64,000 nt of DNA from an uncultured virus (IMG/VR IMGVR_UViG_2706794521_000001) (Duplodnaviria > Heunggongvirae > Uroviricota > Caudoviricetes), in the IMG/VR virus record IMGVR_UViG_2706794521_000001, positions 1-64,000 of that record. One strand, 5' to 3'. Position numbers and translations under genes: made by a program. This document shows positions 1-64,000 of this stretch, piece by piece. The notes under the pieces were generated by a model, which did not search any database, had not been told where the DNA came from, and saw only the letters and a program-made list of their open reading frames with translations. Position 1 is the first letter of the stretch. Each line of letters opens with the position of its first letter.

Positions 1-234
1 TCAAAGCCCACTGGCTCCGGCCGGACGATTTTTGGCGTTAAAGATCTCGCCGCTCAGAGCCAGTCTCAAATCTTCGGCGCTGAGCTGACCACTTTCAAAT
101 AAATCCATCACCCTGCGGCCGAGCAGTTCTCTGCCTGGATCTCCATCAGCGAGGCCTAGTTCACGGCATCGGGCATCGAGTGCCTTGGTCAACATGGTCA
201 GATCGGCAGGACAGGCAACCCCTTGAAGCGACAT
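1..234 (-). CDS. small hypothetical protein (rhizobial accessory type)
   Basis: ORF 1..270; likelier start MSLQGVACPADL at 234. Confidence 0.5.
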   Translation of the reverse strand: MSLQGVACPADLTMLTKALDARCRELGLADGDPGRELLGRRVMDLFESGQLSAEDLRLALSGEIFNAKNRPAGASGL

Positions 235-402
235 TGCATCTCTCCCGGACAGGGCGAAAGCGCGTGGCATCTTCGAAGCGTCCGCTCGCCCTTACAACTG
301 CGGACGACGGCAATTCAACTACAGCCAACCTTTTTCGAACTCAACATTCAAACGTACCAAAACGCCGCGCGCTCCAATGGGAGGATCCTGCTACAATACG
401 GT

Positions 403-576
403 ATGGCCGTCCGAATAGCGGTTGTCCTCGCGCTTCTTTTCGCCTTCGCCTACGGTTTCGCAAAACTCGCGGAACATTATGGCAGCGTTGGCGACAGGCC
501 CTCTCCGTGTGAAGAATTGCCCTATCCTGATTGTCCTGACCAAAAAGCTCCTCCCCGGGAAGAAACTGAGCCTTGA
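403..576 (+). CDS. small secreted/membrane hypothetical protein
   Basis: MAVRIAVVLALLFAFAYGFAKL hydrophobic N-terminus inside ORF 223..576. Confidence 0.35.
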   Translation: MAVRIAVVLALLFAFAYGFAKLAEHYGSVGDRPSPCEELPYPDCPDQKAPPREETEP

Positions 577-982
577 GCGCGCGCCTGTTCAGGCCAGGCC
601 AGCCGTCGGGATTGAATTAGTTCTTTCCAACCGACGGTTGGTGGACGCATTGCAGCTGATGCGCCTAGGGTTCACTACGATCCGCGCGCACCGGGCATGC
701 CCAACCCCCGAGTCACCCCTGCCTGATGCAAGGCGCCTGATCGAGTCCCGCCGTTCTGGCATGTGCGGCGGGACCTTTTCTTGTTGAAGCTGGAATACGG
801 GCTCACGATAAAGGTTGGCGTACGCAGCAAAGCTTACCTAGCCGTTACCGCGCGGTTTCTCGGTGGGCTTCTGGCTAGACGCCAGCCTCCGTGCCTCGCG
901 CACGAGTGATGCGTGATCGGTTCCCTCGATGAGATCACGCCTGCGTATGTTGCGCTGGCTGCAGTGCGGCTATTGTCTGTAC

Positions 983-1007
983 AGCCAGTTTTGGGGGAAA
1001 ACTGGCT
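983..1007. terminator. hairpin just 3' of the tRNA, probable terminator
   Basis: AGCCAGTTTT-GGGGG-AAAACTGGCT perfect 10-bp stem. Confidence 0.5.
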
Positions 1008-1024
1008 AAGCCCTTGGATTTTAA

Positions 1025-1101
<77 letters not shown>

Positions 1102-1202
1102 GACCGCGGAAAGCCCTATATTCTCAGGGGTTGCGGCGCAAGAGGGAAAACGGCGCATTAGAACAGAACCCGATCAAGCCGGGTGAATATCGGGGGAACC
1201 AG

Positions 1203-1230
1203 ACGAAAAGTCCCACGAAAAGTCCCACGA
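1203..1230. repeat. 12-bp tandem direct repeat ACGAAAAGTCCC x2 + ACGA, candidate integrase arm-type sites
   Basis: Seen directly about 100 bp upstream of the tRNA; function inferred. Confidence 0.55.
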
Positions 1231-1232
1231 GC

Positions 1233-1247
1233 GTTCGCGAGTCGTTC
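1233..1247. promoter_or_regulatory. alphaproteobacterial LexA (SOS) box GTTC-N7-GTTC
   Basis: GTTC-GCGAGTC-GTTC exact match; near match GAAT-N7-GAAC at 1185-1199. Confidence 0.5.
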
Positions 1248-1257
1248 TGTGGATAAG

Positions 1258-1599
1258 TCAGGCTGGATCCGCGCGCGCCCGGCCAACCCTTTGGCGCCAT
1301 TCTTGGCGCTCCCGCGGCCATTCCGAATGCTCGCGGGTCAATGTGTGACAGGTCAGGCCGATTCTCTTGTCGGGGCGGCCTGCCGCTCGGCATTTCGGAC
1401 AGAAGAAATAAGGCGCGATATCCTGGACCAGGCAGGAATGGTCAAAGCCGATGCGCTGGCCGAGCGCTACCAGGTTCAGCCGGCTCGAATGATGGCAGCC
1501 GGTGTTGAGGCAATGGATGTCGAATTCCTCGCCCATGGCCAAGGCCTTGCCGATCGTGTCGATCGACAGGGGGAAGGTGATCTCGGGCAGGCGGAGCAT
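1258..1599 (-). CDS. small Zn-ribbon-like hypothetical protein
   Basis: CLNTGCHH...CPKC motifs. Confidence 0.7.
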   Translation of the reverse strand: MLRLPEITFPLSIDTIGKALAMGEEFDIHCLNTGCHHSSRLNLVALGQRIGFDHSCLVQDIAPYFFCPKCRAAGRPDKRIGLTCHTLTREHSEWPRERQEWRQRVGRARADPA

Positions 1600-1688
1600 G
1601 GCGCCGATATAGGGCCGGCCCTTGACGATCGCCAGTGCAGCGCCAGGTCGATCATCGAAACTGTCGAACGGCTAACCCGCGATTCGCG

Positions 1689-1910
1689 TTAGGCCGCTAT
1701 GCCGCCTTCGCGGTTCTCCATCGCTTCAAAGATTACCTCGAACACGCTGCCGACCTCCTGGTAGATTTCCTCATCGCCGATGCCCTGCCTATGAGCGGCC
1801 TGCATCGCCTGGTCGGCAAGGTCGCTGATGGCGATTGGATCGTCTGTCATTGCATCCGGCAGGTGTTCTGCAATCCATTTGTCGAGGAAGTTGATCGCGC
1901 GTGTGCTCAT
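1689..1910 (-). CDS. DUF768-family protein
   Basis: MSTRAINFLDKWIAEHL N-terminus characteristic of rhizobial DUF768. Confidence 0.75.
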   Translation of the reverse strand: MSTRAINFLDKWIAEHLPDAMTDDPIAISDLADQAMQAAHRQGIGDEEIYQEVGSVFEVIFEAMENREGGIAA

Positions 1911-1951
1911 AGGGCCATAAGGCGGGACGAGGCGTTAGGTTCCTGGGAGCT

Positions 1952-2851
1952 TCAACTATCCTCGTCCCCAAAACCCAGCAGTGACGCATGGCGTATGTGG
2001 CTGTGGTCGCCGCGAAGATGCTTTACCCGCAGCTTCAGCCCGGGCTCCACCCACTCCGTATCCGGTCGCTTGCGCATCTCCTTCGGCGGCGGCCCTGCAC
2101 GTTCCTTGACGCGCTTCCATAGCCGGTCCTTCATGTCGCGGCCTAAGGTGATGAAGGCTGAACCGACATATTTCCCGGTGCCGGGCTCTGCCAGCAGTGC
2201 GAATGCTGCCTTGCCACGCTCGCGCTCGATGCCGAGTAGTTCGAATTCGTCGATGGTGAAGCTCTTCGTCTTCAGCCAATTCGATGTTGGGCCGCTCCGA
2301 TACGGGCTGTCGGCGCGCTTCGAGACGATCCCTTCGAGCCCCGCCTGGTCGGCGAGGTAGAATATCGCCTTGGGGTCGCCTGGTATGGCCTCACTGAACT
2401 GGATCCTACTGTTCGGCTTGATGATGCCGAAAAGAAGCTCCCTGCGTGCCTTGCAGCCGATGTCGCGCAAATCGTGGCTGTCGAGGTGCATGATGTCGAA
2501 GGCGCCGAGGATCATGGCGTAGGGATCGCTGTGGACAGCCTTCTGCAGCGCGTCGAAGTCTGGCAGCCCGGCCTTGTTCGTGACCACCGCCTCGCCCTCG
2601 AAGATCGCGTTTTCGACGTCGAGCTCGCGCGCCGCTTCAACGATGCCAGTGAACTTGCTGGTCCAATCGGCGCCGGATTTGGTGAAGACCCGGATATCGT
2701 CGGGACTGTTGATGACGACCTGGGCGCGATAGCCATCGAGCTTGATCTCGTGAATCCAGTGTTCACCCTCGGGTGGCTTTGAAACCAGCTTGGGCTCCAT
2801 CGGCGGAATGAACTCGAGGCGGCCGCCGCCGGTACTTACAATTTTACGCAC
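1952..2851 (-). CDS. ATP-dependent DNA ligase (LigD/LigC-type ligase domain)
   Basis: EIKLDGYR adenylation motif, EGEAVV, AFDIMHL, GLEGIVSKRADSPYRSG, WLKTK. Confidence 0.92.
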   Translation of the reverse strand: MRKIVSTGGGRLEFIPPMEPKLVSKPPEGEHWIHEIKLDGYRAQVVINSPDDIRVFTKSGADWTSKFTGIVEAARELDVENAIFEGEAVVTNKAGLPDFDALQKAVHSDPYAMILGAFDIMHLDSHDLRDIGCKARRELLFGIIKPNSRIQFSEAIPGDPKAIFYLADQAGLEGIVSKRADSPYRSGPTSNWLKTKSFTIDEFELLGIERERGKAAFALLAEPGTGKYVGSAFITLGRDMKDRLWKRVKERAGPPPKEMRKRPDTEWVEPGLKLRVKHLRGDHSHIRHASLLGFGDEDS

Positions 2852-2918
2852 CCAATGAATTGTAGGTACAAAGGTTATATTAGCCAGGGTGAACAGAACG
2901 TGATTCGGCGGAAGCCGA

Positions 2919-3281
2919 TCAGTTCAGCGCCGCCGGTTGCCCCGGCCTGAAGCCCTTCAGAGCTGCGGCGATGCCCATCATCAACGATTGCTCGGGGTAG
3001 GGCAGCGTGCGCGATTCGCCGTCTTCGTCACTGACGCCGCAAATGGGAAGGACTTCATAGTCCCCTTCGAACGGCGTGCTTTCGCCATTAGCAAGGAAGT
3101 CATATTCCGGGAAGCAGCCTTTCAGGAACACCTCGACCTCGCGCAAGGCCGCTGCGGAGCGAGCTCCGGTCGGCGCCAGGATGACGAAGCTGTCGACCTC
3201 GTCCCCGGCAGGCATGCCGGAAATATGGATGGCGAGATGCATGAGAAACCCCTTGGATGTTCCCATTCCGTTCACGATCAA
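2919..3281 (-). CDS. hypothetical protein
   Basis: 120-aa ORF; start uncertain. Confidence 0.5.
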   Translation of the reverse strand: MIVNGMGTSKGFLMHLAIHISGMPAGDEVDSFVILAPTGARSAAALREVEVFLKGCFPEYDFLANGESTPFEGDYEVLPICGVSDEDGESRTLPYPEQSLMMGIAAALKGFRPGQPAALN

Positions 3282-3311
3282 GCGACGGTGTCAATCCCAG
3301 CGGCGAAACGC

Positions 3312-3346
3312 AAAAAGGCCCGCCGCACCTTTCGGCACGGCGGGCT
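3312..3346 (-). terminator. intrinsic terminator ending the late operon
   Basis: GCCCGCCG...CGGCGGGC stem followed by a T run on the minus strand. Confidence 0.75.
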
Positions 3347-3374
3347 ATGTTGATTTTTGCGACCAGATCGGAGG

Positions 3375-3599
3375 TCAGTCGACCGGCGAGAAGTCGACGT
3401 AGTAGCTCTTGCCGATCACAAGTTGCTCAGCCGCCTTCGGGTTGTCGATCTGGAACTCGGCATGACCCGACGGTGTCGCCTTCTGGAACGAAAGATCCTC
3501 GGCGACCTTCTGATCGTACTCGCATCGGAAGATCGCTTTCGCGCCGCCCCAAGCCTGAGCGAACACGTTCTCCAGTCGCATTTTTGCACGAATGCCCAT
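3375..3599 (-). CDS. conserved small phage protein (74 aa)
   Basis: MGIRAKMRL...FQKATPSGHAEFQIDNPKAAEQLVIGKSYYVDF; GGAG RBS. Confidence 0.75.
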   Translation of the reverse strand: MGIRAKMRLENVFAQAWGGAKAIFRCEYDQKVAEDLSFQKATPSGHAEFQIDNPKAAEQLVIGKSYYVDFSPVD

Positions 3600-3649
3600 C
3601 TCTTCATCTCCATGAGTGGGGGTTGCCCGGAGCCGCCGGGCGCGGATTG

Positions 3650-4180
3650 CTACGGCGCTTCCGGGGTCAGCGGCGTCAGCGTCGCGGGCGCCGGCACGAT
3701 GTCGAAATAGACGGTCGGCGCCGTTACCTCGATCGGGAAGGCCAGCTTCTGCATGACGTTGCAGGTGTAGGTGAAGCGCGCCTCGTAGTGCGCGCGGCCA
3801 AGCGCGGTCGCCAGCGGGATGGTGATCGATCGCTGATAGGTCTCGCGGCCTTCCGGCGGGTAGCCGTCGATCAGCGGCCGGCGGCCGACCGTGTAGGTCG
3901 AGGGCACATGCACGGTGCCATCCGAATCGGTGACGTAGCGCTCGACGGTCGCCGCGCAGATGCGGTTCTGGATCACCGTGTACTGGACGTCGAGCACGCC
4001 GCCCTGCGGCACCTGCTGCGTCAGCACCGTCGCGCTTTCGAAGACGGTCGGCGGTTCCCTGTCGAGCACCGAAGAGATCATGCTGGCGAGGCCGACCGCG
4101 GCGAAGATGGTCATCAGGAAGACGATGGCCGCAGGCGCGCTCATCTTGCGCCAGAAGCCTTCCACCGATCGCTGTAGCAT
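3650..4180 (-). CDS. membrane-anchored hypothetical protein of the lysis region
   Basis: N-terminal TM then DREPP and a beta-rich domain; start overlaps the upstream stop. Confidence 0.7.
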   Translation of the reverse strand: MLQRSVEGFWRKMSAPAAIVFLMTIFAAVGLASMISSVLDREPPTVFESATVLTQQVPQGGVLDVQYTVIQNRICAATVERYVTDSDGTVHVPSTYTVGRRPLIDGYPPEGRETYQRSITIPLATALGRAHYEARFTYTCNVMQKLAFPIEVTAPTVYFDIVPAPATLTPLTPEAP

Positions 4181-4500
4181 TATTGCTTGCCTCCGGAGAA
4201 ATAGGCCAAGACCTGGTTGAGAGCGACCAGCGTGCCGGCCACAATCAACAGCAACTTGACGGCCGTCTTGGCGATCCAGCTGACCCGCGTCCATAGTTCG
4301 ACGACCTGAAAGCCGGCCTTGAACTTCTCCTCCTCGAGGGCGAGGAACAGCTCTAGCCGGTCCAATTGCCACTTCGGCAATTTGCCGAGGCGGATGAAGT
4401 TGTCCCGTTCGGCCGAGTTTAGCCTGTCCAGCCATCCCACTGTCTCCGTGTCGATGTCGAGGAGTCTGCGTGGCACCTTCCGGTCTTCGGCATCATTCAT
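4180..4500 (-). CDS. single-TM membrane protein of the lysis region
   Basis: C-terminal hydrophobic helix AVKLLLIVAGTLVAL. Confidence 0.65.
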   Translation of the reverse strand: MNDAEDRKVPRRLLDIDTETVGWLDRLNSAERDNFIRLGKLPKWQLDRLELFLALEEEKFKAGFQVVELWTRVSWIAKTAVKLLLIVAGTLVALNQVLAYFSGGKQ

Positions 4501-4519
4501 TTCAGCTCCCTCGTCCGCC

Positions 4520-4786
4520 TTACCGGGTCAACACTTTAACGTTTCCGGCCAGCGCCTTATGGCGCTTTCCGCAATCGCCGAGGGAAAGGCGATCTTGCGA
4601 CCAAAGCCGTGTCGTTTCATCGAGCGACATGTCCCGATGCGGAACCGCAACGACCGTGTTGCAGTCCGCGAGCAGCCCGGCATCGACATGCCTCTTTGGC
4701 GGGTCAACGACCGACGGCATCGAGCTGTGTTGACACCCGGCCAGGAACAGCAACGCGGCAAGCGCCAGCGCCTTTGGGATTGGCAT
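4520..4786 (-). CDS. o-spanin (Rz1-like lipoprotein)
   Basis: Lipobox LAGC after a signal peptide; overlaps the 3' end of the i-spanin. Confidence 0.85.
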   Translation of the reverse strand: MPIPKALALAALLFLAGCQHSSMPSVVDPPKRHVDAGLLADCNTVVAVPHRDMSLDETTRLWSQDRLSLGDCGKRHKALAGNVKVLTR

Positions 4787-5192
4787 CCGTCTTTTCCTTC
4801 TCGGCTCTCAGAGCGTCTTCCAGAGCAGCGATCGCGACCTTGTCTAGGACGCGCTTGTCGAAATAGTTTTGGGAGATGGCATCGAGCTCGGCCTGGTCCG
4901 CGGCCGCCTTGGCGGTTTCAGCAGCGAGTGCCTTGCGCTGCTGTTCCTGCCAGACCAGGCGCTCGTTCAGTTGCCCTTTCGCATATTCACGATCGACGCG
5001 GCCGTCGACGAGGCCGGCGAGCGCCGGACCGGCGTAGGGGATGTAGCGCAGCGGGCCGATCGGCACGCCTTCGTAGGCGACGACGATGCCGCCGGCGACG
5101 ACCAGGGGCAGTCCGACGCGGGAAGTGGCGAAGGTCCAGATCGGGCCAAGGACCGCGAGTAAAGGAGCGAGGAATGGAGCGAGAGCAATCAT
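4704..5192 (-). CDS. i-spanin (Rz-like)
   Basis: N-terminal TM, helical periplasmic region, C-terminal Cys; overlaps the lipoprotein gene. Confidence 0.8.
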   Translation of the reverse strand: MIALAPFLAPLLAVLGPIWTFATSRVGLPLVVAGGIVVAYEGVPIGPLRYIPYAGPALAGLVDGRVDREYAKGQLNERLVWQEQQRKALAAETAKAAADQAELDAISQNYFDKRVLDKVAIAALEDALRAEKEKTDANPKGAGACRVAVPGRVSTQLDAVGR

Positions 5193-5524
5193 TCGCCAGT
5201 TCCCTTGGGAGGCTCAGTCTGTACCGTGATCGTTTGGGCCGGCGCTGGCGTCGGATCGACCGGCGGGTCTGCATATGGCCGGGCCGCTCGAGTCGTGTAG
5301 ATGGCCACCACGTCCTGCATGGTCGCGAAGCCGGTATAGCCGAAGACAAGCACCATGATGATCAGTTGCCAGCCCCAAGCAATCGTCTCGTTGACGCGCG
5401 TGTCGGGCGCGTTGATCAGGATGAAAAGCTGGTAGCAGGCCCAGACGAGCGTCGCGTAGAGCATAACCCTCCGCCACAGCCACGACGGTTCGCCGTTCTT
5501 CCGCCGCTCGATCTGGGGCGCCAT
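5189..5524 (-). CDS. holin (2 TM)
   Basis: Two TM segments; lies between endolysin and spanins. Confidence 0.7.
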   Translation of the reverse strand: MAPQIERRKNGEPSWLWRRVMLYATLVWACYQLFILINAPDTRVNETIAWGWQLIIMVLVFGYTGFATMQDVVAIYTTRAARPYADPPVDPTPAPAQTITVQTEPPKGTGE

Positions 5525-5526
5525 TG

Positions 5527-6042
5527 TCAGGCCTCGTTCCTCGACAACGTCCCGTCGCTGTTGAGCACCGGCAAGTTGTAGCGCTCGGCCAGCGGCGCCG
5601 TGCCTGGCCAGCGGAAGCCCTTGATGCGTGCATTCGGGCCGGAGAGGGCGAACGGTTTGATCGACACCATGTCGCCCTGGTTGCCGCCCAGCACCATGAT
5701 GTTGCCGTGCTGATCCTTGCCGACGACGAAACCGACATGGCCGAGGCCGCTGCTCGGTGAATTGCGCCAGAAAATGACAATGCAGCCGAGGGCGGGCCTA
5801 TCGAGTTTGACGGGAAGGTGCAGCCAGGCTTGCGAAGACGCGCCGCCAGCGACCGGCTTGATGCCCGCTTCGGCGAGCATGCCGCCAACGAACGCACCGC
5901 ACCAAGGCGTCTCATCGTCCCTGATGCCGGTGCCGACATCCTTGAACCAGTCGAGGATGTTCGGGTTGTGGTGCGGGCCGTGGATTTCGCGCTGCCCGAC
6001 ATAGGCGCGCGCCTTCTGCAGCCAGAGGGGATCCGGCATCAT
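5527..6042 (-). CDS. endolysin, TIGR02594 (NlpC/P60/CHAP-like) family
   Basis: DDETPWCGAFV, GHVGFVVG, VLGGNQGD motifs. Confidence 0.9.
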   Translation of the reverse strand: MMPDPLWLQKARAYVGQREIHGPHHNPNILDWFKDVGTGIRDDETPWCGAFVGGMLAEAGIKPVAGGASSQAWLHLPVKLDRPALGCIVIFWRNSPSSGLGHVGFVVGKDQHGNIMVLGGNQGDMVSIKPFALSGPNARIKGFRWPGTAPLAERYNLPVLNSDGTLSRNEA

Positions 6043-6065
6043 GGCAGTTCTCCTATTGTTGTGAG

Positions 6066-7085
6066 TTACCGGCTGTCCGTGCCAGCGCCGCCCTTGGGCT
6101 GCTTCAGCCCGAGCGAAGTCGTGAAGCCGGCGCCCTTCGAAATCGAGTGGCCGACGGTATCAATCTGGTAGGAGCCGTCGATCCCCGGGCGGGCGCCTGA
6201 GACCGTGCAGATTGCTTCGGGTTCGGCGACGGCATTGCCGATGATAGTGACGTTGCCGCCACCCTTCTCGCGGTCCGATTCCTTGCCGTGCGCCTCGCCC
6301 TTCTTCTTGGCCTGGGCCTCGTTGGCGACAGTGACCAGTGCGCGGAGCTTGCTGTCGACATCGGCAATCCCGGTGTCGACCTCCACCTCGACGCGCTGGC
6401 CTTTGGCCCGGTCGAAGTAGGAGAGGGCGACCTTATTGAACTTAGGCCGGCTGATGATCGGGGAGATGTCCCATTCCAGCAGGTTATCGCCCCACCGAGC
6501 GGCGATCGGCGTCAGCGGCCGGCCAGAGGACGAGATGCCCTCATTGCGCGGGGACAGGAAGCCTCGCGACCCGATGATCTTCAGCGTCCCGCCGACCTCG
6601 CGCGCGATGCGCTGGCCCCACGAGACGAAGCTTTCGTTCTGCTGGATCCAGTAGTCGCGCTCGACCGACGCGAGCGAGCCGAGGACCTGCATCTGGATGC
6701 CGGCCTTCTCGCCCCATTCCGACGCGACGCTTTGCAGCGTTGCATGATCTTTGTGCCGCAACGACGGCTGCTTGGCCTTGCCGCCATGGTCGATCGAGCT
6801 GGCCGTGACTTTGATCTCACGCCCGGAGCCTTTGCTGCCGGTGCTGTTGGCGTCGGAAACGAAGCCTTCGAACGCCCAATTGCCGTTGATCTCGACGGTG
6901 ACCGTGGCGCGCTCCCGCGGCAACAGCACAAGGCCATCCTTGTCGGCCAGAACCATGCTGCAGGAATCGGAGGCCTCGCCAGCCGATCGCTGGATCTCGA
7001 CGCTTTTCAGCAGCGGTCGGAAGCGGCTTGTGACGTCCTGGCCGGCGATTGTCACCTTGTAGTTGCCCTGGATGAAGAAGTTCAC
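6066..7085 (-). CDS. P2 GpD-like baseplate hub (late control D)
   Basis: QQNESFVSWGQRIAREVG; C-terminal GIDGSYQIDTVGHSI. Confidence 0.88.
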   Translation of the reverse strand: MNFFIQGNYKVTIAGQDVTSRFRPLLKSVEIQRSAGEASDSCSMVLADKDGLVLLPRERATVTVEINGNWAFEGFVSDANSTGSKGSGREIKVTASSIDHGGKAKQPSLRHKDHATLQSVASEWGEKAGIQMQVLGSLASVERDYWIQQNESFVSWGQRIAREVGGTLKIIGSRGFLSPRNEGISSSGRPLTPIAARWGDNLLEWDISPIISRPKFNKVALSYFDRAKGQRVEVEVDTGIADVDSKLRALVTVANEAQAKKKGEAHGKESDREKGGGNVTIIGNAVAEPEAICTVSGARPGIDGSYQIDTVGHSISKGAGFTTSLGLKQPKGGAGTDSR

Positions 7086-7088
7086 CGG

Positions 7089-7322
7089 TCAGTCCCATAG
7101 CCTGATCACGTCGCTCTTTTTCGCCTGGTCGCTGATCTCTTCCACGGGCAGCTTGACGATGCTGCCGACGGTCAGGAAAGGGGATTGGAGGGAGAGATCC
7201 TGGTTGAAGGCCAGCACGCGCTCGAGGTAGCCGACAGGCTGCCGGCGCAGCAGGCGCCAGATGACCTGCGACAGCGTCATGTGCTCGGACTTGATTGTCT
7301 CTGCGATGAACTTCTCGGTCAC
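7089..7322 (-). CDS. P2 GpX-like tail protein (LysM-like)
   Basis: ERVLAFNQDL...GSIVKLP...IRLWD. Confidence 0.88.
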   Translation of the reverse strand: MTEKFIAETIKSEHMTLSQVIWRLLRRQPVGYLERVLAFNQDLSLQSPFLTVGSIVKLPVEEISDQAKKSDVIRLWD

Positions 7323-7741
7323 TGGAAGAGCCTCAGGATAGACGATGCCATGCCGATCCCGGGCGAGCCGACACGAATGAGCTCGACCGTGAACTGGACC
7401 TCGCGGCCGACACCCTTGTGATCGAGGTAGCCGCTCTGGTTGGTGATGCCCTGGATCAGCACCCAGCCCAGCGGCGTGAAGTCGCCGCGCATGAGCGGCA
7501 ACGGGATCGAAGCCGCCCGGGCCGCCTCGAGGGTCGCCAGTGTGCCGAGCCCACCGAAGTGCTCGGGATGGATGACCCCCGTGAGCGTGAACGTGCTCTC
7601 GTCGTCGCCCATCGATTCGTAGACCGGCGCGACCCCGACGACCTCATGCTTGGCGAATGACGATGCCGTCTTGCTCTCGGTCTCGGTCAAGTTGGTGACC
7701 AGGTCGAACACGACCGGACCAAGCGACATCAAGGCGGTCAT
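7319..7741 (-). CDS. P2 GpU-like tail protein
   Basis: LMSLGPVVF, FTLTGVIHPEHFGG, LMRGDFTPLGW. Confidence 0.88.
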   Translation of the reverse strand: MTALMSLGPVVFDLVTNLTETESKTASSFAKHEVVGVAPVYESMGDDESTFTLTGVIHPEHFGGLGTLATLEAARAASIPLPLMRGDFTPLGWVLIQGITNQSGYLDHKGVGREVQFTVELIRVGSPGIGMASSILRLFQ

Positions 7742-9876
7742 GGCACAACTCCGAAATCGGAGTGAGCACGGCGGATCTGCGCGTCGACGGCCGAGTGGGC
7801 GTTAGCGGCGGCCGTTGCGGCTTGCGTCAGGGTGGCTACCAGCTGCCTGGCAGCTGCAAGCGCAGCCTGAATGGAGGACTGATCGACGGTTGGCGTCGCG
7901 GTGACGGAGAGCGCATCCTTCATTTCAGCACCGGCCTGTTTGGCTTCAGCGACGCCAGGCGGCGGCGCAGCGCCCCGGCCGACGCGATGCCACCCGCCCT
8001 CGAAGGGAACGCCGTCGAACATCCGGTGATAGTTGTCGCGGTCCTGCGTGGCGCCCTGCGAATAGACCTTCGGTGGCGGCAAGCGATTGTCCCTCGCATT
8101 GGACGCCGACGTGTCGCGGATAAATTTCCAGACGGCCGCGCCACCCACTAGAGCGCCTAACGCCCAAGGGTTCATCAGCATGGCACCAATGCCTCTCTTG
8201 CCGGCGGCACCTGCAGCTGCACCACCAACCACACCACCGCCGCCCTGGGCGACCGCCGCTGCCGTCAAGGCCGCCGCTGCGCTGTTGAGGGCAGCACCGG
8301 CGGTGATCAGACCGTAGATGCCCGCCGCGACCTTCCATGTGCCATAGGCGGCCACGCCGGCACCCAACACGCCCATGCCGCCCAGCACGCGAGGGTCGCC
8401 CTTGCCGACCATCTCTGCGAAGGAATTGATGGTGCCGGCCAGCGAGTTGAGCGCCGGCACGATCACCGGCATAACGGTTTCACCGACGGAGGCAGACAGG
8501 TTCCGCAGCGATTCCTGGAAGCCGCGATAGGCGACGAACGGGTCCTGGTCCTTCGCGCTATCGGCCGCATCCGTGCCCATGCCGCGATTGTAGAGGCCGA
8601 CCAGGCGCTCAATCTGCGGCATCTGGGTGATGAGGCGTGTAAGCAGCCCGGTGGCGCTCGAATTGCGCGAGAGCCCAGAGACCGCCTTGGCAACGGCCGT
8701 ATCGTTGTTGATGTCGACACCGTCTTGCTTCAGAGCGGGCACAAGGTACTTTTTCACCCACGCGTAGGGATTGGTGCCGAACAGATCGGAGTCGACCAGG
8801 TTGCCCTTGCCCTCGCCGGTGCGTAGTCCCATCCGCCGCTGCTCGGCAAGGTTCGGCTTGCTGGCATTGTCGCCGGCGCCGATTACGAACGACTTGTAGG
8901 CCATGGCGAGCGCGGTGCCGGCGCCGTCGGCGCCCATGTCCTGGATCATCGCCGGAGCGACTGTGGCAAGGAATTCAGGGCTTAGGCCGGGACCGGCAAT
9001 GCGCGAACGCCTGGCGAAAGACCACATCGAGCCGACATCGAAATCGTTGCCTTCGATCTGCGATGCCTTCACGAAGGCGTCGATCAGCGTGTTGACGTTC
9101 TTGACGCCTTCAGCGCCGGCTGCGTTCGTGCCCAGATTGTCGAGGCCCTTCATCAAGCCCATAAGACTGGTCGTGGCAGCCTCGATGCCCTTAGCGGATT
9201 GCAGGGTGACGAACCCCTGCACCATGCGGTCAAGCACTTCCATGCCGCGTTCGGTGGAGCCCATGGTGTTGCGCGCCGTCCGCGCCATTTCCATGATGTC
9301 GGTGATGTTGACCGATGGATACTTCTGCGAAAGCTGCTGCGAGCGATGGAACATCGTGTCCTGCTCGCCCTGCGGGATGCCCGCCATGCGCTGGCGGAAA
9401 TACTCCCGCTGGCGCTCCGCCGAGGCGCCGATCGCCTCACGGCCGAGCACGCCTGTCATATAGACGCCGGTATAGCCGCCGAGCATCACGTAGGCGGGCC
9501 GCAGGGCCTTCTGGATGCCGCGGCTGATCCGGTTGGCCTCGCGCTCGGTCTCCCGCATGCCGGCGCGGACCTGGGCGAAATGGCCGAGCGTCGCCGACTT
9601 CCAGGCCGAGATCTCGGACTTCTTCAGCGCGGCGGTCAGGCCACGACCGGCGATATCCTTCTGCAGATTGTCCCACGACCGGCGAACGACATCGATCTCT
9701 CGGGCGCCCAGCGCCATTTTTTCGAGCTGCCGCTGGAAGTTCTGCCCCCATTGGGCAGACGACAGGCGCTTGGCCGCCCTCTCGATCGAGGACATGGCGC
9801 CCTCGACCTTCTTGGCCTCGCCGAGACCCATCGCCTGGACGATGAGCTGCAGCCGGCCGACGAGTGTGCGTGCCAT
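7738..9876 (-). CDS. tail tape measure protein
   Basis: Long Ala/Gly-rich helical ORF between the tail chaperone and GpU. Confidence 0.85.
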   Translation of the reverse strand: MARTLVGRLQLIVQAMGLGEAKKVEGAMSSIERAAKRLSSAQWGQNFQRQLEKMALGAREIDVVRRSWDNLQKDIAGRGLTAALKKSEISAWKSATLGHFAQVRAGMRETEREANRISRGIQKALRPAYVMLGGYTGVYMTGVLGREAIGASAERQREYFRQRMAGIPQGEQDTMFHRSQQLSQKYPSVNITDIMEMARTARNTMGSTERGMEVLDRMVQGFVTLQSAKGIEAATTSLMGLMKGLDNLGTNAAGAEGVKNVNTLIDAFVKASQIEGNDFDVGSMWSFARRSRIAGPGLSPEFLATVAPAMIQDMGADGAGTALAMAYKSFVIGAGDNASKPNLAEQRRMGLRTGEGKGNLVDSDLFGTNPYAWVKKYLVPALKQDGVDINNDTAVAKAVSGLSRNSSATGLLTRLITQMPQIERLVGLYNRGMGTDAADSAKDQDPFVAYRGFQESLRNLSASVGETVMPVIVPALNSLAGTINSFAEMVGKGDPRVLGGMGVLGAGVAAYGTWKVAAGIYGLITAGAALNSAAAALTAAAVAQGGGGVVGGAAAGAAGKRGIGAMLMNPWALGALVGGAAVWKFIRDTSASNARDNRLPPPKVYSQGATQDRDNYHRMFDGVPFEGGWHRVGRGAAPPPGVAEAKQAGAEMKDALSVTATPTVDQSSIQAALAAARQLVATLTQAATAAANAHSAVDAQIRRAHSDFGVVP

Positions 9877-9883
9877 CAATGCC

Positions 9884-10060
9884 TCAACGGATTTTCGCGC
9901 CCGCGATCTTGGCCTGGAATTCGGCCTTCTCGCGTTCGAGGTTCAGTGCGTCGCAGTAGAATTGCAGGATCCGCAGCCACTCCATGTCGAGCACCTGCGG
10001 GAGAGGGGTGTTGAAGGTGTGCGCTACGAGTCCGACGTAAGACCGGCAGCGAGAGGGTTT
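9884..10060 (-). CDS. GpE'-like frameshifted extension of the tail assembly chaperone
   Basis: VAHTFNTPLPQVLDMEWLRILQFY in the -1 frame; no independent start seen. Confidence 0.7.
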   Translation of the reverse strand, partial: KPSRCRSYVGLVAHTFNTPLPQVLDMEWLRILQFYCDALNLEREKAEFQAKIAGAKIR

Positions 10061-10359
10061 TGCTCGGCCGCCGCCTTCAAACGGCGGGGTAAGAAAGGGA
10101 TGACGGCCTCGTCGATCGCAAAGCGGTCGTCGTCGTCCATCGCCTCGTATACCTCGAGCGGGAAGTCGAACATCGGCGGGATGGGGCGCTCGCCGCGGCC
10201 GAGCGCGTCCATATACTGCTCCACCTCTTTGCCGCTGACGCGCCGGATCTTCACTTCCGTCCACGTCTTGTCCTCGAACTCGACCGGGAATTCGAGGGGC
10301 ACCATTTTCTCCCGCTCGGCGGCGCCTATGACCCGAGCGACCTTTACCTCGTCAGCCAT
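10024..10359 (-). CDS. tail assembly chaperone (GpE/gp41-like)
   Basis: VPLEFPVEF...VKIRR motif; between tube and tape measure. Confidence 0.85.
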   Translation of the reverse strand: MADEVKVARVIGAAEREKMVPLEFPVEFEDKTWTEVKIRRVSGKEVEQYMDALGRGERPIPPMFDFPLEVYEAMDDDDRFAIDEAVIPFLPRRLKAAAEQNPLAAGLTSDS

Positions 10360-10368
10360 GCGTCACCC

Positions 10369-10908
10369 TTACGAAAGGCCGAGATTGCGGGAGACGGCCT
10401 GCAGCGTCGACACGGCGTCGATGCGCAGCCCGTTCGGCCCCGCGAAATAGTCGAAGTAGATCTTCTCGGCCGCCCCGAAATAGAGGTGGTAGAACAGGAT
10501 CTCGTTGATCTCGTAGTCGCTCGAGATCCCATCGTCCTTCTTGAATTCCGAGATTTCCGCCTTGGTCATCCGGCCCTCGACGATAGCCTTGAGTGGGATG
10601 TCTTCGTGGGTTCGGATGTCTCGGATGTTGCCGCGAATGGTGTACTTGATGCGCGCGGCGCCGGCCGGCATGAACCGCGGCATGACGGTCGGGTTGTAGC
10701 CCTCAAGCGAGAAGGCGAGGGGCGCGATCGTGAAGGATCGCATGCCGAGCTTGATCGACGCGACGGCACCGCCGCCCATGTGATCCTTGGTCTGCTCCTC
10801 CATCCCCGGGATCTTGACGGTCTTCAGGGCGAGGAACTGCGACTCGGTCGGGTCATCGTCGCCGATGAACAGGTTGGCCGAGTCCAGGTTGAAGAGTGTG
10901 TTGGGCAT
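10369..10908 (-). CDS. major tail tube protein (P2 FII-like)
   Basis: NLFIGDD...HMGGG; follows the sheath gene. Confidence 0.9.
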   Translation of the reverse strand: MPNTLFNLDSANLFIGDDDPTESQFLALKTVKIPGMEEQTKDHMGGGAVASIKLGMRSFTIAPLAFSLEGYNPTVMPRFMPAGAARIKYTIRGNIRDIRTHEDIPLKAIVEGRMTKAEISEFKKDDGISSDYEINEILFYHLYFGAAEKIYFDYFAGPNGLRIDAVSTLQAVSRNLGLS

Positions 10909-10940
10909 GAAAGTGTCTCCGGTCTATTGGAGGAAGCCGC

Positions 10941-12437
10941 TTACGCGACTTCCTGGTTGCCGAGCTGGATGGAAATGCTGCGGACGAGACCGTCCAGCGC
11001 CTCGGCATAGCGCCGCGACCGGATGGTGATCTTGCGCAGCACCGGCGGCTCCTCGGCCTTGAAGGTCAGGTCGATGTTGCCAAGGCGGAGTTCGGACGGC
11101 GTGTTGACGTCCGGGTCGAACTCGATGCGGTAGTCGAGGATGTCACCGTTGGCCTTGAAGCCGCGCAGCTGGGTGTCCAGCGTGTTGATGATCGCCTGCA
11201 CCGTCTGGGCCGTTAGATTGTAGCGGCCGAGATAGGTGCGGACGGCACGAACCTGCATCAGTTCGATGTAGTCGCGCATTCGACAGACGTTCGCGAACAG
11301 CCATTCCGATTCCTGGCTGAGCGTGTCGGTGCCCCAGAAGGTGAAGCCCCCGTCGGTCAGCGCGCCGTCGACGCCGGTGTCGCCGCGGAACATGATGCCG
11401 AACGAGATGGCGAGGTCGTCCTGGCCGACCACGGCAGGGTCCGTGATGGAGAACGGGATGATCGGGGTGACCCCGACGATGCCGAACACCTGCTGGTTGG
11501 CGACCGAATGACCAGGCACGCCGTCGCTCTGCGCATCGCGGCGGACGTAGAGGCCGACGATGTAGGGCGACAGGGGCTTGGTCACGACATTGCCGCTGCC
11601 GTCGAGGATCTTCGCGTCCTGGCGCAACGGGTGAAGAATCCGTTGCGTGCGCGGGATGGTTTCCAGCCAGTCGACCGCCGCGGCGCGCGTGTTGGTCGGG
11701 CCTTCCGGCAGGAACATGGCCTTCAGTCGCTCACAAATCGTCGGCATGATGGCGACGACAGCATTCGCAAGCTGCTCGAGCGTGATCGTCGCCGTGGCGC
11801 CGACCAGGTTGGCGGAAGCGGCGAAGGACAGCGTTGGCGCCACCGTATAGCTGCCGGGGTTGGTGATCGCCACCGCCGTCAAGGCACCACCGGCGACCGT
11901 GAAGGTGCCGGCCGCACCCGAGCCCGTGCCGCCGGTGAAGGCGAGCGCGAAGGTGCCGTTGGTGCCGAGCGAGCCCGGTGCGGTGATTGCCCCGAAGACC
12001 AGTCCGCTGACGGTCTGCGAGGTGTAGCCAGGCGCGATCAGCAGGCGAGGGGTGACGCCGAGCTCTTCCGGCGCGTCTAGGAACGCCCAGACGCCGGTGC
12101 CATTGGCTTCGCTGCCGAGCATGCTGGCGATCACGGTGGCGGCCGAGGCGTTGTCCGTGACACGTACGATCACGCAACGGGCGGCGCCGACGCCGCCGCC
12201 GAGCTGGGCGGAGATGCCGGCGAGGGCGTCGACAAGGGTGCCCGTGGTGCCGAGCAGCGCACGCAGAGCCGTGTCGTTTGTGTAGAGGACGACGGCGGTA
12301 TCAAGCGGGAAGGCGGCGGCGTCAGCCGCCGGCGCGGTGCCGATGATGCCGATGACGCTCATGTCGGCGCCGAGCACCGCCTGCGCTTCAATGCCGTCGC
12401 GAAGATGCTTCACGCCTACGATGAGTTCGGATGCCAT
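10941..12437 (-). CDS. tail sheath protein (P2 FI-like)
   Basis: SVIGIIGTAPAADA, LGVTPRLLIAPG, GFTFWG, NTPSELRLG. Confidence 0.93.
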   Translation of the reverse strand: MASELIVGVKHLRDGIEAQAVLGADMSVIGIIGTAPAADAAAFPLDTAVVLYTNDTALRALLGTTGTLVDALAGISAQLGGGVGAARCVIVRVTDNASAATVIASMLGSEANGTGVWAFLDAPEELGVTPRLLIAPGYTSQTVSGLVFGAITAPGSLGTNGTFALAFTGGTGSGAAGTFTVAGGALTAVAITNPGSYTVAPTLSFAASANLVGATATITLEQLANAVVAIMPTICERLKAMFLPEGPTNTRAAAVDWLETIPRTQRILHPLRQDAKILDGSGNVVTKPLSPYIVGLYVRRDAQSDGVPGHSVANQQVFGIVGVTPIIPFSITDPAVVGQDDLAISFGIMFRGDTGVDGALTDGGFTFWGTDTLSQESEWLFANVCRMRDYIELMQVRAVRTYLGRYNLTAQTVQAIINTLDTQLRGFKANGDILDYRIEFDPDVNTPSELRLGNIDLTFKAEEPPVLRKITIRSRRYAEALDGLVRSISIQLGNQEVA

Positions 12438-12457
12438 TTCGGCTGTCTCCCGTGTTG

Positions 12458-12487
12458 CAAAAGAAAAGCCCGCCGAATGGCGGGCTT
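12458..12487 (-). terminator. terminator-like hairpin immediately upstream of the sheath gene
   Basis: AAGCCCGCC-GAAT-GGCGGGCTT followed by TTTTCTTTT on the minus strand. Confidence 0.7.
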
Positions 12488-12595
12488 GATGGTGGCCTTT
12501 AACTGGCTGGCTTTGCCATTGTTCGGCAGTGGCAAGGTTCTTGATCTTTAGATGACCAATGCCTAATGATGCGCTTGGGCTTGGGAGTATAAACG

Positions 12596-12766
12596 ATGAG
12601 AAGTTGGCTGGTTAAGCTAGCGCTTATATTTCGTTCTAAAGACATCTATCAATGGCATGACGGCTCTCCGGGAACGAAACGTCGCAAACTTCCGAGCGGG
12701 CGGTGGGAAACCCGTCCATTGAACCAGGAAGAATACGACGCCGCGATGGAAAACAATGCGTGGTAG
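12596..12766 (+). CDS. 56-aa moron peptide (absent from the ORF track)
   Basis: Translated by hand: MRSWLVKLALIFRSKDIYQWHDGSPGTKRRKLPSGRWETRPLNQEEYDAAMENNAW; GGAG upstream. Confidence 0.55.
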   Translation: MRSWLVKLALIFRSKDIYQWHDGSPGTKRRKLPSGRWETRPLNQEEYDAAMENNAW

Positions 12767-13511
12767 CTCTTTAGACTTGACCGAAATCCATGAGCGCCTC
12801 GATTTTTGCGGACTTGAGATCGAGCGTTTTGCCCGGGAGGTCATGGCTTACGCCAATCACGGCTTCAAATCCCGGATGGCCGATTTTCCGTCCAGTCCAA
12901 GTCCCGTCAAGCATATCTACGCCACCATGGTTAAGCCGATTCCGATTGCGCTTCGGTGCCGTGCGGGAATGATCGCAAACGAAATCCGCGCTTGCCTCGA
13001 CGCTCTCGCCTGTGTTCTCGCCGCACGAAATGGACAGGACACAAAGGGCGTATACTTTCCTGTAAAAGAGAACGCGGCTGAATTCGCCAAAGACGGTCGA
13101 AACAAGATCAAAAAGCTTTCTGGAATCGATCAGGGCGTTATCGCGAGCGTGCAGCCCTACCAGCCCGGCAACTCCGGCATTCTTTACCTTCTTCACGAAG
13201 CCGACATATTCCGAAAGCACATCAAGCTAGTGATGTCTGGAGGTGGGGCCGGCGGCATAGGTTTTGGAAGTGGTGGTGCGGCGTTTATGGGTAGCACCAA
13301 CACGGCACCGCCGCTGTTCACCGAGATGAAGAAAGAATTCAAGGTCCACGAAGTTATTGTTTCCGGACAGGCGGAGTTCAGCATCATTTTCTGCGTGCGA
13401 TTTGCAGAGCCTCCGTTCAACAACTTGAATGTTCAATTCTTCCTTGAGGATAGCTTGTCAGAAGTTAGGCGGGTCGGTTCGCTGTTCGATACTATGGGAA
13501 AATCTGTTTGA
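12756..13511 (+). CDS. moron protein, HEPN-like
   Basis: Opposite strand to the tail operon, lower GC; IANEIRACLDALA...YFP...VQPY...LHEADIFRKH pattern. Confidence 0.6.
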   Translation: MRGSSLDLTEIHERLDFCGLEIERFAREVMAYANHGFKSRMADFPSSPSPVKHIYATMVKPIPIALRCRAGMIANEIRACLDALACVLAARNGQDTKGVYFPVKENAAEFAKDGRNKIKKLSGIDQGVIASVQPYQPGNSGILYLLHEADIFRKHIKLVMSGGGAGGIGFGSGGAAFMGSTNTAPPLFTEMKKEFKVHEVIVSGQAEFSIIFCVRFAEPPFNNLNVQFFLEDSLSEVRRVGSLFDTMGKSV

Positions 13512-16356
13512 GCGCTTCGGTGATCTGATGCGTGTATCGTTTCTCGGTCTCTGTGTTGGGCAGGAAGTGCAGCCCGTCGGGCACGTAGTCCGTTAGGTTT
13601 AGATCATTGATGCCGAGATTGTCCGCGAGGTTGATGAGCGGGCTTCCCCAATACTTTGCAAGGGCGATCTGTGCATCGACGACGTCAGTCGAATTGACGC
13701 TGGTCGCGTTTCGGCTGTGGTGGGTAATGAAGACGGTACGCGTCTGCTTGCCCAGCAGCTTTCGGGCATCGTGGATCTTCTTGTATATGAAGTTCGAGGC
13801 CCCCGCGAAATAGCGACGGTCATAGCCGGCGGCAGCCGGGCTTTGGAACGGAAACGTCGTCTGGCCAACTCGGTCGTTGATGCCGTAGTCGAACACGAAC
13901 AGGTCGCCAGCAGCCATATTGGGCACGAGGCGGGCTTCATAGTTTTTCGAGACCAACGCATCAATGTGAGATTGAAGCAGGACAAAGCCACTGCCTGGCT
14001 GCAGCGTCGCATAATTGGCGGCTGAAACCTCCAACCCGAGATTCGCTTGATAGAGCGCATTCACGTCGGCCAGTTCCAACGAGAATTTGTATATGAGGTT
14101 GCTTTGAGAGTACGGCGTGTTGTTCTCGTTGAACGCCCTGATCGATCCTCCGCCAAAAGCAATGTTGACGACAGTCGCCCCGAGCTTGGAAGCGACGTTG
14201 GCAGGGTAGCCGCCGCCCTCAGGGATGCTCGTTCCCATCCAAATGATGGTCTTGTTTTTCCAGACTGTATCCGTTGCGGCTACGATCGACCCGACGTTGA
14301 AACCGCGCGCGGGAGCATTTTTCGGAACCCAGGCTATCGGCTGCAGTTGCTGTCCCACGAAGCGATCGACTGCGGAAGCAGCTTTGAAGCCGAACGTATA
14401 GAATTCGACACCACTGCCGGCGGTGTTGGTCAGCGTGATCTGAAGCCCGTATTGAGCCCATGCGCTGCGGAACTGGCCTCGGAAGTCGTAGCGCCGCAGC
14501 TTGCTGCTGAGCTGGGTAACGCGCCACGTGTCTGTCAGGGCGGTGACGGCAACAGCCACGCCAGAGTTGAGGAAGAAAGCTGTCGGGTTGCTCGTGCTCT
14601 GATATGGCCCGAAATTGCCGGTTGGCGCATAGAGGAAAAATGAGGCGTGAACGTACTCATTCTGGCGCCCGGCTCCGAAGTCGAACTTGACATTCGAGGT
14701 CCCGGCCAGTGATGCACTGATAGGAAATTTTATGGCCTGTCCGTTCGGGACACGATCGGTTATTTCCTTGTTCGTTGATACCACGGGCGCCGCACCAAGC
14801 GTGGCGGTGTAGTTCAGGTCGGCGATAATCTTGGCACCAATCTGATCCAGCAGCGGAGAGTCGCCCGCCACTGCATCAAGAAGCTCGGCATTGCGCGCAG
14901 CCAGGCCGAGAAACGACCGGATTTCATTGATGGATGGCTGCGTGTCTGTAATGAGGATCAGTGGCGCGGCTGCATAGGCAGCACGGCCGACTGTCGAACT
15001 CCCGTCCGACAGACGCAGGAACTTGCCGTCGACGCCCGCCGGCATGATGACTTGGCCCCAATCGAAACGATGTGTCGCATCGAGCTGAACCGACCCGCGC
15101 GATGTGCATATTTGATTGGCGGTGCCAACGCTGCTTGCCGCATTGTCGGAGGTGCGCGTGTTGAGCGTGTTGACTTGGAAAACACCACCTGGATCGCGCA
15201 AAATGTGGCCGACTGTCACCCATTTCCCGACAAGTGAGGCCACGGTATCGAGCGTATGCGGGCCATAGGTGCTCGTCGGAGGTGCCTCCAACACAACGCC
15301 AAGCTGGCTGTAGATCGCATCGGCCGCTGCCACGGGCACTGCAGTTATTGGGAAAAGCGCGTTAATTGCATGCGCCTGGTCGGCAAGCGCATAGGACGGC
15401 AGCAGGTTGAGATACTTCTTGCGAGTCAAATCGAGGTAGTTGATGTCGAGTTTCGCAGCATCGATAGAGCGGCCAATCTCGGTCGCAACACCCGCCACGT
15501 TCCTGTAGAAGATGAAGCCTTCGCCAGCTACAGCGGACTTCACAGCGAAGGTGTCGCCATCGACGGTGTTTGGGCCAAGCACCGCGCTCGCAGACGCGCC
15601 AGTCAGGCCGGCTGAAGCGGTGAAGACGCGGGTTGGTGCGACGGTGTATGAACCTTTGGCGAGATCATAGATCGCCGTCAGAGCGCCGCCAGACACCACA
15701 AACCGGAAGGCGCCACCCGAACCGGTGCCGCCCGTAAACGAGCCGGTGAAGGTGCCGTTGGTGCCACCGGAGCCGCCCGTGATAGGGCCGGCGGCGATGA
15801 TGCCGTTGCCGAGCGCAGCCGCAGTCGAAGCGAAGTAGCCCCGGAAATTGAGAGAAGCGTCGCGGGCGTCCTGGGCCGCAAGGGCAGCAGCTGAAGTCGT
15901 GACCACATCGTTGGCCGTCAGGATCGCCTTGGCATCGGCCGTATCGCGGGCCGCGATCGCACTCGCAGTTGCGGCTTCCGCCGTCTCGTTCACATAAGCA
16001 TCGAGCCACTCCGCTTCCGTGCCGACGAAGCCATTGTCAACCGCGATCTGGTATGCACTTTTGCCGTCTGCTCCGGTGTCACCTTGGTCACCGTCATCAC
16101 CTTTATCACCCTTGGTGCCACGGTCGTCGGTCGCATCGGCGATGTCCGTGACCAGCCCCAGCGGACCCAGATAGCCCCCGACGTCCGGCTTAGTACCTTC
16201 GCCGCCCGTCCAGTCGACCAACTGCCTGACCCGACGTTCGCCATCGGCGATCAGTGCCGTCACCATCGACCAGCCATTGTAGCCCCGAAGGCCGGAGGCA
16301 GCGGTCGGGTCGACCTCGACGCCGCTGTCGCCGTTTTCGTAAATCGCGTTAGGCAT
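13492..16356 (-). CDS. tail spike/fibre with C-terminal SGNH/GDSL esterase domain
   Basis: Collagen-like GXY and KSAYQIAVDNGFVGTEAEWL N-terminus; C-terminal GTSI, YGIND and DGLH blocks. Confidence 0.85.
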   Translation of the reverse strand: MPNAIYENGDSGVEVDPTAASGLRGYNGWSMVTALIADGERRVRQLVDWTGGEGTKPDVGGYLGPLGLVTDIADATDDRGTKGDKGDDGDQGDTGADGKSAYQIAVDNGFVGTEAEWLDAYVNETAEAATASAIAARDTADAKAILTANDVVTTSAAALAAQDARDASLNFRGYFASTAAALGNGIIAAGPITGGSGGTNGTFTGSFTGGTGSGGAFRFVVSGGALTAIYDLAKGSYTVAPTRVFTASAGLTGASASAVLGPNTVDGDTFAVKSAVAGEGFIFYRNVAGVATEIGRSIDAAKLDINYLDLTRKKYLNLLPSYALADQAHAINALFPITAVPVAAADAIYSQLGVVLEAPPTSTYGPHTLDTVASLVGKWVTVGHILRDPGGVFQVNTLNTRTSDNAASSVGTANQICTSRGSVQLDATHRFDWGQVIMPAGVDGKFLRLSDGSSTVGRAAYAAAPLILITDTQPSINEIRSFLGLAARNAELLDAVAGDSPLLDQIGAKIIADLNYTATLGAAPVVSTNKEITDRVPNGQAIKFPISASLAGTSNVKFDFGAGRQNEYVHASFFLYAPTGNFGPYQSTSNPTAFFLNSGVAVAVTALTDTWRVTQLSSKLRRYDFRGQFRSAWAQYGLQITLTNTAGSGVEFYTFGFKAASAVDRFVGQQLQPIAWVPKNAPARGFNVGSIVAATDTVWKNKTIIWMGTSIPEGGGYPANVASKLGATVVNIAFGGGSIRAFNENNTPYSQSNLIYKFSLELADVNALYQANLGLEVSAANYATLQPGSGFVLLQSHIDALVSKNYEARLVPNMAAGDLFVFDYGINDRVGQTTFPFQSPAAAGYDRRYFAGASNFIYKKIHDARKLLGKQTRTVFITHHSRNATSVNSTDVVDAQIALAKYWGSPLINLADNLGINDLNLTDYVPDGLHFLPNTETEKRYTHQITEALKQIFP

Positions 16357-16696
16357 TTGGAGTCACCTGGATATCAACTGGCCAATGGAATTTTCCGGGG
16401 ATGGCGCGGGCATCCACGCCCACCCCCCTAACGAAGTCGAACGTCACCGGCTTCGGCTGCATTAGCGCCGTCGCAGATGCGGGGAGGACGATTTCAAATT
16501 TTCGATTGCCCGGCCTTACGAGCGTGCCGTCAAGTGTATCGGCGACCCAAAAAGTTGCACCGCCTTGGGCGAAACCGGCCCGAATGCGCCCTGTTTCCAA
16601 CTGCTCCGTGTCCCAGAACGCTTGACCGAAGCCGACCTCGATCGTGATGGCGAAACCGACTTTGATAGGCTCGACATTCGAGAAAATGACCCTCAT
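16349..16696 (-). CDS. small baseplate/fibre adaptor (BppU-N-like)
   Basis: MRVIFSNVEPIKVG...; ATGA overlap with the upstream gene. Confidence 0.55.
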   Translation of the reverse strand: MRVIFSNVEPIKVGFAITIEVGFGQAFWDTEQLETGRIRAGFAQGGATFWVADTLDGTLVRPGNRKFEIVLPASATALMQPKPVTFDFVRGVGVDARAIPGKFHWPVDIQVTPNA

Positions 16697-17775
16697 GCCG
16701 TCCTCCAAATCTCGACGCTGGTATAGAGCTCGGACTCGCCGGAACCCACCGCCACACCAAACCCAAACGTGTTGCGGGTGTTCGTGGCCCAATGTTCGAC
16801 GCGGTACGCCTTGCCGGCGACAGCCGTTCCCCACCCGACCGAGTCGGTCTGGGCGTTGGGGCCACTGTCGGCCTCCGCACCGGAGCCGGAAGCCACGGTA
16901 ACACCGTCCGCGACATTGAAGAGTCGGGTAACGTGAGCCGCCACCGCACAAGCCGGCGCGCGCCATCGCACCCGGCAATTTACCGAAGGCGTGAATTCGT
17001 CGCCGGCCAAAGTAATGATGGCTGCGGGGTCGTAAGCCTTGGTGTTCAAGGTTCGTGTTCGAAATGCACCTGAGACAAAATTGCCACCAGCGACGCCCGA
17101 AAGCTTCCTGTCCTCAAGCACGGCATCTGCGGCGCCGCCACCGGCGGCTATGGCTGCATCCTTCAGGTCGGTGGCGCGCCAGGTCCGCTGGGCGGTATCG
17201 ACGAGGGCGCGTGCCAGCGCTTGCGTCCCGTCCGCCTTCGTCGCCTTGCCGGCGAGCAGCGTCATCATGGAGGTTGCGAAGTTCGGGTCGTCGCCGAGCG
17301 CCGCCGCCAATTCGTTCAGCGTGTCGAGCGTGCCCGGCGCGGCATCGACCAGGGCGGCGATCGCCGTGGTGACCTCCGCCTTGGAGAAGACGTCGAGCGT
17401 GGTCCGCGCCGCCGCAGCCGAATTATTGAGCAGCAGCGCGCGAATGTAGGACGACACCTGAAACGACAGCCGGGCATCGTCGATGGTGCCGACAAGGCTC
17501 GATGCGTTGACGATGGAAGGCGAGAACGAAAGCACGGCAGCGGCGACAAAGGCCGTGGTGGCAAGCCGCGAGCTGTTGTTCCCGGGGTCCTGCGTCGGCG
17601 CCGTCGGCGCCCCGGTGAAAGCCGGGCTGTTGAGCGTCGCCCGTAACGCCAGTGCGGCAAACGCCGCCGCGACGTCAACGTCGATGGCGCCGAGAGCCGA
17701 GACGATCTGGTCGTAGGACGCCTTCAGGTCCGCCCTGATCGGCAGCTGATAGTTGCGATTTGGGGTTGTTGCCAT
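16693..17775 (-). CDS. tail fibre protein
   Basis: SPAFTGAPTAPT, RLATTAFV, APGTLDTLNELAAALGDDPNFAT (P2 H-like motifs). Confidence 0.9.
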   Translation of the reverse strand: MATTPNRNYQLPIRADLKASYDQIVSALGAIDVDVAAAFAALALRATLNSPAFTGAPTAPTQDPGNNSSRLATTAFVAAAVLSFSPSIVNASSLVGTIDDARLSFQVSSYIRALLLNNSAAAARTTLDVFSKAEVTTAIAALVDAAPGTLDTLNELAAALGDDPNFATSMMTLLAGKATKADGTQALARALVDTAQRTWRATDLKDAAIAAGGGAADAVLEDRKLSGVAGGNFVSGAFRTRTLNTKAYDPAAIITLAGDEFTPSVNCRVRWRAPACAVAAHVTRLFNVADGVTVASGSGAEADSGPNAQTDSVGWGTAVAGKAYRVEHWATNTRNTFGFGVAVGSGESELYTSVEIWRTA

Positions 17776-17785
17776 TCGCTCAGCC

Positions 17786-20700
17786 TCAGATCGAGAACGC
17801 GCGCAGGTCATTGACCGATGGCCGCGCCGCCGGCGTGCCGGTCAGCGTCAAGCGAATGCGGCCCTGGACTGCGGTGTAGCTTGCATCCGAGAACGTCCTT
17901 TCGAGTGAGCCGTCGGCAAGTGCCTCGGCTGAGACCTGCGGCAGGACCTGGAACACGTCGTCCGCCGCGTCGTTCTCAACGACGAGCGTCGAGCCGACCG
18001 GCAGTTTGGTCTTCATCACCGCATCGAGCCTGACTGCCGTGCCCATGGCGAAGGCGCGGCTGACATAGACGCCTGACGCCTGCATGGTGCCGAGGATGGC
18101 GAGCACGTCGCGCCCCATGATCGGCGACACCTTCTCGGTGCCGGTCAGGACGGCGCGCAGCGCGACATTGCCGGAAAAGAAGCTCTGCCGCTCCCATACC
18201 TGGCCGGGTTCCACCCGGACCGGCTGCTCGCCTTCCGGCTCGATCTCGAACAGCAGCCGCGTGTCGCCGGTGGGCAGGAAGACCTGCGCCTCGGCGATGA
18301 AGTCGGACAGGTCGAAGGCGGCGATCGTGCCGAGCGCGACCGTCTTCGAGACTGGCGAGAACTTGGCGCCGTTGATGCGGAACGTCAGATCCTCGTCCTG
18401 ATGCGCGGTCCAGGTCGACGCGTTCGACGAGGAGAAGCGGACGCCGACCGTATAAGGCTGGGCGCCGATGAATTCCTGCCGGGCAGCATCGAAGCCGCCG
18501 CGCGCCGCCAGCGAGACCGAATGGTCGGGATCGTTGGTCTTCAGCACGAAGGCGGTTTCCTGCCCCTGCGGCACGAAGACAGGCGGGTCGAAGGTGAACT
18601 TGTGCCAGGTGCCGATCAGCGCCGAATGCATGTCGGTTTCGGTCTGGGCAATGACATCCGTGGTCGGATAGCCATTGTCCATCGCCACGATCTCGCACAG
18701 CACCGGCTGGTTGACGTCGCCAATGGCGCAGAATTTCACATCAATCGAAGCGATGTGGCGGCCTTCCGTAAACTGGAAAGACTGCGCCACCGGGTCGGTG
18801 TTGCCGCGACCACCGGGACCGCCGTCGCTATCCTGCCTCTGCCCACCTCGAGCCGGAGCTTCCTGAAAGCGCTGGACCGTAGTCAATTGCTGGTTCGTGA
18901 TCAGTTCGATCCGACCTTGTCCGGTGAACTGCGACTGCGCCGTCGAGTCGCCGCCGCCGACTGCCGATACATCTTTGGTGCCGGACGCAACATTGGCCGG
19001 AATGGTAAAGGTCCCGGTGACACGTCCATTGGCATCGCCGACCAGCGGGCCTGCTGGCGTCACGTCCAGATGGTCGAAGGTGAGGCTGGCCAGCGTCTCG
19101 CCGGCACCGAAGCCGTCGATGACGAAGGCTACCGATATCTGCCGCAGGAAGCGGGCCGTCACTTCGCGCGTAGACGAGATGATCTCGGTCGTGGTGACCC
19201 GACTGCGGTTGCCCTGGCCGAAGACCTGCGTTTCCGGCGACAGCCAGTCGGTATGCGTCTCGGTCCAGAAATCCTGCGATGGCGTGATCGTCATCTTCGC
19301 CGGCAGGGGCGCGAAGGCCTGGTAGGGATTGATCTTGGTGCAGCCGGTCACGGCTTCCTGTGCGACGACGAGCTCCTCGGTGAAGTTGAGATATTGCGCG
19401 CCGGCGAGCGATATCTCCTCGAAGGTCGGCATGATCGGGATCTGGAACGAGCCGCTGAAGACGGCGCCGTTCTGTGCTTCGCCAGCGTCACGATAGCGAT
19501 CGTCGTTGAACGGGTCGACAAAGACGCCCTTCTTGGCGACCGGCTCGCGCGACGAGATGTCGAGTTGCAGGCGATCGAGCGCGATCAGGTCGAGCGCGTC
19601 GACCAGGCGATTGTACATGCGATCGATGGTCGAGAACGGATAGGCGCGGATGCCGTTGTTGAGCACGATGGGCGTGCCGAACCAATCATTCTCGACCACG
19701 CAAAGCGACAGCAGTGTCGCCGGCGTCGCCGGTGGCTGCGGCTGCTCGATCGCGGCGACGCCCTTGAGGTAGACGACCAGGCCGTTGCGGTCGAGGCAGA
19801 TGCGGTCGAAGCGCGGCAGCTTGTAACTGTAGGTCACGAAGATGGCCCCGCCGGTTACACCGCCGGAAATCGTCACGCCAGACGCGCTGACAGCATCCGG
19901 AACGACGGCTTCGAGGTAGCGATAGGTCACGTCGTAAGACGACCCGCCGGCCGGCTCGGCGCCGCCAGGCGCCCAATCGACACGATCTCCGGTCCGGAGA
20001 TAGTCGGTCGTCACCGCATATGTGGTCGCCCCTTGTTCGACCAGGGATATCGAGGTGACGCCGGCGTGGCCGAGAAGATCGGTTGTTCCGGCCACGGCTC
20101 CGCGAAGAACCGTTTCGGTCGTTTCCTTCTCGACGATCACGGTCGACACCGAATTGATCGGCGTCCGGTTGAGCGCGATGACGGCGGTGCCACTGCCTGC
20201 ATCGGCGAAGGTGTGCGGCTCGGACGCGATGTTGAGCACGTCGGGCGCCTCTAGCTCGCCATAGCGAGTCGCCGTATTGCGGGTGCGCTTGTAGCCGAGG
20301 ATGTTGGCGGTGCCTTCCTCGATCGAGAACCACTGCTTGCCAGTGGTGAGCCCGAGCGGCGTCACCCGGCAGCCGCGTGCGATGTAGTTCTCATGGGCAT
20401 CATAGTCGTAGACAGCGATCGCCTGATTGAAGCCGGACAGGCTGGGCGGGGCGACCTGGTCGACGACAAAGCCGTCGCGAAGCTGGTAGACCCTGTAGAG
20501 GTCGCCATCCTCGCCGTCGCCGTCCCAGCCCCATGACAGCGACAGCACCTCGCGAACGGCACCATCCTCTTCGAACGATGCCGTGCCTTCCTGTAGGCCG
20601 AGAAGCGTCGGATCCTCTTCGTGGGTGACGACGGTCGACAGCGCTCTCACGCCGATGACGACATCACCGGTCATCGCAACGGCAGTGAGAACCGCGGCAG

Positions 20701-20989
20701 GGACCGAGCGGACGTCGCCGCGAATGTAAATCTGGCCGGCGGCGAGAGTGACGGTAGTAGCGTCGACGTCGACGATGATGTCGGAGCCGCTGACGCGGTC
20801 GCCATCTCTGGCGATGAGGTTGCCGATATTGGTCCGCTTGCGCCCCTCGATCGAGAACGCTTCGTTGATCTCAGCCCCTTGCGCGAACTTGCCTTCGCGG
20901 ATGTAGACGCGCTCGCGCAGCGCCGAAGCGCGCGAACGGTCATAGATGTCCGGGAAGGCCTCGAACGGACGATAGTCGTCAAGCGCCAT
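17786..20989 (-). CDS. large baseplate protein, DUF4815-like
   Basis: QGAEINE, KKGVFVDPFNDD, DPVAQSF, FSSSNASTWTAHQDEDL. Confidence 0.85.
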   Translation of the reverse strand: MALDDYRPFEAFPDIYDRSRASALRERVYIREGKFAQGAEINEAFSIEGRKRTNIGNLIARDGDRVSGSDIIVDVDATTVTLAAGQIYIRGDVRSVPAAVLTAVAMTGDVVIGVRALSTVVTHEEDPTLLGLQEGTASFEEDGAVREVLSLSWGWDGDGEDGDLYRVYQLRDGFVVDQVAPPSLSGFNQAIAVYDYDAHENYIARGCRVTPLGLTTGKQWFSIEEGTANILGYKRTRNTATRYGELEAPDVLNIASEPHTFADAGSGTAVIALNRTPINSVSTVIVEKETTETVLRGAVAGTTDLLGHAGVTSISLVEQGATTYAVTTDYLRTGDRVDWAPGGAEPAGGSSYDVTYRYLEAVVPDAVSASGVTISGGVTGGAIFVTYSYKLPRFDRICLDRNGLVVYLKGVAAIEQPQPPATPATLLSLCVVENDWFGTPIVLNNGIRAYPFSTIDRMYNRLVDALDLIALDRLQLDISSREPVAKKGVFVDPFNDDRYRDAGEAQNGAVFSGSFQIPIMPTFEEISLAGAQYLNFTEELVVAQEAVTGCTKINPYQAFAPLPAKMTITPSQDFWTETHTDWLSPETQVFGQGNRSRVTTTEIISSTREVTARFLRQISVAFVIDGFGAGETLASLTFDHLDVTPAGPLVGDANGRVTGTFTIPANVASGTKDVSAVGGGDSTAQSQFTGQGRIELITNQQLTTVQRFQEAPARGGQRQDSDGGPGGRGNTDPVAQSFQFTEGRHIASIDVKFCAIGDVNQPVLCEIVAMDNGYPTTDVIAQTETDMHSALIGTWHKFTFDPPVFVPQGQETAFVLKTNDPDHSVSLAARGGFDAARQEFIGAQPYTVGVRFSSSNASTWTAHQDEDLTFRINGAKFSPVSKTVALGTIAAFDLSDFIAEAQVFLPTGDTRLLFEIEPEGEQPVRVEPGQVWERQSFFSGNVALRAVLTGTEKVSPIMGRDVLAILGTMQASGVYVSRAFAMGTAVRLDAVMKTKLPVGSTLVVENDAADDVFQVLPQVSAEALADGSLERTFSDASYTAVQGRIRLTLTGTPAARPSVNDLRAFSI

Positions 20990-20993
20990 GGGT

Positions 20994-22085
20994 TCAGATT
21001 TCCAATGTGAGCGTTACGTGCTGCCGCACGGTGCGGCGGAAGGTAAAGTCGAGCGGCACCGAGCCGATCTTCATGTCGGCCGCGTAGAAGCCATCGTCGA
21101 AAACGATCTCGTCCGGTGCCAGCCAAAGCTTGCCTGGCTTCGCCGCGTCGGCGTTGCCGGCGCGGAAGACGAGGGCGCAAGTTGCCGCCGTCTGGCCTTC
21201 GCCATCGCCGAAACCGGTCCGGCACTCGACCTGCAACGTGATCGTCTCGCCGACGGCGTCGATACTCGTGACGTCCTGGAACGAAAGTGGTCGGCGGTAG
21301 CCGATCGCCTCGCCGCCGCTGTTGTAAAAGCCGACATAGACCGGCAGCCGCAGCATCAGGAACGCCTTGAACGCGGCAACGTCCTCGACTCCGTCCCACG
21401 AAATGCCAGGGGCATCCCAAGGGAAGTCGCCCCATTCGAGCTCGTCGCCCTCATGCACGTCGACGCCGAGCGTAATCCGTTGCGGTTGGCCGGCTACGAT
21501 AGAGCCGGCATCATCCTCGCCGTGGCTCCATTTGACCGAGCCGCCGTCGACTCGAGCACCGCTGTCGTCGCCCCAGATGGCGTCCCCCCAGCGACCCTGC
21601 GCCCATTCAAGGGTGCGAAAGTCGTAGCCGTGCCAGCCTCTGAAGAAGAACGACCGGGCAGGATCCGACAGGCCGGCCAGGTATTCGGCGTCGAGCAGGA
21701 CCGGCAACTCAATGTCGGGGACCCGGCCCATTCCGATCTGGTAGCGGTTCCAGTTCCGTCGCGCCGCCTTCTGGTCGTCAATGTCGAGGTCGATATATTG
21801 CAGCCAGGCAAGGGCAGTTGCGACGGCAAGCGGTGTGCCGCGGATCCGCTGCCATGGAATGCCAGCAGCGATCAGCATGTTGGCGTCGTTGAAATACGAC
21901 GATATCGGGCCGAGCCCATACTCCGCGACGATCCACGGTGCGAAGCTTGCCGGCAGGACCGGCTGGTACTTCAGGCCACGGCCGGCGTCGATCGTCGGTC
22001 CGAAATAGCTGAGACGGTCGAGCGATTCCGAGACAGACCGCTCGAGCGCGGTCGCGTTGCCTGGCAGCAGATGGTCAGCCATCAA
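20994..22085 (-). CDS. P2 GpI-like baseplate/tail protein
   Basis: LLPGNATALE, PWIVAEYGLG, GIPWQRIRGTP. Confidence 0.85.
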   Translation of the reverse strand: MMADHLLPGNATALERSVSESLDRLSYFGPTIDAGRGLKYQPVLPASFAPWIVAEYGLGPISSYFNDANMLIAAGIPWQRIRGTPLAVATALAWLQYIDLDIDDQKAARRNWNRYQIGMGRVPDIELPVLLDAEYLAGLSDPARSFFFRGWHGYDFRTLEWAQGRWGDAIWGDDSGARVDGGSVKWSHGEDDAGSIVAGQPQRITLGVDVHEGDELEWGDFPWDAPGISWDGVEDVAAFKAFLMLRLPVYVGFYNSGGEAIGYRRPLSFQDVTSIDAVGETITLQVECRTGFGDGEGQTAATCALVFRAGNADAAKPGKLWLAPDEIVFDDGFYAADMKIGSVPLDFTFRRTVRQHVTLTLEI

Positions 22086-22936
22086 CGTTGGCGACCCGAG
22101 AATGTGAGCGCGACCGTGCCGATGGCAATAGCAGTGTTTCCGTCGACGACGACGGAGGCTGCCGGAGCCGTCACCTCAACCTTTGCGACACCGACCGCGT
22201 GCAGCTTCGACGCGATCCACGAAGAATTGAGATCGAAGCCGATGCCGCCCTCGGCAGACCATGCCGCCCGCAAGGCTGCCTCGAGGCCGTCAAAGACAGC
22301 CATTGGCGTGTCGGGCAGCAGCCAAACCTTCGCGGCAATGTTGGATGTGACCTGAGTGGCCGCTAGAACCTCAACCACGTCGCTGACCACGCGCACGCCT
22401 GCCGCTGACACTGCCGAGGTTACGGCCGCCAGCATCGCGGCATCCGGAACACCACCATTGTCCGACGACAGCAACGCGATCCGTATGTTCGGACCGCCAT
22501 CGACCCGGTACACCCGGACCTCTTTGACCCGCACGTCGGCCGATCGGGCAACGAACATGTAGCGCTCTTCCGGACCGGCCGGGGACCGGCCCTGGATCGC
22601 CAGGACAACGCGCGAGCGCAAAGCCTCGTCAGTTTCGCCGGTCAACCGGATGACATCGTAGAAACCGGCCAGGTGATCGAGATCCGATCCGGTCGCGAAG
22701 GCGACCAGATTGGCCCGCGCCGCGTCATTGACGCGGGCGCGCAGCAGAACCTCACGATAGGCCGCAGCCTCGAGGATAATCTTCACCGGATCGGTTTCGA
22801 GGTTGCCCACGTCGTAGTCGACGCCGGCGGCGGTGAAGCGCACGATCACGTCGGCCACCAGAGCATCGACGACTGCTTCGAAGTCCAACGTCTCGATGAT
22901 CGCTGGCGCGGACAGCGTCGAGAAGTCGAGCGACAT
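22082..22936 (-). CDS. baseplate assembly protein J
   Basis: PAIIETLDFE, RVNDAARANLVAFATGSDLDHL, GETDEALR. Confidence 0.93.
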   Translation of the reverse strand: MSLDFSTLSAPAIIETLDFEAVVDALVADVIVRFTAAGVDYDVGNLETDPVKIILEAAAYREVLLRARVNDAARANLVAFATGSDLDHLAGFYDVIRLTGETDEALRSRVVLAIQGRSPAGPEERYMFVARSADVRVKEVRVYRVDGGPNIRIALLSSDNGGVPDAAMLAAVTSAVSAAGVRVVSDVVEVLAATQVTSNIAAKVWLLPDTPMAVFDGLEAALRAAWSAEGGIGFDLNSSWIASKLHAVGVAKVEVTAPAASVVVDGNTAIAIGTVALTFSGRQR

Positions 22937-22945
22937 CTATGAGCC

Positions 22946-23326
22946 TCAGATCGAAGGTTTCAGGGTGACGGTCCCGCCGTCGATCGAGACGAAGAGCCTG
23001 GCCTGCTCCCAATCGAGATGGCCATACGGCAGGTGCTTGCCGTTGATGGTGAAATCGCCGTAGCCGAGCCGGTTGACGTCGTTGACGACGAATTGGACGA
23101 CCTTGAAGCGGGGCTCGAACAGCTCGACCAGCATCCACAGGACGTTGAACCAAAGCAGGATGGTCCGCGATGTCGCATTCTCGCCCAAGAGGCGCAGCCC
23201 GGGGTTGCCGAACCACTCGCGCATCGCGCGCTCGCCCTGAAAGGTGGTAAAGATCTTGCCGAGGCTCTGCTCGACGTGCGGGAAGCCGTCGAGGACGGCT
23301 CCGCTCGTCGCGTCGATGCCTGCCAC
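22946..23326 (-). CDS. baseplate wedge protein W/gp25-like
   Basis: GIDATSG...HVEQSLGKIFTT...ERAMREWFG...FEPRF. Confidence 0.9.
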   Translation of the reverse strand: MAGIDATSGAVLDGFPHVEQSLGKIFTTFQGERAMREWFGNPGLRLLGENATSRTILLWFNVLWMLVELFEPRFKVVQFVVNDVNRLGYGDFTINGKHLPYGHLDWEQARLFVSIDGGTVTLKPSI

Positions 23327-23328
23327 GG

Positions 23329-23514
23329 TCAGGCTTTCTTCGCCTTCTTGGCGGCGTCATCCGACTTTGCGGGGGCTTCCTCGGTGAGGTAGCCCTGCCG
23401 GAGAGCGTGCTCGGCCTGCGCCTCGGTCAGCGCGATCGGTATTCCTTCGCCCGGGTTGGGAACGCCGGCGACCGTTTTGCCGGCCAGAGCAGTTGGATAA
23501 TAGGCCTTTTTCAT
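23329..23514 (-). CDS. small hypothetical protein
   Basis: 61 aa, AGGAGG RBS, in operon. Confidence 0.65.
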   Translation of the reverse strand: MKKAYYPTALAGKTVAGVPNPGEGIPIALTEAQAEHALRQGYLTEEAPAKSDDAAKKAKKA

Positions 23515-23523
23515 GTGATCCTC

Positions 23524-24081
23524 CTATACGGGCACGTCGGTGTCCGAACCGCCAGATTCGACGCCGCCGTGCTTGTGGGTGTCGCCGATTTCCTTGTCAT
23601 TGTGCTTCATCGACGAGCCGTGCGTGACAAATTCGTCTGCCTGGACACTGAGCTTCGAGCCCGATATCTCGACCGTCGTGTCGCCGACCTGAAACTTCAG
23701 GCCACCGGACACCAGGGTGATGGTGACGTCCCCGAACGTGAGCTTGTGCTCGCCACCATCCTGCGACGGCGAGGGATTCTCGTCCGTCCAGTGATAAGGT
23801 TCCGCCATGCCCTGCTCGAGATCACCGGCCTCTGACCGGATCACCATCACCTGACCGAGCGACGGCATGCTGTGCAGCTTCAACGCCCCGGCAACTTGAC
23901 CGACCGGAACCCATGGCGACAGCACATTGTCTCCGTCATCATCCTTTCCGAGGACTAGGCGCACCAGATGGTTCGTGGCGTCGACATCATTGACCTTCCC
24001 GACCCAATGGCTGCCGGCCAGCCGCCGTTCATGTTCCTGCAGCCGCTCAAATACGGAGCGCAGAACGCGGTGAAGGCTCAT
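23524..24081 (-). CDS. baseplate spike protein V
   Basis: SPWVP...PSLGQV; C-terminal IGDTHKHGGVESG metal-binding tip. Confidence 0.92.
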   Translation of the reverse strand: MSLHRVLRSVFERLQEHERRLAGSHWVGKVNDVDATNHLVRLVLGKDDDGDNVLSPWVPVGQVAGALKLHSMPSLGQVMVIRSEAGDLEQGMAEPYHWTDENPSPSQDGGEHKLTFGDVTITLVSGGLKFQVGDTTVEISGSKLSVQADEFVTHGSSMKHNDKEIGDTHKHGGVESGGSDTDVPV

Positions 24082-24878
24082 GGCACCTGCTGAGGCGGAA
24101 CGATCTCGCCTTGCTGCGGCGCGTCGACGTCCTCGAGGTCCGGCACGCTGCCATCGCCTTCGTCCACTGAACCCGACAGCGGCGCGAGGCCGGTCGCCTC
24201 GAATGCCGCATCGGTCAGGCCAAAATTCGTCTGGAACAGCTCGTAGTCGTGCAGTCCTGCCGGGTCTTCGACCAGTCCTTTAATGTGGTCGGCCAGGACC
24301 TCGCCTTCGGAGCCGGCGCCATCGGCGCGCAGCAGCGCGTCCATTTCCAGCCAGGCACCATAGAGCGGCCTGCCGAAGTCGGCGTCGGCGACGCAATCAA
24401 GTTCATAGACGATCTCCATGCATGGGATCTTCACCCCGCCCTGGATCTCGACGAGCACAAAGCGGCTCACCTTGTCGTCGATCTTGAGCACGAACCGACG
24501 CCAGACCTTCACCCAAGCCGGCACGCCATAGTGCATCGCCGCGTCGATCTGCCGGCCGATCGTGTTGAGCGCCAAGCCGGCCCCGACATTGTCGATCTCG
24601 AACGTGACCGAGTCGGGCAGTTCTATCTTCGACGGCGGCAGATACACGTAGATGTTCGTGCGGACGATCTGGCAGCCGCCCTGCGTCTCGAGTCCAACTG
24701 GCTTGCCTTTCGCCTCGCCGGTGTAGATGGCAATCACCGGCCTTGGTTTCGCATTGGCCGCGCGCAGGGTCTCGGTGATTGGGTCGAGAGGCTGATCGTA
24801 AATCTGGTCCTGCGCCCACGTCCGGCCGGCGAGAAGCCGCGCCAGCATAATGCGCGTGGCGAGACTGATAAGGCTCAT
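24078..24878 (-). CDS. putative tail completion/terminator protein
   Basis: MSLISLATRI...; position between head-tail joining and V. Confidence 0.6.
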   Translation of the reverse strand: MSLISLATRIMLARLLAGRTWAQDQIYDQPLDPITETLRAANAKPRPVIAIYTGEAKGKPVGLETQGGCQIVRTNIYVYLPPSKIELPDSVTFEIDNVGAGLALNTIGRQIDAAMHYGVPAWVKVWRRFVLKIDDKVSRFVLVEIQGGVKIPCMEIVYELDCVADADFGRPLYGAWLEMDALLRADGAGSEGEVLADHIKGLVEDPAGLHDYELFQTNFGLTDAAFEATGLAPLSGSVDEGDGSVPDLEDVDAPQQGEIVPPQQVP

Positions 24879-25276
24879 GCCGGCACACAGATGCAAACGA
24901 TGCGGCCGAGCTCGTCCGGATCCGTGCGGATAACGCGCAGCTTCACGCCCGACCGCGTCGGGTCGAGCAGCCAGATCTCGTCACCGTCAACCGGCCACGC
25001 GTCGCGGGTAGCGAAGCGCGAGTCCGTGTAGGAGACATGGATCTTGTCGGCAGCCAGACCGGGCTGAAATCCATCGTATTGGCCCTGGTCCTTCGGACGG
25101 GCCATGATCGGGTTGTAGTCGACCACGCCGACGACATCGATGTCGGCGCGACCTCCGTCCGCGGACCGGGAGAAATACTGGCCTGCGACCTTTCGAGCGA
25201 CGCGCGTGGGCTCACCCATGAGCGCGTCGACCTCGGCCGAAACCAGCGTTTCCAGATCCGCGAACGGCGTTGTCAT
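24875..25276 (-). CDS. head-tail joining protein (gpFII-like)
   Basis: 133 aa directly after the capsid gene; VDALMGEP...PVDGDEI. Confidence 0.6.
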   Translation of the reverse strand: MTTPFADLETLVSAEVDALMGEPTRVARKVAGQYFSRSADGGRADIDVVGVVDYNPIMARPKDQGQYDGFQPGLAADKIHVSYTDSRFATRDAWPVDGDEIWLLDPTRSGVKLRVIRTDPDELGRIVCICVPA

Positions 25277-25289
25277 CTGGGAGGACGAC

Positions 25290-26333
25290 TTAGGTCCGGC
25301 GGGCGCGCATGAGCACGCGCGGGCGGGTGCAGTAGTGCAGGACGTTCGATTGGAATTCCAGGTTGACACCCTTGTCGTTCGGCATCTGCCACTGCTTGGC
25401 GTACATCTCGAGCCCCATGGTGTTGACGGTCTCGATATAATCGGCCGGAGCGTAGACCGAGCGGAAGAGGCCGGGAACGCCGAGCGGAACGAACTTGGCT
25501 TCGTTGGTGTCGATGCCGATCGTCTGCCCGCCGCGGTAGTTGACCCAGGTGATGTCGAAAAGGGTGAAGGAACCCCAGACACCCTGCTGGACGCTGCCAT
25601 TGTTGTTCTGGATGTAGGCCTGGCGGAGCGTGATCGCTTCGGCGATGTTCTTGTAGGTATCGCGAACTTCCTTGTGCGCGATGAGATCGTCGAAGAACGC
25701 GTCGCCGCAAAGTGCCATGACACCGGAGTAGGGAAGGCCGTCCAGGGTTGTTCCCATCGAGCGTGTCAGGGCAGTCGCCTTCTTGCGAAGGATGCCGTCG
25801 GCAGGCGCGGCATTGTCGAGGTCCCAATCGACCTCCGCTGCCACCGCCTCACCCATCTCGGTGTAGTAGTTGAACAGGATAGAACCGTCGGCGTCGAGGA
25901 GTTGACCCTTCGTGATGACGCTGAGGCGATGGTATTCCTCGGTCAGTGCGAAGGACTGGCGGACCTCGGCGCCGCGATTGGCGATCTTGTTTTGGAAGGT
26001 CTCGACGGCCCTTTCCTGGCCAAACGCGCGCACGCTCTGCACCTCGTCGGCGTAGATGGCGTCGTCGACCTGGAAGTGAGGCACGCCGAGCCTGCGCATG
26101 GCACGGCGATTCCTGCCGAACGTCTTGCCGGGCGCGCCGCGAGGCGAGGCTGGCACGAGGAAGACGTTCTGGTCTTTGTCCTTCTCGATGACCACGTCGA
26201 GGGTGTCGATCGAGGTCGTCTGGAAGAGACCGAGGCTGCTGATGAAGCTCGGCACGTATTTCAGTTCACGCATCGCATCGGACATCGTCGTGACCGAAAA
26301 TGCGTCTTGGTCGAAGATATCGAGCACAGACAT
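25290..26333 (-). CDS. major capsid protein (lambda gpE family)
   Basis: DIFDQDAFSVTTM, ADEVQSVRAFG, YAPADYIETVNTMG, QSNVLHYCTRP. Confidence 0.93.
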   Translation of the reverse strand: MSVLDIFDQDAFSVTTMSDAMRELKYVPSFISSLGLFQTTSIDTLDVVIEKDKDQNVFLVPASPRGAPGKTFGRNRRAMRRLGVPHFQVDDAIYADEVQSVRAFGQERAVETFQNKIANRGAEVRQSFALTEEYHRLSVITKGQLLDADGSILFNYYTEMGEAVAAEVDWDLDNAAPADGILRKKATALTRSMGTTLDGLPYSGVMALCGDAFFDDLIAHKEVRDTYKNIAEAITLRQAYIQNNNGSVQQGVWGSFTLFDITWVNYRGGQTIGIDTNEAKFVPLGVPGLFRSVYAPADYIETVNTMGLEMYAKQWQMPNDKGVNLEFQSNVLHYCTRPRVLMRARRT

Positions 26334-26346
26334 TGTGTTTTTCCCA

Positions 26347-26373
26347 CAAAAAAGCCCTGCGGATGGCAGGGCT
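26347..26373 (-). terminator. terminator-like hairpin immediately upstream of the capsid gene
   Basis: AGCCCTGC-GGATG-GCAGGGCT followed by T6 on the minus strand. Confidence 0.7.
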
Positions 26374-26431
26374 GATGGACCGATGCGGCGGCGCCGCGGT
26401 TAAGAGCCGGCGGGCGTACCCGCCGGGAACG

Positions 26432-27103
26432 CTAGTTGCGGAGGATGATCTGAAGCTTCTCGAGTTCCTGCGTCGCGTCCGCCTTCTGGCCAGCAGTGAT
26501 GCCGGCCGGCCAGGCGATGCAGTTGCCGTTCAGCTCGGCCTCACGGACGATCGCCGCGATGCCAATACGAGCATCCGCCGGCGTGGTGGCCGGATAGATC
26601 GCGTAGCCGCCGGGGATCTCGGCGCCGTCGGTGGCTGTCGGGTCGAACGCAACCCATTCATAGTCGACGCCGTCGGCCGCCACAGTGACGGTGAAGCGGT
26701 CGCCAGCCACGAAGTCCGTCGCATCGGCGATCGTGAACTTGATCTCCTTGGTGAAGGCGACGCCAACCGTGGCCTTGCCGATCGACTTGCCCGAGGGGTC
26801 GAACACCTCGAAGGTGCCGGCGTTGGTCGCGGGTTCGGTGCAGATGACGTTGTAGACGCCGTCCTTCACCTTCGAAGAGACCGCCGGGTTGGCGAGGGTG
26901 AGCGCGCCTCCACCGGCAGTGTTGCCCGCGTCGGCCGCCGCAGTGGCGACGATATCGGCGACAACAGCCTTCTTTGCGATCAGACTGTTGGCGACGATGG
27001 TCTGCGAGAACGCGATCTTCACGGCCTCGCGCGAGCGGTGCCAGTGAGCCTCGCTCATGATGGCCTCACCGGGATGGAGGCCTTCCGTAAGCACGGTTAC
27101 CAT
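26432..27103 (-). CDS. head decoration protein (gpD-like)
   Basis: LTEGLHPGEAIMSEA...RSRE, DPTATDGAE, L.KLQIILR C-terminus. Confidence 0.85.
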   Translation of the reverse strand: MVTVLTEGLHPGEAIMSEAHWHRSREAVKIAFSQTIVANSLIAKKAVVADIVATAAADAGNTAGGGALTLANPAVSSKVKDGVYNVICTEPATNAGTFEVFDPSGKSIGKATVGVAFTKEIKFTIADATDFVAGDRFTVTVAADGVDYEWVAFDPTATDGAEIPGGYAIYPATTPADARIGIAAIVREAELNGNCIAWPAGITAGQKADATQELEKLQIILRN

Positions 27104-27149
27104 TTGAAAACTCCGTTATGGAAGTTGGGATGACCGGGTGGAACGGGCT

Positions 27150-27560
27150 TCAGTTCACGCGGCGGTTTGCGTTGGTGACAGCCTTGCCCCAGCCGGCGGC
27201 GACCGTGGCGCTGGCCTCGGTCGAGTCCTGGGTGCCGAGGCCGAGAGCTCCGGCCTCCGCCTTCTTCTTTTCGAACGCCTTCGCCTTGGCGGCGGCTTCA
27301 TCGGCGGCCGCCTTGGCGGGATCGACCGCCGGTGTTTTGGCGTCAACAGCCGCCTTGGTGTCCTCGGCAGCGGCATTCAGGAAGGAAATCGCGGTCTCGG
27401 ACGAGAGGTCGGCGTCGACCAGCAACTTTGCCAGCTTTGGATGCGCCTTGGCCGCCTCGGTGCCGGTGATTGCCGAGATGCGGGTGCGTTCGTCTGACTT
27501 GGCCTTGGCTGCGGCTTCCGCCTGAATCTTGGCAATGTCAGCCGTTTCGGTGGTGCTCAT
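27150..27560 (-). CDS. nested scaffold protein (Nu3-like internal start)
   Basis: In-frame ATG preceded by GGAGG-ATCCTTC; Ala/Lys-rich ERTRISAI region. Confidence 0.65.
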   Translation of the reverse strand: MSTTETADIAKIQAEAAAKAKSDERTRISAITGTEAAKAHPKLAKLLVDADLSSETAISFLNAAAEDTKAAVDAKTPAVDPAKAAADEAAAKAKAFEKKKAEAGALGLGTQDSTEASATVAAGWGKAVTNANRRVN

Positions 27561-28412
27561 GAAGGATCCTCCGGAGCGTTGAAAGCGGCGGTTTTTGCCG
27601 CGGGTGGAAAGTGCGGCGAACGCCGCTTCGAACTGGCCGACTTCATCGGCCATTCCCAGGGCGACGGCATTGGCGCCGACCTCAACGCCTCCGCCGCCGA
27701 ATTTCTTGATGACGGTGTCGGGCGTCACGTTGCGGTGCTTTGAGACAGCCGAGACGAAAACACTCGCGAGGTCGTCGACCATCTTCTGAATGCGAGCCTT
27801 GCCCTCATCGGTCTCGACGTTCGGCCGTTTGCCTGGCGACTGCGACGAGACGAACTCGAGCCTGCTGATACCGGCTTTTTCTTCGGCCTTCTTGCGATCG
27901 GTAATGCCGAGCACGACGCCGATCGAGCCGAGGACGGCCAGGTCGCTCACCACGACTTTGTCGGCTGCGGACGCGATCCAGTAACCGCCGCTCGCTGCCA
28001 TGCCGCTGACATAAGCCGTAACCGGCTTCTTGGCCCGCGCGGCGAAGATGGCTGCGGCCAGTTCGTCGCAGCCATTGGCCTCGCCGCCTGGGCTGTCGAC
28101 GTTGATCATGATCGCGTCAACCGTCTTGTCGTCGAGTGCCGCTTGCAGATCACGCCGTAGGATCTCGTAGGACGTTGCGCCAGAGAACGCGACGAACAGG
28201 TTCGCCTTCTTGAACAGCGGACCGGAGACGTCGAGGATCGCAACATTTTCGCGGATCTTCAGCCTCTCTCCGTTGTCGGCCCGGGCAGATCGATAAGCTT
28301 CCAGGGCCTCCGGCGTCGTCGAGTTTTCGCGCGAGGCAATGGCAACAAGTTCCTCGACGCGCTCGGGCAGCATTGCCCATGGCGCCGAAATCGCGGCTTC
28401 GACGATGTTCAT
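27150..28412 (-). CDS. S49 head maturation protease with C-terminal scaffold
   Basis: VDSPGGE, MAASGGYWIASAAD, GSIGV, ALGMADEV. Confidence 0.92.
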   Translation of the reverse strand: MNIVEAAISAPWAMLPERVEELVAIASRENSTTPEALEAYRSARADNGERLKIRENVAILDVSGPLFKKANLFVAFSGATSYEILRRDLQAALDDKTVDAIMINVDSPGGEANGCDELAAAIFAARAKKPVTAYVSGMAASGGYWIASAADKVVVSDLAVLGSIGVVLGITDRKKAEEKAGISRLEFVSSQSPGKRPNVETDEGKARIQKMVDDLASVFVSAVSKHRNVTPDTVIKKFGGGGVEVGANAVALGMADEVGQFEAAFAALSTRGKNRRFQRSGGSFMSTTETADIAKIQAEAAAKAKSDERTRISAITGTEAAKAHPKLAKLLVDADLSSETAISFLNAAAEDTKAAVDAKTPAVDPAKAAADEAAAKAKAFEKKKAEAGALGLGTQDSTEASATVAAGWGKAVTNANRRVN

Positions 28413-28696
28413 CTGATCCTCCGCCCAGGCCAGGTGTCCTGGCGATAGCCGCCGGTGATGGCGAATCTGGTCGGTCCTCGACCGCGTTTGGCCGCGCATT
28501 CCGACTCGAGCCGGGCAATCAGGGCACCGAACATCGCGAAGTCGCCTGCGCTGTACTTCACTGTTCGGTCACGGAAGGTGATTTCCGTGACTTGGCCACC
28601 GACCGAAGCTTTCATATAGGCGGGGCGAAGCGCGACCAGCGCAATGCACGGGTCGTACTCCTCGACGCCGAATATCAGGTCGAAGTCGATCGCCAC
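28409..28696 (-). CDS. head-tail connector (gpW-like)
   Basis: GQVTEITFRDRTVKY motif. Confidence 0.7.
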   Translation of the reverse strand: MAIDFDLIFGVEEYDPCIALVALRPAYMKASVGGQVTEITFRDRTVKYSAGDFAMFGALIARLESECAAKRGRGPTRFAITGGYRQDTWPGRRIR

Positions 28697-28699
28697 GGC

Positions 28700-30394
28700 C
28701 TATTCCTCGTCCAGTTTTGCTTCGAGATCGTCGTCGAGTTCCGCGGCCAGCGACGAATCCGGGTCGTCTTCAGCCGCGGCGCCCGCCTTTTTGGGTTGAT
28801 CAGGCGGCGCCCCAGCGTTTTTCGCCTCTTCCAGCGCAGCTTCCTCACCACCCTTGACCTGCAGGATATCGGTCGCCGCCCACGGCTTGGGCAGGTTGAG
28901 CTCGTCGTGCAGCGCGTTTTCGGCCGCGCGCTGGCGAGCGTCGTCGTCCCAATCGCGCCCGTATTCTTCAGCGATCTCCGACAATGTCGTTGCCTGCATG
29001 TCCTTGCGGACCTGGTAAGCGCGAGCGGTCTTGAAATCGTCGGCCTGCGGCCTGGCCGGCCCGGTCCATGTCGCGCGTGCCGCGAAGGCCATCATCTCTT
29101 TGAAGCGGTGATACCCGCCCGGGAATTCGATGCGCCCCGTGGCGATCTCCTCGTCCAGCCACCACAGAAACACCATGTTGCAGAACGGCACGATTAGGTT
29201 GTTGCGTCGGCGCATGACGGTCAGCCATTCGACGGCGCCAGCCATGCGGACTGACGAATAGGTGGCCCCGCGATAGTCGCCGGTCGCACTCTCGTAGGTG
29301 ACGCCGCCACCTCGAGCGATCTCGCGCAGCAGCCAGCCGAGAAAATGGTCGAGCTGCTGGCCAGGCTGCTTCGCCTCGGTGAAATTGAGTTCGTCGCCCG
29401 GGAACAGGTGGGCGATGCGGCCGTGCTGCGACAGATCAATGCTGGCGCCGTCGTACCATTCGCCTTTGATGTTTGAGAATGCCGAGGCGGACATGTCGAC
29501 CGCGCCGCCGTTCACCCGATCTTGCTGGGTAAACAGCCCGTCGTAGGCGGCGACGCCAGAGATGTTGGTCTTCAACGTCGCGGCGAAGATGGTCTGAATC
29601 ATCGCCGAGGTTAGGTTGGCGTCGAAATACTGGTCGACCTGGCGGACAACCTTCAATACCGACGCGAACGGACCGATGCCGCGGGTGCTGGCGATCGTCG
29701 GGTCTTTGATGTGCAACACATTCGGCCTGCCATCTGCGTCGAGCGCGCGAATGTCACGTTCGCGCCAGCCGAGCAGGTTCTCACGCTCGCGAAGCCGGTA
29801 ACCGATCGGTAGGCCCCACGCGTCGACCTTGACGCCTTGGATCATGCCGCCGGTGTAGTCGGTCCAGTTGACCAGCCGCGTCGGCGGCGTCATCAGCACC
29901 TTGGTCAATGACGCACTGCCTTCGCGGCGTATCATCGGCATCAGCGCCAGGATCTCGCCATGCCCCATGTAGGAGGCGTAAGCCGCCTGCTGCATTTGGC
30001 TGAAGTTCATCTGGCCTTGGGCGTCACATTCACGCGGATTGTTCGCCCACGCGCGGAATCGGGTCTCGACGTTGCGAGCCCATTTCGTCGCAAATTCCGG
30101 TTTCCAGCCGAGCACATCCGCGTCGGGGCGGCTTGCCATACGCAAACCGGAGCCGACGACTCCACCAGATGAGACCTCGACGATGCCGGACATAAACCCG
30201 GAGTTCTGAATCGCTGATATAGACCGCGCCGCGGCTTTTTCCCACGATGCCTGGACGTCCTGCTGCTGTTCCCGCAACTGCGGGTTCCAGCCGACGAGGA
30301 ACGGGCTCCTTTCGCTCTGAAAATACGCCGCTTTCGGCTTCGGAACGGCCGCGCTCGACCGAAAAGGCCGGCTGAGACGTTCGAGCATGCCCAT
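28700..30394 (-). CDS. portal protein, lambda family
   Basis: GVVGSGL, STRGIGPFASVL, HLFPGDEL, TGDYRGATYSSVRM. Confidence 0.93.
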   Translation of the reverse strand: MGMLERLSRPFRSSAAVPKPKAAYFQSERSPFLVGWNPQLREQQQDVQASWEKAAARSISAIQNSGFMSGIVEVSSGGVVGSGLRMASRPDADVLGWKPEFATKWARNVETRFRAWANNPRECDAQGQMNFSQMQQAAYASYMGHGEILALMPMIRREGSASLTKVLMTPPTRLVNWTDYTGGMIQGVKVDAWGLPIGYRLRERENLLGWRERDIRALDADGRPNVLHIKDPTIASTRGIGPFASVLKVVRQVDQYFDANLTSAMIQTIFAATLKTNISGVAAYDGLFTQQDRVNGGAVDMSASAFSNIKGEWYDGASIDLSQHGRIAHLFPGDELNFTEAKQPGQQLDHFLGWLLREIARGGGVTYESATGDYRGATYSSVRMAGAVEWLTVMRRRNNLIVPFCNMVFLWWLDEEIATGRIEFPGGYHRFKEMMAFAARATWTGPARPQADDFKTARAYQVRKDMQATTLSEIAEEYGRDWDDDARQRAAENALHDELNLPKPWAATDILQVKGGEEAALEEAKNAGAPPDQPKKAGAAAEDDPDSSLAAELDDDLEAKLDEE

Positions 30395-30401
30395 GATGAT
30401 C

Positions 30402-32249
30402 CTAGCCGTGGAGCCGCTTCACGCTGTCTTTCAGGCTCGGCCGAGTGTTCGGCTTGCCCTTCAGATCTTCGTAGCGACTGTCAAAATCGAAGCGGCAAAG
30501 TTGTTTTGCCGCGATCCCATAAACGGTGCAGTCCAGCGCCTCGGCTTTTCTCTTCCCAATGCGGGCGAAAATGATCTCGGGGCGCCCGTCTTTCCCGTAT
30601 TTCAGTTCGCGCCGCTCGGCGGTGAGCTGGATGAAGTACTGTTCTGTCAGCACGTTGCCGAAGCGAAACGACTGCTGCTCGTGGGGTTCCAGTGGCAAAG
30701 AGACCAGGATGTCGGTCTTCACCTGGTCGACGCCGACGATGTAGAGCGTCGCCGAGCGGTTGCGCCGCCGCGTCGTGCTCGCCTTCAGGACCGGCCGAGG
30801 ACCGTCGTCGCCCTTGATGGCGACAATCTTCCTGCCCTGTGTCCGTTCGCAGTAGTCGTAGACCCGCTGGGTCATATTGCCGTCGCCCGAGTCGACGCAG
30901 GCTGCCTCGACGCCGATCTCACCGCCGAGCGGATGCTTCCAGACGGTCATGAGGAGCGAATCGAGCTCGTCCCATGTGGTTTGAAGCAGCGCCGAGCCGC
31001 GGATGACGAGATGGCCGAGCACATAACGATGGTTGCGCGACCAGCCGACCAGCACCACCTCGAGGCGGTCGACCTGGACGTCAACGCCGGCCGTGATGTA
31101 GGCGACATCTTCGGGAATATCCTGACGCCATGCCGATTGTGCATGATCCCACGCGATGCCGAAGTTTTCGCAGCGCGCGAGGAGCTGGTTCTCGTTGACA
31201 TAGTTGATCGCGGTCGACCAAACCTTGCCGAGCACGGTGTTGTAGAACACCTGCATGTCGGAAGCGCCGGCCTTCAGCGCTTTCTCATACTCCTCGACCA
31301 GCTTCGGCCATGACGCATTGGCGAACTGCGAGATCAGCGCGTTCAGCCGGAAGCCAGCGTGGCCCTTGACGTGCGGCGCGGTCGCGCGCCACTCGCCGTT
31401 CTCGACCATCTGCGGCTTGAACCGCTCTTCGATCTCGGTGCCGCAATTCGGGCACATGCAGACGACCGTTTCGGGTTGCCCCGACTTCCAGTCCAGATGT
31501 TCCCACATCAATTCGAACGGCACGTCGCAGTGCACGCACGGGATCTCGAAAACCCGCTTGTCCGATTCCTCATAGCGCTTGATGATGATCGACGTGGCTT
31601 CGTCGGTCGGCGTCGATCCGACAACGATCTTACGATCGGCAAACGACGTCGTCCGTTTCTCGCCCAGCTTGATCGGGTCACCTTCCTTGGTGACCTTCAT
31701 GCCGTCGACCTCGTCGCACAGCAGCACCTTGGCCGTGTGCCGGCGAAGGTTACGTGGCGCCATGGCCGACAGGATCTTCAGCGATCCGCCGCCGAGCAGC
31801 ATTCGTTGCGTCAGCGTGTTGCGACCGTCAAACCGGCCGATTCGCATGACGTCGCGCAGCGCCGGCGTCTCGCGAAAGGCCGGATCGAGCTCGTCGACTG
31901 CAATGCCCCGAGCGTCGTCATCCGTCGGCATCAGCAGGATGATCGGGCAGGGGTCGTTGACCGCAAATGCCCCGATCGTCGCGATAAGGCTGACAGTGTA
32001 GCCAGTTCGGGCGCTCTTGATGACCGAAACCCGCTCGATCAGCGGGTCGCCCATCGCGTCCAGGATCCCGCGCTGGAATTTCCATGGCCGAAAGCGGCCA
32101 GGCGCAGCCGATGACGTCGCCGAAAGGCGGAAGTGCTTGGCCGCCCACTGCGAAAATGACAGGATCTCAGGGGGTCGAAGCGCCTTGCCGAGAGCGCCAA
32201 AAAGGCGCTTCACGGCATCACTTTTCACCCAAGATCTCCCTCGAGTCAC
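30402..32249 (-). CDS. terminase large subunit (lambda GpA family)
   Basis: KSARTGYT Walker A, LLCDEVD, GSTPT, TAGVDVQ, EALDCTVY. Confidence 0.95.
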   Translation of the reverse strand: MTRGRSWVKSDAVKRLFGALGKALRPPEILSFSQWAAKHFRLSATSSAAPGRFRPWKFQRGILDAMGDPLIERVSVIKSARTGYTVSLIATIGAFAVNDPCPIILLMPTDDDARGIAVDELDPAFRETPALRDVMRIGRFDGRNTLTQRMLLGGGSLKILSAMAPRNLRRHTAKVLLCDEVDGMKVTKEGDPIKLGEKRTTSFADRKIVVGSTPTDEATSIIIKRYEESDKRVFEIPCVHCDVPFELMWEHLDWKSGQPETVVCMCPNCGTEIEERFKPQMVENGEWRATAPHVKGHAGFRLNALISQFANASWPKLVEEYEKALKAGASDMQVFYNTVLGKVWSTAINYVNENQLLARCENFGIAWDHAQSAWRQDIPEDVAYITAGVDVQVDRLEVVLVGWSRNHRYVLGHLVIRGSALLQTTWDELDSLLMTVWKHPLGGEIGVEAACVDSGDGNMTQRVYDYCERTQGRKIVAIKGDDGPRPVLKASTTRRRNRSATLYIVGVDQVKTDILVSLPLEPHEQQSFRFGNVLTEQYFIQLTAERRELKYGKDGRPEIIFARIGKRKAEALDCTVYGIAAKQLCRFDFDSRYEDLKGKPNTRPSLKDSVKRLHG

Positions 32250-32763
32250 CAGAAATTACCGAAGCCTCGACCTCTTCGGCCATGTCCAGCAGAATATCGC
32301 GGCACATGTGTTTCAAGACGTCGGCGTCATGCGGCGTAAGGTGCGGAATGCTCGATCGTGCCTTGCCAGGGATCGACAGCACCGCCGCCTTTATGGTCTG
32401 GGCAAACTGTGACCAGCTTGCCTCGATCTCCGACAGTGTCATGGACTCGCCTGTCATTTTGGCGAGTTCGCGTTCCTTGATCTGCCGGATGACCTTTTCA
32501 GTCTGGGCGCGCTCGTCAGTCAGCGATTGGCCAGTTGCCGATGCTCTGCCGGCAGCCTGCTCGCGCAGCGCGGCTATGTATCCGTTGACCGAAGCGACCG
32601 TCTCGTACCGACCGCGGCCGACGGCCCGCCGGAAAACACCCTTCTGGTCCCAATCCGTGATCGAGCGGATCGACACGCCGACCAGGTTTGCGAGATCGGC
32701 TTTCGAGCAGGTAGGCGGGATAGCCGTCGCAGTTGACAGCTTCTTCCCGACTGGCCTGCCCAC
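32218..32763 (-). CDS. terminase small subunit (Nu1-like)
   Basis: N-terminal HTH KADLANLVGVSIRSITDW; GRGRYETVASV; coiled coil. Confidence 0.85.
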   Translation of the reverse strand: MGRPVGKKLSTATAIPPTCSKADLANLVGVSIRSITDWDQKGVFRRAVGRGRYETVASVNGYIAALREQAAGRASATGQSLTDERAQTEKVIRQIKERELAKMTGESMTLSEIEASWSQFAQTIKAAVLSIPGKARSSIPHLTPHDADVLKHMCRDILLDMAEEVEASVISGDSREILGEK

Positions 32764-32767
32764 GATG

Positions 32768-33425
32768 CTACAGCCCGAGCGTCCTGATTACCTGCCGCAC
32801 GACCCGCTTTTCGAGATCCAGCGCGGCGAACCGTTCAGACGCCGGCACGTTCGGCCTCGTCGGCTTCGCCAACTCGTTGGCGAGCACCGCCATGGAGAGG
32901 ACTTTCAACGGGAACCTGTCTTTCGTTGTGCGGACGACCACCTGGCCATTGGCGATGAAAGAGTGCGGAAATTGCCGCCTCACATTCCATCCGGTTGCCT
33001 CGGCGCCTCGCATGGAACTGACCGAGCCGCCGAACTTCCCGTCCGACATCGGATTGAGATCTCGAACCCAGACGGGGTTGCCGTATTCGGCGAGAGGGAT
33101 GGCAACGTCGGCCGTGACGACCTCTGCCGTCATGCTCGGTCCTGGCGCCGCCTTGACCACTCGAGTCTTCGATCTCACGCGCCCGGCCGGAACACCGGTG
33201 GTCGCTGCGATACGGACGACAGATTGCCGGGCCTGCTCGCCCGCATGCTNCGCGCCCGGCCGGAACACCGGTGGTCGCTGCGATACGGACGACAGATTGC
33301 CGGGCCTGCTCGCCCGCATGCTCATTCAGACCGCGAGCGGCGGCCTGCTGCATCTCCGGGCCTTCGAGTTTCTGCAGGAAGCGGATGAGCTCCGAATCCT
33401 GGTGGAAGGTGGCGGTGATCTTCAT
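32768..33425 (-). CDS. gpZ-like tail completion protein, apparently split by an assembly artefact
   Basis: AAARGLNE...FPHSFI; removing one 72-bp copy plus the N leaves 585 nt in frame. Confidence 0.7.
33178..33322. repeat. exact 72-bp duplication flanking an N (scaffold join)
   Basis: 33178-33249 is identical to 33251-33322; N at 33250. Confidence 0.9.
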
Positions 33426-33455
33426 CGCGCCGCCACCCCCAACTAAATTGCACCA

Positions 33456-34028
33456 CTAGAACGTTCGGCCTTTGGCTTGTTCTGCCTTGTACCCAGCTTC
33501 CACTTGGAGACGCAGTTCATTCAGCTCCGCGACGCAGCCGGGTTTAAGGTCCTTTGCCACTAGGTTGGCCCCAAACACACGGTTCCATTCATTAATCGCC
33601 TCAACAACCGCCGTCAGGTCGACACCCATCATTAGTTCATCGCTTCCCGTTTCCAGGTGGGCCAGATAAGCGCGATGTCGATCTACCGCTTCTGACAGTC
33701 GGGCCACGGTTGTGTCATAGACACCTTCCAGATGGGCCCGCGCAAGCTGGGATTCGATCTCGCTAAGGCGATCTGAGGTTGAGGCAATATCTTGCATCAA
33801 GGCCTCCACCGCCTTTTCAGCTGGTGTTTGCCATCTGTCCAGGGCATAGGCCCCCAATATCGATGAAACGAGGTAAAGGGCGCCACCTATTGCGATCAAC
33901 AGCGGAGGTGGCAAATCTAGACCGAGCAACCAGAGCACAATCGCCGGCAGAAGGAATATTCCCTGCCATACCGAACGCCACGCGGCGTGCTTGCCGTCTG
34001 CTAAGAAGCCCGTGAATTCCGTGTTCAT
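33456..34028 (-). CDS. two-TM plus coiled-coil membrane protein (moron-like)
   Basis: Two hydrophobic helices then a heptad-rich region; lower GC; start uncertain. Confidence 0.55.
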   Translation of the reverse strand: MNTEFTGFLADGKHAAWRSVWQGIFLLPAIVLWLLGLDLPPPLLIAIGGALYLVSSILGAYALDRWQTPAEKAVEALMQDIASTSDRLSEIESQLARAHLEGVYDTTVARLSEAVDRHRAYLAHLETGSDELMMGVDLTAVVEAINEWNRVFGANLVAKDLKPGCVAELNELRLQVEAGYKAEQAKGRTF

Positions 34029-34281
34029 GCCCGTCAGCATAGTTACGTTGCGTTGGCGCACAAGGGACTCGTATCAAGGGTCGACGCAATATCTCAGGGA
34101 CAGAGATAGTCCTGTAACATAGAGCTCTATGAGGGGTCGGCTTGACGCCGCCCCGATCAGCCATCTGAGCAGGATTTAGCGTCTACGCGAGGGGGGAGGT
34201 CGCGAGAAACTGCCCCTCTTGCGAGCTTCGGTCAACCCCCCGACTTTCGAACAGGCTTTCCAGATCGTTACCGTTTTCCGG

Positions 34282-34336
34282 CTGTCCCGAGTTTGTCCCG
34301 GAATTGTCCGGGATTTGTCCGAGTTCCGTCCGGGAA
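34282..34336. repeat. five 11-bp-phased GTCC-core repeats
   Basis: GTCC at 34284, 34295, 34306, 34317, 34328. Confidence 0.85.
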
Positions 34337-34970
34337 GTATTTTCAGCCAGTCAGCGGCCAGAGTGCGATTCCGCTTGACACCATTTCGACCCAGAGCGGC
34401 GGAAGGCCCCTATAGGGCATAAGGTCGGTAAATAACCGCGGGGCTGCGCTCCGCTGGCGCTCGCCCCCTGATACGGTCCCTAAGTCGCTTTTGCTGGTAG
34501 CAGCTCGAGCCAGGCGCAGGCCACCATGAGCGCCACGCATGCAGGACGAGGGGCGAGGCGGGGCAGGGTGGGCGCGTGTTGGTGGGGCGCTGTGACCATG
34601 CAACATCATGCTCGAGCAGAGCGACCACGCATGGGCAGGGGCGGGCTGGGTGGCGCGGAGCTGCTGCAGCTCGGCGGGCATGGTGTGCGACGCTATCGGG
34701 TATGGGAGTGCTTTTCGCTGAAAAGTGCTCACGCGGTCAAGTTGTGGGCAGAGTCGCAGGGTTGTGCAGTAGAGCAGGCCAGCATGCGGCAGCATGCGCA
34801 GGCCAGGTACAAGCAACGCGAACCGTTTCGACTATGGCAAGGCGGGTATAGCCGGGCGGCGTCACTCCAAGGCCAAGTAGGGAACGAAGAAAAAGCGCAT
34901 GTTTTCATGCTCATAGCGCATTATTTGCTTTACATTCCGCCCCGGTTTTGAGAGAGTGTTCTTGCAAAAC

Positions 34971-34986
34971 GGCTCGATTGTGAGCC
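34971..34986 (+). promoter_or_regulatory. GATTGT-loop hairpin, copy 1
   Basis: GGCTC-GATTGT-GAGCC, then GAAAGG and ATG at 35005. Confidence 0.7.
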
Positions 34987-35004
34987 CATCGAAAGGCAGA
35001 CAGC

Positions 35005-35220
35005 ATGAACACTCCCACCGCAACCTTTCATGACATCTGGGCAGGACCAGTTCCCGCGCATGTCGTCGCCTTCAAGACCACGCGCAAGGGCGAACGCGTC
35101 GTCCGCTATCGTTGGCAGCGCGTCGACGGCAACCATTGCTGCAGCGTGGTCTATCTCACGCCGGCGGCTGCGGCCGCTGCCAAGCGTCGCGACGCGCGCT
35201 TTTCCAACGTCGTGGCGTGA
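35005..35220 (+). CDS. hypothetical protein
   Basis: RBS present; first gene of the accessory cluster. Confidence 0.65.
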   Translation: MNTPTATFHDIWAGPVPAHVVAFKTTRKGERVVRYRWQRVDGNHCCSVVYLTPAAAAAAKRRDARFSNVVA

Positions 35221-35221
35221 C

Positions 35222-35383
35222 ATGAACCCCACTCACGACTTCGGCTTGTTCATCCTCCGCGCTGGGGTGTGGACTGCTCATGCTACCGACGAGACGCTTT
35301 CCTCGTTCCTGAAGCAGGAGCGCGCCTATCTCGCTGACTCGCTCGGCCTGACCGTTGCCATCTTCCGCAAGATCGAGGCGTGA
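35222..35383 (+). CDS. hypothetical protein (53 aa)
   Basis: MNPTHDFGLFILRAGVW...; tightly coupled to neighbours. Confidence 0.55.
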   Translation: MNPTHDFGLFILRAGVWTAHATDETLSSFLKQERAYLADSLGLTVAIFRKIEA

Positions 35384-35384
35384 C

Positions 35385-35663
35385 ATGCGCGCGCTGCTCC
35401 TCTCCGCTTTCGTCGCCGGCGCTTTGGTGTCCGGTCTTCAGGCCGGGCGCATCTATGACGCGGCTTTCGTCTATTCCGAGTCCTGCGACCGCGCGCCGCT
35501 GCCGAACGCCTTCGGGCGCTATCAGGCCAAGGGCCTGGTCTGTCACCTTGCCGACTACATCGTTTACGGCGCCTCGCTGCAACAGCCGGTCACGGCCTGC
35601 ACGCTCGCGCGGGCCGTGCCGACGGACGCCAACATTGAGGCCTGCACGGGCCAGCCCATCTAG
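35385..35663 (+). CDS. secreted Cys-containing hypothetical protein
   Basis: Signal-like N-terminus MRALLLSAFVAGALVSG; 4 Cys. Confidence 0.55.
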   Translation: MRALLLSAFVAGALVSGLQAGRIYDAAFVYSESCDRAPLPNAFGRYQAKGLVCHLADYIVYGASLQQPVTACTLARAVPTDANIEACTGQPI

Positions 35664-35718
35664 CGCCTTTTTCAGCGCCCGGCACGCTGGGCGCTGCGAT
35701 GGTCGCTAGACCGCAACC

Positions 35719-35732
35719 GCCCGATTGTGGGC
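35719..35732 (+). promoter_or_regulatory. GATTGT-loop hairpin, copy 2
   Basis: GCCC-GATTGT-GGGC, then GAAAGGA and ATG at 35751. Confidence 0.7.
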
Positions 35733-35750
35733 AACATGAAAGGAACGAAC

Positions 35751-35855
35751 ATGAAGACCGACAAGCGCCAGTTTTCCGACCGTATCGAAGGCCGCGTGCG
35801 CCGCGATGTCCGCCGCAACGCCCGCGCTGCAAAGCGCGCATGGCTGGAAATGTGA
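35751..35855 (+). CDS. 34-aa arginine-rich peptide (absent from the ORF track)
   Basis: MKTDKRQFSDRIEGRVRRDVRRNARAAKRAWLEM with AAAGGA RBS. Confidence 0.65.
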   Translation: MKTDKRQFSDRIEGRVRRDVRRNARAAKRAWLEM

Positions 35856-35857
35856 CC

Positions 35858-36064
35858 ATGAGGCACGACCGTTACGACGATCTCACGCCTGAAGAGCTCG
35901 CAGCGGTGCAAGCCTATGCCGCGAAGCACGGCCGGATGTGGAAGAGCATCCTGCGAGGGGCATGGTTGGGGCAGCCGCCGTATGACGACACCGGGACGTT
36001 GCGCAACCTCCGCAACACCCATGGTCCGTCATGGCTGGACGGCTTCAAGCTGCCGAAGGCGTGA
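35858..36064 (+). CDS. hypothetical protein (68 aa)
   Basis: LTPEELAAVQAYAAKHGRMWKSILRGAW...LRNLRNTHGPSWL, a pattern I associate with mobile-element proteins. Confidence 0.7.
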   Translation: MRHDRYDDLTPEELAAVQAYAAKHGRMWKSILRGAWLGQPPYDDTGTLRNLRNTHGPSWLDGFKLPKA

Positions 36065-36155
36065 CACATAGCGCGCGGCCTTCGGGCCGCGCCTCACCAT
36101 CGCCTTTCCGGCCGGCCAGGCATGGCCGCCCCGATGGTCGGATTGTGGCCAACTT

Positions 36156-36169
36156 GCCCGATTGTGGGC
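36156..36169 (+). promoter_or_regulatory. GATTGT-loop hairpin, copy 3 (variant copy at 36135-36151)
   Basis: GCCC-GATTGT-GGGC, then AAAGGAG and ATG at 36191. Confidence 0.7.
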
Positions 36170-36190
36170 TGATCAAAAGGAGCTTTTTCA

Positions 36191-37054
36191 ATGAACATTT
36201 ACACCCCGACCGCGCGTTTCGACACCGGCCGCGCGTTGACCGAAGACGAGTTGCGCATGCGTGCGCCGTCGGTTTTCGCGCTGGCTGCTCATGAAAGCCG
36301 GTCCGAACGTTTCCAGCCCATCCCCACGATTGAGATTGTGCGGGCGCTGGCAAATGAGGGTTTTCACGTCGTCGGCGCTAAGCAGTCCGGCACGCGAGAC
36401 GAAAGCCGGAAAGACTTCACAAAGCACCTGCTGCGCCTCCGCCGGCTGGACAACGAAGCGGCCTATTCGGTCGGCGATACCGTCTGCGAAATTCTGTTGA
36501 AGAACGCGAACGACGGGACGAGCGCATATGACCTCATGGCCGGCCTTTTCCGCATTCGTTGCCTGAATTCGATGGTCTCGCAGACGGCAACGCTGGACTC
36601 GCTCAAGGTGCGCCATTCCGGCGACGTTGCCGGCAAGGTGATCGAAGGCACGTATACCGTTCTCGACGCGGCACAAAAGGCGCTTGCCGCGCCGCAGGAC
36701 TGGTCAACGGTCAAGCTGAACAATGACGAGTCGGCCATTCTTGCCGAAGCGGCGCACCTGCTCCGCTTCGCCGATGCAGACGGCAATGTTGAAACCCCGA
36801 TCAAGCCCGCTCAGCTCCTCATGCCGCGCCGCCACGACGACCGCGCCGCAGACCTGTGGACGCAATTCAATGTCGTGCAGGAAAACGTCATTCGGGGCGG
36901 GCTGCGCGGTGTCGGTCGTGACGCCAACAACCGCCGGCGCCGGGTCACAACGCGCGAAGTCAACGGGATCGATCAAGACGTGAAGTTGAACAAAGCCCTG
37001 TGGCTGCTCGGCGCGAAGATGGCCGAGCTGAAGGGAATTCGCGCCGCCGCGTGA
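36191..37054 (+). CDS. DUF932/DUF945-family protein
   Basis: APSVFA..AHESRSERF.PIPT, FTKHLLRLR, EILLKNANDGTSAY, GLFRIRCLNSMV, FNVVQENVIRGG. Confidence 0.9.
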   Translation: MNIYTPTARFDTGRALTEDELRMRAPSVFALAAHESRSERFQPIPTIEIVRALANEGFHVVGAKQSGTRDESRKDFTKHLLRLRRLDNEAAYSVGDTVCEILLKNANDGTSAYDLMAGLFRIRCLNSMVSQTATLDSLKVRHSGDVAGKVIEGTYTVLDAAQKALAAPQDWSTVKLNNDESAILAEAAHLLRFADADGNVETPIKPAQLLMPRRHDDRAADLWTQFNVVQENVIRGGLRGVGRDANNRRRRVTTREVNGIDQDVKLNKALWLLGAKMAELKGIRAAA

Positions 37055-37096
37055 TCAGTGCGGGGCGGTTCGCCCGCCCCGCATCCTCGCTCAACA

Positions 37097-37110
37097 GCGC
37101 AATTGTGCGC
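37097..37110 (+). promoter_or_regulatory. GATTGT-loop hairpin, copy 4 (AATTGT)
   Basis: GCGC-AATTGT-GCGC, then AAAGGAG and GTG at 37130. Confidence 0.65.
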
Positions 37111-37129
37111 GCCCAAAAAGGAGACAATC

Positions 37130-37888
37130 GTGGAAATCAGTCAGCACATTCTCGCCGTACTCAGCCAGGCCGAAACGGTCGGCAACAACCTCTATCTGCG
37201 CGGGCAGCTCGACCGCAAGACCTATCAGGACGTCAACAAGGTTCTGGAAGCTAATGGCGGCAAGTGGAACCGCAGCGCGAAGGCGCATGTCTTCAGCGAA
37301 CCGGCTGCCGAGGCGATTGAGCAAGCCTTGATGACTGGCGAATTCCGCCGGGTCAAACAGGATTTTGGTCAATTCGACACGCCGCCGGATGTGGTGGCGC
37401 GCGTCATCGAACTCGCTGCAGTCGAGCCCGGAATGTGGGTTTATGAGCCCAATGCAGGCATCGGCAATCTAGTCGCCGGCGCGGCGGCCAAGGGGGCAAC
37501 TGTCTGGGGCAATGAGATCGACCCAAAGCGGCACGCAGCCTGCGTCACGCGCCATTTCGCTTCGTTCGGCGCAGGCGGGCTGACAATGCTGGACTTTCTC
37601 GCCATCGATCCGGGCCCGGAACCGGGCTTTGACCGCGTAGTCATGAACCCGCCCTTCGCAAAGCAGGCGGATATTGATCACGTCGCGCACGCCCTAAAAT
37701 TCGTGAAGCCAGGCGGCCGGCTGGTCGCAATCATGTCGGCGTCGGTCACCTTCCGCAGTAATCGGAAAACAACCGATTTCCGCGACATGGTCGAGGCCAA
37801 AGGTGCGCATTGGGAGGCTTTGCCGGAGGGCGCTTTCGCTTCGTCAGGCACCAACGTCAACGCCGTGGTTTTGGCGGTCGACGCATGA
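37130..37888 (+). CDS. orphan N6-type (NPPF) DNA methyltransferase-like protein
   Basis: GQLDRKTY..VNKVLE..GGKW N-domain; QFDTP, YEPNAGIG, FDRVVMNPPF. Confidence 0.85.
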   Translation: MEISQHILAVLSQAETVGNNLYLRGQLDRKTYQDVNKVLEANGGKWNRSAKAHVFSEPAAEAIEQALMTGEFRRVKQDFGQFDTPPDVVARVIELAAVEPGMWVYEPNAGIGNLVAGAAAKGATVWGNEIDPKRHAACVTRHFASFGAGGLTMLDFLAIDPGPEPGFDRVVMNPPFAKQADIDHVAHALKFVKPGGRLVAIMSASVTFRSNRKTTDFRDMVEAKGAHWEALPEGAFASSGTNVNAVVLAVDA

Positions 37889-37992
37889 AAGACCTCGTCC
37901 AAGACCTCGCCGCATTCCTCGCCGTGGCCGCGTTCCTCGCGTTCTCCGCCATTTACCTAATCGCAGCCGCCCCCGCGTCGCTGCCTGTCTGA
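37885..37992 (+). CDS. 35-aa single-TM peptide
   Basis: MKDLVQDLAAFLAVAAFLAFSAIYLIAAAPASLPV; ATGA overlap. Confidence 0.5.
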   Translation: MKDLVQDLAAFLAVAAFLAFSAIYLIAAAPASLPV

Positions 37993-38004
37993 AAGGATTC
38001 CACC

Positions 38005-38514
38005 ATGCCCAAATTTACGCTTGCCGACATCCAGCGGGCCGGCTCCCGCATCAGCGAATTTCATGGGCCGTTCAAGGCCGAAGGAACCGACATCCGGAAT
38101 GCTTTTGGGGTGATCGTCGGCAAGGCGATCGACGAAGTTCACGCCGATCTGTTCGCGGCGTCTGTCTCGCTGCCCGATCATGTCAACGACACGGTCGACG
38201 CTCTCGTTCAAGCCGAGTCGTTCATCAGCGGCTTTGAGGACGACGAAACACAGGAAGGCGTTTCCGACATCCTCGCTGGGCTTCGAGCGGCAATCCCGCG
38301 CGAGCAGGCGCGGCCTGACCTGCTGGCCGTGCTAAAACTCGCTGTGACCGACTGGCCACAATTCGACTCAGCGCCGGCACTAAGGCAGCTGGGATGTCAG
38401 GAAGAGCATGACGTCGAGGTCAACGGCGGTGATCTGGTCGAATGGTTTGGCAATTGGCGGCGCGCATTTGTACTGCCCGCGATCGCCAAGGCGGAGGGCC
38501 AGGCCAATGGATGA
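38005..38514 (+). CDS. hypothetical protein
   Basis: AAAGGA RBS; ends AIAKAEG, typical of small phage proteins. Confidence 0.7.
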   Translation: MPKFTLADIQRAGSRISEFHGPFKAEGTDIRNAFGVIVGKAIDEVHADLFAASVSLPDHVNDTVDALVQAESFISGFEDDETQEGVSDILAGLRAAIPREQARPDLLAVLKLAVTDWPQFDSAPALRQLGCQEEHDVEVNGGDLVEWFGNWRRAFVLPAIAKAEGQANG

Positions 38515-38917
38515 CGCAAAGCGCGCGCGGCTCTTCAACTGCTGCACCGACTACGCCGCGCCGGATTGGAAGCAATTCGAGCATCTGGAATTGGCGGGCT
38601 GCGTCGACGATGGCGAAGAGCCCGGCACGACGATCGGCAACCAGCCGGCCAGCGTCGCCCAATTCTTCACCGTCTACGGGCGCTTTCCCGAGCCGGACGG
38701 AACTTGCGAAGCGATCACTGACATCAAAGGCCCGCGCGACGCGTTGGCGATCGCCGGAGAACTCGCTTTGATTTCAGGCCTTCGCGTCATCGTCTGCGCA
38801 ACGTTGGGTGAGGAGCAATCCCCCGGGCAGAAGATCCGCTTCCCTGAAGACGCGCCCGGCGTCTTTCGCGTGCACCACGGAGACGGGCCATTGCCCACCG
38901 GCGCGGAGCGCATCTAG
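38507..38917 (+). CDS. hypothetical protein
   Basis: GGAGG RBS; AQFFTVYGR...CEAITD. Confidence 0.65.
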   Translation: MDDAKRARLFNCCTDYAAPDWKQFEHLELAGCVDDGEEPGTTIGNQPASVAQFFTVYGRFPEPDGTCEAITDIKGPRDALAIAGELALISGLRVIVCATLGEEQSPGQKIRFPEDAPGVFRVHHGDGPLPTGAERI

Positions 38918-38928
38918 CAACCAGCAAC

Positions 38929-38944
38929 GGCCCGATCGTGGGCC
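38929..38944 (+). promoter_or_regulatory. GATTGT-loop hairpin, copy 5 (GATCGT)
   Basis: GGCCC-GATCGT-GGGCC, then GAAAGGAG and ATG at 38963. Confidence 0.7.
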
Positions 38945-38962
38945 AATTCGAAAGGAGAGAAC

Positions 38963-39457
38963 ATGCCCGCCATGAGCAATACCCCGAAAATGAAATACGA
39001 AAGCAAATGGTATGTTGCCGACCGCGCTGCGCACGCTCGCACGATGGCAAAGCCCATGCGCTCGACAGCCAAACCCGGCCCGGAGGCCGATTCAAAGGCG
39101 CTGGAATATGCGCTATGGCTGCTAAAGCGCGACGAGGTCGACGTCGACGTGCTGGCGGATGCCGCGCGCACCGCGCACAATCTGCAATTCCCGCCGACGA
39201 AGCACCGCGAGCGCGGGAGATCGTGGGAAACACCACACCCTGGCGCCATACCGGCCGAAATGCATTGGAGCACCCGCGTTGGGTGGGACTTTTGTGCTGC
39301 CGGTCGTCGCCCGCGTTTCGTTCACTTCGAATTCTATTTGCCCCAAACCGATGGATGGCGCCGCATCGCCGCTCATCTCTACACCGCGTTTTACACGGTA
39401 GAGCTGCCTCATTGGGATTTCCTGTCCGAGGCGACGGAATGCGATGGCGAGGCGTAA
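38963..39457 (+). CDS. hypothetical protein
   Basis: Strong RBS, 164 aa. Confidence 0.65.
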   Translation: MPAMSNTPKMKYESKWYVADRAAHARTMAKPMRSTAKPGPEADSKALEYALWLLKRDEVDVDVLADAARTAHNLQFPPTKHRERGRSWETPHPGAIPAEMHWSTRVGWDFCAAGRRPRFVHFEFYLPQTDGWRRIAAHLYTAFYTVELPHWDFLSEATECDGEA

Positions 39458-39459
39458 GC

Positions 39460-39615
39460 ATGCACCGCGTCACCATCTACGCGCTCACCATGCCGCCGTC
39501 GCCGATGCTCTACCAAGATTTTGGGAAGCGCGGCGATGCTTCGGCATGGCGCGCATGGGCAAAGCGGGAATTTCCTTGCCACGTTCGAACAACCAAGCTC
39601 GGAAAGGTCGGCTGA
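39460..39615 (+). CDS. hypothetical protein (51 aa)
   Basis: Fits between coupled neighbours. Confidence 0.45.
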   Translation: MHRVTIYALTMPPSPMLYQDFGKRGDASAWRAWAKREFPCHVRTTKLGKVG

Positions 39616-39617
39616 CC

Positions 39618-39992
39618 ATGAACCAGATTATGTCTATGCTCCTCGGCGCGACGATGCCGGGGAAGAACATGCCGCGATTCGAATACAAGAGAATGACCGG
39701 GGAGCAGCTTCGGACCGAGCTGCTGGACATGGCAATGCCGGTGTTCGCCTTCGCCAGGATCTTCGGCGTGAGACCACAGACGGTCAAGAAATGGCTGCGG
39801 GACGAGAACGATATTCCGCCATGGGTGCACGTCGCGCTCGGGCTACTGCGACTCGAGGGTGCGCTGAGCGAAGCGCGCCAGCTCGCCGCAGAGCACATCA
39901 TCCGCGACAACCAGCGACCAGGTGCCGGCGAATTCCCGTTCCTTGAGCGGGCAGACGAGATCACGGAGGGCAATGGCGATGACGACGATTGA
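39618..39992 (+). CDS. HTH DNA-binding protein
   Basis: MTGEQLR...FARIFGVRPQTVKKWLRDENDIPPWV. Confidence 0.75.
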   Translation: MNQIMSMLLGATMPGKNMPRFEYKRMTGEQLRTELLDMAMPVFAFARIFGVRPQTVKKWLRDENDIPPWVHVALGLLRLEGALSEARQLAAEHIIRDNQRPGAGEFPFLERADEITEGNGDDDD

Positions 39993-40245
39993 CGAATTGT
40001 TCATCGAGCAGGAACGCGAGAGATACCTGGCTGCCGTGTTGCGGGATGACGTCAAGCAGGCCGACGCTCGATTCGCTCGCTTTGACGGCGGCTTTGAAAT
40101 TCGCTTCACAGCAGACATCCCGGGCGGTTACGACAACACCCATGTTTTCCAGACACCTAAAGAACACTCCGACAAGTACATCCGTCTGGTGACGAACGTG
40201 AACATCCGTTCTGTCAGGTCCGCGATCCGGAGCATGCGGCCATGA
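39973..40245 (+). CDS. hypothetical protein
   Basis: GGAGG RBS; ATGA overlap with the ATPase gene. Confidence 0.55.
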   Translation: MAMTTIDELFIEQERERYLAAVLRDDVKQADARFARFDGGFEIRFTADIPGGYDNTHVFQTPKEHSDKYIRLVTNVNIRSVRSAIRSMRP

Positions 40246-41639
40246 ACATCGAGATCGGCATGACCTCGACTGGCGCTACCGTTGGTCTGCCGCTCCGCCT
40301 TGCCAATCGGCACGGGCTCGTCACGGGCGCCACTGGCACCGGCAAGACTGTCACCCTGCAGCGCCTGGCCGAGCAATTCAGCGCCGCCGGAGTTCCTGTC
40401 TTCGCGGCCGATATCAAGGGCGATCTGTCCGGTGTTGCCGCCGGCGGGCGCTTCCCTGTTGCGCTGTGGGACATCTTCGGCCGCCATGGGCTGCCGGTGC
40501 GGACGAGCGTGCAGGATATGGGCGCTGGCCTGCTGGCGCGCATGCTCGGGCTCAACCAGGCACAGGAAGGCGCCATGGATATCGTGTTCCGCAAGGCGGA
40601 GGACGAACAGACCTTCATGCTAACGCTGGACGATTTGCGCTGGTCGCTCAACGACATGATCGAGGAGCGGGAGGACGTCTGCCGGAAATACGGCAATGTC
40701 ACCGCTGCTTCGATCGCAGCCATCCAACGCAATTTGCTCGCGCTTGAAGCACAGGGCGGCGATCGCCTGTTCGGCGAGCCGCCGTTCGATATCCTCGACC
40801 TGATGGCTGTCGACGCAGAGGGCAGGGGCACAATCAACCTGCTGCATGCCGACCAATTGCTCGAGGCGCCGAAGCTTTACGCGACCTTCCTGCTATGGCT
40901 ACTTTCCGAGCTCTTCCGCAAATTGCCCGAGGCCGGCGACCTGCCCAAGCCCAAGCTCGTGTTCTTCTTCGACGAGGCGCACCTGCTGTTCGCCGACGCG
41001 CCGAAGCACCTGCTGCAGAAGATCGAGCGGCTTGTCCGCCTGGTCAGATCCAAGGGCGTCGGCGTGTTCTTCGTCACTCAATCGCCAACCGACGTGCCGG
41101 CAGCTGTCCTGGAACAGCTCGGCACGAGGATCCTGCACGCGATGCGCGCCCACACGGCGGAGTCGCTGAGGAAGATCAAGGCGGCGGCCGATACAATTCG
41201 CCCGCGCAAGGGCTTCAAGACGCGCGAGGAATTGCCGACGTTGAAGATCGGCGAGGCGCTGATCTCGGTGATCGGCGAGGACAACGTTCCGAGCGAGGTC
41301 GAGAAGGTGAAGGTGATCATGCCGGCCGGGCAGGTCGGATCGATTTCAGATGAAGAGCGCCAGGTCGTGCTCGAGTCGACACCCTTGCGGAAGAAGTACC
41401 ATGCAGGGCTGGACGAGAACGCCGCAGGGCGGGCGTTCAGCCGCCGGATGATGCAGGCGAGGGGAATTGATCCCGGTCCGGAAGGCACCGCGGCACCGGA
41501 GGCGAACCTCTACCTGAAGCACGTCCCGTCGATCGACATCAGCGAGGAGCCTGGCAAGGGTGCTAAACGTCGGCTGTTTGAGATCGCCGCATGGGGTGCG
41601 GTAGCGGCGATCGGGTTGAAGATGGCTGGTGTGCTATAA
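40242..41639 (+). CDS. YjgR/DUF853 HerA-FtsK-family ATPase with C-terminal TM
   Basis: ANRHGLVTGATGTGKTVTLQ, ADIKGDLSG, KPKLVFFFDEAHLLF, VRLVRSKGVGVFFVTQ. Confidence 0.9.
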   Translation: MNIEIGMTSTGATVGLPLRLANRHGLVTGATGTGKTVTLQRLAEQFSAAGVPVFAADIKGDLSGVAAGGRFPVALWDIFGRHGLPVRTSVQDMGAGLLARMLGLNQAQEGAMDIVFRKAEDEQTFMLTLDDLRWSLNDMIEEREDVCRKYGNVTAASIAAIQRNLLALEAQGGDRLFGEPPFDILDLMAVDAEGRGTINLLHADQLLEAPKLYATFLLWLLSELFRKLPEAGDLPKPKLVFFFDEAHLLFADAPKHLLQKIERLVRLVRSKGVGVFFVTQSPTDVPAAVLEQLGTRILHAMRAHTAESLRKIKAAADTIRPRKGFKTREELPTLKIGEALISVIGEDNVPSEVEKVKVIMPAGQVGSISDEERQVVLESTPLRKKYHAGLDENAAGRAFSRRMMQARGIDPGPEGTAAPEANLYLKHVPSIDISEEPGKGAKRRLFEIAAWGAVAAIGLKMAGVL

Positions 41640-41667
41640 GCTGCTAATTCAGACGAAGGGGGACAAA

Positions 41668-42282
41668 ATGCTGAACAATCCTAATGATCCATGGGACTGG
41701 CTGCCGTTTTTCATAATGGTGGTGCTGGTATCGATTGGAGGTTTCTTCTCGTACCGCACTGGCGGGCGAGAGGTTAGAAGGCGGAAGGCGCGTCACGAAA
41801 GAATGGCCGCCCGATTGGATGTCCTTTTTGACATCTACAAGATGGAGGCTCGACACCGCGACGAGATCATGAGGTACATGAGATACGGCGATCAGTTTGA
41901 GATTCAGGTTAGTAAAGCCAGCTATTCTATGATGACCATCATGGCAGCGGTTTTGGGTGTTCTCAGTCTCGCCCTAACTCTGTTCTTTTGGTTTCGCCGC
42001 TGGCTCCATGTCTCGAGCTTATTTGTGAGCACGGCTTTTGCGCAAAGTGCGGTGACACCACCGCCGGAGGCAGCAAAGCCCGACCTGGGGTGGATGATCC
42101 CTTATGTCGCACTCATGGTGATCGCCATCATCGGCATCGCGTTTCTGGGCTCGATAGGCGTTTTGTGGGTCACCAAAGATACTCCAGAAAACCAAGCGAA
42201 GCTAAAGTCGGCTTCGGATATGGTGAAAATGTTCGGCGGTTTTTTCACCGGTATTGCCACGACGCTGCTTGCACCACACTAG
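41668..42282 (+). CDS. multi-TM membrane protein
   Basis: About four hydrophobic segments; lower GC. Confidence 0.65.
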   Translation: MLNNPNDPWDWLPFFIMVVLVSIGGFFSYRTGGREVRRRKARHERMAARLDVLFDIYKMEARHRDEIMRYMRYGDQFEIQVSKASYSMMTIMAAVLGVLSLALTLFFWFRRWLHVSSLFVSTAFAQSAVTPPPEAAKPDLGWMIPYVALMVIAIIGIAFLGSIGVLWVTKDTPENQAKLKSASDMVKMFGGFFTGIATTLLAPH

Positions 42283-42286
42283 CGGG

Positions 42287-42769
42287 CTACCACGCCTTAA
42301 TGCCAGCTTGATTGAGCCGCGACGCGATCGCTTTCGCCGCAACGTCCCGACGACGCCGGAACGTCGAATAGGCCCAGCCGCGGCGTTCGCACTCGACTTC
42401 GGTGTGGCGGCCGCGGATTTCCCAGAAGCACCAGGTCACGAGCGCCCGGCGTGCAGCCGGCGCGTCCTCGACGTACTTGCCCCAATTCGGCAGCTGCTGG
42501 CCTTCCGGCCCCTTGCTGCCGATCAGCACCTTTTCCATGATGGTGATCTCGCGGGCCGTGCGCTGGACCCGCACGCGTTCGATCTGCCGCTCGGTGCCCT
42601 GGGCGATCTGCCCGACCTCGTCCTCGAAGGTCACGCGGTATTCCGGCCAATTGTTCTTGAACCAATCCGGGCCGACTTGGCCGGTGGTGTCGAACAGCAC
42701 CTCAAACGCGTGGACCATCGCGTCTTTAACGAGTGTGGGATCCCAGCCGCCATCAGTCGAACTCACCAT
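42287..42769 (-). CDS. putative late-gene regulator (DUF6362-like, C-terminal HTH)
   Basis: WPEYR...CERRGWAYSTFRRRRD.A..IA.RLN; Q-like position at the end of the early operon. Confidence 0.65.
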   Translation of the reverse strand: MVSSTDGGWDPTLVKDAMVHAFEVLFDTTGQVGPDWFKNNWPEYRVTFEDEVGQIAQGTERQIERVRVQRTAREITIMEKVLIGSKGPEGQQLPNWGKYVEDAPAARRALVTWCFWEIRGRHTEVECERRGWAYSTFRRRRDVAAKAIASRLNQAGIKAW

Positions 42770-43154
42770 CTGTGATTGCATCGTACATGTCGTCCCGGAT
42801 TGCGCAGACGTTGATTCGGCGAAGATATTCCTCGCCCGTTAATCCACGCTTTTTGGCCTGGCGCGCGAGCTTGGCGCGCTCGTGGAAGGTGAGATTGATC
42901 GAGATGCGGCGATGCTTCGGCCCGCCGACTTCGGTCAGCGGCAGACCCCAATTCTTCCATTGCCGGCGGACGGTTGCCCTGCTTGTCCCGTCGGCCATGC
43001 GCTTCTCGATATCGGCCGACGAGTAGCCAAGGCCGGTCAGGAACCCGATGAAGGCGCCTTTGGCGATCGTCCAGCGAATGACGACCGGATGCCCGAACCG
43101 TTCGGTGAAATGGCGCTTCTTCGGCGCCGGTTTCTGCAGCTTGCGGCGGGCCAT
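42753..43154 (-). CDS. DNA-binding hypothetical protein
   Basis: HTH-like GYSSADIEKRM...RATVRRQW plus RHH-like C-terminus. Confidence 0.55.
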   Translation of the reverse strand: MARRKLQKPAPKKRHFTERFGHPVVIRWTIAKGAFIGFLTGLGYSSADIEKRMADGTSRATVRRQWKNWGLPLTEVGGPKHRRISINLTFHERAKLARQAKKRGLTGEEYLRRINVCAIRDDMYDAITDGEFD

Positions 43155-45394
43155 CAGAGCACGATGTCCCCGCCAGTTTCGAACAACTCGCGCATTCCCT
43201 CGGAAACGGGTTCGTCCGGTGTTTGTCCGGTACTCGTCCGGTCCTCGTCCGAAATTTCGGGTTTTGGGAAGGTTCGCTTGAACCCGCGAATTGGCTTGCC
43301 ATCCCACCACATGTAGGGCTTCACCATCTTGATGAGCCCATACTTGGTCAGGCCGTCTTTCGCGCGGGCAAATTCCTTTCGAATCTGGTCGGTGGCCTTA
43401 GCCTTATCCTCGACCTCGAGCATCTTTTCGAGGGCGACGACCAGGTAGTCTTTCCAGTCCACGACGACGCGTCCGACGGCCGCTTTAGGGCCTTCCTTGT
43501 CGTTGGCGATGAACTTGCCATGCCGATCGACAGTGTCGAACAGGTTCATCATGATGCGCCGCTCGGTCGGGTTCACATAGAAGCCCTGCCGTTCCTGTTC
43601 TTTCTTCAGCCGCTCCTTCTCGCCGACGGTCAGCACCACGCATGACGTGATCTCGCGTTGCGTCTTTGGGTTGAGTCCCACCGGAACCGACGCGAGCGAG
43701 AACGTGATCTTGATGCCGTCCTCGTCGTCCTTCTGCTTGGCGAGCCGCGCGGTACGAATTCGTGTCTCCTCGTCCTGGTTGACGACGATCACGGTGTCGA
43801 CATTGGCGTGGATCGAGGTGTGGCCCCGCAGCTTCTTGCCGTCGGCATTCATGTGGTGGACCAGGCAGACGTGGCAGCCGCATTCGTGCTCGATGCGGGC
43901 AATGTTCGCCAACACCACGGACATATCCTTGCCGCTGTTCTCATCGGCACCGACGGTCGCCGTTGCCAGTGTGTCGATGAAGACGATGCGGAGCGGCATC
44001 GACATGGTGATCTTGATCGACTTGATCGCCTCGATCAGCCGATCGGTGTCGCCCTCGCGAGAATACAGGTCGACCTTCGCCGGCAGCACGACGAGCGGAA
44101 TCTCCTCGTCCTCGGAAACGTTGAAGTGCTTGCGATATGCCTTCTGGCGCTTCTTCATGCCTAGGCCGCCTTCGCCGGCCTGGTAGATGACGCCGCCGCG
44201 CTCGACGGAATAGTCGAAGAAATCCTGCCCGCGCGCGACGCAATAGGCCGCGTGGAGGGCGAGGAACGATTTGCCGGATCCCGATGGCCCCCCGATGATC
44301 GAGCGCCCTCGAGTCGTGATCAGTCCGTCGATGATGTAGTCGTACTCGAGTCCCGGACCGTCGAGCTCGTCGTGATAGTAGGCGCCAAAGGCGCGCGGCC
44401 GCTCGGGAACCCAAGCCGGCGCTTTCTTGACCAGGATCTCGAACTTCTCGCTGGTGCCGCCGGCCTGGTCTTTCCAATCGGTGACGTCGGACTTCTCCGG
44501 CGCATCCTTCCAGTGCAGCGCCAGGTCGAGCGAGCGAACCCGCTTGGCGATCGGCCGCAGATCGGCGCCACGCAACATGGTGCGCGCCTTTCCGGCATCG
44601 TCCAGATCCGAGCATATGACGAGATCGGCGCCGGCGAGGTCGGCGTTGAGTTCCGGGTGCCAGTTCTTCGCCCCGCCTTGGTTCGTGGTGCCTACCTGGC
44701 CCCACTCGCGCAGGGTCTCGACGTCCTTCTCGCCTTCGACCAGGACGACAGGCCGCCCCTCTTTGATCGCCTTCAGCACCTCGGCGCGGTTGTAGAGGAC
44801 CCATTTGGTGTCCTCGAACTGCTTCTCGTCCTCGTAATGCTTGCCGGCCTTGGCCTTGAACCAGTCACCGCTCTTCGTCTTGCCGTAGAGCCCAGCCTGC
44901 AATCCCCAAATCCAGCCGCCAGCCGGATGCGGCCGGCGCTGCATGTAACGGCGCGGCGCTGTCTTCGCGAATTTCAGAACCTCATAGGCGAGCTTTCCCT
45001 TGTCGTCGAAATACTGGAACGTCGCGATCGGGTGATCGTCCATAAAGCCGGCGAACTTGCCTTGGGGCTTAGCAGCGCCGTTGGCGCCGTTGTACTGCTG
45101 CTCGCGCCTGTCGATGTGGCCCTGTTCTTCCAGCCACTCCAAGGCCTCGGCCTTGCTGTAGCCGCGGTAGGCCTGCAGCAGCTTGAGCACGCCGCCGCCG
45201 TCGCCGTCCTCATGGTCGTTGTAGACGCCTTTTTTGCAGTCGACCGAGAAGGCGCCTTTCTTGCCCCAGCGCCATTCCTTGCCAGGCGACGACAGGGCGC
45301 GGTTCGGCTCGCCCATGAACTCGGGCATGATCTTCAACGCGACGGCTTCCATGGCCCGCGCCAGTTCGGCGTCGAATTTGGGGTCTGAGCCCAT
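43154..45394 (-). CDS. primase-helicase (TOPRIM plus RepA/AAA_25)
   Basis: VLVEGEKDV, DLDDAG, DVTDW; GGPSGSGKSF, IFIDTL, DENSGKDM, LVHH, LRGHTS. Confidence 0.92.
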   Translation of the reverse strand: MGSDPKFDAELARAMEAVALKIMPEFMGEPNRALSSPGKEWRWGKKGAFSVDCKKGVYNDHEDGDGGGVLKLLQAYRGYSKAEALEWLEEQGHIDRREQQYNGANGAAKPQGKFAGFMDDHPIATFQYFDDKGKLAYEVLKFAKTAPRRYMQRRPHPAGGWIWGLQAGLYGKTKSGDWFKAKAGKHYEDEKQFEDTKWVLYNRAEVLKAIKEGRPVVLVEGEKDVETLREWGQVGTTNQGGAKNWHPELNADLAGADLVICSDLDDAGKARTMLRGADLRPIAKRVRSLDLALHWKDAPEKSDVTDWKDQAGGTSEKFEILVKKAPAWVPERPRAFGAYYHDELDGPGLEYDYIIDGLITTRGRSIIGGPSGSGKSFLALHAAYCVARGQDFFDYSVERGGVIYQAGEGGLGMKKRQKAYRKHFNVSEDEEIPLVVLPAKVDLYSREGDTDRLIEAIKSIKITMSMPLRIVFIDTLATATVGADENSGKDMSVVLANIARIEHECGCHVCLVHHMNADGKKLRGHTSIHANVDTVIVVNQDEETRIRTARLAKQKDDEDGIKITFSLASVPVGLNPKTQREITSCVVLTVGEKERLKKEQERQGFYVNPTERRIMMNLFDTVDRHGKFIANDKEGPKAAVGRVVVDWKDYLVVALEKMLEVEDKAKATDQIRKEFARAKDGLTKYGLIKMVKPYMWWDGKPIRGFKRTFPKPEISDEDRTSTGQTPDEPVSEGMRELFETGGDIVL
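43211..43254. repeat. four 11-bp-phased GTCCG repeats inside the 3' end of the primase-helicase gene
   Basis: GTCC at 43214, 43225, 43236, 43247. Confidence 0.8.
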
Positions 45395-45468
45395 CAGAGG
45401 GCCTCTCGAAATGGGGAGAAACTCGCCATCAGATGGCAGTTCGTGATATCGAGCGCCGGTGGCGGGGT

Positions 45469-46170
45469 ATGAGAATGATTTCTTGGGGCTTCCGAATTCT
45501 TGTAAATGCTCTGGCGTGGATTGGTTTGCTCGCCGTAATCGCGGTCGCCCTTGCCTTCGCCATCGGACCGGATTGGTGCGAGGGGAGCGGTTGTACGGTT
45601 CAGGGCTGGTTTTCGGCACTTAGTGGCTGGGCCGCCGCAATCGCCGCCGGAGCTACTATTGGAATTTTGTACAAGCAGGCAAGAGGCGGCGACCATGCGC
45701 TTGCCGTTGCCCAGGAAACGCTGGCGCACGCACGTGAGAATAGCGAACGCCAGCTCAGAGCCTATTTGTTTGTTGTGTCTGCGAAGGTCGAAACGAATGA
45801 CCGGCCCCAGGTGCCGGTGCAAATCGCGGTAAGGAATACGGGCCAGACGCCTGCCTATGATGTGCAGTTTGGTTGTCAGAGAGTCGCCGGTCGACAGGAG
45901 CAAATACTCTTTTCCGATCCTGAAACAAAACGAACGGTCGATCTCGGCCCTGGCGAAGGTCAAGTCATGACCGTCCAGTTCGATGGCGCGTTTCTCCAAC
46001 AGCATCGGGATGAGTTTTTTAGTGAACAGTTCAAGGCGTTCACCAATATCAAATATCGCGACGCCTTCGGCTTTGAACGGGAAACAAGGTTTCGTCTTCA
46101 AATCCACCCTTCGATCATACCGACGGGTGGCGACCTTGATGTCTGCGCGGAGGGGAACTCGGCCACGTGA
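45469..46170 (+). CDS. membrane-anchored moron protein
   Basis: Two TM then ERQLRAYLFV...NTGQTPA; opposite strand, lower GC. Confidence 0.7.
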   Translation: MRMISWGFRILVNALAWIGLLAVIAVALAFAIGPDWCEGSGCTVQGWFSALSGWAAAIAAGATIGILYKQARGGDHALAVAQETLAHARENSERQLRAYLFVVSAKVETNDRPQVPVQIAVRNTGQTPAYDVQFGCQRVAGRQEQILFSDPETKRTVDLGPGEGQVMTVQFDGAFLQQHRDEFFSEQFKAFTNIKYRDAFGFERETRFRLQIHPSIIPTGGDLDVCAEGNSAT

Positions 46171-46187
46171 CAATGATTGCGTGAACC

Positions 46188-46475
46188 TCATCGCCGGACC
46201 ACCGGGATCTTGCGGCCCTTGCGAAAAATCGCGCCGAACAGGCTCTCAGCTTTCGATCGAGCGGACGTGCGTTCCATGCCAGTGCCGACGATGTCGCCGC
46301 ACAGGTGCGCCTTCAGCGCGCGCCAGGCTGCCACCTCGGCTTGGTCTTCAGTGTCGTATACCCGAGGCGTGCCGCCTTCGCAGACCTTCTCCCAGCCGGC
46401 CTTGTGGACCTTCCGGAATTCGCCATGGTAGCCGCCATAGACGGGAACGGAGCGGGCGTTGACCTCGTTCGTCAC
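46188..46475 (-). CDS. hypothetical phage protein
   Basis: 95 aa, coupled in operon. Confidence 0.6.
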   Translation of the reverse strand: MTNEVNARSVPVYGGYHGEFRKVHKAGWEKVCEGGTPRVYDTEDQAEVAAWRALKAHLCGDIVGTGMERTSARSKAESLFGAIFRKGRKIPVVRR

Positions 46476-46954
46476 GACGGCTCCATCGTTTCGGCATTCA
46501 GGGTGCGGATGACATTGGCGGCGGCGACCTTGGTCAGCACGCCCTTGATGTCCTTCGCCGTCGGGTCGCCGGCGAGAATGCGATCGCAGTCGAGGTCGGC
46601 CTCGGCGAGGGTGAAGGTGAGCAGGGTTTTGCTGTCGATCGCCGCTCGGCGGGCGTCGCGCTTCGTCGACACGATCGACCAGTTGCCGGCACCGTCGCAG
46701 CGAACGGACCGCTCAACACTGGCGTCGCGCGCGTCATCAAGCGCATAGATCACGGGGGTGACCGGCGGCGCCGGCCGATGAGCGATGTTGCCAGTTTCAA
46801 CGATTTCGAATCCGAGATGGCGGCCGTAGCGCATGAGGGCGTCGGCACTCCTACGCCACTCCTCCTGGTCGCATTGGTCCCAGCCGAAGCGCGTGCGGCC
46901 GATGCGGGACTCGCGCATGGCCTCGGCGACGCGGTCTCTAAGGGTAAGCGTCAT
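46472..46954 (-). CDS. hypothetical phage protein
   Basis: ATGA-coupled. Confidence 0.6.
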   Translation of the reverse strand: MTLTLRDRVAEAMRESRIGRTRFGWDQCDQEEWRRSADALMRYGRHLGFEIVETGNIAHRPAPPVTPVIYALDDARDASVERSVRCDGAGNWSIVSTKRDARRAAIDSKTLLTFTLAEADLDCDRILAGDPTAKDIKGVLTKVAAANVIRTLNAETMEPS

Positions 46955-47559
46955 GCCAGCACCGCCTCGGCGCGGAGCCAGTCGAATTGGGTGCCATAGA
47001 ACGGTGCGGTCTGATCCCAGACCATCCACACCCAGTCCGCAGTGCCGCCGTCCGCCTCGCCGCCAGCGAGTAGGAATTCACCGGGCGGGCAGGATGGGCG
47101 AGGAGAGATCGACCAGACGCGATTGGGCGGGAACTCGGCGTACAAGCCCTTCGCCCGGCCGGCGCTGGCGAGAAACTTGATGTCGGCGAATGCGATCACC
47201 TTCCCGGTCGCGACAGTCAGCGCCTTCCGGATGAAGGCCTCGGCGCCCTTCGCACGGAAGAATGGGGGGTTCATGCAGATATTTGGCTGCGAGATCGCGC
47301 CCACCTCCCGGAAATCCGCAGTTCCGAGAAACCATGGCGTGCCTTCTGGAACACGCTGGACGATGTCGGTGCCGACCGCTTGTACGCCGGCGGCGAGCAG
47401 GCCTTTCACAATGTTGCCTTGTCCGCAGCATGGGTCCAGAACCGGGCCAACAAAGCGCTCGACCTTTACAAGCGCTCGGGTGACGAACTCTTCTTCAACA
47501 TACCAGTCGAGCGCGTCACGCTGCCAAACGTGCGCGACCTTCTCCTTCGTTTCACTCAC
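46951..47559 (-). CDS. orphan N6/N4-type DNA methyltransferase
   Basis: DWYVE, VLDPCCGQGNI, NICMNPPF, DWVWMVWD. Confidence 0.85.
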   Translation of the reverse strand: MSETKEKVAHVWQRDALDWYVEEEFVTRALVKVERFVGPVLDPCCGQGNIVKGLLAAGVQAVGTDIVQRVPEGTPWFLGTADFREVGAISQPNICMNPPFFRAKGAEAFIRKALTVATGKVIAFADIKFLASAGRAKGLYAEFPPNRVWSISPRPSCPPGEFLLAGGEADGGTADWVWMVWDQTAPFYGTQFDWLRAEAVLA

Positions 47560-48320
47560 CCGACGGCCCTCACGCGCGCGTCGGACAGCGCCGGAACGAA
47601 GCCTTCCGGGATGAATTGGTAGCCGCGGCCCCACTCCGTCTGGATGATATCAATCCCGCCAAGCGGGGCATGAAGCTTGCGGCGAATTTTGCATACCAGG
47701 ACGTCGATGATCTTGATCTGGGGTTCGTCCCGGCCGCTGTAGAGGAAATTCATCACCATCTCTTTGGAGACGATCGAGCCTTGGCGCAGCGTCAGCAATT
47801 CGAGAACGCTCGCCTCTGTCTGCGTGAGCAGAACGGTGCCGCCAGGATGCGTGACCGTCCCGCGGACTGCGTCGAACACGGCCTCACATGGCAGTTTCAC
47901 CAGCCGTTCGACGGATGGTCCGCGATCGCGCCGCGCCAGCGCCGCCAGGCGGGCGACGAACTCGACTTTGTCGATCGGCGCCGGCTGTACGTCGTCTGCG
48001 CCGTGTAGGAGGATCCCGACGCGCCGGATGACCTCTTCACCGATTGTCCTCGGATTGGCGACCGGAACCAGCAGGAAGAAGAGGATGTTCTTGACGGCTG
48101 CCTGCCGCCAGTTGCGGCAAATTACGCTCGCGATGCCGGCCGAGTCCGTCCAGATGACGCCAATGGCCTGCGGGTCGCGGTAGAGCGCCGAGCAAAGATC
48201 CTGCGGCTCGAGGATCGCTTCGGCCTCGAAACCGCCGTCGGCCGCGTAATCGGCAAGCATCTCGACGATATCGGCATCGAGCGCTGGGTTTTTGCTGGTC
48301 GCCAGGATCAGGACGCGCAT
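47556..48320 (-). CDS. CtrA-like OmpR regulator with degenerate receiver domain
   Basis: LELLTLRQGSIVSKEMVMNFLYSGRDEPQIKIIDVLVCKIRRKL...IQTEWGRGY closely follows the CtrA winged HTH; HGADD and EFVARL linker retained. Confidence 0.85.
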   Translation of the reverse strand: MRVLILATSKNPALDADIVEMLADYAADGGFEAEAILEPQDLCSALYRDPQAIGVIWTDSAGIASVICRNWRQAAVKNILFFLLVPVANPRTIGEEVIRRVGILLHGADDVQPAPIDKVEFVARLAALARRDRGPSVERLVKLPCEAVFDAVRGTVTHPGGTVLLTQTEASVLELLTLRQGSIVSKEMVMNFLYSGRDEPQIKIIDVLVCKIRRKLHAPLGGIDIIQTEWGRGYQFIPEGFVPALSDARVRAVG

Positions 48321-48685
48321 CAGAAGCTCCTCGGCGGAGCGAACAGGCAGATGGTCTTCCCGTCATTGGCACCGGCAACCGAACACCAATGGAAGCGACC
48401 GTCGGGCGACTGCTTGACCTTTGGGTCCGTCATCGGGATCACCTCTCCGGTGATGACGATGTGGTAGCCATCTGAGCTCTCGGTGATCCAATCGTCCGGG
48501 ACCTCTCGACAGTCGTAGCCCGAGCAGCATGAGAACGGGTAAGACCAGCCGGTCGGCGCATCGTGGGAACTGGCAGCCCCGCACATGACGAAGATGACCA
48601 CGGCGATGGCCGCAAGCAGCAGGGCGATCGAGGTCGCCAGGCTCATGGAATGGTAGCCGCGCATGCGGCCATGGTGCGGGCGCAT
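48320..48685 (-). CDS. secreted Cys-rich protein (rhizobial type)
   Basis: TM/signal then HDAPTGWSYPFSCCSGYDC...SPDGRFHWC...ICLFAPP. Confidence 0.75.
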   Translation of the reverse strand: MRPHHGRMRGYHSMSLATSIALLLAAIAVVIFVMCGAASSHDAPTGWSYPFSCCSGYDCREVPDDWITESSDGYHIVITGEVIPMTDPKVKQSPDGRFHWCSVAGANDGKTICLFAPPRSF

Positions 48686-49284
48686 CAAAACCTCTCCGAG
48701 AGTTGGGATTGGGCGGCCGCGCGCTTGCGCTGCTCGGCCTTGACGAACAGGTCGTCGATCGGCTGCGCGAGCCGGGGGCAAAGCACCGCGCCAGCGTAGT
48801 GCCAGCCGGCGAGGGCGTCAGTGCGGTCGTGGGAAAGGTCCTCGTCGTCCGCCGAGATCCAGCCGAGCGCCAGGCACTTGCGCCAGACCTGCGGCTTGGC
48901 GATCTCGCCCTTGGAATTCTTGCCGATGAAGTGCGTGCGGATCTTCGAAACGCGGGCGACCGACACCCGATACATCTGTAGCCCGAAGGCCATGCCCTGG
49001 ATGGCGAATGGCAGGCCCATGAGGATTTCCTGCGTCGCCAGCGATGTCTTACCGTTCACGAGCGTCGCCGGCAGTGGTGCCTCGATCACGACCTCGTCGG
49101 GCCTATAGGTCTGTATCTGGTCGGCGATGAAGCGCATGGCGCCCCACGCGATCGCGCCTTGCGAAGCGCCTTCGGAAGCGAAATGGGCGCTCCCGGACTC
49201 TGGTTGCTCACCTGGTCGGCCGCGCGCCCAACCAAACCGGCTGGCAGCGTCGATGAAGAGGATTTTTGGTGGTGCGTCGCTCAT
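48685..49284 (-). CDS. RuvC-like Holliday junction resolvase
   Basis: ILFIDAASRFGWA, PDEVVIEAP, HDRTDALA. Confidence 0.8.
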   Translation of the reverse strand: MSDAPPKILFIDAASRFGWARGRPGEQPESGSAHFASEGASQGAIAWGAMRFIADQIQTYRPDEVVIEAPLPATLVNGKTSLATQEILMGLPFAIQGMAFGLQMYRVSVARVSKIRTHFIGKNSKGEIAKPQVWRKCLALGWISADDEDLSHDRTDALAGWHYAGAVLCPRLAQPIDDLFVKAEQRKRAAAQSQLSERF

Positions 49285-49502
49285 GTCGGCCGGCCTCGGA
49301 GGAGGGCGCCCGCTGCTTTCCCGGGCTGGTCAGAAGGTTGCCTGTCGTTGTTTGGTCGGCAGCTACCTACAAGCCGTCACTCCATCTGGTCGGGGCGACC
49401 AGGGCCAAGCCCGGTCAGGCGCTGCACGTTGACGTTTCTCGGCTTTGCCAGCAGCATCCATGGCGTCGTTCAAACCGCCGCCCCTATCCGCTTGCGCGGA
49501 AT

Positions 49503-49961
49503 TCAGTGAGCGGCCGGAGCCGCTTTTCCTTTGCCCTTGCTCTTCGGGTCCGCGTTGTCCCACGCCTTGGTGGCGGCATCGACGATGGCCGCGGTCGTAC
49601 CGTCCTGGCCGTCCGCAGCGACAGCAGCGGCGCCGAGCGGCAGGTCGGCGTAATCGCCGAGCGCTGTGCGGATATCGATCGCCAGCTTCCTGTCGTCGTC
49701 CTCGAGCTCGAGGAGCTTCGCCTTGGCCTTGCCCTCGAGGGCTCGAGCATCGACGATGGTCTTGACGACTTTCTTCGGAATGCCCTGCGACTTGGCGTCA
49801 TCGAGCACTTCCTTTTGCTCGTCGCGGATCTTCTTCGCGTCGGACATGAATTTCGAGCGGAGGGTCTGGAACCGCTCCTCATGCTCCTCGTACTTGTCGA
49901 CGAACGAGCCGGCTTCTTCAGCGGACGCACGATTGCGCCCCTGTTCAAGTATTCGCGCCAT
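49503..49961 (-). CDS. GapR/DUF2312-like nucleoid protein
   Basis: IRDEQKEVLDDAKSQGIPKKVVKTIV.AR...ALGDYADLPLG. Confidence 0.65.
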   Translation of the reverse strand: MARILEQGRNRASAEEAGSFVDKYEEHEERFQTLRSKFMSDAKKIRDEQKEVLDDAKSQGIPKKVVKTIVDARALEGKAKAKLLELEDDDRKLAIDIRTALGDYADLPLGAAAVAADGQDGTTAAIVDAATKAWDNADPKSKGKGKAAPAAH

Positions 49962-50505
49962 GGCGCTTCTCCTTCAGGGATGAGGCTGGTTGGTAGGCGA
50001 TGCGATGGTGAACTCGGCAATAGGTGCCGTCAGCGTGGCGGCCGCAGTAGATCGGATCGCGCCCATAGAGCCCGTTGACCGGCCAGCGGCATCGACCGCC
50101 TTGCAGACCCATGAGATCCACGGGAGGGGTGTCGGCCAGCGGCAGGAAATAGGAATCGCGGTCTACAAAGGTCGGGATGACAGCCGGAACGGATGTCCTC
50201 GGCGCCACCGGTTTTTGGCTGAGCACGATCTGCTCGACGCCGGCAATCAGCTTGCGGCGTGGGGCGCGACGAGGCTTGTCGGCCGGTGGCTTCGGTGCCT
50301 GCGGTGCGCGTGGGTTGGAAGAGCCCTTCCGACGCGCCAGCGTGAGCTTGAGCCGGTGGATGCGGCCGATGACGGAGTTCCTAGATATCCCGGAAAGCGC
50401 TGCGATCTGGGAGGAACTCTTTCCGGCCGCGACGAGGCGCTTCAGCGCTTCGTCCCGCTCCGGTGTCCAGCGTGGGTGGAATGGGCGTGATGGTCCGCGT
50501 CTCAC
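49945..50505 (-). CDS. GcrA-family cell-cycle regulator
   Basis: WTPERDEALKRL..GKSSSQIA...ISRNSVIGRIHRL; CRWP...YCG...YCRVHHRIAYQP. Confidence 0.92.
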   Translation of the reverse strand: MRRGPSRPFHPRWTPERDEALKRLVAAGKSSSQIAALSGISRNSVIGRIHRLKLTLARRKGSSNPRAPQAPKPPADKPRRAPRRKLIAGVEQIVLSQKPVAPRTSVPAVIPTFVDRDSYFLPLADTPPVDLMGLQGGRCRWPVNGLYGRDPIYCGRHADGTYCRVHHRIAYQPASSLKEKRHGANT

Positions 50506-51029
50506 TGTCCGGCTCCAATCGAAGCTCGGGCGTCAGCCATGCCGCGAACCTGGCCGCTCGATCGCGCATCATGATCGCCCGGAACATCAACTGGTCTGCT
50601 CGCGATGCGCGCCAGCGCTTCCACCTGGTCGCGAGAGAGCGACGCACCTTCAGCGGCAAGGGCCGCAGCCAGACGGTTGGTTGTGGCAATGAAGTCTCTG
50701 TGGTCACGTTTGGCCTCCTCGATGGCCTTGAGTTCGCGGAGGGCAACCATGTGGTCGTAATCGACACGGCGCGCCTCGGCGTAGAACCATGTCTTCACGC
50801 GGTTCCAGGAAAGATCCTTGATCGCCAACTCAAATTTCGGGTCGACGAGCTTGGTGTGAACTGCACTGATCTGCTGCTGCCATCCACCGCTTGGTGCCAG
50901 CATCCTGCCGAGTTCCCTCGTCAGATTTTGTACGGCGGTGACGCTAGTCATGAGCGCACCCCGTCGCCTTCGCTCGGAATAAAATTCCGAGTTCTTGGAA
51001 GGCTTTTCCGAGAGATTGGAATCGAACAT
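50502..51029 (-). CDS. CII-position hypothetical DNA-binding protein
   Basis: LSWNRVKTWFYAEARRVD; GGAG RBS; downstream of cro. Confidence 0.6.
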   Translation of the reverse strand: MFDSNLSEKPSKNSEFYSERRRRGALMTSVTAVQNLTRELGRMLAPSGGWQQQISAVHTKLVDPKFELAIKDLSWNRVKTWFYAEARRVDYDHMVALRELKAIEEAKRDHRDFIATTNRLAAALAAEGASLSRDQVEALARIASRPVDVPGDHDARSSGQVRGMADARASIGAGQ

Positions 51030-51287
51030 CGCTATCTCCATTTCCAGCGACGGAAACGAACGGAGACAGCGATGAACAAGCGAACGAAGAAGGGAGGGGG
51101 GCCGGCCCCAGGGCAGACCGGCCCACCATGGCCGGCTCAGCCCACGATCGGGCGACGAGCCGGCCAGCGCAGATTTGGGAGATCTGCGCCACAAGAATTC
51201 GATGGCAATAAAGCGAGAAACCGAGCGCACCCTGATAAACAGGGCTGGCCTTGATGGGCGCGAACGGTGACAGCGTGAGCATTTTCG

Positions 51288-51506
51288 TCAGCCCGCCGTC
51301 TCGCTGGCGGTAGAGAGATCAGCTTTCGCGAAGATGTCGGGCCGAAGTTCCTCCGGCGAGATGCCGGTAAAGCGGGAGATATCACCCAGGCGCTCCGCGG
51401 GGACCTTCTTCCACTGCGATATCGCACCGGGGAAGATTCCGAGCGCAGCCGCCAGTTTGTTACGGCGTCCGCGTTCTTCGTCGAGATAGGCCAGCAGCTT
51501 TTCCAT
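51288..51506 (-). CDS. Cro-like (YdaS-family) protein
   Basis: KLAAALGIFPGAISQWKKVPAER...TGISPEELRPDIF. Confidence 0.9.
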   Translation of the reverse strand: MEKLLAYLDEERGRRNKLAAALGIFPGAISQWKKVPAERLGDISRFTGISPEELRPDIFAKADLSTASETAG

Positions 51507-51512
51507 GCCGCC

Positions 51513-51563
51513 AACATAAGTCCCACTGAAATTAAGTCAAGCTGATTTTGTCAGTAGGGCCGA
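51513..51563. promoter_or_regulatory. PR-like promoter (TTGACT-N16-TATGTT, minus strand) with three operator-like sites
   Basis: TAAGTCCCACTGA 51517-51529, TAAGTCAAGCTGA 51533-51545, TCAGTAGGGCCGA 51551-51563. Confidence 0.7.
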
Positions 51564-51599
51564 ATGGAGTGGATCTGGCCGATGCGCGATAATTTCAGC

Positions 51600-52037
51600 A
51601 TGGCAGCAAATCCCGCAAACCAAGCGCAAACGACTTACTTTTTTCGTGAGTGGCGGAAGCACCGTGGCCTCACCCAGGAGGAGCTTGCGGATAAGGTTGG
51701 GCTTAGAGCGCCCTCGATATCTCAGCTTGAGAACGGGAAACAGGGCTTCACTGACTCAACTTTGGCCGCAATTGCTAAGGCGCTGGACTGCCGGCCTGGC
51801 GATCTTCTCTTGTGGGGGCCTGACAAGGTCGAGCCCTTAACTGCGCCGATCCGCGACGATCAGGAAATCTTGGCGGTACTCAAGCGTATCGAGGGGCTTT
51901 CAGCCAGAGATATCGATGTGGCTTTCGCTGTGATTTCGAATGCCTTGAACGTTAACAAGGCCGGATCAGAACAAGCTGGTGCTGATGGTCGATCTCAATT
52001 CGCCAGTCCCCGCCGTGAATCGTCGCCATCGCGGTAG
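51600..52037 (+). CDS. Xre-family prophage repressor, no S24 peptidase domain
   Basis: FFREWRKHRGLTQEELADKVG..SISQLENGKQG; divergent from cro. Confidence 0.88.
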   Translation: MAANPANQAQTTYFFREWRKHRGLTQEELADKVGLRAPSISQLENGKQGFTDSTLAAIAKALDCRPGDLLLWGPDKVEPLTAPIRDDQEILAVLKRIEGLSARDIDVAFAVISNALNVNKAGSEQAGADGRSQFASPRRESSPSR

Positions 52038-52152
52038 CGATTGACGCTGCATCCCGTTCGATTCGCGTTGCCGGATCCAGCGGCCAGATACCAGACGCTA
52101 TTGCACGCAACCTCTGCAGTGTTTCATCGCTCCGCGTTTTCTCACGCGGCAT
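51952..52152 (-). CDS. 66-aa protein convergent with and overlapping the repressor
   Basis: SIATAMATIHGGDWRIEIDH; TTGACA on the minus strand at 52221-52226. Confidence 0.55.
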   Translation of the reverse strand: MPREKTRSDETLQRLRAIASGIWPLDPATRIERDAASIATAMATIHGGDWRIEIDHQHQLVLIRPC

Positions 52153-52409
52153 GTAATGGATCATTTCTGGATTCCCGAGCCCCGAGGGACGCCGCAAATA
52201 GGAACAATTTCCTTCCCTTCTGTCAATACCCGCCTGCACGTAGGTGGTGTGCCGTTTTGATACGTTTGTACGAATACAACCATTTATGAGCGCTCACCAA
52301 ATTGTTTCGACTTGTAATGGTGGTCTGTGGATATCGGGGATAAGCGGACCCACATTTCGGAATTCTGGGACGATTTCGAGGGCTTAATGTTTCCGCCATA
52401 AGTCGGGGC

Positions 52410-52673
52410 ATGCCCAAGCCGAAGACTCACGAGTTCAAGATACGGATCTCGCCAGACCTCATGGCGATCATCGACGGTGCCCGGGGCAAGAGGAGCAAGA
52501 ACAACCAGATCAATGCCTGGCTGTGGAGTAAAGCGAGAGGAGATCACGCCGATCAGCTCGCCGACGCCCTGCGTCCGGTTCTAGCCTCACTGAGCGAGGA
52601 GGACCGAGGTATGTTCGTCGCGCGCGCCATATCCGCTTTGGAAATCCTCTCCCGGGCTGGAAAACGCAAATAG
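52410..52673 (+). CDS. Arc/RHH-like DNA-binding protein
   Basis: FKIRISPDL...RSKNNQINAWL. Confidence 0.7.
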   Translation: MPKPKTHEFKIRISPDLMAIIDGARGKRSKNNQINAWLWSKARGDHADQLADALRPVLASLSEEDRGMFVARAISALEILSRAGKRK

Positions 52674-52738
52674 GCATGGCCCGCTTGCACCCTCTCGCGT
52701 GGCGCGCAATGCTCCTTCACCCCTAGGAGGACTGGGAC

Positions 52739-53056
52739 ATGCGACGCATATGGGCTGGGATCGTCGTGGCGGCGCTGGCACTGCCCGCCGTCGCTGCTGA
52801 ACCTCAAACGATCGCGACCGAAGGCTTCGGCTGCCTTGCCTTGCGCGATTTTGAGCGCGCGGTCCAGTTTGCCGACCAGGACGATGCCGAGGCCTTCAAG
52901 AAGTTCGTCGAGCAGAAAGGTGAGACCGGCGACTGCCGTTCTCTCCACAAAGGCCAGAGTGTCTTCCTCGAGAACACGTCTGGTAGCGGCAGGATTTGTG
53001 TCAGGCCAAAGGGCGATATTGAATGCCTGTGGACAGGCAGCACAATCGTCGAGTGA
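52739..53056 (+). CDS. secreted hypothetical protein
   Basis: Signal peptide ending AVA, 4 Cys, AGGAGG RBS. Confidence 0.7.
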   Translation: MRRIWAGIVVAALALPAVAAEPQTIATEGFGCLALRDFERAVQFADQDDAEAFKKFVEQKGETGDCRSLHKGQSVFLENTSGSGRICVRPKGDIECLWTGSTIVE

Positions 53057-53350
53057 TTTTCCCGGATATAGCACGCGCGAGCGCGTCAGCGCGTTCGCGC
53101 GGAGGACAGATATAACTCTCCAACAACATAGCTCTACGTTGGTGGTTACACTCTACGTTCAACATTGAGCTCGACCCTGCACCATACGTGACGAGCGCCG
53201 ACCGTCGAGACGGGGCGCTGTCAGCACCCCTCATGTAGCGCCCTACGTTCCAGACTCGGGTATCCGCGCGCGAGCGTAGGAATTGCTCTGGCCGGTGTGA
53301 CTCGCGGGGAGCCTCTTTGCGCCCATCATCCCCCGGGGATCAAAATAAAT

Positions 53351-53401
53351 TCAGTGTCACTTACTTTTCACCTTGACTTACTTTTCAGTCCCACTTAGGT
53401 T
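53351..53401 (+). promoter_or_regulatory. PL-like promoter TTGACT-N17-TAGGTT overlapped by three operators at 17-bp spacing
   Basis: TCAGTGTCACTTA 53351, TCACCTTGACTTA 53368, TCAGTCCCACTTA 53385. Confidence 0.75.
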
Positions 53402-53426
53402 CCACATCACACCAGATGAGGAATCG

Positions 53427-53600
53427 ATGCCAGCTTCTCCAACTCCTCGACCAGGACAGCCGACCGACAGGGAGACGGCCAAAGCCGTCGTCTCGAAATG
53501 GATGGCCGGTCAGGAATTGACACCGGCTGAGGAAGCGCTTCTGCTCCGCCTTCGCGCCGTCAACATGGCGCAGCAGCTCGCCTCGACGGTGCGGGCATGA
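53427..53600 (+). CDS. small hypothetical protein
   Basis: GAGGA RBS; first gene after the PL-like promoter. Confidence 0.55.
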   Translation: MPASPTPRPGQPTDRETAKAVVSKWMAGQELTPAEEALLLRLRAVNMAQQLASTVRA

Positions 53601-53845
53601 GCACTTTCACCCAGCCGATCGATTGGGACGGCAACGCCAACGGCTTCGTCTACATCGTCGACTCGAGCGGCCGAAAGATCGGCACATGCTGGGGTCCGCA
53701 GGCCGAGCGCATCGCGAACGCCAAGCTCTGGACGGCGTCGCCGGACATGTTGGAGGTCCTGGAAGCGATCCTATCGCACATTCCTCCATCGGAGCGCATT
53801 GCCGCTGACAACGTCGTGCAGTTCGCGCGGATGGGACGGCCATGA
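53597..53845 (+). CDS. hypothetical phage protein
   Basis: ANAKLWTASPDMLEVL motif. Confidence 0.7.
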   Translation: MSTFTQPIDWDGNANGFVYIVDSSGRKIGTCWGPQAERIANAKLWTASPDMLEVLEAILSHIPPSERIAADNVVQFARMGRP

Positions 53846-54795
53846 CCGTCCAGATCCTCTACCCATCCGATCGCGAGCAATGGCTAAAGTTCCGCCAGCA
53901 GGACGTGACCGCTTCGGTCGCCGCAGCGGTTCTTGGCGCGCATCCATACACCACGCCCTATGGCCTTTGGGCCGAGAAGACAGGACGCGTGTCTGGCGAC
54001 GTCGACGAGACAGAGGCCATGGAGCGGGGCAACCTGCTCGAGCCGGTTGCGGTCGCAATGGTCAACAAGCGGGAGCCCGATTGGAGGGTCTTCTACGCGA
54101 ACGACCGAGCCTATTATCGCGACCCTGATCTGCGCATCGGGGCCACGCCTGACGCGTTCGTCGAGATCCCCGGCCGACCAGGTCGCGGCAACATGCAGAT
54201 CAAGACCGCGTCCGAGGCTGCCTTCCGCGAGTTCTGGCAAGATCCGGACATAGGCGACATCGTCCCGCCGACGTGGATCGCCGTCCAGGCGATCACTGAG
54301 GCCAAGCTGACTGGCTGCGACTACGCCATGCTGGCGGTCGTCGTCGTCACCTGGCGCGGCAATCTTCGGCTCCACCTTGTCGACATCCCGCTGCATGCGA
54401 AGCTTTGGCAACGGCTTACTGCAGCCGTCGCGGAATTCTGGGCGATGGTCAACTCCGGTGCTGAACCGGACATTGACTGGAAACGCGATGGCGCTGCCGT
54501 GCTCGAAGTCTACAGCAACTCGTTCCTCGATCGACGCGACCTCTCAGCCGAGCACGACCTCGATATTCTCGTCGGCAAATACAAGTCGCTGAAAGAGGCC
54601 GAGGCACAAGCGAAACGCGAGGCCGACGTTCTCAAACCTCAGATCATCTACGCGCTCGGCAATTCCGAAGCCGGCTTCACCGCCGGCTGGGACATCACCG
54701 CGCGCACCCAGGAAAGGGCGGCGTACGAGGTAAGGCCCTCGTCCATGCGGCCGCTGCGGATCAAGCCAAGAAAGCAGAACAATGCCAATTTCTGA
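53842..54795 (+). CDS. YqaJ-like exonuclease
   Basis: REQWLKFRQQDVTAS, ERGNLLEP, GATPD, QIKT. Confidence 0.9.
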   Translation: MTVQILYPSDREQWLKFRQQDVTASVAAAVLGAHPYTTPYGLWAEKTGRVSGDVDETEAMERGNLLEPVAVAMVNKREPDWRVFYANDRAYYRDPDLRIGATPDAFVEIPGRPGRGNMQIKTASEAAFREFWQDPDIGDIVPPTWIAVQAITEAKLTGCDYAMLAVVVVTWRGNLRLHLVDIPLHAKLWQRLTAAVAEFWAMVNSGAEPDIDWKRDGAAVLEVYSNSFLDRRDLSAEHDLDILVGKYKSLKEAEAQAKREADVLKPQIIYALGNSEAGFTAGWDITARTQERAAYEVRPSSMRPLRIKPRKQNNANF

Positions 54796-55555
54796 CGCCC
54801 CATCCATCGTCGGGCCAGGTCACAACCTCGCCACCACCACCGACATCCTGCGCGACCGCTTCGCGAACTTCCTGAAGCAAGTCGACGACGTCGCTGACGA
54901 CGCAAACAAGGCCCGCGAAACCCTCGGCGAGGCCGGTGTCGTGACCGAGGACAAGCAGCGAGATCCGATGATCGCGATCGGCATAAAGGCAGGAAAGCTC
55001 TCGAAGCTTCTCGACGACACCCGCCTCGCCACCACGCTGCCACTGCGCACCGAAGTCACCGAGACCAACAGCTTTTTCCAGACACTTGCCGACCGGATGG
55101 ACCGGATCAAGACGCGGTTCGAGGAGATCGTCGGGGCTTACGACCGGAAGAAACGCGACGAGGAACGGCGCAAGGCCGCCGAGGCGGCCCGCCTGGCGCA
55201 AGAAGAGTCCGACCGCAAGCTCGCCGAGGCGCAAGCCGCCCAGGGCAGCGTCGAGGCCGACGTCATCGTCAATGAGGCGATCGTCGCCGAGCAGCGAGCC
55301 GATCGGCTCTCCGCGCAAGCGACCAGCGCCGGCACCGGGCCGACCAAGACCGAGGTCGGCACCATCTCATCGTCGGCACCTTGGACCTGTTCGATCGATG
55401 ATTGGCAGAAGATCGACATCACCGAATTCCGCGACCAGTTCTCTGCCGCTGAGATCGAGAAGGCCATCCGCGCGCATGTGCGGAAGTTCAAGAACACCCG
55501 GCCGCTCAAGGGCGTCCGCATTTTCCAAGACGAGAAAACCCGATTCCGCGGCTGA
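54782..55555 (+). CDS. coiled-coil phage protein of the recombination module
   Basis: GPGHN N-terminus, long coiled coil, LKGVRIF C-terminus. Confidence 0.7.
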   Translation: MPISDAPSIVGPGHNLATTTDILRDRFANFLKQVDDVADDANKARETLGEAGVVTEDKQRDPMIAIGIKAGKLSKLLDDTRLATTLPLRTEVTETNSFFQTLADRMDRIKTRFEEIVGAYDRKKRDEERRKAAEAARLAQEESDRKLAEAQAAQGSVEADVIVNEAIVAEQRADRLSAQATSAGTGPTKTEVGTISSSAPWTCSIDDWQKIDITEFRDQFSAAEIEKAIRAHVRKFKNTRPLKGVRIFQDEKTRFRG

Positions 55556-55580
55556 TCGCGGACGACAGGAGAATTTTCCC

Positions 55581-56669
55581 ATGAATGCTGTTGTTGAAGC
55601 AAAGAAGCCAAGCGAGATCGCAGTCATTCGCGACAAGCTTGGCGAAATGGGCGGCCAGTTTAAGGCCGCACTGCCGGCACATATCCCGGTCGAGCGGTTC
55701 ATGCGCGTCGTGATGACAGCGATCCAGAACAACCCCGACCTTCTGAAGGTCTCCCGGCATTCGCTGTTCAATTCGGCGATGAAAGCGGCGCAGGACGGCC
55801 TTTTGCCCGATAGCCGCGAGGGCGCGATCGTTCCCTACAAGGATCAGGCGCAGTGGATGCCGATGATCGGCGGTGTTCGCAAGAAGGCCCGCAACTCAGG
55901 TGAGATCGCCACATGGGATGTGCATGCCGTTCATGAGAACGACGACTTCGACTTCGAACTCGGCGACAACCCCTTTATCCGTCACAAGCCAACGCTTGGT
56001 GACCCAGGAAAACTGATCGCGGTCTATTCGATCGCCACGCTGAAATCGGGCGAAATCAGCCGCGACGTCATGTCGGTAAACGCGGTCGAGAAGATCCGCA
56101 CCAAGTCGCGCGGGAAAAACACGCCTTGGAACGACCCGATCTTCTACGACGAAATGGCAAAGAAGACCGTCGCCAGGCGCCACTCCAAGGTGCTGCCGAT
56201 GTCGAGCGACCTGGACGATCTCATGCGTCGCGACGACGGCCTCTACGATATCGAGGGCGCCAGCGACAAGCAGGTTGCCGGTCCGCGCGGACTCGAGCAG
56301 AAGCTCGATGCGCTCGCCGACATGCGTGACGAAGAGACGATCGACCACGAGGTCGACGAGAAATCCAGAAAATCCGCATCAGGCTCGTCCCCCGCCGATG
56401 CGGATCAGCGCGGCGACCAGGCTGACACGTCGCGCAAGGCGTCCGGGGATTCCGCCCCCCAATCCTCGGACGCCGACAATTCCGAAATCACGGTCGATGT
56501 CGCCCTCAAGGCCGGCGCGTCTGCCCGTGAGGATGGCCGCAGCCGCAAGGCAGTTCCGGCGAAATACAAGACCGACGAGAAGCTGCTCGAGGCGTACCTC
56601 GCCGGGTTCGACGGCGACGTCGAGGATAACGGCGATGTCGACGAGTCCGAACCTGGCGGGGAGGAGTGA
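55581..56669 (+). CDS. recT: RecT-family recombinase
   Basis: ALPAHIPVERF, AAQDGLLPD.REGAIVPY, VHENDDF, EMAKKTVARRHSKVLP. Confidence 0.92.
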   Translation: MNAVVEAKKPSEIAVIRDKLGEMGGQFKAALPAHIPVERFMRVVMTAIQNNPDLLKVSRHSLFNSAMKAAQDGLLPDSREGAIVPYKDQAQWMPMIGGVRKKARNSGEIATWDVHAVHENDDFDFELGDNPFIRHKPTLGDPGKLIAVYSIATLKSGEISRDVMSVNAVEKIRTKSRGKNTPWNDPIFYDEMAKKTVARRHSKVLPMSSDLDDLMRRDDGLYDIEGASDKQVAGPRGLEQKLDALADMRDEETIDHEVDEKSRKSASGSSPADADQRGDQADTSRKASGDSAPQSSDADNSEITVDVALKAGASAREDGRSRKAVPAKYKTDEKLLEAYLAGFDGDVEDNGDVDESEPGGEE

Positions 56670-56944
56670 CCATGTTCGGGATCACCCGGGTCGACGCGAC
56701 CAGGACCGCCTCATCGGAATACCTCGCCGAACTCGACAAGAGCATCGACGAGTTGTCGGGACAGCTGGCGTTGCTGCAGGGCGTCCGCCGTGCGGTCGCT
56801 GGCACCTTCGGCTTCGACCGCCGCGGCGACGAGGCTGGCACGTTTGGCAAAGCCGCCGACGCGGCCAAGCGCGCTGAGTACGAGGGCGAGGGCGGGCAGA
56901 ACGACGAGTCCGGCCGGTTGGTCCCACGCAAGGTGGCATCGTGA
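56666..56944 (+). CDS. hypothetical protein
   Basis: Coupled ORF. Confidence 0.5.
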   Translation: MTMFGITRVDATRTASSEYLAELDKSIDELSGQLALLQGVRRAVAGTFGFDRRGDEAGTFGKAADAAKRAEYEGEGGQNDESGRLVPRKVAS

Positions 56945-57090
56945 TGACGACCTTCCGTGTCCATTTCGCCGACGCGTCGCACCGGGATGTGCCAGCTGGA
57001 ACGCCGGCCGAGGCCGCGAAGAAGGCTCGCGAAACAAGCGATCGCGTCATCATCAAGATCAAGGTTCTGAAGCAGGAGAAGGCAGCATGA
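56944..57090 (+). CDS. 48-aa hypothetical protein
   Basis: MTTFRVHFADASHRDVPAGTPAEAAKKA...IIKIKVLK; TGATG and ATGA coupling. Confidence 0.55.
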   Translation: MTTFRVHFADASHRDVPAGTPAEAAKKARETSDRVIIKIKVLKQEKAA

Positions 57091-57431
57091 CGGAGATCCA
57101 CGCCGAGGTGATCGACACCTTCCAGCGCGGCACCGTGCGTGTCATGTGCGTGACCGAGCCGGGGCACACCGAAGTGATCGGCAAAGAGGGGAATGTCAAA
57201 ATCCCCTACAAGGCTGGCGACGTCGTCCTGGTTGGCGCCGACGACCGGCTGATCTGCGGGCCGATCGGGTTCGAGGGCGCGATCGAGTTCGCCGAGAAGA
57301 TCCTGTCCGGCAATACACGCGCCATGACCCAACCGGCGGGCTTGCAGATGCTGGCGACTGTCATCATTGCACTCTCGTCACTAACCCCGCAGCCGCCCGC
57401 AACGGTTGAGCAGGCGGCGGCACATGGCTGA
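57087..57431 (+). CDS. hypothetical protein
   Basis: GGAG RBS, coupled. Confidence 0.6.
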   Translation: MTEIHAEVIDTFQRGTVRVMCVTEPGHTEVIGKEGNVKIPYKAGDVVLVGADDRLICGPIGFEGAIEFAEKILSGNTRAMTQPAGLQMLATVIIALSSLTPQPPATVEQAAAHG

Positions 57432-58216
57432 CCCGCTCACCCTCATTCGCGTGACGGACACCGAGACCACGGGGCTCGCCGATCCCAAGGAGCTCGTCGA
57501 GATCGGTTGGACCGATGTTCGGCTGTTCCCGACCGGCTGGGCGATCGAGAGCGGGCCTCATGCCCGCCTCGTCAACCCGGGCATGCCCATCGCCCCCGGT
57601 GCGCGCGCTGCGCACCACATCACCGACGAGGAAGCGGCGAGCGGCATGGCGCCGGATCACGCGCGCGCGCTAATTTCTCCCGGCCCGGATTATATCTGTT
57701 GCCACAACCTGGCCTATGACGCGCCACTGTTGAGGACCGGCAAGCCCGGCATCTGCACGTTCAAATGCGCCAAAGAAGTCTACCCGGACCTCGAAAGCCA
57801 CAAGAACGGCGCGATCTGGTACGCGCTCGGCCTCGGCGGCGGTGCCAAGCAAATGGAGCCGGTGCACCGCGCCGGCCCGGATAGCTGGACGACCGCGCAC
57901 ATTCTTTTGGATCTGCTGCGCGTCCTCCCTGTCGAGACGATGGTGCAGATCTCGGCGAACCCGCTTCGGCTGCTGAAGATCGATTTTGGCGAACACGCAG
58001 GAAAGCGCTTCTCGGAAGTGCCGTGGGATTACCTCGACTGGATTGTGAACAAATCCAGCATGCCGCGTCGACCCGAAACGGGAAGACGTCGTTCACAACG
58101 CGCGCCTCGAGCTGATCCGCCGCGCCGAAAGCCCCACCGAACCGAAGATCACCAAGCCCGCCGCGGCCGACCCGAGCGATCCCGACGCATGGCGTAAGCA
58201 GATGGAGACGTTCTGA
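57424..58216 (+). pseudogene. ExoX/DnaQ-like 3'-5' exonuclease with a 1-nt frameshift near 58063
   Basis: DTETTG, CHNLAYD, HRAGPDS, FGEHAGKRFSEVPWDYLDW; natural C-terminus EDVVHNARLELIRR lies in the next frame. Confidence 0.75.
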
Positions 58217-58473
58217 TGGAGACCTTCTACGCCACCTTCGGGACAGGCTGGGGCTACGCCGGCGGCTACGTCGAGATCATCGCCGAAAACCGCCATGCAG
58301 CCACGGCGCATATGGTCAAGGAGCATGGCGAGCGGTGGGCTGCAATCTACACGGCCACTGAGTTTGTCCAGACCCTGAAGCGATATGCGCTGCACAAGCT
58401 CGCCACGGTGCGGCAGCGCCCCGGCCCGGGCGAAGCGTTCTTCGACATCGTGAGAGGCGACCGCCATGGGTAA
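58216..58473 (+). CDS. hypothetical phage protein
   Basis: METFYATFG...YVEIIA...HGERWAAIY. Confidence 0.7.
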   Translation: METFYATFGTGWGYAGGYVEIIAENRHAATAHMVKEHGERWAAIYTATEFVQTLKRYALHKLATVRQRPGPGEAFFDIVRGDRHG

Positions 58474-58681
58474 GGCAATCTCCCGCATGGCGACAATCGT
58501 CGAAGTGCTCGAGCGCGAGATCTCGACGGCCGACAAGCTGGCCGCAAAGACCGGCGCCTCGGCCCGTCAGATTTATCGTGACATCGCCGCGCTGAAGCAG
58601 ATCGGCCTTCCGATCGAGGGTGAGGCGGGCTTCGGCTATGCCATGCGATTGCGCAAGGGTGTGGGGCTGTTCCATGGCTGA
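58466..58681 (+). CDS. stand-alone YafY-type HTH (HTH_11) protein
   Basis: TADKLAAKTGASARQIYRDIAALKQIGLPIEGEAGFGY. Confidence 0.85.
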   Translation: MGKAISRMATIVEVLEREISTADKLAAKTGASARQIYRDIAALKQIGLPIEGEAGFGYAMRLRKGVGLFHG

Positions 58682-59795
58682 AGCGCTCGCCTGGTCACCC
58701 GGTCAGCAGGACGCCATCGCCCAGGTGGCGGCGTGGCTGCGCATCAAATATTCGCCGTTCTTCTATCTGGCCGGCTATGCCGGTACGGGCAAGACGACGC
58801 TGGCTAGGCATATTGCCGAGCTGCAAAACGGCAAGGTCCGTTACGCCGCGTTCACTGGCAAGGCCGCCAAGGTAATGCGCATGGCCGGCTGTGCTGACGC
58901 GCAGACCATCCATTCGACGATCTACAACACCGAGTTCGATGTTGCGACAGGCAAGGTCGAGCGGCACCTTCTGCACCCGGAAAGCTTCAAAAACACAGCA
59001 CTTTTCGTCGTCGACGAGGTATCGATGGTGAACGAGGAGCTTGGCCGAGATCTTCTATCGTTCGGCGTTCCGATTCTCGTCCTCGGCGACCCCTTCCAGC
59101 TTCCGCCCGTCGAGGGCGCCGGCTTCTTCACGGCTGACAAACCCGGCGCGATGCTGATCGAGGTTCATCGCCAGGCGCGGGACAGCGCGATTATCCGGCT
59201 TGCAACCGACATTCGCGAGGGTGACTTCCTGTTGCGGGTGACGCGCCAGCTTGGGCTCAACATCGCGCGGAAGGCCGATCTTGACCCGGTCGAGGTAACC
59301 GGGGCCGATGCCGTCATCGTCGGACGCAACGATACCCGGTTCAACTTCAACCGCCGGCTTCGCGAGATCAACGGTTTCACGACCGAGCTTCCTGGCAAAG
59401 GCGAGACCGTCATCTGCCTGCGGAACGATCGTGAGAAGGCAATATCGAATGGGGAACTGTTCCGCGTTTCCGAGGTGAAGAAGCCGGTAACAGGGGCGCT
59501 CGGGCGTAAGGCACGGTTCACTATCGTCGAGCCCGATGTTGAAGAGCGCACCCCGATCCCCGTCGAAGTCCGCGAGCAGTTCTTTCAGGGCAAGGGGAAG
59601 GAACTCGACTGGAAGGCCAAGCGTGGCACCCAGGAGTTTGACTACGGTTATGCACTGACCTGCCACAAGGCGCAGGGAAGCGGCTGGCCACGAGTGTGTG
59701 TGTTCGACGAAAGCCGGTTTTTCAAGGAGAACGCCGACCGGCATCTCTACACCTCGGTTACGAGGGCGTCCAAACATTTGACGTTGGTGATCTAA
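58674..59795 (+). CDS. RecD/Dda-like SF1B helicase
   Basis: GYAGTGKTT, AFTGKAA, VDEVSMV, GDPFQLPPV, YGYALTCHKAQGS, YTSVTRA. Confidence 0.93.
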   Translation: MAEALAWSPGQQDAIAQVAAWLRIKYSPFFYLAGYAGTGKTTLARHIAELQNGKVRYAAFTGKAAKVMRMAGCADAQTIHSTIYNTEFDVATGKVERHLLHPESFKNTALFVVDEVSMVNEELGRDLLSFGVPILVLGDPFQLPPVEGAGFFTADKPGAMLIEVHRQARDSAIIRLATDIREGDFLLRVTRQLGLNIARKADLDPVEVTGADAVIVGRNDTRFNFNRRLREINGFTTELPGKGETVICLRNDREKAISNGELFRVSEVKKPVTGALGRKARFTIVEPDVEERTPIPVEVREQFFQGKGKELDWKAKRGTQEFDYGYALTCHKAQGSGWPRVCVFDESRFFKENADRHLYTSVTRASKHLTLVI

Positions 59796-60301
59796 TGGGA
59801 ACGTTTAAGCACGGTCACACCATGAGATTGCCTGGCGGCGGCCGGGTGCAGAGCCCAGAGTACCGCGCCTACACGGCGATGAAAAATCGCTGCCTCAATC
59901 ACCGGCAGGACCGTTTCAAGGATTACGCCGGGCGGGGTATCTCGATCTGCAAGCGATGGCTCGACGCCGACGGGGTTCGCTCTGGCTTTGAGTGCTTCCT
60001 GGCCGACATGGGACCAAAGCCGTCGGCTCGTCATTCCCTCGACAGAGAAGAGAACGACGGCAACTACGATCCCGGCAACTGCCGCTGGGCAACGCGTAGC
60101 CAGCAGGCCCGGAACACCCGGCGCAACAGGACGGTGAACGTCTGCGGGCTGTTCTTCTCTCTCCCCGATGCCGTCGACTACTTCCGATATGCCCCGATGA
60201 CTACCGTGAGACGGCGGATTGACCTTGGCTGGCCCGACGAGGATGCAGTGCTCACGCCGGTCGGCGCCAAGCCTACTCCAAAAATGGAGGTTTGCTTCTG
60301 A
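59795..60301 (+). CDS. HNH-type endonuclease
   Basis: MKNRCLN, YAGRGISICKRW, SLDREENDGNYDPGNCRWAT. Confidence 0.85.
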   Translation: MGTFKHGHTMRLPGGGRVQSPEYRAYTAMKNRCLNHRQDRFKDYAGRGISICKRWLDADGVRSGFECFLADMGPKPSARHSLDREENDGNYDPGNCRWATRSQQARNTRRNRTVNVCGLFFSLPDAVDYFRYAPMTTVRRRIDLGWPDEDAVLTPVGAKPTPKMEVCF

Positions 60302-60882
60302 TGGAAGCCCAGGCTTTTCCCTTGACTTGGCCCGACACGATGCCGAGGACGCCAAACAAGGTGGCCTCAAAATTCAAGACCGGATTGTCCGCCGCTCTGA
60401 AGAACGTGCGCTCGTCGCTTGGGCTGTTCTCCGGCGATAGCGGGAAGAAGGTCGACAACCTCGTCATCTCGTCGAACGTGACGCTAGGCGTCGAGCGCCC
60501 GACTGATTCCGGCGTGGCTGTCTGGTTCGTCTGGGACGGCATGCAGGTCTGCATCGCCGTCGACCGCTACGCGAAGGTCGAGGACAACCTGCAGGCCATC
60601 CACCATATCGTCGAGGCCAGGCGCACCGAGATGCGCCACGGCGGCCTGCACATCGTTCGCGCCACCTTCCGCGGCTTCACCGCCCTTCCGGCGCCGAAAC
60701 GGCGGTCCTGGCGGGAGATTTTCTCCGTAGACGGCACGCTACCGACGACGGCCGCCGGCGTCGAAAGTCGCTATCGCTCGCTGGCGAAGGCGCGCCATCC
60801 CGATACCCCGGGCGGCTCGCATGACGCGATGACCGAACTCAACGCCGCAAAATCCGAAGCCCTCAAAGAGATAGGTGTGTAA
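60301..60882 (+). CDS. phage J-domain (DnaJ-like) protein
   Basis: AFPLTWP, VISSNV, C-terminal [22 protein letters not shown]. Confidence 0.88.
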
Positions 60883-61355
60883 TGGCCGGTTCGCTTAACC
60901 GCGTGATGTTGATTGGAAATCTGGGTCAGGATCCAGAGATCCGGCGGCTCAACTCGGGCGATCCGGTCGTTAATCTCAGCATCGCCACGTCGGAAAGCTG
61001 GCGGGACAAAAGCTCGGGCGACCGCAAGGAAAAGACCGAGTGGCATCGCGTGGTCATCTTCAATGACTCGCTCGCCAAGGTCGCCGAGCAATATTTGAAA
61101 AAGGGGATGAAGGTCTACATCGAAGGCCAGCTTCAAACCCGCAAGTGGACCAAAGACGGCCAGGATCACTATTCGACGGAAATCGTGCTGCAGAAGTTCC
61201 GTGGCGAGCTGCAAATGCTCGACGCGAAGGGGCAGGGCGACGGCGAGCGCCGCGATGATGGCGGTGGCAGGTCCAGCGGTGGGGAAAGCCAGCGCAGTAG
61301 CCAGAGCAACAATCGCTCGTCGAATCGCGACCTTGACGACGAAGTGCCGTTCTGA
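60882..61355 (+). CDS. ssb: single-stranded DNA-binding protein
   Basis: [16 protein letters not shown]...[10 protein letters not shown]...DLDDEVPF. Confidence 0.97.
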
Positions 61356-61624
61356 TGGCCAGCGCACAGACATCCCGGCTAGAGCCGGAGGTTCATGAAC
61401 GGTTCGAAGAACTGCTCGCGCGGAACAGTCATATTCCGGAGGAGCAGGGCCGGTCGATGATGTGGCATTCGATCGCCATTTCATTGAAGCGCATCGCTGA
61501 TGCGATCGAGAAGATCGACCCGCATGCGCCCGTGAACCAATACGGCGAGAATTTTTCCGACGCCATCCAGAATTCCCTTGTCCGCGGGCAGCGCGGCATC
61601 TCGACACCGGGAGTGGACTCTTGA
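61355..61624 (+). CDS. hypothetical protein
   Basis: SIAISLKRIADA motif; coupled. Confidence 0.6.
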   Translation: MASAQTSRLEPEVHERFEELLARNSHIPEEQGRSMMWHSIAISLKRIADAIEKIDPHAPVNQYGENFSDAIQNSLVRGQRGISTPGVDS

Positions 61625-62607
61625 ACCTCAACAACGCCAGAGCGACGGTGTCCGCATATCTCGACGCCGACCAGCCGGTCTTTCTGTGGAGCCCGCCAGG
61701 CACCGGCAAGTCCGACCTCGTCCGCGATATCGCTGGCGAGCGCAGCTTGCCGCTGATCGACTTCCGAGCGGTGCTGCGCGACCCGGTCGACATGCGCGGC
61801 CTGCCGGCGATCGTCGACGGCCAAGCGAGGTGGCTGCCGCCGTCGGATCTGCCAAACGCCGAGCGAGACGGCAAGGAAGGCATTCTCTTCCTCGACGAGC
61901 TCAACGCCGCGCCGGCCGCTGTCCAGGCCGCCTGCTTCGGCCTGATCCTCGATCGCAAGGTTGGCGAATATCGGCTCCCACATGGTTGGCGCATCATCGC
62001 CGCCGGCAACCGGCAGTCGGATCGGGCGGCGGCGCAGCGCATGCCGACGGCGCTCGCAAACCGGCTGGCCCATGTCGACATCGATCCCGACGTCGACACC
62101 TTCACGGCGTGGGCCAATAAGCACGACATCAGTCCAATGGTCGTCGCGTTCATCCGCTTCCGGCCAGGCATGATCCACGTCATGGAAGGCTCAGATCTTC
62201 GTGCGTTCCCGACGCCTCGATCGTGGGCGGGCGTGTCGAAGCATGCCAATGCCGCGCCAAATCTCCGCCTCGGCCTGGTTACCGGCTTGGTCGGTGAGGG
62301 CGCCGCGGCAGAGTTCGAGGGATTCGTTCGGGTCTATTCCACGCTGCCCTCATTGGACCAGGTCATCGCGCATCCGGAGACGACGCCGGTCCCATCGGAA
62401 CCGGCGGCTCGCTTCGCAATCGCCGCCGGACTCGGGCGCAAAGCGAAGACCGAAAACTTCGCCGCCATAATGACTTACATTCGTCGGTTGCCGCGGGAGT
62501 TTGAGGTGATGATGGCCGTCGACGCTGTCCGCCGTGACGCGAAGCTGGCCGACACCAAGGCATTCCAGGATTGGGCAGTGAGGAACCAGGATGTCACGAT
62601 GCTATGA
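61621..62607 (+). CDS. MoxR-like AAA+ ATPase
   Basis: PPGTGKS, DPVDMRGLP, LFLDELN, IAAGNR, ALANRL, FPTPRSW. Confidence 0.92.
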   Translation: MNLNNARATVSAYLDADQPVFLWSPPGTGKSDLVRDIAGERSLPLIDFRAVLRDPVDMRGLPAIVDGQARWLPPSDLPNAERDGKEGILFLDELNAAPAAVQAACFGLILDRKVGEYRLPHGWRIIAAGNRQSDRAAAQRMPTALANRLAHVDIDPDVDTFTAWANKHDISPMVVAFIRFRPGMIHVMEGSDLRAFPTPRSWAGVSKHANAAPNLRLGLVTGLVGEGAAAEFEGFVRVYSTLPSLDQVIAHPETTPVPSEPAARFAIAAGLGRKAKTENFAAIMTYIRRLPREFEVMMAVDAVRRDAKLADTKAFQDWAVRNQDVTML

Positions 62608-62942
62608 CCGTGTTCCTGCGCGTCCTCTACGGCCCTTTTGCTCGCACCGAGTTGGGTTTGACCGGCAAGGTCTATGCGATCGACTGGTGTTTTTTCGGCG
62701 TACGCGAGGACAATTCCATGGGGCACTGGACGCTGCGCTACAAGGTGGCGGAGCGCAAGTTCGTCTGCTTTTTATCGGGCTGCGCGGAGCAACAGATTGG
62801 GAGGGCGCCAGAAAACCCCAACGCCTTCGTGCCGGACAAGCCCATGGTCTTTGGGAAGACCCTTGCCGAGATCATGAGGAAGCGGTTGTCGAACGCCGAC
62901 TTCGCGTCGGCGACGGCCGCCTCGCTCAATTGGCCGAGATAG
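62604..62942 (+). CDS. tandem paralogue 1 (112 aa)
   Basis: WCFFGVRED...MRKRLSNADFASATAAS. Confidence 0.7.
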   Translation: MTVFLRVLYGPFARTELGLTGKVYAIDWCFFGVREDNSMGHWTLRYKVAERKFVCFLSGCAEQQIGRAPENPNAFVPDKPMVFGKTLAEIMRKRLSNADFASATAASLNWPR

Positions 62943-62944
62943 CA

Positions 62945-63283
62945 GTGGCCAAGATCAAAACAATCTGGGGACCGCTCACCACACTCAGAGGCGCTGATCG
63001 CTTTGCCTGGTTGTTCTCTGGCGTTCGCGAAGACGGCTCGCGCGCGGAATGGAGGCTTCTGTTCTTCTTCGACTCGAGGAGGTTCACGACCCGACTGGTC
63101 AAGAGGAAAGACGCCGTCCGGACGCTTCAGCGGATGACCGAGCCGGACCTGTTCCGGCTGCCCGAGGTCGCGCGGTCTGAGACGACCGAGGGGCGCGTGA
63201 CCGACCTGCTCAGAGCCAGACTGGCGCCCAAGCACATCGCCGAGGCGACTGCGGCAGCGCTGAAGTACGGGGGCGCCAAATGA
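62945..63283 (+). CDS. tandem paralogue 2 (112 aa)
   Basis: GTG start; WLFSGVRED...LRARLAPKHIAEATAAA. Confidence 0.7.
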   Translation: MAKIKTIWGPLTTLRGADRFAWLFSGVREDGSRAEWRLLFFFDSRRFTTRLVKRKDAVRTLQRMTEPDLFRLPEVARSETTEGRVTDLLRARLAPKHIAEATAAALKYGGAK

Positions 63284-63591
63284 CGCCGGAGACGCTGCAA
63301 ACTCATTATCGATTCAGCATGGACCGTTATGCGCAGACCCATGTGACTTTCCGCTGGTATCAAAAGGGACGGCGCTACCCCCGGCATAGCTACCGTCTGA
63401 CCTTTGACCTTGGACGCCGCGTTTTTCTTTTGATGCAGGGCTTCAAGGTGAAGGCCTCAGCCCAGCCAACGTTCCGCGATATCGACGACCAACAAATCAT
63501 CAAAGTCTTCAGGTCTGTCCTGAAGCCCGAGCACGTCGCTCGCTGCAGCGCGGCCAGCATCTCCTACACGGAGGAGCAGGCATGGCTATAA
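63280..63591 (+). CDS. tandem paralogue 3 (103 aa)
   Basis: YRLTFDLGRRVF...FRSVLKPEHVARCSAAS. Confidence 0.7.
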   Translation: MTPETLQTHYRFSMDRYAQTHVTFRWYQKGRRYPRHSYRLTFDLGRRVFLLMQGFKVKASAQPTFRDIDDQQIIKVFRSVLKPEHVARCSAASISYTEEQAWL

Positions 63592-63866
63592 TCACCGATC
63601 GCTTCATTGCGACACATCAGCAGCCGCAAAGGATAGGCGAGTTCAAATGGCGCTTCTACGCACGCGGGCGGGCGAGCGCGCAGCCGTATTACGAAATCGA
63701 GTTTGACGCGCGCTTCCGAGAATTCAAAGGGTGGCGCGCCGAGCCTCGTCGCGACTGGAACACGATGCGTTCCCTCTCGGAAGCGGACATCGCAAAGTTG
63801 CGAGCAATGCTCAGCCCTGCGGACATAGTTCGCTGCACGAAAGCTGCCATGAAGGTGCCGCTATGA
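63582..63866 (+). CDS. tandem paralogue 4 (94 aa)
   Basis: YEIEFDARFREF...LRAMLSPADIVRCTKAA. Confidence 0.7.
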   Translation: MAIITDRFIATHQQPQRIGEFKWRFYARGRASAQPYYEIEFDARFREFKGWRAEPRRDWNTMRSLSEADIAKLRAMLSPADIVRCTKAAMKVPL

Positions 63867-64000
63867 CGCCGGCCGACAAGATCTTGATCGCGCGCACGTC
63901 GCTGCTCTGGGACCATCCGTTTTTTGGATCTCTGGCGGTCCAGCTCGATGTGATCGAAAAGCCCGACCTCGATCCGCCGACAATGGCGACCGACGGCCGA
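63863..64000 (+). CDS. DUF2201-type metallopeptidase/VWA partner of MoxR (truncated by the window edge)
   Basis: ARTSLLWDHPFFGSLA...TMATDGR. Confidence 0.85.
   Translation, partial: MTPADKILIARTSLLWDHPFFGSLAVQLDVIEKPDLDPPTMATDGR

Follow-up and report, generated by a model that had tools for sequence, protein, structure and literature searches.

Covarying Hairpins Precede the Ribosome-Binding Sites of Independently Translated Genes in a Mesorhizobium Prophage Operon

The hairpin-bearing operon

The window analyzed is a 64,000 nt stretch that carries a lambda-like Mesorhizobium prophage, and all positions refer to it. The prophage has a plus strand accessory operon with genes for a DUF932 protein, an N6 DNA methylase and a HerA-like ATPase. 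Five plus strand hairpins with stems of 4–5 bp and the loops GATTGT, AATTGT or GATCGT are confirmed in this operon (Table 1).

A sequence-only reading had listed these five hairpins, with AAC starting 8–9 nt before the loop, AAAGG after the stem and a start codon 23–26 nt past the loop. A sequence scan of the window locates all five, and the geometry holds in each. The distance from the last loop base to the start codon is 24, 23, 26, 24 and 24 nt in cassettes 1 to 5, the distance from the start of AAC to the loop is 8, 8, 9, 8 and 8 nt, and AAAGG lies 3′ of the stem in 5/5 copies. The separate GC-rich hairpins said to precede copies 2–4 and the variant hairpin just before copy 3 are present as well. 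A T run is absent 3′ of all three GC-rich hairpins.

Table 1. Features of the hairpin-bearing operon in the window.
Feature	Position	Strand	Remarks
Operon block	35005..39457	+	11 ORFs, 5 translation units
Cassette 1	34968..35007	+	operon head; AAC 34968-34970; AAAGG 34992-34996; ATG 35005 (71-aa gene)
Cassette 1 hairpin GGCTC-GATTGT-GAGCC	34971-34986	+	stem 34971-34975 / 34982-34986; loop 34976-34981; R1 49 bits
GC-rich hairpin CAGCGCCC / GGGCGCTG	35673..35696	+	past stop of 92-aa gene; no T run
Small hairpin GGTC-GCTA-GACC	35701..35712	+	5′ of cassette 2
Cassette 2	35715..35753	+	AAC 35715-35717; AAAGGA 35739-35744; ATG 35751 (34-aa arginine-rich peptide gene)
Cassette 2 hairpin GCCC-GATTGT-GGGC	35719-35732	+	stem 35719-35722 / 35729-35732; loop 35723-35728; 46.4 bits
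Arginine-rich peptide, 34 aa (..EGRVRRDVRRNARAAKRAWLEM)	35751..35855	+	second, weaker RNA-binder candidate
GC-rich hairpin, TTCG loop	36072..36091	+	past stop of 68-aa gene; no T run
Variant hairpin TGGTC-GGATTGT-GGCCA	36135..36151	+	just 5′ of cassette 3; no ribosome-binding site of its own
Cassette 3	36151..36193	+	AAC 36151-36153; AAAGGAG 36176-36182; ATG 36191 (DUF932 gene)
Cassette 3 hairpin GCCC-GATTGT-GGGC	36156-36169	+	stem 36156-36159 / 36166-36169; loop 36160-36165; 40.4 bits
GC-rich hairpin, 10-bp	37059..37083	+	past DUF932 stop codon; no T run
Cassette 4	37093..37132	+	AAC 37093-37095; AAAGGAG 37117-37123; GTG 37130 (N6 DNA methyltransferase gene)
Cassette 4 hairpin GCGC-AATTGT-GCGC	37097-37110	+	stem 37097-37100 / 37107-37110; loop 37101-37106; 45.6 bits
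Cassette 5	38926..38965	+	AAC 38926-38928; AAAGGAG 38951-38957; ATG 38963 (164-aa gene, end overlapped by HTH ORF)
Cassette 5 hairpin GGCCC-GATCGT-GGGCC	38929-38944	+	stem 38929-38933 / 38940-38944; loop 38934-38939; 42.3 bits
XRE-type helix-turn-helix (HTH) protein	39444..39992	+	far end of block; candidate hairpin reader

The five intergenic gaps of at least 45 nt up to position 38965 each hold one hairpin copy, and none is found at block junctions where the genes abut, overlap or have a 12 nt gap. Within the translation units the abutting or overlapping stop-to-start junctions are 35220/35222, 35383/35385, 35855/35858, 37888/37885 and 38514/38507, and one junction (37992/38005) is separated by 12 nt. 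The copies lie at a fixed distance before ribosome-binding sites of one cluster, as had been proposed, and all are on the coding strand. The same placement is displayed by L017, one of the related loci described below, where the motif precedes 11 of 14 called genes with a preceding gap of at least 27 nt vs 0 of 5 where the gap is at most 10 nt. Most window cassettes are operon-internal, and a search of positions 33300–43200 for sigma-70-like promoters found none.

A strict scan of both strands of the whole 7,027,013 bp genome (stem of at least 4 Watson-Crick pairs, loop [GA]AT[TC]GT) gives 96 hairpins. Twelve of these have a[ag]gg 2–12 nt downstream, and five of the twelve are the prophage copies, located within 4 kb on one strand; no other cluster of this kind occurs in the 7.0 Mb genome. 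A more permissive rule (closing C-G, stem of at least 3, loop RANNGT, Shine-Dalgarno, start, ORF of at least 30 aa) gives 17 genome matches. Three control loop patterns give 7, 25 and 5, and matches elsewhere than in the prophage thus do not rise above noise. This rule recovered 4/5 copies, copy 3 being missed by the limit on Shine-Dalgarno-to-start spacing. In each of the five copies the centroid fold includes the hairpin, and folding-energy z-scores are −0.6 to +0.5. The stability is unremarkable, and thus the case stands on position, repetition and covariation.

Covariation of the stem

Covariation was analyzed in 35 copies, taken from the window and from seven loci that represent five other elements. 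Pair 9-18 is CG in 22 copies, GC in 7, UA in 5 and unpaired in 1; pair 8-19 is GC in 22, CG in 10, AU in 1 and unpaired in 2. These two variable inner pairs show 23 compensatory double changes and no one-sided change, so that the earlier claim of stems kept paired through compensatory changes is upheld. The covariation score is 0.404, compared with 0.111 ± 0.026 in shuffles; 0 of 500 shuffles reach 0.404, and slid partners score 0.104 or less. The stem GCCC/GGGC before the window's DUF932 gene corresponds to GCGC/GCGC at the orthologous site in L002. The small hairpin 5′ of cassette 2 is GGAC-GCTA-GTCC in L002, a compensatory T-A to A-T change.

When instances were chosen by loop, closing pair, Shine-Dalgarno, start and ORF only, with the stem ignored, at least 3 contiguous pairs were found in 32 of 34 on the gene strand vs 1 of 5 on the opposite strand. 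Several copies (L002 4467 region, L284 3633, L407 6886, L411 183) display G-U wobbles that form in the sense orientation only. A search of Rfam with the hairpin family gave no match, in agreement with the earlier statement that it is not a named family. The compensatory stems, the fixed coding-strand distance to the ribosome-binding site and the lack of an Rfam family are together indicative of an element that the cluster shares and that is read as single-stranded RNA, as the sequence-only reading had suggested for a single-stranded nucleic acid. The hairpins are very probably a structured leader element acting at the RNA level.

Recurrence in other Rhizobiales prophages

The cassette is found 2 to more than 15 times per element in other Rhizobiales prophages, and the cargo genes are almost wholly different between elements. 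The family consensus, partly imposed by the search patterns used, is a closing C-G, a loop R-A-N-N-R-U and a 3–5 bp stem, followed by a Shine-Dalgarno and a start. Loops that depart from it are TGAAA in L017, GATCTT in L409 and AATCAC in L410. The loop had been described as nearly fixed; part of it is indeed constant, but the family keeps just positions 1, 2, 5 and 6 (R, A, R, U) together with the closing C-G. The AAC holds in the window prophage and partly in its closest relative, and does not characterize the family at large. Loop variants are lineage-specific and uniform over the copies seen per element, e.g. position 5 is A in 11/11 listed copies of G425 and G in L017, L282-284 and L293. 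In L017-type phages the whole cassette, including GGAGAYCGA past the hairpin, is near-identical between copies. A hammerhead-ribozyme candidate adjoins one L017 cassette.

Candidate RNA-binding proteins

An HTH protein of one family closes the block in the window, L002, G425, L282 and L293 (alignment A6). It is the one protein seen to recur at block ends, in five blocks with three loop types. The true start of the window gene may be ATG 39618, which has GGAAAGG upstream, and the HTH domain comprises residues 81–140 of the long ORF. The structural model shows four short helices over these residues at pLDDT 76–87 (mean pLDDT 52), and its nearest folds are HigA2, HigA, Aca2 and C.Kpn2I, with no Foldseek match at E <0.17. 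Sequence matches are weak (Pfam E-values 0.0085–0.03; best PDB E-value 0.035).

A search with the HTH profile only gave ten new loci, four of which have 2–10 canonical cassettes upstream on the HTH strand and 0–2 on the other strand. Two more of the ten, L409 and L410, display variant-loop hairpins preceding Shine-Dalgarno sequences. The HTH gene is preceded by its own variant cassette in L282, L293, G425 and G701; no canonical hairpin precedes the window gene, the homologue in L197 is divergently placed, and G566 has the HTH and no cassettes upstream. The L017 locus examined covers its block short of the far end. The recurrence of the HTH suggests an Aca2-like translational control, but the shared presence of HTH and cassettes could reflect relatedness of the phages and not function. 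The HTH is a candidate for the hairpin reader, though a rather doubtful one.

L002 has a conserved counterpart of the arginine-rich peptide (39 aa), and the motif also occurs in a 63-aa protein encoded immediately ahead of DUF932 in L017. The window, L002 and L017 are the three examined loci with DUF932 in such a hairpin block. The peptide is absent from the examined stretches of L197, L282-284 and L293.

Possible function of the hairpins

The explanation that we favor, tentatively, is that the hairpins are an RNA operator or leader module carried by each independently translated cistron and possibly read by the HTH protein. Hairpin, short A-rich spacer, strong Shine-Dalgarno and start would form a plug-in translation-initiation cassette of about 40 nt. 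The cassette would precede each cistron that recruits its own ribosomes, and no translationally coupled gene, with the hairpin in the untranslated leader of each translation unit. A sequence-specific trans-acting factor would bind the hairpin, 5–9 nt upstream of the Shine-Dalgarno, and once bound may govern 30S access, and perhaps mRNA stability, across all cistrons jointly. Because free covariation of the stem goes with conservation of the closing C-G and of R1, A2, R5 and U6 in the loop, the hairpin is read as the operator of such a factor, a reading with close to an even chance of being correct. The shared hairpins may let a single factor co-control the genes of the operon. The most likely factor would be the small XRE-type HTH protein whose gene closes the block; if it acts as Aca2 and Aca1 do, its accumulation may shut down translation of the cargo genes. 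A translational-control site and a processing or stability site are both live options.

A cis-acting structural module with no dedicated reader, which guards the 5′ ends of processed or new message segments, is a somewhat unlikely alternative. Such hairpins would be a barrier to 5′-end-dependent RNase E or RNase J and might keep GC-rich structure further upstream away from the A-rich ribosome-binding site, and the GC-rich hairpins past the stop codons would guard the upstream segments at their 3′ ends. The order at copies 2–4 is consistent with this (stop, large GC hairpin without T run, short linker, small hairpin, Shine-Dalgarno), as is a hairpin no more than about 10–20 nt from the expected transcript start at the Stappia DUF932 loci L004-L007 and the L002 operon head, distances that were taken only where promoter-like sequence is visible. 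Other DUF932 loci have hairpins in the same place with very different loops, e.g. very stable UUCG tetraloops in Roseibium, and the ribozyme candidate of L017 hints at RNA processing in such operons. However a protective hairpin needs no conserved loop, and here elements with unrelated cargo agree in the closing pair and in four loop positions while their stems drift and covary; in addition the hairpins are just 3–5 bp and not unusually stable, and a conserved upstream cleavage motif is lacking outside the window prophage. That the cassettes are short homologies of about 40 nt for swaps of accessory genes, with a secondary role in expression, is improbable, although it can be compatible with the operator reading. 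Cassettes are alike, to near-identity including GGAGAYCGA in the L017 type, while the cargo between them is nearly all different in related elements; homology would favor identical stems, however, and those of one phage differ by compensatory changes. The fixed Shine-Dalgarno distance and the absence before coupled genes are also left unexplained.

Asymmetric DNA operators are known from the stoperators of Cluster A mycobacteriophages, which PMC3203893 also mentions. A repressor, possibly the HTH, that binds double-stranded C-RATYGT-G between the genes and blocks transcription through the operon in the lysogen would account for the large number of sites that this temperate phage has in its short intergenic regions, all in one orientation, and for the conserved asymmetric core and the HTH associated with the blocks. 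We regard this as quite improbable: DNA sites have no need of Watson-Crick covarying flanks, the 23 double changes with no one-sided change indicate base pairing, the G-U pairs exist on the sense strand only, and the spacing is fixed to the Shine-Dalgarno, not to a promoter. There is little likelihood that the phage genes join a host circuit through a host-factor site shared with the leader of rpmI (ribosomal protein L35), e.g. one for the L20 autoregulator or another ribosome-linked protein. Some best matches of the phage-copy covariance model do lie just upstream of rpmI in other Mesorhizobium genomes (5 loci; 31–38 bits), one leader being AAC-GGCCC-GATCGT-GGGCC, 19 nt identical to copy 5 with equal Shine-Dalgarno and start distance, and the rpmI-leader stems covary among species (GGCCC vs GCGC). 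But the leader in the window genome itself is GCGC-ATTGGT-GCGC, with a loop that differs from those of the prophage, the hairpin before the rpmI Shine-Dalgarno is unlike the element's in five other hosts (those of L002, L017, L005, L008 and L009), a check of the rRNA operon gave no matching hairpin, and phage-lineage-specific loop variants oppose a conserved host reader. The boxB-like protein site offered by the sequence-only reading, with the arginine-rich peptide as an N-like protein for read-through of the GC-rich hairpins, fits poorly and has the slightest probability of all. It agrees with the location of copies 2–4 downstream of such hairpins and with conservation of the peptide gene in the window, L002 and L017. 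Against it, the GC-rich hairpins have neither T runs nor a terminator score, copies 1 and 5 are not preceded by a hairpin, and processive antitermination needs 1–2 sites per operon and does not call for a copy at each ribosome-binding site; the hexaloop does not resemble GNRA, a search for an N-like family found none, and the examined stretches listed above lack the peptide. A single-stranded DNA signal, also offered, is unlikely since the prophage is a terminase-packaged dsDNA phage.

Comparison with known systems

The PeSL (promoter-early stem-loop) cassettes of T4-type phages include an early promoter and have been proposed as swap sites for accessory genes between phages. Like the window family they are repeated regulatory stem-loop cassettes that flank small swappable accessory genes; unlike them, the window operon has mostly internal cassettes and no sigma-70-like promoter in the region searched. 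The lambda nut boxB / N system has in common a small RNA hairpin with a 4–5 bp GC stem and a loop that is conserved, as well as a neighboring gene for an arginine-rich peptide. The window differs in copy number, position at ribosome-binding sites and loop type, and in having no boxA and no N homologue.

The start-associated sequences (SAS) of Cluster K mycobacteriophages are conserved over 13 bp and include the Shine-Dalgarno (Pope et al. 2011, PMC3203893). Like the window family, the SAS described there occur as numerous copies of a short motif within a single temperate-phage genome, are restricted to non-structural genes, have almost always the same orientation and lie at a short fixed distance 5′ of the starts of unrelated genes. 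Roughly every second SAS is an extended SAS (ESAS), in which an inverted repeat around a variable spacer lies upstream, a further likeness, although by the same account its arms are 17-bp conserved sequences, whereas the stems of the window family are 3–5 bp and covary freely around a kept loop (PMC3203893). The conserved part in the window is a separate hairpin upstream of the Shine-Dalgarno, unlike SAS as presented there (PMC3203893); the host phylum is also different and SAS has no sequence similarity to the window hairpins.

Aca2 and Aca1 are HTH proteins that bind 5′ UTR hairpins of their own operon mRNA, and bound Aca2 blocks ribosome access (PMC13551039). The account given there places one motif in the 5′ UTR of the acr-aca operon (PMC13551039), whereas in the window family each cistron that is translated on its own has a copy in front of it, which makes 5 to more than 15 per operon. 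No acr gene is recognised and no promoter inverted repeat identified in the window operon, and its HTH is weakly related to Aca2, at the fold level only. In common with that system, a phage accessory operon (anti-defence in acr-aca) has a small HTH regulator gene at its distal end, and conserved covarying mRNA-leader hairpins adjoin the ribosome-binding site (PMC13551039).

Hairpin Cassettes in the Accessory Operon

The window is a prophage. Its minus strand carries modules encoding terminase gpA, a lambda-type portal, an S49 protease, a head decoration protein, major capsid protein E and baseplate proteins, and further on are found an AAA_25 replication-type protein, GcrA-like and GapR-like proteins, YqaJ, RecT and a helicase. 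The hairpin-bearing operon is placed between the genes for packaging and those for replication. A DUF932 protein (E 4e-35), an N6 DNA methyltransferase and a HerA-like ATPase can be recognised among its products; the others have no family match in Pfam or PHROGs.

Five hairpins described in a sequence-only reading of this DNA are all present at their positions when the sequence is re-read (Table). The layout reported there is also found in every copy, i.e. AAC 8–9 nt 5′ of the loop, AAAGG (at 5–7 nt 3′ of the stem) and a start codon 23–26 nt from the last loop base. The conserved core C-RANNRU-G is situated 13–16 nt 5′ of the core of the Shine-Dalgarno sequence (SD), which is an ordinary AAAGGAG or GGAG. 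All five copies are on the plus strand within the accessory operon and none is in the structural genes. Up to position 38965 there are five gaps of 45 nt or more and each contains one copy, and genes within one translation unit abut or overlap stop-to-start with no hairpin. Units that are translated independently have one copy each, which keeps a short fixed distance to the SD, and coupled genes lack it. This rule of position links the element either with the initiation of translation or with the limits of message segments.

Table. Coordinates of the hairpin copies and of other features discussed in the text
Feature	Location	Strand	Start	Sequence
Hairpin copy 1	window 34971–34986	+	35005	GGCTC-GATTGT-GAGCC
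Hairpin copy 2	window 35719–35732	+	35751	GCCC-GATTGT-GGGC
Hairpin copy 3	window 36156–36169	+	36191	GCCC-GATTGT-GGGC
Hairpin copy 4	window 37097–37110	+	37130 (GTG)	GCGC-AATTGT-GCGC
Hairpin copy 5	window 38929–38944	+	38963	GGCCC-GATCGT-GGGCC
Hairpin-bearing operon	window 35005–42775	+		
Candidate HTH protein	window 39444–39992	+	39618 (possible)	
Candidate HTH protein	L002:11458–11778			
Arginine-rich protein	window 35751–35855			
Arginine-rich protein	L002:5008–5127			
Arginine-rich protein	L017:5746–5937			
Gene-poor stretch	window 34062–35004			
Gene-poor stretch	L002:3900–4440			
Repeat cluster	window 34270–34350			TCCCGG-AATTGT-CCGGGA (6-bp hairpin)
Candidate hammerhead	L017:4837–4893	+		
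Host rpmI leader	L086:1460–1500			GCGC-ATTGGT-GCGC

When both strands of the entire 7.03-Mb genome were scanned, 96 hairpins of the loose type were detected, 12 of them with an SD-like a[ag]gg downstream. Five of the 12 are the window copies, which are packed within 4 kb on one strand. A looser rule, which recovers four of the five window copies, gives 17 matches in the genome compared with 5–25 for control loops, and there is therefore no signal above noise outside of the prophage. With a covariance model derived from the copies, these score 40–49 bits and the next best site in the window 14.8 bits. In each of the five leaders the centroid structure includes the hairpin, the stability of which is not unusual (folding z −0.6 to +0.5). 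The comparison with Rfam that the sequence-only reading proposed shows that the cassettes match no known family. Rfam 15 gave no match at E ≤ 1 in window positions 30000–46000, and in three of the loci fetched for comparison (L017, L284 and L407) the only matches are to tRNA, a sub-threshold Hammerhead_3 and a chance viral match, none of which covers a cassette.

GC-rich hairpins that have no T run precede copies 2–4. No terminator-like or sigma-70-like site was called at these or at the cassettes; the ten terminator-like sites that were called (9.5 on average in shuffled sequence) include neither type of hairpin. By eye, the loop is not acceptable as a −10 hexamer, nor GATGGTC as a −35, since the spacing and upstream sequence are not common to the five copies. 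Complementarity of the loop to the SD-start region (ACAATC) is seen in copy 4 only and is therefore attributed to chance.

Between the divergent modules there are about 900 nt without a convincing gene. This stretch is partly G-rich and has patches conserved in L002 (a related Mesorhizobium prophage), e.g. GTGCTCAC and GAAAAAG(C/T)GCAT. In the window, the non-coding DNA that separates the packaging genes from the operon contains the short direct repeats TTTGTCCCGG, TTGTCCGGGA, TTTGTCCGAG and CCGTCCGGGAAG in a cluster that includes a 6-bp hairpin; they may be protein-binding repeats, e.g. for terminase or a repressor.

Base Pairing of the Stems

Instances for a test of pairing were picked by loop, closing pair, SD, start codon and open reading frame, the stem not being used as a criterion. 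Three or more contiguous pairs are found in 32 of 34 instances on the gene strand versus one of five on the opposite strand. In an ungapped alignment of 35 copies, which includes two likely false ones, pair 9–18 is CG in 22, GC in seven, UA in five and unpaired in one, and pair 8–19 is GC in 22, CG in ten, AU in one and unpaired in two. There are no one-sided changes at these two inner pairs. Covariation scores 0.404, compared with 0.111 ± 0.026 for 500 shuffles, none of which is as high, in a test that overstates the independence of the copies (paralogues and relatives) and where the closing pair and four loop positions were preset by the selection pattern. With slid partners the score is at most 0.104. 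The covariation of the stems put forward from the sequence alone is thus borne out.

Compensation is also seen at orthologous sites. In the DUF932 leader the stem is GCCC/GGGC in the window and GCGC/GCGC in L002, and an extra small hairpin before cassette 2 is GGTC-GCTA-GACC in the window and GGAC-GCTA-GTCC in L002. Several copies have G-U pairs, which are A-C mismatches if read from the other strand.

Recurrence in Related Elements

Homologues of DUF932 were fetched from 28 genomes. A hairpin directly 5′ of the SD is common among these loci and its type is lineage-specific, i.e. CCGC-TTCG-GCGG in Roseibium, GCGCC-ATTGA/AGTGA-GGCGC in Stappia (twice each) and CGGCCC-TGGCAG-GGGCCG in Bosea (three times). 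Other DUF932 clusters repeat their own hairpin two to three times before SDs, in Stappia, Bosea, Novosphingobium and genome G398 (loci L004–L008, L018 and L410), examples being GCGCC-ATTGA-GGCGC-GCC and the Bosea hairpin. The layout of hairpin followed by SD thus extends beyond the present loop type.

The loop type of the window recurs in several elements. L002, which has the same terminase flank, displays 4–5 copies with GCGC stems, and L017, another Rhizobiales element, has at least 12 copies of GCC-AATCGT-GGC-AC. IMG/VR phages 2802428822, 2582581315 and 2855953901 have at least 15, at least six and two cassettes, respectively. The 11 copies listed for genome G425 share an A as the fifth loop base (e.g. 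AATCAT); G701 has ten, G497 and G728 four each, and G652 at least two. The common core consists of a closing C-G pair, a loop R-A-N-N-R-U, a 3–5 bp stem, 4–9 nt, the SD, 5–9 nt and the start codon. The cargo is almost wholly different from element to element. A comparison with plasmids matched the DUF932 coding region alone (16% of the query), with no match to an intergenic cassette.

Samples of 151 genomes each were taken at the genus, family and order levels. More than two model matches were found only in G000 in the genus sample; the family sample shows G000 and G425 with four matches each and no other genome with more than one, and the order sample adds two genomes with two matches each. 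The element is sporadic in the sampled genomes, as expected for prophage cargo.

Two further observations concern structures beside or resembling the cassette. L017 has a candidate type III hammerhead ribozyme with the CUGAUGAG and CGAAAC core boxes intact (30.4 bits versus a gathering score of 48.5; E 8e-5 in a 301-nt search), the 3′ end of which adjoins the 5′ arm of a cassette. A conserved chromosomal open reading frame of more than 500 aa (MTRNPE...) in several Mesorhizobium genomes (L066–L069, L073 and L076) has GCCGC-AATGGT-GCGGC upstream, followed by an SD.

The Protein at the End of the Block

Only one protein was found to recur at the far end of the block, a small one whose C-terminal domain is conserved (alignment A6), and members of this family end the block in five elements, i.e. 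the window, L002, G425, L282 and L293. The AlphaFold model of the window protein displays four short helices at residues 81–140 (pLDDT 76–87). Its nearest folds by Foldseek, at weak E-values of 0.17 or higher, are XRE-type helix-turn-helix (HTH) domains, i.e. HigA2, HigA, Aca2 (chain 7ezy_A, rank 8), C.Kpn2I and MqsA. Pfam matches are weak (E 0.0085–0.03), and the L002 protein matches phrog_4779, "transcriptional regulator" (E 2e-4).

The HTH profile is found in 14 of 400 genomes of the family. Ten new loci were fetched by this profile alone; four display 2–10 canonical cassettes upstream on the same strand, two have variant-loop hairpins, and the other four comprise one HTH with no upstream block, two weak HTH matches and one contig that is too short. 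The HTH gene has its own variant cassette in L282, L293, G425 and G701. A search of viral contigs with the window protein gave no match, and with the L293 protein only two phages already known.

A small arginine-rich protein with the motif EGR.RR..RR..R..K.A is encoded directly 5′ of DUF932 in three elements (Table). It has no family match, and the 63-aa L017 protein has no relatives in viral contigs. As a candidate reader of the hairpins it was rejected, the motif being absent from the L197, L282–284 and L293 stretches examined.

Proposed Role and Alternatives

In elements whose cargo is unrelated, the stems drift and compensate while the closing pair and loop positions 1, 2, 5 and 6 are retained, and whole elements each carry their own uniform loop variant. 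This argues for a sequence-specific reader that belongs to the phage and not to the host. The nearest tested precedent is that of Aca2 and Aca1, which are described as HTH proteins that end anti-CRISPR operons and bind 5′ UTR hairpins of the operon, Aca2 blocking ribosome binding (PMC13551039). By analogy, it is proposed with moderate to low confidence that the HTH protein may coordinately repress translation of the cassette-bearing genes. The cassette would consist of a hairpin operator and a ribosome-binding site, about 40 nt in all, and a newly acquired gene would come under one translational switch upon insertion. The general form of this proposal is a doubtful one, i.e. that in Rhizobiales temperate phages such an RNA cassette stands before every independently translated cargo gene and that all copies are read on the mRNA by a single XRE-type HTH protein, which the phage encodes where the block ends.

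The main rival is a purely structural role, the hairpin acting as a 5′ stabiliser, a processing boundary or an insulator of the ribosome-binding site. This agrees with the layout of GC hairpin, linker and small hairpin, with the UUCG-type hairpins of other lineages, and with the candidate hammerhead that adjoins one L017 cassette, but it leaves the conserved loop unexplained. Recombination junctions are compatible with translational control by the HTH protein and the two may coexist. A role as DNA operators is contradicted by the covariation of the flanks as base pairs, which a double-stranded site would not require. Integron attC sites are ruled out by size and by the absence of an integrase.

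Mimicry of the host rpmI leader was an attractive lead, prompted by covariance-model matches upstream of rpmI; copy 5 is identical at 19 of 19 nt to the rpmI leader of other Mesorhizobium species, but the correspondence failed in five other host-element pairs. The rpmI (L35) leader of several Mesorhizobium species (L060–L064) itself has a hairpin of the cassette type, equally distant from the SD, e.g. AAC-GGCCC-GATCGT-GGGCC, or GCGC-AATCGT-GCGC in others, and among the Rhizobiales rpmI leaders listed, many have a GGCATGCCGTGGCGG box further 5′. Rfam shows no family on the rpmI leader of the host genome, and a literature search on rpmI/L20 leaders in Alphaproteobacteria listed no paper on such a hairpin. 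Mimicry of rRNA was also rejected, there being no convincing C-RANNGU-G hairpin in the rRNA operon region of contig C4.

If one factor reads the hairpins, this would explain coordinated control of highly variable accessory and anti-defence gene sets, and a C-RANNRU-G hairpin followed by an SD would be a signature for cargo blocks in alphaproteobacterial genomes. The operon would then contain a regulon within it. Being short and modular, the cassette could also be used in rhizobia as a portable part for gene expression.

Comparison with Known Systems

Lambda-type nut sites occur once or twice per early operon, with boxA upstream and a GNRA-like boxB pentaloop, and are used by the N protein. Here each translation unit has one site (five in total), the loop has 6 nt (R-A-U-Y-G-U), AAC is the only upstream element common to the cassettes, and no operon product matches an N-family protein in Pfam or PHROGs. 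The boxB-like reading suggested from the sequence alone is thus a poor fit. Stoperators of Cluster A mycobacteriophages are asymmetric double-stranded sites where flanking complementarity is not required, unlike the covarying flanks of the 35 copies. In PeSL a host-type early promoter is immediately upstream of the stem-loop, whereas a consensus scan, which may miss alphaproteobacterial promoters, found no promoter-like site at 33300–43200. An intrinsic terminator is a GC-rich stem followed by a T run; neither the five hairpins nor the GC-rich hairpins of copies 2–4 are terminator-like. REP, BIME and MITE elements differ in that the cassette is not dispersed in the host chromosome, with only noise-level matches outside the prophage.

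The cassette has no Rfam entry, and no description was found in a literature search that was not exhaustive, either for the 12-mer GCCAATCGTGGC or, in titles and the listed starts of abstracts, for leader hairpins of DUF932.

In its behaviour the cassette most resembles the SAS/ESAS of Cluster K mycobacteriophages, which likewise occur in many copies in one orientation at non-structural genes of a temperate phage. The SAS is a conserved 13-bp sequence, GGGATAGGAGCCC, that includes the SD and is 3–7 bp before the start codon (PMC3203893), whereas the core described here is separate from the SD. The function and reader of SAS/ESAS are left open in that 2011 paper (PMC3203893). In its proposed mechanism the cassette is closest to the Aca2 RNA motif. 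In Aca-type systems an HTH regulator ends the operon. Here the protein that ends the block in five elements has an XRE-like four-helix domain with a weak family assignment and is a candidate for such a regulator; no anti-CRISPR gene was recognised upstream of it among Pfam and PHROGs matches. The cassette shows the defining sequence features of neither SAS/ESAS nor the Aca2 motif. If the proposal is correct, it would carry the Aca2 principle over from a single leader to a system of many copies, would add such a case to the recent finding of mRNA binding by HTH regulators, and would provide an experimentally tractable counterpart to the mycobacteriophage start-associated sequences.
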